32,000 nucleotides of DNA from Candidatus Hermodarchaeota archaeon (GTDB lineage Archaea; Asgardarchaeota; Heimdallarchaeia; Hodarchaeales; Hodarchaeaceae), in the NCBI GenBank assembly GCA_048886185.1, contig JBHLKY010000025.1, forward strand, positions 1-32,000, in the 5' to 3' direction. Of the stretch, positions 1-32,000 are shown piece by piece. A program made the translations under genes and the position numbers. The notes below the pieces were generated by a model. It had not been told where the DNA came from. It saw only the letters and a list, made by a program, of their open reading frames with translations, and ran no database searches. The first letter of the stretch is position 1, and each line of letters starts with the position of its first letter.

Positions 1-1
1 T

Positions 2-682
2 GGAGCAAGTCTATATGGTCAGGAAATCATCCCCCGCTTGGCTGCCCGCTTCCATTCCGCGTTGTTTGCCTCCGTCAAAAATTTAACAGTAGATGGGGAT
101 CATCTTCTCGGGATTCATCCACTCTTTGAGGAGAAGCTCCTCGGGACTATGTCAGCTCCTCAAAATCAGTTGAATTTTGTGACCATTTTAGGCGGAAATA
201 ATCCTGAGGTTGAATCAGATGACTCTTTTTCGGGAGAAGTCATTGATTTCGCTCCTGCTATTAATGACAGTGATAAACGCGAAGTTTTTGTCGAAGAGAA
301 GATTGCCAAGGTCTCTGTGGACATTACAAAAGCTAAGTTGATCGTTGCGGGTGGTCGTGGAGTGGGTGGCAAAGAAAAGTACACTATCATCTTTGATACA
401 GCTAAAGCATTGGGTGGTGAGGTCGGGGCAAGTCGTGCCGCTGTTGATGCGGATTGGGTGCCCTATGACCATGAAGTTGGTCAGACTGGGAAAACTATAA
501 CTCCCGATTTCTACATAGGATGCGGTATCTCTGGTGCTATCCAACACCTGGTTGGTATGCGGAACTCTAAAACCATAATTGCTATCAATACTGATGAAGA
601 GGCCCCGATTCTTGATGTCGCCCATTATGCTATTATCGCTGACTTGCACGAGGTACTTCCAGAGCTAATAAAGAAAGTTTAA
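2..682 (+). CDS. etfA: Electron transfer flavoprotein subunit alpha (5' truncated by window edge)
   Basis: The frame is open from base 2 (GASLYGQEIIPRLAAR...), so the gene starts upstream of the window. EtfA FAD-domain motifs IVAGGRGVG, VGASRAAVD, VGQTGKT and GISGAIQHLVGM...IIAIN.D..API are present. Confidence 0.95.
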   Translation, partial: GASLYGQEIIPRLAARFHSALFASVKNLTVDGDHLLGIHPLFEEKLLGTMSAPQNQLNFVTILGGNNPEVESDDSFSGEVIDFAPAINDSDKREVFVEEKIAKVSVDITKAKLIVAGGRGVGGKEKYTIIFDTAKALGGEVGASRAAVDADWVPYDHEVGQTGKTITPDFYIGCGISGAIQHLVGMRNSKTIIAINTDEEAPILDVAHYAIIADLHEVLPELIKKV

Positions 683-712
683 CCTCCTATACGGAGGTAA
701 ACCCTTTTTTTT
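677..712 (+). terminator. Stem-loop plus T8 tract (intrinsic-terminator-like) after etfA
   Basis: gttt-a-acctcc-tatac-ggaggt-aaac forms a 10 bp stem with one bulge, followed by cc and tttttttt. It overlaps the etfA stop codon. Confidence 0.6.
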
Positions 713-1136
713 CATTCAAATTTCTTTTAAATTAGATCTTAGTTCTTATGATAAGTTTCAGTATACTGTAATACATATTAAATATAATCAATTCCAAATA
801 AATCTCTTTGATAAATTTTATTTAAGGAATGGATGTCATTGTATTACAAAAACTGTTTTCACTAATGAAATTGAATTTTAATGGATCCATGTTAATTCCT
901 TAAGTAATTAATAGGATAACGTATTCACCTTACAGTTGTATTATGACCTCGACAACTTCAAAAAAGGAAGTTTTATTTTTAATTTCAATTTCTTAATCAG
1001 GACAAGCTGAAGTTATATGCCACCTCGTACGTCAGATTGGCTAATAAACAATTGAAACAATATACTTATACGATTCCTCAATGTGAGAATTAAATTTTAT
1101 CAGAAAAAGTCTGTAGCCTTGGTATTGGTGAAAATA

Positions 1137-3278
1137 ATGATTCAAACAATTTTTTCAATTTTGCAGGAACCTGGACGAGAAGCTTATTGGCCTCGTCACT
1201 TAGAATTATACGGACATCAACTTGGTTTTTTGATATATATTAGTGCAGGAATAGCGGTTCTAATTGTATTACTTGGAATCTATCGTGGGATGCGTGTATG
1301 GTTCCACGGGAAATATGATACAGAAGGTCAAAAATTCATACCATTTTTTTTAGGATTGATTGTTAGAGTTTTCAAGAATATTTTTTCTGGAACCCTCCCT
1401 AGAAGAATCTATTATGGCATTGGAGCTGGTATCACTAAACGTAATACAAGACAATGGCCTAGTTTCATAGCCCACACAATGATTATGCTTGGTTTCTTTG
1501 GGGCAGCAATTGCTACCATTATTTCAACAATCCATGAATATTTATTTCACGAAAAGCTTTTAATCGGTTTCTTTTACATAGCTCATTCATTTTTCGCTGA
1601 TGTGTCTGGAGTACTCTTATTCTTGGGGGTATTACTGGCATTGATTAGACGATACATTATGGATCGTGATTATTATGCTAGAGCTGGATATGAGGATCTA
1701 ATTCTGTTGTTAATACTCTTCTGGGCCAGTGTCTCTGGTTTTTTCATGGAAGCCACGCGAATTCTCTATGGTCTTAATAATCTCCCAATTTTGATTAATG
1801 ACACCTTATATACCAATATCGACTTCGAATGGTTTTCTTTTATTGGATATCCCCTCGCATTTATTCTTCAAATCTTTTCACTGAGTAATGGGCAAATCTT
1901 TGCCTTGCATCTCTTTTTTTATCTCTCCCATCTGTTTGTGGTGTTCATAGGCGCAGCTTACATAGCATATGGAAAGTTTTTCCATGTTGGGGTAGGCCTT
2001 GGAAATATCGTGCTTAAAGACATGAAATCACCCGCAGGACAGTTACAATTCGACCCTGAAGGTATCAAATCGATTGAGGATTTCACATTCTACCAATTGT
2101 TTGAGGCCTCAGCATGCATGAAATGCCATTTCTGTCACAATTACTGTCCTGCTCAAGATTCAGGTGAACCTCTATCACCGCTCAAGGTAATTCAAGACAT
2201 AAAAAACTGGGGAAGAAAACATTATGGATTAATCAAATCCAATAAAAATACTCCAATAATTGGTGAGTTATCAGGAATTACTAGTGATGTTTTATGGGCT
2301 TGTGTTACCTGTTATGCATGCGTAAACGCTTGTCCTCATCTTATAGGACATGTTGATATGATTGTTGGGATGCGTGCCACTTTAATTGAAGAGGGCGAAA
2401 TACCTGCAACCTACACAACTATGCTTGAAAGTGCATACAACTATGGGAATATCTGGGGCCAACCTAAACAGGATCGTGTAAAATGGTTAAAAGAAAAGAC
2501 ATTACCCAGCATAAAGGATTCCAAATCAAAACTTCTTTGGCTTCCTGGAGACACTCTAGCTTATGATCCTAGAAACCAGAAAGTCGCTAGAGCAGCATTT
2601 GAAGTTTTTACAAAGGCAGGGGTCGATTTCGGAACCCTTGGCGATGCTGAAAAGAATGATGGTAACGAAATGAGGCGATTAGGCGAGGAAGCGCTATTCC
2701 AGATGCTTGCTGAAGATAATATCAGTATTTTCAAGAAAAATAAAGTCAACAGAATAGTAGCATCCTCACCTCATGCTTATAATGCTATTAAGAACGAGTA
2801 TCCTAAGTATGGAGGAGAATTTGATGTTATCCATCATACTGAATTTTTAATGGAATTGATCGAAGAGGGAAAGATAAAATTCAGAAAAGAATTGAATTAT
2901 GAGATCACTTATCATGATCCCTGTTACCTAGGTAGGTACAATGACGTTTATAAAGCCCCACGGAAAATCATTGAACATCTTCCAGGAGTAACAATTAAAG
3001 AAATGCCAAATCACGGTCAATTCAGTTATTGCTGTGGTGGCGGAGGAGGAGGCATGTTTAGGGAAACACCAGAGTGGGTAAAAACACGAATTTCAGAGAA
3101 AAGGGTTTTAGAGGCAAAGGAAACATTGAATGGCAAAAATGGTTCTAAGAAGATCATAATTACAGCGTGTCCTTTCTGTACTAGTATGTTGACCGACGCC
3201 CTTAAAACTCAGCAGCTTGAAGAAGAAATAGAGGTTTATGATATCATAGAATTAGTATATGAAGCAATGGGAGATTGA
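1137..3278 (+). CDS. fadF: FadF / ETF:quinone oxidoreductase (EMO)-like membrane protein: NarI-like cytochrome b domain + 2x[4Fe-4S] + CCG domains
   Basis: The N-terminal half is hydrophobic with His residues in helices (FIAHTM, IAHSFF, LHLFFYLSHLF, KFFHV). CMKCHFCHNYCP and CVTCYACVNACP are present. The second CCG domain is intact (HDPCYLGR, CCGGGGG, ACPFC). ATG 1137, preceded by ggtg, is preferred over the track start at 1083. Confidence 0.85.
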   Translation: MIQTIFSILQEPGREAYWPRHLELYGHQLGFLIYISAGIAVLIVLLGIYRGMRVWFHGKYDTEGQKFIPFFLGLIVRVFKNIFSGTLPRRIYYGIGAGITKRNTRQWPSFIAHTMIMLGFFGAAIATIISTIHEYLFHEKLLIGFFYIAHSFFADVSGVLLFLGVLLALIRRYIMDRDYYARAGYEDLILLLILFWASVSGFFMEATRILYGLNNLPILINDTLYTNIDFEWFSFIGYPLAFILQIFSLSNGQIFALHLFFYLSHLFVVFIGAAYIAYGKFFHVGVGLGNIVLKDMKSPAGQLQFDPEGIKSIEDFTFYQLFEASACMKCHFCHNYCPAQDSGEPLSPLKVIQDIKNWGRKHYGLIKSNKNTPIIGELSGITSDVLWACVTCYACVNACPHLIGHVDMIVGMRATLIEEGEIPATYTTMLESAYNYGNIWGQPKQDRVKWLKEKTLPSIKDSKSKLLWLPGDTLAYDPRNQKVARAAFEVFTKAGVDFGTLGDAEKNDGNEMRRLGEEALFQMLAEDNISIFKKNKVNRIVASSPHAYNAIKNEYPKYGGEFDVIHHTEFLMELIEEGKIKFRKELNYEITYHDPCYLGRYNDVYKAPRKIIEHLPGVTIKEMPNHGQFSYCCGGGGGGMFRETPEWVKTRISEKRVLEAKETLNGKNGSKKIIITACPFCTSMLTDALKTQQLEEEIEVYDIIELVYEAMGD

Positions 3279-3628
3279 TAAATCACCTCTATTCCTGTCT
3301 TACATGAAAAAAGCATAATATACTTAAATAGGCAAGTTCAATGGGGAGTGAAAACTGTAGTACTCTAGTTGGGGGAATATTAGAACTTCTTTGGTCACAT
3401 AATTGTGATTGAAAAAACTTTTTCCAGGTTCATTACCTCAGATTTAGTCTATTAAGTTATTTTTCATTTTAATTTCACAGATTGTTGAGAAAAACATTTA
3501 TAATAATTGTTAATTAAAAATAATAATAATTAATTAAAAGGATTTTTACTCCTTAGTGATGTTTTTTGCACAACTGAGGCATCAAATATAATTAATCAAT
3601 CAATAAGAAAGATCTAGGTTATGGAATC

Positions 3629-4441
3629 ATGAGTGTCTATATTGAACTCCTTAATCTTGGAATATTTTTAGTGATCATAGCATTATTATGCGAGTATATT
3701 GACTCAGCTTTAGGTGGGGGGTATGGAACAATTCTTGTTCCTGTATTGCTACTTTTCGGATTTGAAAGTGACGTGTTAGTCCCTGCAGTATTATTTACCG
3801 AAATTTGGAGTGGTTTTGCATCGGCTTTTCTTCACCATTTTGTTGGTAATGCATATTTTAATGCAAAAATAGTTACAGTAAATAAGAGCAATACAGTAAA
3901 TCTCTCACCTGATTTCAAAATTTCAATAATTTTAGCTGGATGTGGAGTTATAGGAGGATCATCTGCTGCTTTAATTGCGATAAATATTTCCAGATTTATT
4001 GTTAATACCTACATAGGGATTCTTGTAACGGTTATTGGCATCCTTGTAGTTTTACAATTCAGATGGAGATTCACTTGGCGTCGAATTTTGGGAATTGGTG
4101 TTCTTGCAGCATTTAACAAAGGTTTAAGCGGGGGTGGATACGGTCCATTGGTTTCTTCTGGACAGATTATTGTGAATCGTAACCCCAAGGAAGCAGTTGC
4201 CGCAACATCTTTCTCAGAAGCTATCGTATCTATAGCAGCCTTACTGATCTATATAGTTGCAGGAGGAGTCTCCTTTATAGACCCTACCCTTATTTTTTAC
4301 CTCTTAATAGGAGCAATGGCTTCAGTACCATTTGCAGTACTCACAGTAAAATATTTACCCCTTGAAAAATTAAGTCTTTTTGTAGGATTCGCCACTATTT
4401 TATTGGGTTCATTTACTTTGATTAAAACTTGGTTTTTATGA
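3629..4441 (+). CDS. TauE/SafE (TSUP) family sulfur-compound transporter
   Basis: Multi-pass hydrophobic protein with two-fold repeated glycine motifs (DSALGGGYGTILVP, KGLSGGGYGPLV) and AVAATSFSE, typical of TSUP. Confidence 0.85.
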   Translation: MSVYIELLNLGIFLVIIALLCEYIDSALGGGYGTILVPVLLLFGFESDVLVPAVLFTEIWSGFASAFLHHFVGNAYFNAKIVTVNKSNTVNLSPDFKISIILAGCGVIGGSSAALIAINISRFIVNTYIGILVTVIGILVVLQFRWRFTWRRILGIGVLAAFNKGLSGGGYGPLVSSGQIIVNRNPKEAVAATSFSEAIVSIAALLIYIVAGGVSFIDPTLIFYLLIGAMASVPFAVLTVKYLPLEKLSLFVGFATILLGSFTLIKTWFL

Positions 4442-4500
4442 TAGAATCGTCATTAGTTTCTTCATTTTTAGTGAAAAAAAGAGAAAATAAGGATCAACAT

Positions 4501-4794
4501 ATGATTGGTAAATTAAAATTAATTAAAAATCACTATACCATAGATTACTTCATTAAAGACTTGAGCCTCTTTTTTTTTACATTTATAATCGATTATATGG
4601 TCACATCTGAGATCTTACATGTTCTAGAACATTATACATATTATCTACAACTTGCATCTCTAAACTTTCATACCCTCCTTGAACTTCTAACCTTAATTAT
4701 CTTTATTATTATTCCATTTTTGGTGCTTTACTTATCTATAGTAGAGAACTTAGAGTATTCTTTAAGTAAAGAGTCAAAACGTAATTACAATTAA
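4501..4794 (+). CDS. Small hypothetical membrane protein (97 aa)
   Basis: Open frame from ATG 4501 with two hydrophobic segments. It fills the gap between the TSUP gene and hdrC, but the DNA is very AT-rich and the ORF could be spurious. Confidence 0.35.
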   Translation: MIGKLKLIKNHYTIDYFIKDLSLFFFTFIIDYMVTSEILHVLEHYTYYLQLASLNFHTLLELLTLIIFIIIPFLVLYLSIVENLEYSLSKESKRNYN

Positions 4795-4963
4795 AAATGA
4801 CTAATGAAACCTTTCCTTAACAATTGTAAAAGAAGATTTGATGCCTAATTTCGTTATTCAACAAGAAAGATTAAAAACAGGGTAAATTCTAGTTGCATTG
4901 AAATAAGACAGTAATGATAGATAATCTCTATTCAATTTGACAAGAAAATATTTTGTGATTATT

Positions 4964-5626
4964 ATGATTACAACGTCTATAGGTAAAATTATTGATTTAA
5001 CTACTGCAGATCCAGATTTTAAGAATGAGGTTGTTGCTGAACCAGGAGGCCAACACCTAAAGAATTGTTTTCAGTGTTCCTCGTGTACTCTAACTTGTCC
5101 TGTTGCTGAAGTACCTGATTTAGATCTAAATCCACGTAAAATAATTCGTGAAGTCCTTTTTGGCCTACGGAAAGATGTGCTTGAATCAAAAGCAATCTGG
5201 CAATGTGTTGGTTGTTTCGAGTGTACTGATAGATGCCCTCAAAATGTTCGCTTCACAGAGATTATCGAAGCTTTACGCCGGATTGCCGTTCGTAGCAGTG
5301 AAAAGCGTTTTTTCTTTATTCCGAAAGAAAAAGATAAATCGCGTCGCATTAAACTGTCAAAAGAAGGAAAATTAAAACATTCATTTGATAAACGTTTCAC
5401 AGAGAGTGTTTGGCTTTGGGGTAGGACATGGGAGCCTGAATACATTGGCCGTTATTTAATGTATGGCCGAGGATTACCTTTTGGCCCATTTGTGGGTTTT
5501 AAATATATTTCAATGATTCTCGGTATGTTTAGGAAACTAAAAATTGAATTTTTTCCACCCTGGGTCTCACCTGCTAGAAGAGAAGTCAGAAAAATATTCA
5601 AAAAAGCTAAAAATAAAAACAAATGA
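4964..5626 (+). CDS. hdrC: Heterodisulfide reductase subunit C (bacterial-type)
   Basis: CFQCSSCTLTCP, LNPRKIIR and IWQCVGCFECTDRCPQNV. ATG 4964 is preferred over TTG 4937. Confidence 0.9.
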   Translation: MITTSIGKIIDLTTADPDFKNEVVAEPGGQHLKNCFQCSSCTLTCPVAEVPDLDLNPRKIIREVLFGLRKDVLESKAIWQCVGCFECTDRCPQNVRFTEIIEALRRIAVRSSEKRFFFIPKEKDKSRRIKLSKEGKLKHSFDKRFTESVWLWGRTWEPEYIGRYLMYGRGLPFGPFVGFKYISMILGMFRKLKIEFFPPWVSPARREVRKIFKKAKNKNK

Positions 5627-5636
5627 TGTGTTAATC

Positions 5637-6518
5637 ATGAGAATCGGATATTATCCTGGTTGTTCTCTCCACAAAGTTGCTAAGGAATATGATAGATCGG
5701 TACACAGAGTAGCAGAGAAATTAGGCATCGAACTTGAAGAATTAAACGACTGGAACTGTTGTGGGGCCTTGGAAGTTGTAGCAGTCAATCCATTAGCTGC
5801 TGAAGGAATTGTTGCAAGAAATCTGGCTATAGCAGAAAAGCAAGAAGTAGATCTACTAGTAGCAGTCTGTCCTGCCTGCTCATTTCAGCTAATATCTGTA
5901 AATCAAAAAATGGCTAAAGATGAAACTCATGCAGATGAAGTAAATTCCTTACTTAACAGTCCTTATACTCCGAATAGTGTGAAATCAATGCATTTCTTGC
6001 AACTACTTCGTGATGAAATCGGGATTGAAGCAATAAAGAAAAATATTGTCCAGGGGAATCCATTAGAAGGGAAAAAAGGAGTTGCATATTATGGGTGTTT
6101 TTGTACGCGACCAGGGGATATAATTCAGTTTGAGGATCCAGATAATCCAACCTTTATGGAGGAGCTGATTAACATTGTAGGAGCCGAAGCTCTCTACTTT
6201 CCAATGAAAACGAAGTGTTGTGGAGCAACTCAGCTACTTGTAGCTAAACCAACAGTAGAAACCTTAACGGGAAATATTATTGTAAGCGCTAAAGATGTTG
6301 GTGCAGAATTTATTGTTGTAGCTTGTCAAATGTGCGCCTTAGCACTTGACGGGCAACAAAAGCAGGCAGTAAAAAGAGTAAAAGGTGGAAAATTTAGGAT
6401 TCCTGTCTTGTATATTAGTCAAGTCCTAGGTTTGGGAATGGGCCTTGATTATAATTCTCTAGGACTAGGAGCTAATTACGTTTCACCTAAAGAATTACTT
6501 AAAGATGTTAAAACATGA
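5637..6518 (+). CDS. hdrB: Heterodisulfide reductase subunit B (bacterial-type)
   Basis: Two CCG domains: YYPGCSL...DWNCCGA...VCPAC and YYGCFCTRP...KCCGA...ACQMC. ATG 5637 lies 10 nt after the hdrC stop. Confidence 0.92.
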   Translation: MRIGYYPGCSLHKVAKEYDRSVHRVAEKLGIELEELNDWNCCGALEVVAVNPLAAEGIVARNLAIAEKQEVDLLVAVCPACSFQLISVNQKMAKDETHADEVNSLLNSPYTPNSVKSMHFLQLLRDEIGIEAIKKNIVQGNPLEGKKGVAYYGCFCTRPGDIIQFEDPDNPTFMEELINIVGAEALYFPMKTKCCGATQLLVAKPTVETLTGNIIVSAKDVGAEFIVVACQMCALALDGQQKQAVKRVKGGKFRIPVLYISQVLGLGMGLDYNSLGLGANYVSPKELLKDVKT

Positions 6519-6531
6519 GGAGAATCGCGAA

Positions 6532-7557
6532 ATGAGTAAAAATTGTATGATTATAGGAGGAGAAATTGCAGCTCTTCGTGCAGCAAAAGATTTGGCCATT
6601 CTTGGAGTCCCAGTCACTCTTGTCAATCCTTCAAAAGAATTCGGAGAAACAACTAAAATGTTTCAACGAGGAATTTTGGAGTTTGCTGATAATAAGAACA
6701 TCGTGAAATCATATCAAGAAGAGTTATCATCAAAATCTAATGTTATTGTAATGAATGATGCCCATATTACAAAAGTAATCAGAAAAGAAACCCCCTTTGA
6801 AGTAGAGGTTGAGCAAGACGGGACAACTAAAAATCTTGTTGCCAATACCGTGATAATTGCCTCAGGATTCGAAATATTTAATGCTGAAATTCTCGAAGAA
6901 TATGGATATAAATCTTTGCAAGGAGTACTTACCATTTTTGACCTAGAATCGGCCATTCATGATAAAAAACTACCAATTAATGATAAAACAAATAGAGTAA
7001 TTTTCATTCTTTGTGTTGGGTCTCGGATTCAACGAGCTGGGGCTAATCCTCAGTGTTCAACATATTGTTGTAGCTATTCAATTAACCAAGCATTACGCAT
7101 TAAGAAGGAATTTCCAGAGATAAACGTCATTATATTGTACATGGATATCCGTACAGTCGCTGATCATGAGTACCTGTATAATGAGGCGAGGAAGTTAGGA
7201 GTAATTTTCATCCGAGGGAGACCCTCCTCTATAGAATATTCAGAAAACAAACTTATTACCTTTTATGAGGATACACTAGCAAAAAGTCAGGATCTCCTTC
7301 CTGCTGATATAGTGGTATTAGCAGTAGGTGGAGTTCCGACCCCTGGATCTGAAGATATTGCTAACAAATTCGGAATCCAATTGAATGCGAACAAATTCAT
7401 AAAAATCACTGAAAAGCCTGTTTTTACCTCTACTGCAGGTATTTTCACATGTGGTTCAGCATGTGAGGGAGTAAAAAGCATTCAACAAAATCTTTCTGAG
7501 GGAGGAGCCGCAGCGATGGCTGCTTTTCAATTCTTGACGGAGCTTAAAGAACTATGA
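6532..7557 (+). CDS. hdrA: Short HdrA-like protein (core domain only, no ferredoxin inserts; degenerate FAD-binding loop)
   Basis: CVGSR...CSTYCC cluster motif, YMDIRT and IFIRGRPS. The Rossmann loop reads GGEIAA. RBS gaggag precedes ATG 6532. Confidence 0.8.
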   Translation: MSKNCMIIGGEIAALRAAKDLAILGVPVTLVNPSKEFGETTKMFQRGILEFADNKNIVKSYQEELSSKSNVIVMNDAHITKVIRKETPFEVEVEQDGTTKNLVANTVIIASGFEIFNAEILEEYGYKSLQGVLTIFDLESAIHDKKLPINDKTNRVIFILCVGSRIQRAGANPQCSTYCCSYSINQALRIKKEFPEINVIILYMDIRTVADHEYLYNEARKLGVIFIRGRPSSIEYSENKLITFYEDTLAKSQDLLPADIVVLAVGGVPTPGSEDIANKFGIQLNANKFIKITEKPVFTSTAGIFTCGSACEGVKSIQQNLSEGGAAAMAAFQFLTELKEL

Positions 7558-8687
7558 TTAATTCTGGTATGATTCCAACTAGTATTGAAATAGTAGATGA
7601 TGACGCATTATCAATCATCAAAGATTGTTTTCAATGTGGTTTATGCACCAGTGTGTGTCCTCTCCGAAAGGTGTCAAAATATAATCCAAGGGGAATAATT
7701 CATTCTGCATTGCTGGGACATTCTTTAAGTAATGATGATTTAACTATTTGTCTCACTTGTAGCCAGTGTTTTGAAGGATGTCCCCAGGAGATTAACTTTC
7801 CATCTTTTATACGCGAATGTAGGGCCAATGTTGTGTTGAGTGAAGAGAATTTTGCACATCATAATATATTCAATCTCCTACAGATCTTTATGGCTCAAAT
7901 GACCGAGTCAGGTATGAAATTTAGCTTTGAAGGAGAAATGAATTCGGAATCTAATATTGCCTATTTTCCAGGTTGTATAGATCTCTTTGACCGATTTTTA
8001 GATCTCAAAACCGTAAAATTTCATGATATTGGTCAAAGTGCGATTAATTTGATTAATAAAGTCGGGATTAAACCAAATTTACTCTCATTGAAGTGTTGTG
8101 GTCATGACGCTTATTGGACTGGTGATAACAACTCATTTGAAAAAGTCCGTGAATACAATACGCAGGTGATCAAGCAAGCAGGTATTACAACTTTGATAGT
8201 TTCATGTGCAGAATGTTATTATACATTTAAACAGCTTTACAAGCTAGACTCAATTAAAATTCAACATTTTTCTCAATTTATAGAAGAACACCAAGAGAAA
8301 CTTCGGTTTTCAGGTAACAGTAACATTAACTTAACATATCACGATCCTTGTCGCCTAGGTCGCTTTATGAAGGAGTATGAAAGCCCAAGAAGTGTCCTGA
8401 AGAATACTGGTGTAATAATGACAGAATTAATCAACAATAGAGAGAATACAAGTTGTTGTGGGGTGTCTGCTTGGTTAAGATGTGATGATCAATCTCGGGC
8501 AATAATGTTGAGAAAATTGGAGGAAGCTACTCAAGCTGTCGGAAAGGAAGGAACACTGGTTGTAGGATGTAACAAATGTTTCGCCCACTTAAATTGTGTG
8601 TTGGAAGACAAAAAACCCCGGCATCAATATCAAATACGAGTAAAAGAACTAGGAATGATAGTTGACGAGTTATCGACACAAAAATAA
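7554..8687 (+). CDS. HdrD-like (HdrC+HdrB fusion) Fe-S/CCG oxidoreductase
   Basis: CFQCGLCTSVCP and CLTCSQCFEGCP, plus two intact CCG domains (FPGC..KCCG..CAEC; HDPCRLGR..CCG..CNKC). ATGA overlap with the upstream gene. Confidence 0.88.
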   Translation: MINSGMIPTSIEIVDDDALSIIKDCFQCGLCTSVCPLRKVSKYNPRGIIHSALLGHSLSNDDLTICLTCSQCFEGCPQEINFPSFIRECRANVVLSEENFAHHNIFNLLQIFMAQMTESGMKFSFEGEMNSESNIAYFPGCIDLFDRFLDLKTVKFHDIGQSAINLINKVGIKPNLLSLKCCGHDAYWTGDNNSFEKVREYNTQVIKQAGITTLIVSCAECYYTFKQLYKLDSIKIQHFSQFIEEHQEKLRFSGNSNINLTYHDPCRLGRFMKEYESPRSVLKNTGVIMTELINNRENTSCCGVSAWLRCDDQSRAIMLRKLEEATQAVGKEGTLVVGCNKCFAHLNCVLEDKKPRHQYQIRVKELGMIVDELSTQK

Positions 8688-8707
8688 CACTTGAAAGTTG
8701 AAAAAAA

Positions 8708-11700
8708 ATGATACAAACACTAGGCTCCGTTGCAGTTATTGGTGGTGGAATTGCAGGAATCCAAGCGTCGTTAGATTTGGCTGATCAGGGTTTTCTTGTT
8801 TATTTAATAGAGAGTAATCCGTCTATCGGGGGTAGAATGGTTCAACTAGATAAAACATTTCCAACTCTTGATTGTGCAATGTGTATACTAGGCCCTAAAT
8901 TAGTAGACGTTCAACGTCATCCAAATATAAATCTTCTTTCTTATTGTGAGCCATTAAGTCTTTCTGGATCAGCAGGAAATTTCAGCTTAAAATATCTCAA
9001 AAAAGCCCGATATGTTGATGAAATTAAATGTACAGGATGTGGAGTATGCGAAGAAAAATGCCCTTATTGGGTTTATGATGATTTCAACGCAGGACTCACT
9101 AGAAAGGACAAGAAAGGTAGGGAAAGACCTGGACGGAAAACTATTTCCATTCCTTTCCCTCAAGCCGTTCCCAAAGTAGCTTATATCCACGCTGAAGCAT
9201 GTCGTTACATTCAAGATGGAAAATGTGGAGTTTGTCAAAAAAATTGCGGTCCTGAAGCCATTGACTATAACCAGAAAGACAAAGAACAGGAAATTAAAAT
9301 TGGTGCTGTCATTGTAACCACAGGTTTTGATCCTTTTGCTGCTGAAGAAATAAGTAGTCTTCATTTTCGAGAGTTCCCAAATGTTGTGACCACTTTACAG
9401 TTTGAAAGACTTCTTAACGCATCAGGACCAACAGAAGGAGAAGTTATTCGACCTTCAGACCAAAAGCATCCCAAAAAGATTGCTTTTCTACAGTGTGTTG
9501 GTTCACGGAATCCAGCTATTAACAAGGATTACTGTTCTGCTGCATGTTGTATGTATGCGATTAAGGAGGCGATAATGGCTAAGGAACATGACCCAACAGT
9601 GGAAGCTTATGTGTTTTATATGGATATCAGAGCATTCGGAAAAGGATTCGAAGAATTTTACCAGAGAGCCATTAAGGAGTTTGATATTCATTTCATAAAA
9701 TCACGCATTAGTGAGCTACGAGAAAATCCTGAAAATCACAACTTAATCATAAAGTATGAGGATTTCAAGGGAACTCCAACAGTTACCCCTGAGGAGATGG
9801 ATATGGTTGTCCTCTCCACTGGCATTGATCCTTCTTCACATAAAGACTTCCTCACGAATTGCCTTAATCTTTCTCTAGATCAATATGGTTTTGTAAAAAC
9901 AGATCCAATTAAACCATTGGAAACTAACCAACCTGGTGTCTTTGTCTGCGGTGTTGCTGCTGGGCCTAAAGATATTCCCGATACTGTTGCTCAAGCAAGT
10001 GGAGCCGCTGCTAAAGCTTCTATTTTACTAAAAAATGTGAGAGGTACACAAATTGAAGAAATCAAGCTCCCTCAAGAAATAAAAGTTGATCCAAGTGATG
10101 ATCCTCGGATTGGTATACTAATCTGTCATTGTGGTCATAACATAGCATCTGTTATTGATTGTAAAGGGGTGGCAGAATATGCTAAGACATTCCCCAATGT
10201 TGTGTTTTCAACTGATCAGTTATATGCTTGTGCAGCAGACACTCAAGATGTAATAAAAGAGGCGATAAAGGAACATAAATTAAACAGAGTAATTGTAGCA
10301 TCTTGTACCCCACGTACACACGAACCATTATTCAGAAGTACACTTCAAGAAGCAGGACTTAATGAATTTCTTTTCGAATTAGTAAATCTGAGAGAACATG
10401 TGTCCTGGGTACATCCTCATGAGCAGGAAAAAGCAAATCTAAAGGCAAAAGATTTAATTCGTGGAGCAATTGCTCGAACTTGTCGTCTTGAACCTTTATT
10501 GAAAGAAAGAATTCCCATCATTCAGAAAGCTCTAGTGATTGGTGGGGGTTGTGCAGGGATGACTAGCGCATTAGATATAGCCAGAGCTGGTTATCCTGTT
10601 TATTTAATTGAAAAAGAAGATCAGCTTGGGGGAGAGCTTTTAAAGATACCAGAGTTACACAATGGTCTAAAAGGAAGAGAAATTGTTCAGGAGCTGGAAA
10701 AGCAAATAAGAAGCCAGAAGAATATTACAGTCTTTACTAGTAGCCAACTTGAAGATCTCAGTGGTTCAGTGGGAAACTTTAAGGGGACTGTTAATGGACA
10801 ACAAATCGAGTTCGGAGGAGTAGTACTCGCTACAGGAGCGGAACCTTTCATTCCCACAGGATATTATGATTATGGATTAAATCCAAATATCATCACTCAA
10901 AGGGAGTTTGATGAACGGTTTGAAGAGTTGGATCCTCACACAGTTCTTATGATTCAATGTGTTGGTTCTCGTGAAAATGAACCTCCACGGACCTATTGTT
11001 CAAGGATTTGTTGCACAAGCGCTATAAAAAATAGTATCCTCATCAAAGAACGTAACCCTAATGCAAATGTATTCATTCTCTACAAAGATATACGAACTTA
11101 TGGGGATTTAGAGGAATTATATCTTAAATCAAGACAACTTGGTACAATTTACATTCGCTACACAGATGATCAAAAACCTAATATTCTGCCTGATGGCATT
11201 GTAGAAATTTTCGATGAAATGTTAGATGGAACTCTGAGAATACGTCCAGATTTAATCATCCTTAGTGTTCCACTAGTTCCCAAGCCCAACGAAAGTTTGA
11301 GTCAGATGTTTAAGGTTCCTCGAGGAGCTGACAATTTTTTCCTTGAGGCACACGTGAAATTACGTCCAATAGATTTCGCTACTGATGGTATATTTCTCGC
11401 TGGGACTGGTCATTATCCTAAATTTACCTCTGAAAGCATATTTCAGGGCAGTGGAGCAGCTGTTCGGGTAATGGCCTTACTTGCACCAGGATATTTACTA
11501 TCAGAAGGAGCGATTGCTAAAGTAGACCAATCAGTTTGCAGAGGATGTGGTAGATGCGAAGAAATATGTCCATATAAAGCGATTGAGTTAGAAGAGAAGA
11601 CAATTGAATTAGAAACTGTGACTATCCAAACAATTAAGGCTTTTGTTAATCCTGCAGTCTGTAAAGGGTGTGGTAGTTGCGTAGTAACCTGTCCTGTAAG

Positions 11701-11812
11701 CGCTATAACCATTAAACATTTTCCCAATAAGACTATAGAAACCCAAGTTGAATCTATTCTTCTCAAAGCAGAACAGCTAGATACAGATCAACCCACTATA
11801 GAGGTACCTTAA
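8708..11812 (+). CDS. hdrA: Tandem double-FAD HdrA (HdrL-type) flavoprotein/polyferredoxin
   Basis: Two GGGxAG Rossmann modules; TFPTLDCAMC; inserted ferredoxin CTGCGVC; CVGSR..CSAACC; CHCG/ASCTPRTHE; second CVGSR..CSRICC; C-terminal 2x[4Fe-4S]. Confidence 0.93.
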   Translation: MIQTLGSVAVIGGGIAGIQASLDLADQGFLVYLIESNPSIGGRMVQLDKTFPTLDCAMCILGPKLVDVQRHPNINLLSYCEPLSLSGSAGNFSLKYLKKARYVDEIKCTGCGVCEEKCPYWVYDDFNAGLTRKDKKGRERPGRKTISIPFPQAVPKVAYIHAEACRYIQDGKCGVCQKNCGPEAIDYNQKDKEQEIKIGAVIVTTGFDPFAAEEISSLHFREFPNVVTTLQFERLLNASGPTEGEVIRPSDQKHPKKIAFLQCVGSRNPAINKDYCSAACCMYAIKEAIMAKEHDPTVEAYVFYMDIRAFGKGFEEFYQRAIKEFDIHFIKSRISELRENPENHNLIIKYEDFKGTPTVTPEEMDMVVLSTGIDPSSHKDFLTNCLNLSLDQYGFVKTDPIKPLETNQPGVFVCGVAAGPKDIPDTVAQASGAAAKASILLKNVRGTQIEEIKLPQEIKVDPSDDPRIGILICHCGHNIASVIDCKGVAEYAKTFPNVVFSTDQLYACAADTQDVIKEAIKEHKLNRVIVASCTPRTHEPLFRSTLQEAGLNEFLFELVNLREHVSWVHPHEQEKANLKAKDLIRGAIARTCRLEPLLKERIPIIQKALVIGGGCAGMTSALDIARAGYPVYLIEKEDQLGGELLKIPELHNGLKGREIVQELEKQIRSQKNITVFTSSQLEDLSGSVGNFKGTVNGQQIEFGGVVLATGAEPFIPTGYYDYGLNPNIITQREFDERFEELDPHTVLMIQCVGSRENEPPRTYCSRICCTSAIKNSILIKERNPNANVFILYKDIRTYGDLEELYLKSRQLGTIYIRYTDDQKPNILPDGIVEIFDEMLDGTLRIRPDLIILSVPLVPKPNESLSQMFKVPRGADNFFLEAHVKLRPIDFATDGIFLAGTGHYPKFTSESIFQGSGAAVRVMALLAPGYLLSEGAIAKVDQSVCRGCGRCEEICPYKAIELEEKTIELETVTIQTIKAFVNPAVCKGCGSCVVTCPVSAITIKHFPNKTIETQVESILLKAEQLDTDQPTIEVP

Positions 11813-11829
11813 ACTAAGGAGACATCAAA

Positions 11830-12282
11830 ATGAGTCAAGCAAAACCAAAACCAAAATCAATAACCAGTATTTTTGAACCCACAATTGTTGTATTCGCTTG
11901 TAACTGGTGTAGTTATGCTGGCGCAGATTTAGCTGGTGTATCACGGCTTAAGTATCCAAGTAATGTCCGAATTGTACGTGTAATGTGTTCAGGTCGCGTT
12001 GATCCTGCATTCATACTTAAAGCCTTTATTAAAGGAGCTGATGGTGTCATGGTTGCAGGATGCCATCCTGGTGATTGTCATTATTTAGAGGGGAACATGC
12101 GGGCTGAAGAACGTATTAATAATACCATTCAAGCCCTAAAATCAATTGGATGGGATGCTAATCGACTACGCCTCGAATGGATTTCCGCATCCGAAGGTAA
12201 AAGATTTGCTCAGCTGATGACAGAATTCACTCATCAGATAAAAGAACTGGGGCCAATTAAAATTATAAGTAATTATAGGTGA
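11830..12282 (+). CDS. mvhD: MvhD / hydrogenase delta subunit ([2Fe-2S] adaptor)
   Basis: FACNWCSYAGADLAG...MCSGR...GCHPGDCHY...WISASEG. Confidence 0.95.
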   Translation: MSQAKPKPKSITSIFEPTIVVFACNWCSYAGADLAGVSRLKYPSNVRIVRVMCSGRVDPAFILKAFIKGADGVMVAGCHPGDCHYLEGNMRAEERINNTIQALKSIGWDANRLRLEWISASEGKRFAQLMTEFTHQIKELGPIKIISNYR

Positions 12283-12288
12283 AAAAAT

Positions 12289-13314
12289 GTGTCAAAGAAT
12301 GTTTTAGTCATCGGTGGCGGCTTAAGTGGGATTAAAGCAGCCTTAAATCTTGGTCAGCTGGGTATTGAAACGATTCTTGTCGAACGTGCAGAAAAATTAG
12401 GTGGAAATTTCCAAAAATTAGGTTCAACTTTTCCTTATGCTATTGATGCACGAACTTACCTTAATAAATACCTCCAAAGACTTCAATCTCTTCAAAATGT
12501 CAAGATATACACAAACTCTCAAGTTAAGTCTGTTACGAAAAGAGAGGATATTTTTGAAGTTACTTTGAGAGCTGATAGGGCTTCTTTCAAAGTAGGGGCC
12601 ATTATTGTAGCAATAGGTTACACTCCATTTAATGGTTCTAGAATACCAAACTATGGCCTTGGGAAATATCAAAATGTTATAGATTCGTTCGAGCTAATAA
12701 AAATGATTAGAGATGGCCAAAATCTCACACGGCCTTCGGATAAAACTCCTCTAAGAACAGCCACTTTTATTACATGCGTTGGCTCTAGGGATAAGAAAAC
12801 AAACGAATATTGTTCATCATTTTGTTGTACCTATACTGTTCATCTTGCTAAACTCATTAAAGAAATAGACAAGAAAATAGATGTAACAATTATGTATATG
12901 GACATGAGGACATTCTCGAGTTACGAAAGTCTTTATCAGGATGCTAGGGTATTAGGAGTGAAATTTCTTAGAGGAAAACCCTCCATGGTTTATGAAGATC
13001 CAAACACTCAAATTATCATAGTTCAAGTAGAAAACACCATTACTCAAGAATTTGTACTTCATCAAACAGATCTACTTGTACTTTCAATAGGAGCTGAACC
13101 AAGCGAAGGAAGCGATGAGTTAGGAAAGATTCTGGGGCTATTGAAAGATGATAGAACAGGATTCTTCATCGTTTCAAGTGAAGATGATGTATCTGCTAAA
13201 GGACAACAAAGAATTTTTATAGCTGGAAACGCTAGCGGACCAAAAGATACACAATACTCGCTAGCTCAGGCAAGTGCCGCTGCAATGAAAGCATTCATTA
13301 CCGTTAATGAATAA
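12289..13314 (+). CDS. hdrA: Second short HdrA-like protein (core domain only)
   Basis: VIGGGLSG, TCVGSRD...YCSSFCC, YMDMRTF, FLRGKPS and FIAGNASGPKD. GTG start with aggtga RBS. Confidence 0.85.
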   Translation: MSKNVLVIGGGLSGIKAALNLGQLGIETILVERAEKLGGNFQKLGSTFPYAIDARTYLNKYLQRLQSLQNVKIYTNSQVKSVTKREDIFEVTLRADRASFKVGAIIVAIGYTPFNGSRIPNYGLGKYQNVIDSFELIKMIRDGQNLTRPSDKTPLRTATFITCVGSRDKKTNEYCSSFCCTYTVHLAKLIKEIDKKIDVTIMYMDMRTFSSYESLYQDARVLGVKFLRGKPSMVYEDPNTQIIIVQVENTITQEFVLHQTDLLVLSIGAEPSEGSDELGKILGLLKDDRTGFFIVSSEDDVSAKGQQRIFIAGNASGPKDTQYSLAQASAAAMKAFITVNE

Positions 13315-13587
13315 ATTTCTCTCTTTTAGATAATAACCTGTTTATTTATAGCAATCTTTCTGTGTTTTTTGTCGATCTTTTCCATCTTCTCGGATTCTTT
13401 GAAGTAATACATTTTATGCTATAGATCCAATAATCTTCATAAAACAAGTGATTTTCCCTTGAAATAGCATATTCAACTGTGTTTCATTCAATAAAAATTA
13501 AAGCATTTTTCAATTTTAAATATAATAAAACCTAAAAAAAATGGAAAATTTTTTAAAACATAACCTTATTGTATCTTAGGGATTATT

Positions 13588-14007
13588 ATGAACCAATTAA
13601 TAGCAGAATTGAACCTTGGAAATAAGGAAATTGATAAAACTAAAGCCGAATTAGAAGAGATGCTTTCTAGATTTGGTTGGAAATGGGCCGTACTCGCCTC
13701 AACCATTGGTAAAATATATCAAAAAGGCGACTCTGTTCCAAAAAATATGATTAATCATCTTAGAATGACTCGAACCCAAATTGAGAGTGGATGCTACTCT
13801 GTTTGTGACATTGCTAACGAACTTAGAAAGATTGAGACATACTTATTCTCAAAACTTCTAAAATTCGGTCCACAAGAAACGGATAATTTTTTGGAACTCA
13901 TAGGTAAAGCTGTTGGAGGTAAAATTAGCAGAAATGATATTGATATTAATGGTGCGGAGCCTATCTTAGCAGATTGTTTAACTCTTCCATGTGTATGCAG
14001 AGGATAG
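13588..14007 (+). CDS. Hypothetical protein, DUF2096-like N-terminal pattern, Cys-rich
   Basis: 139 aa ORF. WAVL..TIGKIYQKGDSVP...HLRMTRTQI resembles the archaeal DUF2096 pattern as recalled from memory (not searched). Carries GCYSVC and a C-terminal DCLTLPCVC. Confidence 0.7.
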   Translation: MNQLIAELNLGNKEIDKTKAELEEMLSRFGWKWAVLASTIGKIYQKGDSVPKNMINHLRMTRTQIESGCYSVCDIANELRKIETYLFSKLLKFGPQETDNFLELIGKAVGGKISRNDIDINGAEPILADCLTLPCVCRG

Positions 14008-14293
14008 CCATAATATTATGTTGAAAATGTTAAGTTTTACTAATATCGGGCTTTATTATTATCCAAAGACAGGAATGACTTTGAGTGGGATAATGAGCTC
14101 AAGAAGTTCTTAAAAGAATGGTTTTCAGGCCTTATGGAAGGAATAGAAAAGAATGCTGAGGCATGGTCCAATGTACTGGAAATGACTGTTCAATCGATTA
14201 TGTCCGCAGTATTGTACAATTGTCTAAGGGCAATTCTCCAAGGATTTAACTCATCATCTTTCAAGTCTTATCCTGATTCCATCATTTTTTATG

Positions 14294-15061
14294 TTATGAG
14301 AAAATTGAGTTTATTTTTTCTAAAATTGACTCTAATGCTAACATCCATGTTTTTTGATTATAATAGGATAGTTGATATCTCCATCCTGCAATATTTGATT
14401 CTTCCCATTTAGTTTGTAATGAGCTTACTAAACATGAGGGAATACTATAGATTGAAAAAAACGGTTTTTTTAAATTCAGTGGTAATTTGAAGAGTTTTCT
14501 TATTTTTTTAAGAGCTTTTTTAATATTCACTATCTCAGAGACTTGAAGATACCATTCAGGTGTAATACAATCGTCTAAGGGCCCCTCAAACCAATCCAAT
14601 TGAAGTACTCTCGTTTTTTGGGACGCCCAGGTTAATAGAACTGTTACATATTGCTGTTCTCTTCCATCAGAATTATAACCGGTAATATTGATCCCAAGAG
14701 CAATACAAGGAATGTCTTCAGGGATTAATGATTTTTCCCATTGTTCAATAATTGATTTCAGACATTCTGTATCTGCTTTCTTATCATTTTCATAATTGGG
14801 GAGACAAATGATTCTTCGAGGAACCCATCTAGGATTATCATCAACCAAAACTTGGGAAAAATTTCTACGACCAGACATATGAAATTTTTTATTGGATTTG
14901 GGTACTTCAAGGAATATTGGGTGGAAATCATTGACTGGAAACTGACCAGAAATTGTACCAACAATACTCAAATCATTTGAGACAGTTACTGAATTAAAGT
15001 CTATAAGGTTTCTTAGATTTCCCCAAATAAGAGAATTTTCAATAGCTGAAAGATTAACCAA
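14294..15061 (-). CDS. Hypothetical protein (255 aa), no family recognised
   Basis: Long ORF in AT-rich DNA. TTG start preceded by aggt, 44 nt downstream of hdrB on the same strand. Confidence 0.75.
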   Translation of the reverse strand: MVNLSAIENSLIWGNLRNLIDFNSVTVSNDLSIVGTISGQFPVNDFHPIFLEVPKSNKKFHMSGRRNFSQVLVDDNPRWVPRRIICLPNYENDKKADTECLKSIIEQWEKSLIPEDIPCIALGINITGYNSDGREQQYVTVLLTWASQKTRVLQLDWFEGPLDDCITPEWYLQVSEIVNIKKALKKIRKLFKLPLNLKKPFFSIYSIPSCLVSSLQTKWEESNIAGWRYQLSYYNQKTWMLALESILEKINSIFS

Positions 15062-15105
15062 AAAATCTACCTTTAAATTTATTTTTTTTATTATAGTTAT
15101 GTTTT

Positions 15106-15987
15106 CTAGGGAAATGGAAGCTTAATATGATGTTGTTTAAACTCATCTGATAAATTATAGTCTAAAGCAAAGGCAAGCAGCTCAGTATAGTAAACTATGG
15201 GAATACCCTTTCCATTCTTACCGTAGTATTCTCCAGCATCTTTTCTGACAAGGAATTGACCGCTTTCATATTGTCTGAAACAGGTAGGACAAGCAACAAC
15301 CATAGCATCTGCTCCTGTTTTATTAACTTCAACAATTTTTTCCCGAATGATCTCAAGGGAGGTATTATAGTCTGTAATATATGACCCAGCGCCACAACAC
15401 ATTCCACTTTTTAAATACGTAACAGTTGTACCATCAAGAACCTGAACTAACTCATGTAAAATGATAGGATGTTCAGAATTGTCAGTCCGCAGAATTCCAG
15501 ATGGACGAAGAAGATGACATCCATAATGAATAGCAAATCGAAAATTGTTTAATGGTCTAAGAACTCTCTTTGAAATCGTATCGCGTAGTTCATGCAATAC
15601 CTGGATAATGTGACGCACTTTAATTATTCCTCTGTACTCTTTCCCCATTTCTGCAAGGAGTTTATTGATTCTAATCCTTAATTCTTCATTATTTTGAAGT
15701 TCAAAATTCACAACCTTAAGGGTCTCATAACAACCGTTACATAATGTTAGAATATCGAGATTTTCTTCTTCAGCAAGACAGAGATTCCTTGCAGCAAGAA
15801 GAAACCATGTATCTTTGTGAAAGGATTGGGAACCATTTGGATCAGGACAACATCCAAAGGGTAGATCTTTAATTTTGATGTTAAGTGCATTTAAGACTTT
15901 TCTAGATGCACTCTCAATAAAGGGATATCGTAGTGGTATCGTGCATCCTAGAAATAAAGCAAAGTCCTTACTATGGGATTCACTCAA
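15106..15987 (-). CDS. hdrB: Heterodisulfide reductase subunit B (methanogen-type)
   Basis: LFLGCTIPLRYP...GCCPDP...LCNGC and HYGCHLLRPS...CCGAG...ACPTC. TTG start with ggagga RBS. Confidence 0.92.
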   Translation of the reverse strand: MSESHSKDFALFLGCTIPLRYPFIESASRKVLNALNIKIKDLPFGCCPDPNGSQSFHKDTWFLLAARNLCLAEEENLDILTLCNGCYETLKVVNFELQNNEELRIRINKLLAEMGKEYRGIIKVRHIIQVLHELRDTISKRVLRPLNNFRFAIHYGCHLLRPSGILRTDNSEHPIILHELVQVLDGTTVTYLKSGMCCGAGSYITDYNTSLEIIREKIVEVNKTGADAMVVACPTCFRQYESGQFLVRKDAGEYYGKNGKGIPIVYYTELLAFALDYNLSDEFKQHHIKLPFP

Positions 15988-15999
15988 AGAAACATCCTC

Positions 16000-16503
16000 C
16001 TATGAAGGTCTACTGGTTTCCTCCTTCCTCGTGTTTAATTTTAGTAAATCATTAAACCCTGAAAGATTCATAATCTTCTGAGTTTCTGAAAGATCAGGAA
16101 ATTGCACTTCGGGTAGCTTTAATTTCTTTCTTCGATTTAAGATCGTTTTTGATGGTTCTTGTGTTAATCCTGTTAAATAGAGAGTTTTCATTTCATCTAA
16201 AATTCCAATAGGAGTAATACCCTTTCTTACAGAAAGATTTTTCAATTCAACCAATAAATGCGCTAAATCTACTCCCAGTGGACAACGTTGGGTACAAGTT
16301 AAACAGAAACTACAGCTCCAGACAAATGAAGATGTTAGAATTTCTTCCAATTGACCCAAGATAAGCTTTTCAATAATTAATCTAGGATTCATTTCAGAAC
16401 TGTAACGGAAAACAGGGCAACCTCCAGCGCATGTACTACATTGATAACAAACTCTGGCAGGGGAGAGAATGTGCTTCAAAACATTTTTTGTATACTCAGA
16501 CAA
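16000..16503 (-). CDS. hdrC: Heterodisulfide reductase subunit C
   Basis: CYQCSTCAGGCP, MNPRLII and WSCSFCLTCTQRCPLGV. TTG start with ggag RBS. Confidence 0.92.
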   Translation of the reverse strand: MSEYTKNVLKHILSPARVCYQCSTCAGGCPVFRYSSEMNPRLIIEKLILGQLEEILTSSFVWSCSFCLTCTQRCPLGVDLAHLLVELKNLSVRKGITPIGILDEMKTLYLTGLTQEPSKTILNRRKKLKLPEVQFPDLSETQKIMNLSGFNDLLKLNTRKEETSRPS

Positions 16504-16588
16504 TTAACCTAACTCCATAATTATAACTATTCAATCGAAATTTTGAACATAGAATATTTTTCTCGTTGATTTGTAACTATTTATTCAC

Positions 16589-16843
16589 TCAACAACTTTT
16601 CTTAGTAATATTTTTCCGAATGAATTCAATTGAAACCTTGGTCGAAGTCTTAATAATACTAGCATCATCTGCTCTCTCAATAACTTCAGGTTCCTTTTCA
16701 CCTCAAATAATTAAAGTATTACAATTCTCTTTTGTTCCTACAGAACCCTCACTAATATCTGTTAATTCTACTGTAAAGTTTACACTGAATTTGTAAGCTT
16801 CTGGAACAGGATAATTTAATTCTCTGAAAGGATATCTAAACAT
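16589..16843 (-). pseudogene. 84-codon ORF interrupted by an in-frame TGA (nonsense mutation, sequencing error or recoding)
   Basis: ATG at 16843, 33 nt after the gltB stop: MFRYPFRELNYPVPEAYKFSVNFTVELTDISEGSVGTKENCNTLII*GEKEPEVIERADDASIIKTSTKVSIEFIRKNITKKSC*. Internal TGA at 16705-16703. Not in the supplied ORF track. Confidence 0.35.
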
Positions 16844-16876
16844 TAGTAATTAACCTAGTTTCTTACTGACACACTC

Positions 16877-18415
16877 TTAATTTTCTTCCCACATCTGAGG
16901 ATATGAACGATCTAATCCTGCGAGTTTGACACCTGTAATTGCTGCAGCATCGATAGTTAGAGCTCTCAAATCTTCTTTTGAAAGATCTTTGATAGTTTTA
17001 TGCCCAGAAAGCATGGTGAATATCTTAATCTCATCTGTCATTGCTTTCAGAACATTTACCAGACGGAGACTTGTTTTTTCGGGGTCTAACCGAGACCGAA
17101 GCTCTGGTTTGTTTGTAGTAATACCATACGGACAGTTGCCTTGATGACAAGCCATGCATGCTCTACACCCCATGGCAATTTCAGCTGCCGTACCAATTCC
17201 AACAGCGTCAGCACCAAGCGCTAATGCTTTGAAAGCGTCAGCACCATTACGAATACCCCCTAATGCAATAAGTTTGACTTTACGATAGAGACCTATATCC
17301 TTTAGAGCTTGAACCGCAGGAGGAATGCATGCAATCGTAGGAATTCCAGCATGTTGTGTGACACTCTCGGGAGATGCACCAGTTCCCCCTGTCATACCAT
17401 CGATAGATATAGCATCGACTCCTAATCCAGCAGCTATCTTAACGTCCTGATAAGGGCGGCTCGGGCCCAATTTTATTAGAATCGGTACTTTATAATCAGT
17501 AACATCTCTAATGATCTCTATCTGTGTTTTAAGATCTTCTGGATCTATTGCATCATAATATCTGGGGGGTGAAAGTGCATCTGTACCGATAGGAATACCT
17601 CTCACCTTTGCAACTTCTTCTACAACTTTTTTCCCTAGAAGATGTCCACCCATTCCAGGTTTAGCACCTTGACCTATTTTGACTTCAATTGCATCAGCAT
17701 TTTGTAAAAAATCAAGATTAACTCCCCAACGTCCTGTGGACCACTGAACTGCTAAATATCCACCAGTTCTAGCATGAGGATTACCTTTTCCGGAAATTTT
17801 AAGTTCTTCTAATGAATTAAATCCATGTACAAGAGGATATTCCTCTGGGATAGCTCCACCTTCACCTGTATTAGAAATAGTTCCCATTATATAAGCTGCT
17901 TTCGCTAAAGACATCTTTGCTTCTTTTGACAAAGCGCCAAAAGACATAGCACCAAAAACTATAGGTATACTTAGTTTAAGAGGATACTCTGCAGTTTCTT
18001 CACCAATAATTACACTAACATCACAATCCTCACGATATTTATCCAGAGGAGGAGGAGAGGCCAATTGAGAGGGAACAATTACAAAATCATCAAAGTGTGG
18101 GATAATTCGTGATGTTCCAAAACCTCTTAACAGATATTTACCCGTTTGAGCCTGATAATGAATATGTTCAACAGTTTGAAATGTCCAAAGAGATCGCGAA
18201 AAATATTCGGGTTCAGCAGGTTTGATATGAGTTGCATTATTTGGACAGAACTCCATGCAGATTCTACAACCAACACAGGCCATATCATTCCCAATTCGAA
18301 CCCTATTATCATCATCTTTTTCATAAACCCCATGTGGACATACTTCTACACATGTAGCACAATGAGTACATCTCAAATAATCAATATTTACGCAATAAGC
18401 GCCAAGAATCGTCAA
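16877..18415 (-). CDS. gltB: Archaeal-type glutamate synthase FMN-binding subunit (domain 2) with N-terminal 2x[4Fe-4S] ferredoxin
   Basis: CTHCATCVEVCP and CVGCRICMEFCP; AMSFGALS; NTGEGG; EVKIGQGAKPGMGG; DGMTGGTGAS; GGIRNGADAFKALALGAD; [3Fe-4S] motif CRACMACHQGNCPYG. Confidence 0.92.
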   Translation of the reverse strand: MTILGAYCVNIDYLRCTHCATCVEVCPHGVYEKDDDNRVRIGNDMACVGCRICMEFCPNNATHIKPAEPEYFSRSLWTFQTVEHIHYQAQTGKYLLRGFGTSRIIPHFDDFVIVPSQLASPPPLDKYREDCDVSVIIGEETAEYPLKLSIPIVFGAMSFGALSKEAKMSLAKAAYIMGTISNTGEGGAIPEEYPLVHGFNSLEELKISGKGNPHARTGGYLAVQWSTGRWGVNLDFLQNADAIEVKIGQGAKPGMGGHLLGKKVVEEVAKVRGIPIGTDALSPPRYYDAIDPEDLKTQIEIIRDVTDYKVPILIKLGPSRPYQDVKIAAGLGVDAISIDGMTGGTGASPESVTQHAGIPTIACIPPAVQALKDIGLYRKVKLIALGGIRNGADAFKALALGADAVGIGTAAEIAMGCRACMACHQGNCPYGITTNKPELRSRLDPEKTSLRLVNVLKAMTDEIKIFTMLSGHKTIKDLSKEDLRALTIDAAAITGVKLAGLDRSYPQMWEEN

Positions 18416-18437
18416 GATCTTTTACCTACGACATTTT

Positions 18438-19112
18438 TTACCTTTTTTTTGAATAAAATGGTTTATCAGTCTCAGCAATGATTTTTGTAAAATCTTCTGG
18501 TCTTGCTTTAATTTTATAGACAGAAAAGAATTGTCGAAGAAAATCTATATCATCAGATGAGAGATCTTCAATCTTAGTATTGTTTCCAAGACTTTTCCAA
18601 TGACCCTTAATGAAAATACGACCTGAAATTAAGAAGTTACCAATCCTTTCACCAGCATCTCCTAATAAAATAATGTTCCCAGCAAGCATATAAGTTCCAA
18701 GATCATTACCTGTGACATTTTCTACAAGAATTGTCGCACCTTTATTCATTGTTCCCAGAAAATCTCCACAATTTCCAGAAATAATTACTTTTCCACCATA
18801 ACAATATGGTGCTGCGCAATAACTGGCATTTCCTTTTACTATAATTTCTCCATTAATCATGTTGTCTCCAACAAATCTCCCAACATTACCTTCGATGATT
18901 AAATGGGCACCTGAATTTAACATACCTGCATAATCACCTACAGAACCCTTAATAATAATTTTTCCTCGTCTTAATCCAGAGGCAATACCATCTAGATGAT
19001 CACAGTTAGCAATTGTGATAGTTTCATTCTCTTTAAGTTTATTCTTAATTTCTTGACTAATGTCTTTTAATTCAGCGATTTTAGTTGTTGTACTAACAGT
19101 CACTGCATCCAT
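18438..19112 (-). CDS. Glutamate synthase domain 3 (GXGXG beta-helix) subunit
   Basis: Repeated GxxG beta-helix turns (IKGSVGDYAG, IEGNVGRFVG, VKGNAS, ISGNCGDFLG, GDAGERIG). ATG 19112 behind gaggtg is preferred over GTG 19121. Confidence 0.9.
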   Translation of the reverse strand: MDAVTVSTTTKIAELKDISQEIKNKLKENETITIANCDHLDGIASGLRRGKIIIKGSVGDYAGMLNSGAHLIIEGNVGRFVGDNMINGEIIVKGNASYCAAPYCYGGKVIISGNCGDFLGTMNKGATILVENVTGNDLGTYMLAGNIILLGDAGERIGNFLISGRIFIKGHWKSLGNNTKIEDLSSDDIDFLRQFFSVYKIKARPEDFTKIIAETDKPFYSKKR

Positions 19113-20274
19113 TACATCCACCTCGCATTTTTAATGACTTAATATTCTCTTTTTGGGTGAAGAGTTCCATAAATCGACTTTTTGCTTCTGGAAGCCGGTT
19201 CTCGTCAGTGAGCGATTCGAGCGAATAGATTAAAAGCGAATCAAAGGTTTGTGACCGTTCTCGACGTTGTTTCTCCGAACAGGCAGCTGAAATCGCCTTT
19301 AAATCCGCTTCCTCCTTAGTTTCAAGTAATCCCAAATTTAAACAGTTATTAAGGAAATTCTGTCCTTTCATGTTCCAAGGAATTAGGGTAGCATATCCTT
19401 CAGGGGAACCTGTTTGACCAATTGAAATGTCAGCCCTCTCAGCTAGAAAATCTGTACACCTTGCACAACCCTTTCTTAGATACTTTTGTTTTTCTTCCAG
19501 TGGGAAGGTCGCATTTTTACCTGTGGAAAGCTTAATTTCCAGAGTTTCACCATTAGCAGAACTAGTGATACTTATAATTTCAGCAGGAGATATTCCAAGA
19601 TGACTTGATAAATTTTTAAGAAGAGCTGTTTCATAATATCCTGAACAGAATAAGCCGATTACAATACCTAAAGATTTCTGTAGAATAGATAAACCTTCTA
19701 ATTTTGATTCATTGACTCTTCTGATAGCTTGAGTAACACACGGAGGCCCAACAATAGCAATTTGATTAAATCCATTGGTCAAAATCTCATGATAGAGGTT
19801 TGATAGAATTGGATTCCATATTCTTTGGTTACCAGAAACTTTATAGAGTTCTTCAATTGATCTAACAACTCGTGTATATGGTGTTCCGTCCCATCTATTC
19901 ACATCTGTGATTAATGCAGCGTCAATAAACCCGTTTACAAAACCTGCTGAAAGAAGATCAGTAATAATCTCATTTATGTGATTATTTGTGGCATAACGTG
20001 TTGATTTTGCTGATATCACTCTAATAATTTCGTTTTTTTCCCAATCTATTAAGCGAGGACAACTCTCGGCGCACATTCCTTCACAAAAGGAACACGTATC
20101 AATGTCAACAACCGATAAACCAACAGTTTTTGTCTTAAAAACAAAAGAAGGATGTGCCATATCAGGTTTAAACTCTAAACGTCCACGGGAGCAAGCAGCA
20201 ACACACATGCCACAACCAGCACATCGATCCAAATTCCAAACTTTATTTTCGAGATCTAATTGCTTATAGAACAT
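19093..20274 (-). CDS. FrhB/FdhB-family (coenzyme F420-binding type) subunit with N-terminal ferredoxin, divergent
   Basis: CAGCGMC...CSFCEGMCAESCP; IVGPPC; IVIGLFC; GCARCTDF.AERADISIG. ATG 20274 behind ggaggt. Confidence 0.8.
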   Translation of the reverse strand: MFYKQLDLENKVWNLDRCAGCGMCVAACSRGRLEFKPDMAHPSFVFKTKTVGLSVVDIDTCSFCEGMCAESCPRLIDWEKNEIIRVISAKSTRYATNNHINEIITDLLSAGFVNGFIDAALITDVNRWDGTPYTRVVRSIEELYKVSGNQRIWNPILSNLYHEILTNGFNQIAIVGPPCVTQAIRRVNESKLEGLSILQKSLGIVIGLFCSGYYETALLKNLSSHLGISPAEIISITSSANGETLEIKLSTGKNATFPLEEKQKYLRKGCARCTDFLAERADISIGQTGSPEGYATLIPWNMKGQNFLNNCLNLGLLETKEEADLKAISAACSEKQRRERSQTFDSLLIYSLESLTDENRLPEAKSRFMELFTQKENIKSLKMRGGCNGCSDC

Positions 20275-23200
20275 CAATTTTACCTCCAATACGCCTCGGT
20301 TCCTTGTAAAATGGTTCACGAGAGCCAAGAGATTTAACTAACTCTGTAAATTCTGTTATCAATTGAGCAAAGCGGTTTCCTTCACTAGCTGATATCCATT
20401 CAAGAGTCAAACGCCTTGAATCAATTCCGATTGAAGATAAGGCTTTCTTCATTTTCTCAACACGTTCTTCTGCATATGAATTACCAGAAATGTAATGACA
20501 ATCTCCGGGGTGACAACCACTAACAAAAACACCATCAGCGCCTTCTAGAAAAGCCCATAGTAAGAAGAAGGGATCTATTCGTCCACTGCACATTACTCGA
20601 ATTATGCGAATACTAGAGGGGTATTGAAAGCGTGAAATCCCTGCAAGATCTGCTCCAGCATAAGAACACCAATTACAACAAAAACCAATAATTTTGGGTT
20701 CATTAGCCGGAAAGGGTCCATTCAAGGCTTCTGAAATTTGGTTTAAAATCTGGAGATCAGTGAAGCCCTGCATCGAAATTGCTTTTGCAGGGCAAGCGAC
20801 TGCGCACACTCCACATCCTTTACAAATAGCTTCATTTACATGAGAAATCAAATCTATTGGATGAAAGCTTATTGCGCCATATGGACATACATTGCCACAG
20901 GTACCACATCCAACACAAAGCGTTGGATCAACTATAGCAATGTTGGCTTCTGCAATAACATAACCCAATTGCATGGGAATTGAAGCACGAGCAGCAGCTC
21001 CAGAAGCTTGGGCAATTGAATCACTAACGTTTTTCGGTGAATGTGCGGTTCCACAAACAAAAATCCCATCAGTGGCAAAATCAAGAGGGCGGAGTTTTAC
21101 ATGAGCTTCTTGAAAAAATCCATCTATTCCCAATGGTATTTTAAAAAGCTGACTTAATTCCTTTGCACTAGAAGAATTCACAAGTGGTGTAGTTAATAAT
21201 ATTAAGTCAGCTGGATAACTCCGATTCTCTCCAGTAAACATGTTATGGAATGATATTGTGATTTCAGCATCATTGATATTTACGTTGGGTTTCTTATCCT
21301 CTTCATATCGAATGAAATATACTTGTGGAAGTTTACGTACTTCTCGATAATAGTCTTCAGCAGATATTTCAACCAATCGAAGGTCTTGATGTAGAATGTA
21401 AATATGAGCGTTTGGATAGCTTTGACGTAATTTTTTTGCTGTTTTTAGAAGAGCTGCACATCCAACTCGACAACAATATGTTCGATTATCATTACCTTCT
21501 TTCTCTTTAGACCCAACGCAGCTTATTAGAAATATATTACTTATCTTTTTAGGTTGTTTATTTTTCTTAAGAGCCTGTTCAAATTCTAGTATAGTCATTA
21601 TGTTTTCATGATGGGAATAGCCATAATATCCTACTGGTTTGAATTCTTCACCACCAGTTGCTATAATAACGGTTCCCACATCGATTGTTTTGTTGTTTTT
21701 GCCTGATAGAGTAATTTCAAATTTCCCGAAGTATCCTCCAACATTTTCAATCTTCGTATTTAGGTAGATGTTAATTTTTGGATTATTAGATATAAGACTG
21801 ATTTTTTCTTTAAGTAAATCTTCAGCATATTGATCCGTAGGGAATAAAGTCGTTAGTTTATGTAAAAATCCCCCTAATTGTTTCTCTTTCTCCACTAAAT
21901 GAACGATAAACCCCATATTTGCAAGATTATTCGCAGCAGTTATTCCTGCGATTCCTCCACCAATAATTAGTGCTTCTGGAATCACTTTAATTTGCTTTTT
22001 TGCAGCTGGTTCAAGTAATCGTGCTTTAGCAACTGCCATATTTACAAGAACTTTGGCTTTATCAGTAGCATTTTCCCAATCATGGGAATGCACCCAAGAG
22101 CATTGGTCCCGGATATTTGCCATCTCAAAAAGATATTCATTCAAACCTGCTTCCTTACAGGTTGTTCGAAATAATGACTCATGAGTTCTTGGAGAACATG
22201 AAGCAACAACAATCCTGTTAAGATTATATTCTTGAATAGCATTCTTTATGAGAGTCTGATTTGCATCTGAACAAGTAAAAAGATTATTTGTAGCAAATTC
22301 AACATTAGGCAAACCTTTTGCATGTTCTGTTACTTTTTCAACATCAAGGTACCCCCCAATATTATGACCACAATGACATATAAAAACTCCAATTCGTGGT
22401 TCCTGATCAATTATATCTTGTGATTTGATTGATATTTCTTCAGCTACTTCTTTAGAGACTCTAAAATCATTTCTATTTATTACAGCCAAAGCCTTTGAAG
22501 CAGCTCCACTTGCTTGGGAAACTGAATCTGGAATGTCTCTTGGACCCGCACTACAACCACAAAGATAGATACCATCAACTGTGGTTTCTAACGGTGCAGA
22601 TACGGGATCTTTTTCCCTAAAGAAGCCATAATCATCAAGTTCCACTCCTAAAATTTCTGATAATCTCTTATTGCTTGCTGGGGCTTTAATGGCCGATGAT
22701 AAAACCACTAAATCCACCTCTAACTCTGCAGCCTTCCTTTTAATAATGTCTTCATAGAATATGATTAAATTATTATTACTTTTTTGATTAATCTCTGCTG
22801 GACGACTCCTTATGAAGTTGATACCAATTTCATGTTTTGCTCGCTGATAGTATTCTTCAAAGCCTTTTCCATATGCTCGCAAATCCATAAAGAAGATGTA
22901 AGGTGTGATTTCAGCATGATGTTCCTTTGCAATCATTGCTTGTTTTGTTGCCCACATACAGCATACGCGAGAACAATAAGGTTGATTTATTGTAACATCG
23001 CGAGAACCTACACATTGAATCCATGCAATGGTTCTAGGGATTTTTTTATCTGAAAGGCGACGAACTTGACCTTCTGTTGGTCCTGAGGCAGATAATAACC
23101 GTTCAAATTGCATTCCTGTTATAACATTAGGATAAATACCATATCCTAGATTATATTTCACAGTTGGGTTAAATTCTTCAAAGCCTGTGGCTACTATAAT

Positions 23201-23788
23201 CGCATCTACATTAATTTCCAGTATTTCAGGCTTCTGGTCACGATCAATAGCTTTAGGAGCACAAACTTTCTCACATTTACCACAATTTTTGCAAAGATCT
23301 TTATCAATAGTTGCAACATTAGGTACTGCTTGAGCAAAATATCTATAGATAGCTCTACGGGTACCTATATTGTGATCAAATTCATTAGGGATTTTTACTG
23401 GACAAACTTCAAAACAAGCTCCACATCCCGTACACTTCTCAGTATCAACATAACGAGGGTGTTTTTTTATAATGACTTCAAAATTTCCTTTAAATCCATT
23501 AACTTTTTCGACAGTAGCATATGTTATAAGTTCAATGTTTTGATTACGACCTACTTCGACCATTTTGGGAGCTTCAATGCATATTGAACAATCATTTGTA
23601 GGGAGGGTTTTATCAAGTTTTGCCATCGCCCCCCCAATTGCAGGGGCAGAATCTACTAAATAAACATGGATCATTTGGTTAGCCATATCGAGTGCAGCTT
23701 GCATACCTGCTATCCCTCCACCAATAACTAAAACTCCACCAGTAGTCTCCGTTTTTTCGAAGTTATTTTTTGTCATTATCTTCGGCAT
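20264..23788 (-). CDS. hdrA: Tandem double-FAD HdrA (HdrL-type) fused to a C-terminal MvhD domain
   Basis: Two GGGIAG modules; TNDCSIC; CTGCGAC; CVGSR..CSRVCC; CHCG; C-terminal ferredoxin; then GFCCNWCSYAGADLAG..MCSGR..GCHPGDCHY. Confidence 0.93.
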   Translation of the reverse strand: MPKIMTKNNFEKTETTGGVLVIGGGIAGMQAALDMANQMIHVYLVDSAPAIGGAMAKLDKTLPTNDCSICIEAPKMVEVGRNQNIELITYATVEKVNGFKGNFEVIIKKHPRYVDTEKCTGCGACFEVCPVKIPNEFDHNIGTRRAIYRYFAQAVPNVATIDKDLCKNCGKCEKVCAPKAIDRDQKPEILEINVDAIIVATGFEEFNPTVKYNLGYGIYPNVITGMQFERLLSASGPTEGQVRRLSDKKIPRTIAWIQCVGSRDVTINQPYCSRVCCMWATKQAMIAKEHHAEITPYIFFMDLRAYGKGFEEYYQRAKHEIGINFIRSRPAEINQKSNNNLIIFYEDIIKRKAAELEVDLVVLSSAIKAPASNKRLSEILGVELDDYGFFREKDPVSAPLETTVDGIYLCGCSAGPRDIPDSVSQASGAASKALAVINRNDFRVSKEVAEEISIKSQDIIDQEPRIGVFICHCGHNIGGYLDVEKVTEHAKGLPNVEFATNNLFTCSDANQTLIKNAIQEYNLNRIVVASCSPRTHESLFRTTCKEAGLNEYLFEMANIRDQCSWVHSHDWENATDKAKVLVNMAVAKARLLEPAAKKQIKVIPEALIIGGGIAGITAANNLANMGFIVHLVEKEKQLGGFLHKLTTLFPTDQYAEDLLKEKISLISNNPKINIYLNTKIENVGGYFGKFEITLSGKNNKTIDVGTVIIATGGEEFKPVGYYGYSHHENIMTILEFEQALKKNKQPKKISNIFLISCVGSKEKEGNDNRTYCCRVGCAALLKTAKKLRQSYPNAHIYILHQDLRLVEISAEDYYREVRKLPQVYFIRYEEDKKPNVNINDAEITISFHNMFTGENRSYPADLILLTTPLVNSSSAKELSQLFKIPLGIDGFFQEAHVKLRPLDFATDGIFVCGTAHSPKNVSDSIAQASGAAARASIPMQLGYVIAEANIAIVDPTLCVGCGTCGNVCPYGAISFHPIDLISHVNEAICKGCGVCAVACPAKAISMQGFTDLQILNQISEALNGPFPANEPKIIGFCCNWCSYAGADLAGISRFQYPSSIRIIRVMCSGRIDPFFLLWAFLEGADGVFVSGCHPGDCHYISGNSYAEERVEKMKKALSSIGIDSRRLTLEWISASEGNRFAQLITEFTELVKSLGSREPFYKEPRRIGGKIDVL

Positions 23789-23824
23789 TTTAGTTACATC
23801 TACTTGAAAAATGCTTTTTAATAC

Positions 23825-24253
23825 TCAAAACCAATTTTGATTGGCAATTCTACCTTCTTTTTCATCTTTTATGATTTCAATGACATCTTTTACTACATCT
23901 TGGGGATTAAACTTGTTTTTCACAATCCTCACTCCCCTTTTGTGTCGAATTATTGGAAAAACGTTTGAATAATTTTCATAGATGGGAATAATTTCTAATC
24001 CTGAATTAAAAGCTAAATTGACTTCTTCACACATCTCTATGACATTTTGGGCTTCTTCTGAACAGAAAAAAATACAAACATCAATCAGATTATTAGAGAA
24101 ATTAAGGCACCTACAAAGGCTGTCTTTATCCCTATCAGTTTCACACAAGATAATTCTATCAAAATCCGAATAAGTTTTGATTTCTTCAATGAAATCAAGA
24201 ACTTTCCAACTTTGCTTGTCCTTTTCGCTATAACTAATAAATAAGTTTAACAT
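23825..24253 (-). CDS. Stand-alone TIR-domain protein
   Basis: LFISYSEKD (beta-A), CIFFCSEEA (beta-C), EEVNLA with the putative catalytic Glu, and IIPIY (beta-D). ATG 24253 behind aaggaagg; alternative ATG 24277 overlaps the gdh stop. Confidence 0.8.
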   Translation of the reverse strand: MLNLFISYSEKDKQSWKVLDFIEEIKTYSDFDRIILCETDRDKDSLCRCLNFSNNLIDVCIFFCSEEAQNVIEMCEEVNLAFNSGLEIIPIYENYSNVFPIIRHKRGVRIVKNKFNPQDVVKDVIEIIKDEKEGRIANQNWF

Positions 24254-24266
24254 TTTTTTTCTTCCT

Positions 24267-25460
24267 TTATGATTCATCCTCTAAAGCGGATAGGAGTCTT
24301 TGTTGAGCAATATCTTTAGCTATTATCCGTGGGATGAGGCCAGAATCAATTATTTTTTCACTAATTAATTTAACATTCTTCTTGATTTTTGATTCAATTA
24401 ATACAAAAGCTTCTGTAGCATCCATTTTTCGATACTCAGCAAAAGAACCAATAATCCCTCCAGCATTGACGAGAATATCAGGGAGAATAATTATACCTTT
24501 TTCAAATAATTTTCTTTCAGCATCAGGAGTTGAACTATTATTAGCTCCTTCAACAATCAATTTTGTTTTAAGTTGAGAACTAGTATCCTCATTTACTGCA
24601 CAATCATATGCACAGGGAATAAATACATCACATTCTATTTTATAAATCTCGTCTCTGGGTAAAATCATACCCTCTTTCGAACGTTTTAAGGAACGTTCTT
24701 TACTCATAGCATATGCAGATCCTCTAATCTTTGTTATATCGATACCTTCTGGATTATAGAGTGTTCCCCAGTTGTCATTAACAGCAACTATATGTGCCCC
24801 TTTACTATTCAAATATTTAGCAGTTCCATAACCTACCTTACCAAAACCTTGGATTACTACACGTGTTTCAGATAAACAATGAGGACATTTAATTGAATCA
24901 TGTAGAACTTGAAGGCTTGTTTCAAGAGCGACTCCAATTCCGAATCCAGCCATATCATTTTTATAAGCAATTCCACCAAGGTCAGTTGGTTTTCCAGTGG
25001 CTCCTAGTAGATCACCAACAGTTTCAACAAAAGCTGCAATTTCCTTTTCACCAACATTTATGTCTGGACCAGCTATATATCTGTTAGGAACAAAAGGTGC
25101 TATTTTATCTGCAAAAGCTTTAATATACTTGATTGAGTCAATTTCATATGGATTTGCACGAATACCAGCTTGTGCTCCTCCAAATGGGATTTCTGCTAAA
25201 GCACACTTCCAAGTCATTAATCTAGCGAGTTTAAAAATACCTAAAGGAGTAATTGTAGGAGAAATTCTAATTCCTCCCTTCCCTGGGCCTAATGTAGTAT
25301 TATCAATTATTAAGTACCCTTGCATCGATATATCAGGATCATAGACTTGAACTACTTTTTCAGGCCCCCATTTATCTAGAAAAGCTGAAATATTAACATT
25401 ATTTAATGCATCAAGAATATTTTCACTGCTTAGTATTGTTTTCTCATCGTGAGAAGACAT
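24267..25460 (-). CDS. gdhA: Glu/Leu/Phe/Val dehydrogenase family protein (GDH-like) with catalytic Lys replaced by Gln
   Basis: GPGKGGIR, MTWKCAL, PFGGAQAG, GPDINVG, TGKP, QGFGKVG, VEGAN and PDILVNAGG. ATG 25460 behind ggag is preferred; upstream starts at 25475 and 25499 are possible. Confidence 0.88.
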   Translation of the reverse strand: MSSHDEKTILSSENILDALNNVNISAFLDKWGPEKVVQVYDPDISMQGYLIIDNTTLGPGKGGIRISPTITPLGIFKLARLMTWKCALAEIPFGGAQAGIRANPYEIDSIKYIKAFADKIAPFVPNRYIAGPDINVGEKEIAAFVETVGDLLGATGKPTDLGGIAYKNDMAGFGIGVALETSLQVLHDSIKCPHCLSETRVVIQGFGKVGYGTAKYLNSKGAHIVAVNDNWGTLYNPEGIDITKIRGSAYAMSKERSLKRSKEGMILPRDEIYKIECDVFIPCAYDCAVNEDTSSQLKTKLIVEGANNSSTPDAERKLFEKGIIILPDILVNAGGIIGSFAEYRKMDATEAFVLIESKIKKNVKLISEKIIDSGLIPRIIAKDIAQQRLLSALEDES

Positions 25461-25499
25461 TTTTGACTTCTCCATCAGCTTTAATCCATCTAGATTCAA

Positions 25500-25775
25500 T
25501 ATTAATTAAAAAAAAAGAACATAAAACTATTATGTACAAAATTAATAAAAAAAATCTCATTACTGACAAAAAATGAAATTAATCTATATCAAAAATGATA
25601 TTAAGAGTTCTATATTTTTATTTAATGGTTCATAAAAAAGGATACATAGAGTATCTAGCACATTATTTTTCACAAATTTGATACAATTTAAAAAATTTAT
25701 GTTCCAAAATGATTAAATCTATATTTATCAATTTTATATTACTAGAATTAGACGAAAAAAAGATGAATTGTATGG
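25500..25775. promoter_or_regulatory. Divergent promoter region between the gdh-led operon and the regulator
   Basis: Very AT-rich non-coding gap between head-to-head genes, containing three imperfect AAAATGA..TTAA..TCTATAT repeats. Individual TATA boxes could not be assigned reliably. Confidence 0.55.
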
Positions 25776-26858
25776 ATGGATTTCTGTTTCATGAGAAAGA
25801 TTCTTGAAGATCAAATGAACCTAAAAATTTTAGAATTAGTATGTGCGGGTGAAGGAGTTACTGCTAATACTACTGAGCTTTCAAAAATTCTAGGTAAACA
25901 TAGAAATACAATAAAAAATAATATTGATAAGCTTTTTGAACACAAAATTATAGAAAAACCTTTTTATCCTTTCTCTTATCTTTTCAAAGAATGGCCTCTT
26001 CTTGTCATTGAAAAAGCGACTTTTCAAAGAAATTTGAAAACAAACGTATTTATTGAAAAGGATCCAGTTATATGGGCAGCTTTTTTTGTCAAGGAAAATG
26101 AATATAATACATTATTAATTGAATTTCATAAGGACCTACATTCTTATCAAAATTGGAAAGAAAGTATAATCACAGAGGCAAAAATTACTCTCAAGGAAGA
26201 AATTTATCCTTCAGAAGCATATTTTTTAACAATGAAAAATCTGATTAAATATGATCCAACTATCGCAGTTCAAATACTAGAAATTAATTATAAGAATCAA
26301 CATCATACAGTATTAAATGGATTAAGAATTAATGACTTCAGACTTGAACTCATTAAACTTCTTTTAAATGGGAAAGGGATTAGAACTAATGAATATCACA
26401 TAAGTGAAATACTTAATGTCCATCGACGTACTGTTAAACGTCGGATTGATAAATTGTTGGATCATAGAGTAATTGATAATCCAGTTTGTTGTTTCCCTCG
26501 AGTTTGGGTACCACCAGAATACTTTTTGGTCTTCTCTCTCTTTGAAATAAAAAATAAGAAGGAATTATTATTGAGAGCATTAAAAAATGATCCACATATA
26601 CCAATTCTTTTCAGAGCCATAGTAGATAGATTTAATCTTGCTTTATTTGGCAATTTTTACAAAATGGAAGATTTTTTAGAGTGGGCTGAGGAATATGATC
26701 AAAGATTTCCAGGATGTATTGGAGCCGTGAAAAATACATTTCTCTCACCCTCCATGACATTCTCCATTGCCCATAACTATGTTACTCTCACTTTTCTTCA
26801 GAATATTGCTAATCGTTTACGAGGTAAGGCTTTTGTAGAAATGATGAAAGAAAAGTAA
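25776..26858 (+). CDS. Transcriptional regulator with two tandem winged-HTH + effector (Lrp/AsnC-like) modules
   Basis: Two HTH segments (NTTELSKILGKHRNTIKNNIDKL and NEYHISEILNVHRRTVKRRIDKL), each followed by a RAM-like alpha/beta domain. The start may be ATG 25791. Confidence 0.75.
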   Translation: MDFCFMRKILEDQMNLKILELVCAGEGVTANTTELSKILGKHRNTIKNNIDKLFEHKIIEKPFYPFSYLFKEWPLLVIEKATFQRNLKTNVFIEKDPVIWAAFFVKENEYNTLLIEFHKDLHSYQNWKESIITEAKITLKEEIYPSEAYFLTMKNLIKYDPTIAVQILEINYKNQHHTVLNGLRINDFRLELIKLLLNGKGIRTNEYHISEILNVHRRTVKRRIDKLLDHRVIDNPVCCFPRVWVPPEYFLVFSLFEIKNKKELLLRALKNDPHIPILFRAIVDRFNLALFGNFYKMEDFLEWAEEYDQRFPGCIGAVKNTFLSPSMTFSIAHNYVTLTFLQNIANRLRGKAFVEMMKEK

Positions 26859-27221
26859 TATTCTAAAGCGATTTGTTAGAACAAATATTTTAATCCCTTT
26901 ATTTGGTTTTGTTATAATTGAAGTGTACCATTCACCTCATTAAAAATGATAGAAGATATATTAACAAAAGTTTAGACCATATTTATTAAATTAGAATATC
27001 TCCATTATCATTTCTGTGCTGCATCAGGAGTTTCATGTCCTAGAGTACCACACTGACCTTCTTCAGAAATCTTAGGTTTTTGATTGAAACTCAATTATCT
27101 TAGGAAATAACAAATTAACAATATTCTCTTTTTTCAATTCAGTCAAAATGATCTTAGTAAAAAACCTTAGAATATAGCAAGGGGTCAATTAAACAATTCT
27201 TTTATGTTTTATTAGCAATTC

Positions 27222-27680
27222 TTATTTTTGCTTTAATATTTCTAATGCCTTTACAGCTCCAAGTATAATTGCTTCTGGTTTAGGTGGGCACCCTGGAACT
27301 TTGATATCAGTATTAACAAGATTAACTACAGGAGCGCGAACAGAATACCCATCTTTAGCAAAAATACCTCCACTACACGCACATGTCCCAATTGCAACAA
27401 CAACTTTCGGTTCTGGGACTTGACTAACTACCCTCTTAAAGGATTCTACTAATTGTGCTGGAACAGTTCCAGTTACTAATAGAATATCACTATGGCGCGG
27501 ATTATTCATTAATTTCATGCCAAAACGTTCAATGTCATATCGGGGAGTAATACAAGCAGCAACTTCAATATCACAGCCATTACAACCACCACAAGGCATA
27601 TGGTAAACCCAAGGAGACTTTTTCCGTGCCCACGAAATAATTTTATCAAGAGATCCGAAATTCTTCTTGTTTTTTATCAT
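27222..27680 (-). CDS. Group 4 [NiFe]-hydrogenase small subunit (NuoB/EchC-like)
   Basis: CGGCNGCDIEV, RYDIERFG, PRHSDILLVTG, GTCACSGG and VPGCPPKPE. Confidence 0.93.
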   Translation of the reverse strand: MIKNKKNFGSLDKIISWARKKSPWVYHMPCGGCNGCDIEVAACITPRYDIERFGMKLMNNPRHSDILLVTGTVPAQLVESFKRVVSQVPEPKVVVAIGTCACSGGIFAKDGYSVRAPVVNLVNTDIKVPGCPPKPEAIILGAVKALEILKQK

Positions 27681-27691
27681 TAAATTCTACC

Positions 27692-28354
27692 TCAATGCCT
27701 TAAAGTGGCATAATCCATCACTAAAACGGATCCAGTTGCTTTATATTGCCCATTTATGACTGATACGAAAATTATAGCGATGAAAATCTGTAGTCCGTTT
27801 AGTATAATCGATATTGCTGGTGTCACAAGACCAAGTGAATTGATTACAATATGTGCTCCATTTTGGATAGCCAATAAACCAACTCCTGTCTTAAAGAGAT
27901 TATTCTCTGTAATCACTAGAGCAAAACCAAGAATCAAAATCATACTTCCCAAAGTAAGAACTGAAATTTCTATCTGAGAGGTTATTATAGTAGGAAAGAC
28001 ATTCATGATAACGAAATAGCAGGATCCGAGAACAACGAGAAAGATTTCATAAACTACCATGGAAGAAAAGATCTTTCGGGTTGGTTCATTTGTAGTTTTA
28101 TAAATACACACCCATAAGATACTAGCGGAAATGATGACTGAAAGAATTGTTACGATGTTGGATATCACATGAGGACTGATGATCAAGCTATTATCCTCCA
28201 TCTCAAGGCTCAAATAAATATTGGAAAGTAATAAGGTAACTATCATCCAATAGAGGCTGTTAGTTGGTCGTTTAGCCTGGTAGGAGAAAATACCTGGTAT
28301 ATTAAGCATAAGGGCCATAAGTAGATTTAATTGGAGAAATGCCATTATCAACAC
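27692..28354 (-). CDS. Hydrogenase membrane subunit (HyfE-like)
   Basis: Multi-pass hydrophobic protein with GLLAIQNG and a C-terminal LRH, located inside the hydrogenase operon. Confidence 0.65.
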   Translation of the reverse strand: MLIMAFLQLNLLMALMLNIPGIFSYQAKRPTNSLYWMIVTLLLSNIYLSLEMEDNSLIISPHVISNIVTILSVIISASILWVCIYKTTNEPTRKIFSSMVVYEIFLVVLGSCYFVIMNVFPTIITSQIEISVLTLGSMILILGFALVITENNLFKTGVGLLAIQNGAHIVINSLGLVTPAISIILNGLQIFIAIIFVSVINGQYKATGSVLVMDYATLRH

Positions 28355-28912
28355 CTAATACAGTTTTTTTATATGTAAACCTAATTCATTTGCTTTCATT
28401 TTACGACATTTTGGGCAGTAAAGACGGGCTATTTCAAATTCATTACGAATGATTTTTCTCTTGTTCTCATCTATAATTGGTGTATCCTCGAGTTTCTTTT
28501 GTATCCAATCAAGATGTTTAATTGTTGCAAAAGATTCCTTACAGTTTTCACATAACTGCATATCAAGGATTATTATTAATTCAGAAGTATCCTGATCAGC
28601 TTGAACACTCATATCAAAAACCTGACTCATTTCTAATGATTCTGTTGGACAGCTTTTTACACATGTTTCACAAAAAATACATGCTCCAGGATCATAATAT
28701 AAATACCTTTTACTCTCATTATCAACGAATTTATAAGCAAAGGAAGGACATACTTGTAAACAGGCACCACAGCCAATACATGTATCTTGGTCAAGCTGAA
28801 CTTTACCCTTGAATCCTTTTGGTAAATGATCAGGCGGAGAAGCGGGAAATTTAGTTGTAGAAGGATTTAAGAATGATTTAAAGACCTCTACTACTGTTTT
28901 AATATTTGGCAT
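28355..28912 (-). CDS. Hydrogenase ferredoxin-like subunit (NuoI/HyfH/EchF-like)
   Basis: CIGCGACLQVCP and CIFCETCVKSCP, plus CENC...CPKC. Confidence 0.9.
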   Translation of the reverse strand: MPNIKTVVEVFKSFLNPSTTKFPASPPDHLPKGFKGKVQLDQDTCIGCGACLQVCPSFAYKFVDNESKRYLYYDPGACIFCETCVKSCPTESLEMSQVFDMSVQADQDTSELIIILDMQLCENCKESFATIKHLDWIQKKLEDTPIIDENKRKIIRNEFEIARLYCPKCRKMKANELGLHIKKLY

Positions 28913-28943
28913 ATGGGATTCTCCTTAAACTCTTGTTAAAATT

Positions 28944-29945
28944 TCAAATATTTGTAGTGATAACTAGTAAAAGTGGATCTACAAGTGCTAAAACAACAAT
29001 GCTTGTGAGGACTATTTTAAATGCTTGATCTATTCTAAATCGTGGACTAATTGCATCAATGAAGCTTATTACAAAAACTAACCCAAAACATTTAATGAGA
29101 AAAACAATAATATTAAGAGGAACTTGAAGATTATTACCACCACCAAGGAAAATAAGTGTGAAAAGACCAGAAAAAGCAAACCACATAATATATTTTGTAA
29201 CCACGATCAAACCTAGAAGAGCTCCACTGTATTCTGTGAGTGGGCCATCTATAATTTCCTGACGGGCCTCAACCATATCAAAAGGACGAATACCAAGCTT
29301 AACAATTAAACAAACCAGAACTGCGACGGCTGCGAATGGAAATTTAAAGATGAACCACATAGAATTGGTTTGTACCTCCTCAATTGCCGCAAAGTTGAAA
29401 GCACCGAGAATATTCTGTTGTAACATAAATAAGCTTGGTGTCAATAGAGCGAGGGCAAGTGGTAATTCAACCGCAATGATCATAGATCCCTCTCGACTTG
29501 CGCCAACTGTTGAAAATGGATTACCTGAAGCTGTACCACCAATAATTAGTCCAATAGCTGGAAAGAGTAAGAATGTTATTACTAGGACTAGATCTCCGTA
29601 CTCTAGCAATTCACCTAGTCCACTCAGAAATGATTCTCCAAGTAGTCTGATTGGAAAAAGAAGGCATACCATATATGCCCCTGTTAGAGCAATTAAGGGA
29701 CCCAAATAAAAGTAAAAACGATTCGCTGTTACTGGTACTATCTGATCTTTAGAGAAAAGTTTGAGGAGATCACTCCAAGACTGGCTGAATGGGGGACCAC
29801 GCCGAGATTGAAAACGAGCTATTACCTTTCTGTTGAACCAGGACATTACTCCTCCAAAAAAGATGGCACCTATCAGGCCTGGGAAGATCAATATGTCAAA
29901 TGTTAAATATATTAGATCAATCAGGATATTAATAATTTCACTCAA
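28944..29945 (-). CDS. Hydrogenase membrane anchor (NuoH/HyfC/EchB-like)
   Basis: RKVIARFQSRRGPP, DLLKLFSK, GASRE, PFDMVEARQEIIDGPLTEYSG and PRFRIDQ. Confidence 0.92.
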   Translation of the reverse strand: MSEIINILIDLIYLTFDILIFPGLIGAIFFGGVMSWFNRKVIARFQSRRGPPFSQSWSDLLKLFSKDQIVPVTANRFYFYLGPLIALTGAYMVCLLFPIRLLGESFLSGLGELLEYGDLVLVITFLLFPAIGLIIGGTASGNPFSTVGASREGSMIIAVELPLALALLTPSLFMLQQNILGAFNFAAIEEVQTNSMWFIFKFPFAAVAVLVCLIVKLGIRPFDMVEARQEIIDGPLTEYSGALLGLIVVTKYIMWFAFSGLFTLIFLGGGNNLQVPLNIIVFLIKCFGLVFVISFIDAISPRFRIDQAFKIVLTSIVVLALVDPLLLVITTNI

Positions 29946-31201
29946 GAATTCAACCTTCTAAAGTTTTTGATATTATTTTGAGCAAGTTCTCTTAACGAAA
30001 GTTGTTTTGTTTTATTTCCATTAATATCTTTAATAAAAATCACTCGATCAGTACAGGAAAGACAAGGGTCGATGCTTCCAAAGATTATTGGTGCATCAGC
30101 AATAGTATATCCTTTTAACATTGAAGGAACGGCATAATTATTTATTAAAGATGGTGTCCTAATTCGTACTCTTTCAGGACAGGCTGTATCATTAGTAATA
30201 ATATGATATGCTAATTCACCACGAGGAGGTTCGCTTTTGAATAAAGCTTCTATGCCACTTTCTATTGGTGGTAGACTCTCAAGTGCGATCTCATTACTTG
30301 AACTATCAGAGAGTTTATCCAAACTTTGATCAATGATCGAAAGACTCTCAAAGAGCTCGTGAACACGGACGACTAATCGGGCGAGAACGTCACCATCCTT
30401 TTGAACACAGATTTTCCAATCAAGTTCATCATATGCCAAGATTGGACTGTCTTTTCTTGAATCAATGTTCAATCCAGAAGCCCTAGCTACTGGACCAACA
30501 ACACCAAATCTCCGTGCATCATTAGAAGTAGTGACTCCTATACCTTTAAGGCGAGATTCTACTATTCGATCGGATAATGCTTGTGATGCGATATTACTAA
30601 CTATTTTCTTAACTTCTCGTGTCATTTTACGAATCTTAGGAATCAAATCATTCGGAATGTCCCGTCGGACGCCACCAATTGTCTGCATTCCATAATTGAC
30701 CCTATTTCCAGAAATCAACTCCAATAAATCCATCACAGCTTCACGATCACGCCAAGAGTGCATAAAAAGTGTCTCAAAACCTATTAAATCAGCTGCCACA
30801 CCAAGCCATAGTAAATGGGAGTGCAATCGTTCTAATTCAAGAAAGATGGTTCTGATATATCGTGCTCGATCAGGAATTTCAGATTCTACTCCTAAAAGTC
30901 GTTCCACACAACCAGTATATGTAGTTGCATGATGATTGCTACAAATCCCGCAAACTCGTTCTGCTATGAATATATTGCGATTATAATTTCTTTTTTCCAT
31001 AATATGTTGAATTCCTCTATGACTGAATCCAACTTTGATATTTGCCTCAATGATTGTTTCACCATCACAGTGGAGAGTTAAGAAAACTGGTTCAATCAAT
31101 GCAGGATGGAATGGACCAATAGGAACAGTTAAAACTCTTTTAATTTCTGAAGTGGGAATTTCTATTGGTTCTTGATTTTTCTTTGCGCTCATTCTCATCA
31201 T
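29942..31201 (-). CDS. Group 4 [NiFe]-hydrogenase large subunit (NuoD/EchE/HycE-like)
   Basis: Both Ni-binding motifs are present (ERVCGICSNHH and DPCLSCTDR), together with PIGPFHP..EP, PPRGEL and RTPS. A C-terminal extension follows the second motif. Start at ATG 31201, 31198 or 31192. Confidence 0.93.
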   Translation of the reverse strand: MMRMSAKKNQEPIEIPTSEIKRVLTVPIGPFHPALIEPVFLTLHCDGETIIEANIKVGFSHRGIQHIMEKRNYNRNIFIAERVCGICSNHHATTYTGCVERLLGVESEIPDRARYIRTIFLELERLHSHLLWLGVAADLIGFETLFMHSWRDREAVMDLLELISGNRVNYGMQTIGGVRRDIPNDLIPKIRKMTREVKKIVSNIASQALSDRIVESRLKGIGVTTSNDARRFGVVGPVARASGLNIDSRKDSPILAYDELDWKICVQKDGDVLARLVVRVHELFESLSIIDQSLDKLSDSSSNEIALESLPPIESGIEALFKSEPPRGELAYHIITNDTACPERVRIRTPSLINNYAVPSMLKGYTIADAPIIFGSIDPCLSCTDRVIFIKDINGNKTKQLSLRELAQNNIKNFRRLNS

Positions 31202-31202
31202 C

Positions 31203-31631
31203 TCAGGATACTTTTGGCCATTCATATGGAAGAATCAATCGGTAAGGAGTAGGATGACCTATGAACTCAACTCCTACCATTTCACAAATTTCTCTCTCAA
31301 AAAAATTTGCTGCAGGAATCAATGGAGTAATCGATTTAATTGAAGAATTATTTGCTGGAATCCAAGTCCGTAATATAACAATAAAATTTTTTAGAATCTT
31401 TTCTAGGGAAAAGATATACATTAACTCAATTTTATTGAATTGAATACGTGAAGCATTGATTGTAACAAGTCTAGCTTTTTGTTGAGTAAATAAATATGAA
31501 GGAACATGAGCTATACCCGATGATTTGATTTCCACTCCATATTGGTGGGGTTGTACCTCCCAGTATTTAATAAAATCAGGTCCGCATTCTGTTTTGATTG
31601 CTTCAAGTGTTTCTTTAACAATACTATCCAT
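31203..31631 (-). CDS. Hydrogenase NuoC/EchD-like subunit
   Basis: SITPLIPAANFFEREICEMVGVEFIGHP..RLILPYEWP. ATG 31631 behind gaggtg. Confidence 0.88.
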   Translation of the reverse strand: MDSIVKETLEAIKTECGPDFIKYWEVQPHQYGVEIKSSGIAHVPSYLFTQQKARLVTINASRIQFNKIELMYIFSLEKILKNFIVILRTWIPANNSSIKSITPLIPAANFFEREICEMVGVEFIGHPTPYRLILPYEWPKVS

Positions 31632-31644
31632 AAAATATCTCACC

Positions 31645-32000
31645 TCAAGCAAGTAAAACAATAGTTGCGAGAAGTATAGTTGCACCAGCTGTTATATACC
31701 AAAGATAAGAAGTTAATCGCCCCGAATGGAAAAATTTGAAAAAATTGAGAATGGGTTTTGAAGCAAATTCAAATGGTGATGAGGGGACATATATCTGGCC
31801 TAACGACAGATAAGGAGGATCATAAAGGCCTCCTGTGAATGGAAGATTTGTTGAAGAAGATGTCCTTATAGTTTCATAACTAGGAGTTTCTCTAATTGTC
31901 GGTTTTCTGCCTGATACACGGTACAAAAGTAAACCAAAAATTAATCCAATAAGAATCAAAATTGTCGCTGAAATTGGTGAATAAACTCCCGAAATTGTCT
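31645..32000 (-). CDS. C-terminal part of an antiporter-like hydrogenase membrane subunit (HyfB/EchA/NuoL-like), truncated by window edge
   Basis: The frame is open to the window end. PFTGG and HSGRLTSYLWY followed by a final TM helix are typical of HyfB/EchA C-termini. Confidence 0.7.
   Translation of the reverse strand, partial: TISGVYSPISATILILIGLIFGLLLYRVSGRKPTIRETPSYETIRTSSSTNLPFTGGLYDPPYLSLGQIYVPSSPFEFASKPILNFFKFFHSGRLTSYLWYITAGATILLATIVLLA

What the first reader, a model, noticed from the sequence alone, without database searches (positions are those of the whole stretch)
14294..25460. Candidate undescribed system: an Hdr-coupled, F420-type glutamate-synthase-like operon led by a GDH pseudoenzyme and a TIR gene
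Seen: ten same-strand genes with overlaps or mostly short gaps: gdh(K>Q), TIR, hdrA-mvhD fusion, FrhB-like, GltB domain 3, GltB domain 2, small ORF, hdrC, hdrB, orphan. HdrA-MvhD, the FrhB-like gene and GltB3 overlap each other's stop/RBS regions. Known: HdrA-MvhD normally takes electrons from MvhAG hydrogenase or formate dehydrogenase and bifurcates them to ferredoxin and HdrBC; FrhB-like genes occur next to split gltB in methanogens. Inference: the FrhB/GltB module may replace the hydrogenase as the partner docking on MvhD, linking glutamate/2-oxoglutarate interconversion to flavin-based bifurcation and a disulfide/persulfide acceptor, with built-in regulatory genes. I do not recall this full combination being described.
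Basis: partly seen in the sequence, partly recalled or inferred. Interest (0 to 1): 0.82.

Follow-up and report, generated by a model that had tools for sequence, protein, structure and literature searches.

The report
Hdr-wired glutamate synthase-like operon
A Hodarchaeales (Asgard) archaeon carries a conserved operon that joins a heterodisulfide-reductase electron-splitting module, through an FrhB-type adaptor, to a glutamate-synthase core with no glutamine-splitting part, next to an inactivated glutamate dehydrogenase; no paper I could search describes such an enzyme.

Summary
Window 14294-25460 (minus strand) encodes:
- a GDH-like protein whose catalytic Lys is Gln
- a small, probably TIR-like protein
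- a 1174-aa HdrA-HdrA-MvhD fusion
- an FrhB-type protein with two extra 4Fe-4S clusters
- GltB domain 3 (GXGXG) and GltB domain 2 (FMN, with a ferredoxin domain)
- HdrC, HdrB and a 255-aa protein.

- The "small ORF" is the 3' remnant of a second frhB gene.
- The "orphan" belongs to a rare GDH-associated family.
- A stub of a second, canonical gdh follows it.

The core HdrA(A)-MvhD / FrhB / GltB3 / GltB2 recurs in Hodarchaeales, Hermod-, Prometh-, Baldr-, Bathy- and Geothermarchaeota and Nitrososphaeria. Anaerolineae carry a version with NuoEF in place of most of Hdr. The genome has no GATase_2 domain but does have F420 biosynthesis genes.

Best reading (0.5): one Fe-S/flavin complex couples 2-oxoglutarate + NH3 / glutamate interconversion to F420 and ferredoxin through HdrA. 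The direction is unresolved, and the dead GDH probably acts as a sensor or scaffold. Docking of FrhB on MvhD was not shown.

This scan has flagged the same kind of operon before on other DNA (an Asgard genome and several Anaerolineae). I found no published description.

The parts
25776..26858 (+). Divergently transcribed 360-aa regulator with two HTH domains (internal duplication).
   Evidence: Pfam HTH_36/HTH_20 at residues 16-60 and HTH_11 at 190-227. Found in the same position in Hodarchaeales relatives (79-89% id), Bathyarchaeia (52%), Promethearchaeota (66%) and beside a stand-alone GDH in Thorarchaeota (48%).
24267..25460 (-). gdh1: a GDH-fold protein with the catalytic Lys replaced by Gln (GGAQAG). 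The substrate-carboxylate lysines and GxGxxG are kept. Probable pseudoenzyme.
   Evidence: Relatives are 397 aa long, so the start is probably the ATG at 25460.
23825..24253 (-). 142-aa, probably TIR-like protein. It is an insertion specific to this Hodarchaeales genus.
   Evidence: Pfam TIR_2 E=0.16, below threshold. Atlas features 0.95 and structure TM 0.82 to TIR_2 clusters. Only 20 close homologues, all at 55% identity or more. Absent from the cluster in other lineages. My own model was poor.
20264..23788 (-). HdrA-HdrA-MvhD fusion (1174 aa). The N-half is an FAD domain plus inserted ferredoxin domain with the DCSIC (Cys197) motif and no N-terminal domain. Residues 462-634 are the HdrA N-terminal cluster domain. 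The C-half lacks the Cys197 motif and has the C-terminal ferredoxin domain. MvhD spans residues 1030-1156.
   Evidence: There are no internal stops in any orthologue.
19093..20277 (-). FrhB1: an FrhB/Fsr-N-type flavo-FeS protein with an N-terminal 2x[4Fe-4S] domain and a conserved C-terminal CxxCxxC tail.
   Evidence: Pfam FrhB_FdhB_C 2e-28. Best solved relatives are F420-oxidoreductase subunits 8RJA_E and FrhB 3ZFS_C. Twelve invariant Cys plus the tail. Start at M18, because the upstream codons carry stops in orthologues.
18438..19121 (-). GltB domain 3 (GXGXG beta-helix), FwdC-like.
   Evidence: PF01493 2.5e-16; TIGR03122 1.2e-28.
16877..18415 (-). GltB domain 2: FMN/Fe-S synthase domain with an N-terminal 2x[4Fe-4S] ferredoxin domain. 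It is the only full PF01645 domain in the genome.
   Evidence: PF01645 4.8e-110. Alignment to GltA/Fd-GltS keeps the SNTGEGG, QGAKPG and CxxCxxC...CP motifs. for the genome count. 61-88% identical across lineages.
16534..16843 (-). Pseudogene remnant: the last ~100 codons of a second FrhB paralogue (frhB2), frameshifted.
   Evidence: tblastn to intact frhB2 of relatives, residues 272-375, 51-59% aa identity; 81% nt identity to G009.
16000..16503 (-). HdrC-like 2x[4Fe-4S] subunit.
   Evidence: TIGR03290 4e-22 (below cut-off) and Fer4_8. 56-57% identical to Bathyarchaeia and Hermodarchaeota copies.
15106..15987 (-). HdrB-like subunit with two CCG domains.
   Evidence: PF02754 3e-29 in two stretches; TIGR03288 1.5e-76, below cut-off.
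14294..15061 (-). 255-aa protein of a rare family that always lies beside a GDH gene. No known fold.
   Evidence: 48 representatives in 1.84 billion proteins. AF2 pLDDT 87. No PDB or Atlas fold match. Genomic contexts.
14193..14273 (-). 27-codon stub of gdh2, the canonical GDH that closes the cluster in relatives. The rest is deleted here.
   Evidence: tblastn 59% over residues 7-33 of G008 gdh2; 77% nt identity over 88 nt.

Best explanation
The genes encode one soluble iron-sulfur flavoprotein complex.

Catalytic end. GltB2 (FMN, one Fe-S cluster and a 2x[4Fe-4S] ferredoxin domain), stabilised by the GXGXG subunit GltB3, interconverts 2-oxoglutarate + NH3 and L-glutamate. It has no glutaminase.

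Inferred electron path. Electrons pass through the three clusters and flavin of FrhB1, which can also exchange hydride with F420. From there they go to the [2Fe-2S] MvhD domain and on to the FAD of an asymmetric, fused HdrA-HdrA. That flavin couples them to ferredoxin and, where HdrC/HdrB are present, to an unknown disulfide. Net, the complex links the glutamate/2-oxoglutarate couple to F420 and ferredoxin by flavin-based bifurcation or confurcation.

Direction. This is unresolved. I lean slightly (about 55:45) to glutamate oxidation in this peptide-fermenting lineage, because the block sits inside a GDH unit whose own GDH has lost catalytic residues.

Accessory parts. gdh1 (Lys to Gln) is most likely a glutamate/2-oxoglutarate-binding sensor or scaffold. 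The 255-aa protein is likely a GDH-binding accessory. The two-HTH protein is the likely regulator.

Shown here: domain identities, conserved synteny, the absence of a glutaminase domain, the presence of F420 genes, and the degenerate GDH site. Inferred: complex formation, electron path, substrates and direction.
For: 1. Domain calls are strong.

2. The block HdrA(A)-MvhD / FrhB1 / GXGXG / GltB2 is contiguous, usually with overlapping stop and start codons. It occurs in 7 of 22 genomes of the genus (G000 and 6 of its 21 relatives), and in Bathyarchaeia, Hermodarchaeota (15), Geothermarchaeota (16), Baldrarchaeota (42), Nitrososphaeria (43) and Promethearchaeota (44). hdrC/hdrB sit before, inside or after the block.

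3. In Longilinea the same FrhB/GXGXG/GltB2 trio follows NuoE-NuoF-(Fer2/Fer4)-HdrA/MvhD.

4. Identity to the window ranks the lineages in nearly the same order for hdrAAD, frhB1, glt3, glt2, hdrC and hdrB, so they are inherited as a unit.

5. The genome (96% complete) has no PF00310 glutaminase domain and only this one full PF01645 domain. CofH (over cut-off) and two CofE show F420 biosynthesis.

6. The Mvh-type hydrogenase on the same contig has its own MvhD, so this MvhD domain needs another partner.

7. Structural precedent: the FrhB homologue FdhB is a chain in the same solved complexes as MvhD and HdrA (entries 7BKB and 8RVU list all three).

8. The fused HdrA shows the Cys197 / N-terminal-domain complementarity described for fused HdrA in ANME archaea (PMC9012536).

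9. GDH genes flank the block in five lineages. The rare 255-aa family and the regulator accompany both the Hdr-type and the NuoEF-type versions.

10. Cluster-linked gdh1 copies carry Q, M or R at the catalytic Lys and/or a broken GxGxxG, while 107 of the 120 nearest clusters keep Lys.
Against: - No physical or expression evidence exists.
- The system is rare and patchy: 11 of 301 Asgard genomes searched, 4 of 70 genera.
- Peripheral genes erode repeatedly: frhB2 and gdh2 remnants here, hdrCB missing from the cluster in three relatives, and an hdrB remnant in Hermodarchaeota. The role of HdrBC in the same complex is therefore uncertain.
- A 373-nt non-coding scar separates glt2 from hdrC, so hdrCB-orf255 may be a separate transcript.
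- From my own knowledge, the standard potential of 2-oxoglutarate/glutamate (about -0.13 V) is that of a high-potential acceptor, whereas the MvhD port is the mid-potential donor port in solved Hdr complexes. The geometry and the thermodynamics do not point to one direction.
- In GltB2, one residue of the 'GGQL' stretch next to the conserved QGAKPG motif is His.
Confidence: 0.5

Rival explanations
1. Two separate enzymes that are only co-regulated. One is an FGltS-type F420H2-dependent (ammonia-using) glutamate synthase made of FrhB1 + GltB3 + GltB2. The other is an HdrA2B2C2-type F420H2:ferredoxin/disulfide bifurcating reductase made of HdrA-HdrA-MvhD + HdrC + HdrB. They share F420H2 as substrate but do not form one complex.
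For: - FrhB-type genes next to split gltB are already interpreted as putative F420-dependent glutamate synthases in methanogens and ANME archaea (PMC3448663, PMC9012536).
- The fusion scores over the cut-off of the NCBIfam HdrA2 model.
- F420 biosynthesis genes are present.
- The position of hdrCB relative to frhB varies.
Against: - An MvhD-containing HdrA is present beside FrhB1/GltB in every lineage examined, including Anaerolineae, where there is no HdrBC and the front end is NuoEF.
- The hdrA stop overlaps the frhB1 start in five of the contexts read.
- hdrCB, not hdrA, is the part that gets lost.
Confidence: 0.22
2. The GltB-like module acts on a substrate other than 2-oxoglutarate/glutamate (another 2-oxo or imino acid). 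The flanking GDH genes are there for a different reason.
For: - There is no amidotransferase domain.
- GltB2 reaches only 171 bits against the 1047-bit cut-off of the GltB equivalog model.
- One residue of the 'GGQL' stretch differs from solved enzymes.
Against: - The synthase-site motifs SNTGEGG, QGAKPG, the conserved Arg in 'VRG' and the cluster cysteines are kept.
- GDH-family genes with glutamate-type carboxylate-binding lysines flank the block in five lineages.
- GltB2 is 61-88% identical across two domains of life, as expected for a fixed central-metabolite substrate.
Confidence: 0.1
3. In this particular genome the system is decaying and no longer does its original job. Two members are remnants and the leading GDH is dead.
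For: - frhB2 and gdh2 are remnants.
- gdh1 lacks the catalytic Lys.
- Presence in the genus is patchy, 7 of 22 genomes (G000 and 6 of its 21 relatives).
Against: - All eight remaining genes have intact full-length frames, 69-94% identical to relatives.
- The Lys to Gln change is shared by every member of the genus clade, so it is old and has been maintained.
- Relatives that lack hdrCB or frhB2 keep the same core.
Confidence: 0.08

Closest known systems
FdhAB-MvhD-HdrABC and MvhAGD-HdrABC electron-bifurcating complexes of methanogens (PDB 7BKB, 8RVU, 5ODC)
   Same: HdrA FAD/Fe-S core, MvhD [2Fe-2S] adaptor, HdrC and HdrB. In the Fdh version an FrhB-family subunit (FdhB) belongs to the same complex as MvhD. 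These are the best sequence matches of the window's HdrA, MvhD and (weakly) FrhB1.
   Different: - The catalytic partner is a glutamate-synthase FMN module instead of a hydrogenase or formate dehydrogenase.
- HdrA is a fused, asymmetric double HdrA with MvhD attached.
- HdrB and HdrC score below the CoB-CoM equivalog cut-offs. From my own knowledge, Asgard archaea are not known to make CoM or CoB.
[quoted passage not shown]
   Same: An Fsr-N/FrhB-type subunit with extra N-terminal 4Fe-4S clusters is encoded next to split glutamate-synthase subunits. The host genome makes F420.
   Different: FGltS as proposed uses glutamine and is not linked to Hdr. Here there is no glutaminase domain in the genome, and an HdrA-MvhD gene always accompanies the module. 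FGltS itself has never been assayed, according to those papers.
NuoEF(Bfu)-HdrA/MvhD-FrhB-GltB operon of Anaerolineae
   Same: The same FrhB1 / GXGXG / GltB2 trio (35%, 44% and 61% identity) sits behind an MvhD-bearing HdrA-like protein. Some metagenomic versions are also led by regulator-GDH-orf255.
   Different: The bacterial version has an NADH module (NuoE, NuoF and a Fer2/Fer4 protein) and a single shorter HdrA-like protein (709 aa), with no HdrBC. The archaeal version has the double HdrA, a second FrhB and HdrCB.
HdrA2B2C2 of Methanosarcina acetivorans and fused or tandem HdrA of ANME archaea
   Same: HdrA fused to MvhD; the NCBIfam HdrA2 model is the best hit. The complementary loss of the Cys197 motif and the N-terminal domain in the two halves matches what is described for ANME fused HdrA (PMC9012536).
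   Different: The order of the two halves is reversed relative to that description: here the N-half has Cys197 and the C-half has the N-terminal domain. No GltB module is reported with those enzymes.
GDH regulatory assemblies: the GudB6-GltA6B6 counter-enzyme complex of B. subtilis (PDB 7MFM/7MFT; bioRxiv 10.1101/2021.04.12.439528) and the T. thermophilus GdhA/GdhB heterohexamer with inactive regulatory GdhA and an accessory sensor subunit (PDB 3AOE; PMC9570180)
   Same: These are precedents for a GDH binding directly to a glutamate synthase large subunit, for a catalytically inactive GDH paralogue serving as a regulatory subunit, and for a small accessory protein bound to GDH. Both 7MFM chains are among the top PDB hits of gdh1 and GltB2.
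   Different: No evidence here that gdh1 binds GltB2 or a second GDH. The B. subtilis GDH is active and the GltA there has its glutaminase domain. The window has lost the canonical gdh2 partner.

Membership tests
HdrA (bifurcating heterodisulfide reductase flavoprotein) | Thioredoxin-reductase-like FAD domain with a GxGxxG motif | tested here: met
   Both halves carry it (GGGIAG at residues ~23-28 and ~610-615). 420-bit alignment to 8RVU HdrA residues 154-517.
HdrA (bifurcating heterodisulfide reductase flavoprotein) | N-terminal cluster domain plus the Cys197 ligand from the partner protomer; inserted and C-terminal ferredoxin domains | tested here: met
   These features are present once each, split between the two fused halves. 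DCSIC is in the N-half only; the N-terminal domain lies at residues 462-634; the inserted ferredoxin domain is in the N-half; the C-terminal ferredoxin domain is in the C-half.
MvhD / FlpD | FlpD domain with conserved Cys for the [2Fe-2S] cluster | tested here: met
   PF02662 7e-55 over its full length. 1e-48 to 5ODC chain D. The cysteines are invariant in 11 orthologues.
HdrBC (CoB-CoM heterodisulfide reductase catalytic subunits) | Two CCG domains (HdrB) and 2x[4Fe-4S] (HdrC); score over the equivalog cut-offs | tested here: inconclusive
   The domains are present (PF02754 in two stretches; Fer4_8). TIGR03288 scores 257 bits against a cut-off of 345, and TIGR03290 scores 79 against 160. This is an HdrBC-like fold; the substrate is unknown.
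Glutamate synthase (GOGAT) large subunit | Class II amidotransferase (glutaminase) domain | tested here: not met
   PF00310 was not found anywhere in the 96%-complete genome. The control rang in 13 of 14 reference genomes. The domain is also absent from every related cluster read.
Glutamate synthase (GOGAT) large subunit | FMN/Fe-S synthase domain and GXGXG domain | tested here: met
   PF01645 4.8e-110 and PF01493 2.5e-16. Synthase-site motifs are kept in the alignment to 7MFM_G and 1LLW.
FGltS (putative F420-dependent glutamate synthase) | Fsr-N/FrhB-type subunit with extra N-terminal 4Fe-4S clusters adjacent to gltB; F420 available | tested here: met
   FrhB_FdhB_C domain plus eight N-terminal invariant Cys. 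CofH and CofE are in the genome. F420 binding itself cannot be tested with these tools.
Glutamate dehydrogenase (ELFV family), catalytically active | Catalytic Lys of the GGxKGG motif | tested here: not met
   GGAQAG in the window and all genus relatives; M and R in other cluster-linked copies. The fold, two substrate lysines and GxGxxG are kept.
TIR domain | Match to a TIR profile over threshold; TIR fold; conserved catalytic Glu | tested here: inconclusive
   Pfam TIR_2 12.9 bits against a cut-off of 28. Atlas language-model and structure neighbours are all TIR_2. My AF2 model had pLDDT 60 and found no TIR. No PADLOC or PDB sequence hit. An invariant Glu in the MCEEV stretch could not be placed against the catalytic position.

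The most novel reading that the evidence does not exclude
This is a new class of flavin-based electron-bifurcating enzyme, in which the glutamate/2-oxoglutarate couple takes the place of H2, formate or heterodisulfide. A glutamate:F420/ferredoxin oxidoreductase would be built from Hdr, FrhB and a glutaminase-free GltB, with a dead GDH and a new-fold protein as substrate-sensing subunits. It would give amino-acid-fermenting Asgard archaea (and, with a NuoEF front end, Anaerolineae) an energy-conserving link between nitrogen/amino-acid metabolism and low-potential ferredoxin.
Probability: 0.3. Interest if true: 0.85.

Novelty: new variant of a known kind. Interest (0 to 1): 0.7.

Why it matters
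Only a limited set of flavin-based electron-bifurcating enzyme types has been characterised (a 2018 review counted twelve), and each one changed how the energy budget of anaerobes is calculated. A complex that ties glutamate/2-oxoglutarate, the hub between carbon and nitrogen metabolism, to ferredoxin and F420 would be a new entry in that list.

It occurs in Hodarchaeales, reported as the closest archaeal relatives of eukaryotes (bioRxiv 10.1101/2024.07.04.601786), whose energy metabolism is argued over in models of eukaryogenesis. The parts are soluble and the core is only four genes, so the idea can be tested directly by heterologous expression.

The repeated inactivation of the linked GDH is also a clean natural example of an enzyme turning into a non-catalytic subunit.

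Tried and rejected
- Complex prediction of the MvhD domain (residues 1028-1174, 11-row alignment) with FrhB1 (28-row alignment): score 0.10 against a mark of 0.32, no verdict. This is no evidence either way.
- The look-up of sequencing runs for RNA: no RNA holder was listed, and only one DNA/unknown run held 0.22 of the words. I therefore did not run read laying, and co-transcription is untested.
- Bacterial promoter/terminator scan: no more sites than in shuffles, and not applicable to archaea.
- 255-aa protein: no hit in Pfam, NCBIfam or PADLOC, no Atlas feature hit, Foldseek PDB E>=0.0095, VIA-align best Z 4.9 (PARP WGR domain), Atlas structure TM<=0.37. No known fold was detected, which does not prove that the fold is new.
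- TIR: AF2 with 16 close homologues gave pLDDT 60. Foldseek then returned CinA/ThrRS-type alpha/beta folds at E>=0.004 and no TIR. phmmer against the PDB and PADLOC found nothing.
- Selenocysteine or recoding: the 'stops inside' flagged in frhB orthologues lie upstream of the real start (M18) and vanish with the shorter query. There are no in-frame stops in hdrA orthologues.
- A futile GDH/GltB cycle as a way to reduce ferredoxin from glutamate was considered and rejected on thermodynamic grounds (my own reasoning).

Full report
**1. What is in the window**

Nine intact ORFs lie head to tail on the minus strand between 25460 and 14294. Profile searches identify them as follows.
- A Glu/Leu/Phe/Val-dehydrogenase-fold protein, gdh1.
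- A 142-150-aa ORF with no significant family.
- A 1174-aa protein with two pyridine-nucleotide-disulfide-oxidoreductase regions, four ferredoxin-type motifs and a full FlpD/MvhD domain (7e-55).
- An FrhB_FdhB_C protein with an N-terminal dicluster domain.
- A GXGXG protein.
- A Glu_synthase (PF01645, 4.8e-110) protein with an N-terminal dicluster domain.
- HdrC-like and HdrB-like (two CCG) proteins.
- A 255-aa ORF with no family.

The hdrA stop overlaps the frhB start by 14 nt, and the frhB stop overlaps the glt3 start by 20-29 nt.

**2. Refinements of the anatomy**

The large protein is HdrA-HdrA-MvhD, not HdrA-MvhD. Against solved HdrA (8RVU, 5ODC) it aligns in three pieces.
- Residues 19-382 match the FAD domain plus inserted ferredoxin domain.
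- Residues 462-634 match the HdrA N-terminal cluster domain and the start of a second FAD domain.
- Residues 858-1025 match the end of the FAD domain plus the C-terminal ferredoxin domain.
- MvhD follows at 1030-1156.

The DCSIC motif that supplies Cys197 is in the first half only. The second half has PTDQYAED at that place. This is the complementary pattern described for fused and tandem HdrA of ANME archaea and read there as a built-in heterodimer (PMC9012536), although the order of the halves is reversed here.

The frhB start is the ATG at 20277. The 17 codons upstream carry stop codons in orthologues.

The 373-nt 'gap' between glt2 and hdrC is the frameshifted last ~100 codons of a second FrhB paralogue. 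That paralogue is intact (373-375 aa) at this position in relatives. Just past the 255-aa gene lies a 27-codon stub of a second GDH gene.

**3. The GDH**

Alignment to solved GDHs shows GGAKGG replaced by GGAQAG. The two upstream lysines (GPGKGG, MTWK) and GFGKVG are kept. All genus relatives share the Gln.
- The Hermodarchaeota copy has Met and GFNTLG.
- The Bathyarchaeia copy has Arg, GFDNVG and GPGNGG.
- The Promethearchaeota copy keeps Lys but has GFDCAG.

Among the 120 nearest protein clusters, 107 keep Lys and 100 have GFGNVG. In a quick tree, the Gln, Met and GFDCAG forms fall in one 12-row group (SH-aLRT 90). The Arg and Thr forms sit elsewhere on long branches. The data are compatible with several separate inactivations, but the tree does not force more than one.

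The second GDH (gdh2) at the far end of the cluster in relatives is canonical (GGAKGG, GFGNVG). In this genome it is deleted. The only canonical GDH found is on another contig.

**4. The small proteins**

The 142-aa protein:
- Pfam gives only a sub-threshold TIR_2 match (E=0.16).
- The ESM Atlas places it among TIR_2 clusters by features (0.95) and by structure (TM 0.82 to an Asgard TIR_2 cluster).
- My own fold was poor and did not recover TIR.
- It has only close homologues and is missing from the cluster outside this genus.

I treat it as a probable TIR-like, lineage-specific insertion and not as a core part.

The 255-aa protein is not an orphan.
- It has 48 representatives in 1.84 billion proteins.
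- It folds confidently (pLDDT 87).
- It matches no solved or Atlas fold.
- In every context I could read, it lies beside a GDH gene. In Hodarchaeales and Bathyarchaeia it sits before gdh2. In Hermod- and Promethearchaeota it sits after gdh1. In two metagenomic contigs it lies in regulator | gdh - orf255 (- gdh) - NuoE - NuoF arrangements. In Thorarchaeota it forms a stand-alone regulator | gdh - orf255 unit whose GDH is intact.

The two-HTH regulator is conserved in the same divergent position.

**5. Synteny**

Orthologous clusters are present in 6 of 21 genomes of the same genus (7 of 22 counting G000) and in 11 of 301 Asgard genomes searched (4 of 70 genera).

The core HdrA(A)-MvhD / FrhB1 / GXGXG / GltB2 is also found in Bathyarchaeia, Hermodarchaeota, Geothermarchaeota, Baldrarchaeota, Nitrososphaeria and Promethearchaeota. 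hdrC/hdrB lie upstream of hdrA, between hdrA and frhB1, or downstream of glt2.

In Longilinea arvoryzae the FrhB1/GXGXG/GltB2 trio follows NuoE, NuoF, a Fer2/Fer4 protein and a 709-aa MvhD-bearing protein.

Identity to the window ranks the lineages in nearly the same order for all six redox genes. GltB2 is the most conserved (61-88%).

The peripheral genes are lost repeatedly.
- frhB2: a remnant here, and a smaller one in G008.
- hdrCB: absent from the cluster in G003, G008 and G014, with an hdrB stub in Hermodarchaeota.
- gdh2: a stub here.

**6. Genome context**

The genome is estimated 96% complete. Findings:
- No PF00310 glutaminase domain.
- No second full glutamate-synthase domain.
- Two glutamine synthetases.
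- CofH over cut-off and two CofE.
- An Mvh-type [NiFe] hydrogenase with its own MvhD on the same contig, 17 kb beyond the window.

So F420 is available, the enzyme cannot be a glutamine-dependent GOGAT, and this MvhD domain is not needed by the hydrogenase.

**7. Interpretation**

The simplest account of the conserved core is a single complex. In it, the GltB2 FMN site (2-oxoglutarate + NH3 / glutamate) is wired through FrhB1 and MvhD to the HdrA flavin, and from there to ferredoxin and, where present, HdrBC.

FrhB-family subunits (FdhB) are chains of the same solved complexes as MvhD and HdrA (7BKB and 8RVU). The FrhB1 type (FrhB plus an N-terminal dicluster) is the type proposed as the F420H2-dehydrogenase subunit of putative F420-dependent glutamate synthases (PMC3448663).

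The direction is open. From my own knowledge the standard potential of the couple is about -0.13 V, which is like heterodisulfide. That would make reductive amination a natural exergonic branch of a bifurcation from F420H2 (or NADH in Anaerolineae).

The block is nested in what is, in Thorarchaeota, a plain regulator-GDH-orf255 unit, and the linked GDH then loses catalytic or cofactor motifs. This suggests that the GltB module took over the chemistry of that GDH. I lean slightly toward glutamate oxidation in this lineage.

gdh1 most likely survives as a ligand-binding or scaffolding subunit. Precedents are the inactive regulatory GdhA subunit plus accessory sensor of Thermus thermophilus GDH (PMC9570180) and the GudB-GltAB complex of B. 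subtilis, in which a GDH hexamer docks on the glutamate synthase large subunit (bioRxiv 10.1101/2021.04.12.439528).

All of this paragraph is inference. Complex formation, substrates and direction were not tested. The one complex-prediction job gave no verdict, and no RNA data were available.

**8. Novelty**

Full-text searches found no description of this combination.
- HdrA + GltB + FrhB: zero papers.
- HdrA/MvhD/glutamate synthase/FrhB, glutamate synthase + MvhD + bifurcation, and Asgard + Hdr + glutamate synthase: only papers that mention the parts separately.

Earlier notes of this scan record the same kind of operon in another Asgard genome and the NuoEF version in several Anaerolineae. 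I reproduced both observations independently from sequence.

New in this report:
- the GDH / orf255 / regulator frame shared by both versions
- the recurrent degeneration of the linked GDH
- the double-HdrA anatomy
- the two gene remnants
- the genome-wide absence of a glutaminase domain.

It is a new combination of known modules, so I file it as a new variant of a known kind.

Noticed in passing
window 1083-13314 (+): A second, different Hdr-type supercluster lies directly upstream. It holds a 731-aa Fer4+CCG protein, a TauE-family membrane protein (3629-4441), HdrC-like (4937-5626), HdrB-like (5544-6518), a Pyr_redox_2 protein (6505-7557), an HdrD-like Fer4+CCG protein (7554-8687), another fused HdrA-HdrA (8708-11812, 1034 aa, no MvhD), a separate MvhD (11830-12282) and a 341-aa Pyr_redox_2 protein.
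   Followed up: partly
window 27222-31998 (-): Complex-I-like / group 4 [NiFe]-hydrogenase-like genes: NuoB-type (27222-27680), a 220-aa unknown, a NuoI-type ferredoxin (28355-28912), NuoH (28944-29945), and a NuoD/NiFe large-subunit-like gene (29942-31225).
   Followed up: no
G000 contig C25:41064-43856 (outside the window): A stand-alone MvhD is followed by a [NiFe] hydrogenase large subunit (499-aa frame). This is an Mvh-type hydrogenase on the same contig, about 17 kb from the cluster.
   Followed up: no
L056:7544-11018 (Thorarchaeota contig): A stand-alone three-gene unit: regulator (48% id) | GDH with intact Lys and GFGNVG (59% id) - orf255 homologue (33% id), with no Hdr or GltB genes. 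It is probably the ancestral frame into which the redox genes were placed.
   Followed up: yes
G000 contig C1:53169-56154: A weak Glu_synthase/FMN-dehydrogenase-like match, an MvhD (142-aa frame) and a ferredoxin-domain protein lie within 3 kb of each other. This may be another MvhD-linked flavoenzyme.
   Followed up: no
L020:10837-11541 and nearby (Hermodarchaeota): This cluster has two orf255 paralogues (47% and 32% id) and only a short hdrB remnant after hdrC.
   Followed up: partly
window 13588-14007 (+): A DUF2096 N-terminal-domain protein (1e-05) sits just beyond the deleted gdh2. The 92-aa ORF at 14134-14412 (+) overlaps the gdh2 stub and the end of orf255 and is probably not a gene.
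   Followed up: no

Follow-up and report, generated by a model that had tools for sequence, protein, structure and literature searches.

A glutamate dehydrogenase-like protein with glutamine at the general-base lysine position in a largely Asgard family

Active site of the protein

What becomes of a glutamate dehydrogenase (GDH) that has lost its catalytic lysine and kept the residues that hold its substrate? This question is raised by a gene on the minus strand of the window, the 32,000-nucleotide stretch of DNA that we analysed. The gene (24267..25460) encodes 397 amino acids (P0001), and its reading frame, Pfam matches and GDH matches in the PDB identify it as ELFV/glutamate dehydrogenase-like. 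The translation is free of stops and includes ...AEIPFGGAQAGIRAN...; a longer, TTG-started frame extends to 25499. Both domains of the ELFV superfamily are found, an N-terminal dimerisation/substrate domain (PF02812, 79 bits) and a C-terminal NAD(P) Rossmann domain (PF00208, 139 bits), each above its cut-off. In a comparison with the PDB, the closest solved structures are hexameric GDHs, with E-values of 4e-51 and below. The scores for the NCBIfam GDH equivalogs fall far under their cut-offs (178.5 bits against 620 for GdhB_Halo and 166 against 750 for GdhA_Arch), and we therefore regard the protein as a divergent member of the family.

When the protein is aligned with solved GDHs, Q97 lies opposite the lysine of IPYGGAKGG, and the GGAKxG motif becomes GGAQAG. 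The codon is CAA, at 25170..25172 on the minus strand (read 25172-25170). An earlier note on this DNA had recognised both the replacement and the codon, which it placed slightly off, at 25168-25170; translation, structure alignment and the sequence itself confirm the substitution. Q97 occupies the position of K125 in Clostridium symbiosum GDH and of K80 in leucine dehydrogenase (LeuDH), so the general-base lysine of GGxKGG, which a competent GDH (EC 1.4.1.2-4) requires, is absent. Both lysines that bind the substrate carboxylate are kept (K61 in GPGKGG, equivalent to K89, and K85 in MTWK, equivalent to K113), as is the equivalent of the catalytic D165 (D133 in GPDIN), and the dinucleotide-binding GxGxxG loop is intact as GFGKVG. 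All of these had been listed as intact in the earlier note, and the serine of NAGGxxxS (S339, equivalent to S380) can be added to them.

The same note had the lysine forming a Schiff base with 2-oxoglutarate. Structural work by Stillman and Rice is said to show that ammonia gives rise to 2-iminoglutarate in GDH and that no Schiff base with an enzyme lysine is made. In the accepted mechanism, as given in PMC12018205, the lysine acts as a general base and water activator, the role assigned there to the homologous Lys80 of LeuDH (Sekimoto 1993), and the Schiff-base assignment has to be dropped. According to the same source, the K80A, K80Q and K80R mutants of LeuDH have at most about 1.5% of their activity left, and ammonia rescues it partly, in K80Q less than in K80A. 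For Q97 we expect catalysis to be severely impaired, though perhaps not abolished, and the binding sites to be intact.

Conservation of the glutamine and lesions in related proteins

One substitution of C for A (AAA to CAA) would suffice to create the glutamine codon, and the earlier note had allowed for a sequencing error of this kind. The data leave practically no room for an error in sequencing or assembly, or for a decaying pseudogene. Within the genus, six species genomes, each assembled independently, have an orthologue, and all share CAA: the window's own and five others (81-92% amino acid identity), whose orthologues all read PFGGAQA(G/A). Eight further metagenomic cluster representatives (74-98% identity), the nearest among the 120 matches listed, also have glutamine. 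No variant at 25170-25172 was found in the contigs of four sediment-metagenome runs, which belong to one study and of which one is possibly the source of the window. These contigs include a co-occurring strain, about 9% divergent, in which 25173 is altered (a synonymous GCA to GCT change in the adjacent alanine codon) and CAA is retained.

The gene is also under constraint. Pairwise Nei-Gojobori comparisons of the six species (dS 0.18-0.75) gave dN/dS values of 0.08-0.18. The substrate/oligomerisation domain is the most constrained part (omega of 0.09 for residues 20-160 and 0.07 for residues 45-140), compared with 0.16 for the NAD domain and C-terminus. The Hdr, FrhB and GltB genes next to it in the operon have matching values (0.08-0.26), and at the amino acid level (dN) the gene diverges about as much as the canonical GDH in the same genomes. 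An intact frame and conserved synteny likewise argue against a pseudogene. We conclude that the gene encodes a functional protein under purifying selection and is not decaying.

A family search covering 5.8 billion proteins placed this glutamine in a wider context. Almost all of the named family members among the matches listed are labelled as Asgard (Hodarchaeota/Hodarchaeales, Thorarchaeota, Promethearchaeota and Harpocratesius), and one record is labelled Bathyarchaeota. We read the state of the motif in the 120 matches listed: besides the eight nearest representatives with glutamine, the position holds methionine in one (P0009), threonine in one (P0094), arginine in two (P0101 and P0106) and lysine in the other 108. 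In a quick maximum-likelihood tree of 132 rows, with three canonical GDHs as outgroup, the family forms a clade separate from the canonical enzymes. The glutamine-bearing proteins form a single clade of 14 rows (SH-aLRT 100), and every loss of the lysine falls inside one subclade of 32 rows, whose support in this quick tree is moderate (SH-aLRT 83). The lysine was lost at least four (the starred branches) to six times.

We then scored nine sites: K89, K113, K125, D165, the three glycines of GxGxxG, the asparagine of EGAN and S380. Outside the 32-row subclade, all nine are intact (KKKDGGGNS) in 96 of 97 family members, and the general-base lysine is retained by all 97. Inside it, 29 of the 32 members have a lesion in at least one site, and the sites differ by lineage; only 3 of the 18 members without glutamine keep all nine. 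The glutamine clade reads KKQDGGGNS. Across the subclade, K89 is replaced by I, E, C, T or N, K113 by T or S, K125 by Q, M, T, R, F or A, D165 by E or N, and the second glycine of GxGxxG by N, D or E. The nearest lysine-bearing sisters of the glutamine clade (P0014 and P0022) have glutamate for D165 and aspartate for the second loop glycine. P0009 combines its methionine with an asparagine for glycine, and P0101 and P0106 combine arginine with threonine or asparagine at K89. Of the copies read from genomes, that in G005 has K89 changed to glutamate and K125 to phenylalanine, and that in G003 has isoleucine and methionine at these positions. The copies in G011 have K89 changed to cysteine, K113 to serine, K125 to alanine, D165 to asparagine and a loop glycine to glutamate.

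The independent loss of different essential residues in proteins that persist appears to be the signature of a subclade in which selection no longer maintains catalysis, and the glutamine clade is the mildest case among its lesioned lineages. Eight positions are fixed differently in this clade from the lysine-bearing members. They include A131G and M134I, which flank the D165 equivalent, and G169D and T170M, in a loop that corresponds to the canonical GGSxGR-EATG segment; judged from the alignment, the eight changes look like remodelling of the pocket rather than decay. Some other lesions in the subclade, those in which K89 becomes isoleucine and the lysine is kept, look more like a switch of substrate than inactivation. 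We also considered whether a compensating lysine had migrated into the pocket. The candidate, K167, aligns with the canonical arginine of GGSxGR and is not fixed within the glutamine clade, and we dropped this idea.

Gene neighbourhood and canonical GDHs

The order of genes around the GDH-like gene is fully conserved in the glutamine clade. A divergent Lrp-like gene is followed by the GDH-like gene, a 150-aa TIR-like gene, a fusion of HdrA2 and MvhD, an FrhB-like gene, a GXGXG gene (GltB domain 3), a gene for a ferredoxin with the GltB FMN domain, HdrC- and HdrB-like genes and a 255-aa orphan. In the window, the genes after the TIR-like gene all lie on the minus strand. The fusion joins an HdrA2-like flavoprotein to an MvhD/FlpD domain in 1174 residues (20264..23788; NF040770 HdrA2, 1258 bits; PF02662 FlpD). 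Profile matches identify an FrhB/FdhB-like (F420-type) iron-sulfur flavoprotein (19093..20328) and a GXGXG domain protein resembling domain 3 of the glutamate synthase large subunit or FwdC (18438..19121). These are followed by the ferredoxin domain with the glutamate synthase FMN domain, GltB domain 2 (16877..18415; PF01645, 369 bits), and, again from profile matches, by an HdrC-like gene (16000-16503) and an HdrB-like CCG-domain gene (15106-15987). None of the operon ORFs scanned showed an amidotransferase domain, so glutamate synthase domains 2-3 would need free ammonia. The earlier note had described a glutamate synthase operon, and GltB domains 2-3 are indeed present; with its Hdr, MvhD and FrhB modules and no amidotransferase among the ORFs scanned, this is not a plain operon of that kind. 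The attachment of FrhB-type subunits to glutamate synthase has been proposed before, for methanogens (PMC3448663).

The divergently transcribed neighbour (25776..26858, plus strand) encodes a tandem Lrp/AsnC-like protein of 360 residues with two units of helix-turn-helix and beta-alpha-beta-beta structure. Sequence matches to the helix-turn-helix are weak. An AlphaFold2 model of medium confidence (pLDDT 64) matched Lrp/AsnC proteins in Foldseek with a probability of 1.0, and the two-unit NirDL matches it over its full length, which bears out the Lrp-like regulator that the earlier note saw opposite the GDH-like gene. The model suggests that the protein has putative ligand-binding domains of its own. 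A gene for an Lrp-like protein of about 360 aa lies divergently upstream in all six public contigs that were looked up and accompanies every family member whose context we examined; the copy on a Thorarchaeota-labelled contig is 48% identical to that in the window. A search for operators in the intergenic region (25461-25775) returned AT-rich, low-information repeats only.

The small gene downstream (23825..24277, minus strand) overlaps the stop of the GDH-like gene. Its product had been called a TIR protein in the earlier note, and Atlas features (0.95 with TIR_2 clusters) and structure comparison (TM 0.82 to an archaeal TIR_2 cluster) agree that it is TIR-like; Pfam, NCBIfam and PADLOC gave no match. 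The gene is kept in the glutamine clade and also occurs in genome G003, at 37% identity.

The 255-aa orphan (14294..15061, minus strand), which homologue searches and synteny single out, is the last gene of the operon in the window and at locus L024. At L021, L022 and L023 and in G003, it comes directly after the GDH-like gene; the window's protein is 49% and 33% identical to the products of the genes right after the ELFV gene at L021 and L022, respectively. Its 43 homologues come from Asgard-labelled sources and one labelled Bathyarchaeota. The AlphaFold2 model is confident (pLDDT 84), and comparisons of its fold gave nothing firm: Foldseek found no match in the PDB at E <= 0.001, the best hit of a wide VIA-align search (a PARP WGR domain, Z of 5.0) is within the noise range, and the Atlas gave no usable match. 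PADLOC, Pfam and NCBIfam likewise returned no match. A predicted complex of this protein with the GDH-like protein scored 0.10, a value below the mark that counts neither way.

Every genome of the glutamine clade also has a canonical GDH, of 447-465 aa. In the window's genome, the only one found has the motif GGGKGG and lies on another contig (C2), unlinked to the GDH-like gene; its coordinates are 904-2247 of locus L001. The arrangement differs among relatives. Degenerate copies adjoin a canonical, lysine-bearing GDH in G005, in G003 and on a Harpocratesius-labelled contig. G018 and G020 each have a canonical GDH of 429 aa on the same contig and strand, about 10 kb further downstream; in G018 it comes directly after the orphan gene.

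Likely role and known systems

We propose that the protein descends from a GDH and has become a pseudoenzyme, one that would still bind its ligands and serve as a subunit for regulation, sensing or scaffolding, a reading to which we give a probability of roughly 0.55. The protein would keep the ELFV fold, the lysines that bind glutamate or 2-oxoglutarate and the NAD(P) loop. Loss of the general-base lysine would lower catalysis by two or more orders of magnitude and leave a pseudoenzyme or near-pseudoenzyme, which selection would keep for a non-catalytic role. The likeliest such role would be to bind glutamate, 2-oxoglutarate and/or NAD(P)(H) and pass this state on to a partner. One candidate partner is the canonical GDH, in a hetero-oligomer as in Thermus GdhA/GdhB; others are the orphan, the TIR-like protein, the tandem Lrp-like protein and the Hdr/GltB-like complex encoded downstream. 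The family-wide pattern of lesions, the co-location with canonical GDHs in relatives and two precedents from Thermus lead us to infer that activity is lost, that ligands are still bound and that the protein has a part in regulation or serves as a scaffold. Several points count against the proposal: only one catalytic residue is changed in the glutamine clade, K-to-Q mutants of a homologue keep some activity that ammonia can rescue, the 32-row subclade is only moderately supported, and some of its lesions resemble a switch of substrate. In addition, the canonical GDH of this genome lies on another contig, so that there is no tandem arrangement like that in Thermus.

The protein might instead be a working GDH, slow or conditionally active, in which free ammonia or a neighbouring residue replaces the lysine as base. 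We think this unlikely but worth serious consideration, given that just one residue is changed in the glutamine clade and that the corresponding LeuDH mutants, K80Q and K80A, keep up to about 1.5% of activity and are partly rescued by ammonia, according to PMC12018205. Such low activity could be enough for a slow-growing archaeon or could be gated by high ammonium. K89, K113, D165, the NAD(P) loop and the S380-equivalent serine are kept and highly constrained, and the operon that begins with this gene includes glutamate synthase domains 2-3, for which free ammonia would be needed. However, sister lineages have lost D165, K113, the GxGxxG glycine or several of these together, which suggests that selection in the subclade is not maintaining catalysis; every genome of the glutamine clade has a canonical GDH, and all 97 family members outside the subclade keep the lysine. 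The earlier note had called the protein a ligand-binding, catalytically dead GDH. Its non-catalytic reading agrees with the fixed glutamine, purifying selection, kept sites, a canonical GDH elsewhere and the lesions of the sisters, but "dead" is too strong in view of the residual, ammonia-rescued activity of the LeuDH mutants.

An improbable alternative is that the protein has become an enzyme for another reaction or substrate, one that dispenses with the general-base lysine but still uses NAD(P)H on the ELFV scaffold; an example would be the reduction of a 2-oxo acid or imine without water activation, feeding the Hdr/GltB-like complex. The eight fixed differences of the glutamine clade suggest a remodelled pocket, the substrate domain is under strong purifying selection, and other members of the subclade have isoleucine at K89, a change like that in leucine dehydrogenase. 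Against this, the glutamate-specific K89 and the serine are kept here, and the chemically unrelated replacements of the lysine in independent lineages (Q, M, T, F, A and R) argue against a single new catalytic solution. We know of no ELFV-family enzyme that works without the general-base lysine, and none turned up in the literature that we searched.

Inactive GDH-like regulatory subunits are already known as a kind of protein. In Thermus thermophilus, GdhA is the catalytically inactive regulatory subunit of the hetero-hexameric GdhA-GdhB GDH (PDB 3AOE). Like it, the proteins described here are GDH homologues that have kept the fold and are predicted to have lost catalysis, GdhA regulating a catalytic GDH, and in relatives (G005, G003, the Harpocratesius-labelled contig, G018 and G020) the degenerate copy lies beside or near a canonical GDH. 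They do not appear to be orthologues of GdhA; most of the family is Asgard, it forms a clade of its own apart from the canonical GDHs, and the chains of 3AOE match the window's protein no more closely than other GDHs do (E-values of 5e-46 and 2e-40). Unlike in Thermus, the gene in the window is the first of an Hdr/FrhB/GltB-like operon that includes a TIR-like gene, and the canonical GDH is unlinked.

The alanine-dehydrogenase-like pseudoenzyme ADLP, also of T. thermophilus, is a sensor of NAD+/NADH that regulates a CoA transferase (bioRxiv 10.1101/2025.10.31.685773). Its inactivity may stem from replacement of the catalytic lysine, with NAD(H) binding retained for regulation (same preprint), the same logic of a replaced lysine and ligand sensing that we propose here. 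ADLP belongs to the AlaDH family, not ELFV, and has another partner, and its ligand binding has been demonstrated, whereas that of the GDH-like protein is predicted. The LeuDH mutants K80Q, K80A and K80R (Sekimoto et al. 1993, as covered in PMC12018205) are altered at the equivalent residue of another enzyme of the superfamily, and glutamine is among the replacements tested; they are laboratory mutants of an active enzyme, whereas the glutamine here is naturally fixed and accompanied by apparently co-adapted pocket changes.

Another likeness is to the "trigger enzymes" RocG and GudB of Bacillus subtilis, GDH-family proteins tied to control of the glutamate synthase genes (GltC, gltAB). Here, gene neighbourhood suggests the parallel: in the glutamine clade the GDH-like gene sits between a divergent Lrp/AsnC-like gene and glutamate-synthase-like genes. 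RocG is itself catalytically active, and GltC belongs to the LysR type of regulators, in contrast to the Lrp/AsnC-like neighbour.

The GDH-like family differs from these systems in several respects, and we found no description of an archaeal or Asgard GDH pseudoenzyme in the open-access literature searched. It is set apart by its standing as a separate, largely Asgard family, by the apparent repeated, lineage-specific loss of its active site, and by a partner gene, the Lrp-like one, that is invariant in the contexts examined. It is also set apart by the linkage to the orphan protein and, in the glutamine clade, by that to a TIR-like gene and an operon of Hdr, FrhB and partial glutamate synthase.

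A broader and decidedly speculative picture can be drawn for Asgard archaea labelled as Hodarchaeales and their allies, in which an amino-acid dehydrogenase family would repeatedly have been made into metabolite sensors. Here glutamate/2-oxoglutarate and NAD(P)(H) would be sensed by the glutamine variant. Together with a TIR-like, NAD-handling protein, the Asgard-only orphan and the tandem Lrp-like protein, this variant would gate a complex of HdrA-MvhD/FrhB that bifurcates electrons and is coupled to a glutamate synthase dependent on ammonia. If this were true, it would be a new architecture for regulating nitrogen and redox in the closest archaeal relatives of eukaryotes. A sensor of glutamate, 2-oxoglutarate or NAD(P)H would also offer a handle on how nitrogen status is coupled to electron flow in uncultivated, amino-acid-fermenting archaea.

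Very few amino-acid dehydrogenases are known to have given rise to pseudoenzymes, Thermus GdhA and ADLP being essentially the only cases. The subclade is a natural experiment in which different catalytic residues are lost in each lineage under strong purifying selection, which argues for a change of job rather than decay. Public records name such genes "Glu/Leu/Phe/Val dehydrogenase" or "glutamate dehydrogenase", and metabolic reconstructions would count them as GDH.

Divergence of the operon and its GDH-like gene

We compared dS between window 16877-26858 and the loci L014-L016 with dS at the canonical gdh loci (L001, which is this genome's own copy, and L027-L031). Over the whole operon, dS was 0.25-1.2, several-fold below the values for the canonical gdh locus in the same genome pairs, which were 0.8-2.4 or saturated. 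The genome nearest to the window also shifts along the operon, being G021 for FrhB, GXGXG and GltB, and G018/G019 for the Gln-bearing GDH-like gene and its divergent Lrp-like regulator. Together, the low dS and the changing nearest genome suggest that the operon was recently exchanged or recombined between species.

G011, a complete genome from the same genus, contains two heavily degenerate copies of the GDH-like gene about 11 kb apart (L020, G011:C1:384000-403999; also L011 and L013). These copies carry K89C, K113S, K125A and D165N (Clostridium symbiosum numbering), their loop reads GFENIG, and each is accompanied by a separate Lrp-like gene.

Proteins encoded with the GDH-like gene

Downstream of the GDH-like gene lies a gene for a 150-aa protein (window 23825-24277, minus strand) that had no matches in Pfam, NCBIfam or PADLOC. 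Its likeness to TIR comes from language-model features (0.95) and from an Atlas structure, which aligns to an archaeal TIR_2 cluster with a TM of 0.82. The gene is kept in this position across the Gln clade, and in the G003 module a homologue with 37% identity sits between the orphan gene and a canonical GDH. A TIR domain, which handles NAD, is unusual within a metabolic operon.

Glutamate synthase domains 2 (FMN, with a ferredoxin domain at its N-terminus) and 3 (GXGXG) are separate genes (window 16877-19121, minus strand), partnered by FrhB-like and HdrA-MvhD proteins. The ORFs that were scanned yielded no class II amidotransferase domain. The reaction may be ammonia-dependent or may run in reverse, oxidising glutamate.

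Closely linked with the GDH-like gene is the orphan (window 14294-15061, minus strand), a member of a 255-270 aa family also found at L021 9044-9808, L022 11209-12021 and L023 9483-10277. All but one of its 43 homologues come from Asgard-labelled sources, the exception being labelled Bathyarchaeota. Trp, Cys, Pro and Glu positions are invariant in the family, whose core reads ...DCITPEW.... The AF2 model of the 255-aa protein is confident (pLDDT 84), and comparison with solved folds gave no match (top Z 5.0).

Other redox gene sets in the window

The opposite strand (window 8708-13314, plus strand) encodes another HdrA-like protein, of 1034 aa. Here MvhD/FlpD is a protein of its own (150 aa), encoded after the HdrA-like one along with a 341-aa protein resembling pyridine-nucleotide-disulfide oxidoreductases, so that HdrA and MvhD occur in two distinct arrangements within the window. 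Directly past the Lrp-like gene is a group-4-type membrane [NiFe] hydrogenase/Nuo-like set (window 27222-31225, minus strand), whose genes encode the small subunit (PF01058) and the large subunit (PF00346 and PF00374) together with a 2x[4Fe-4S] protein and a NuoH-like protein.
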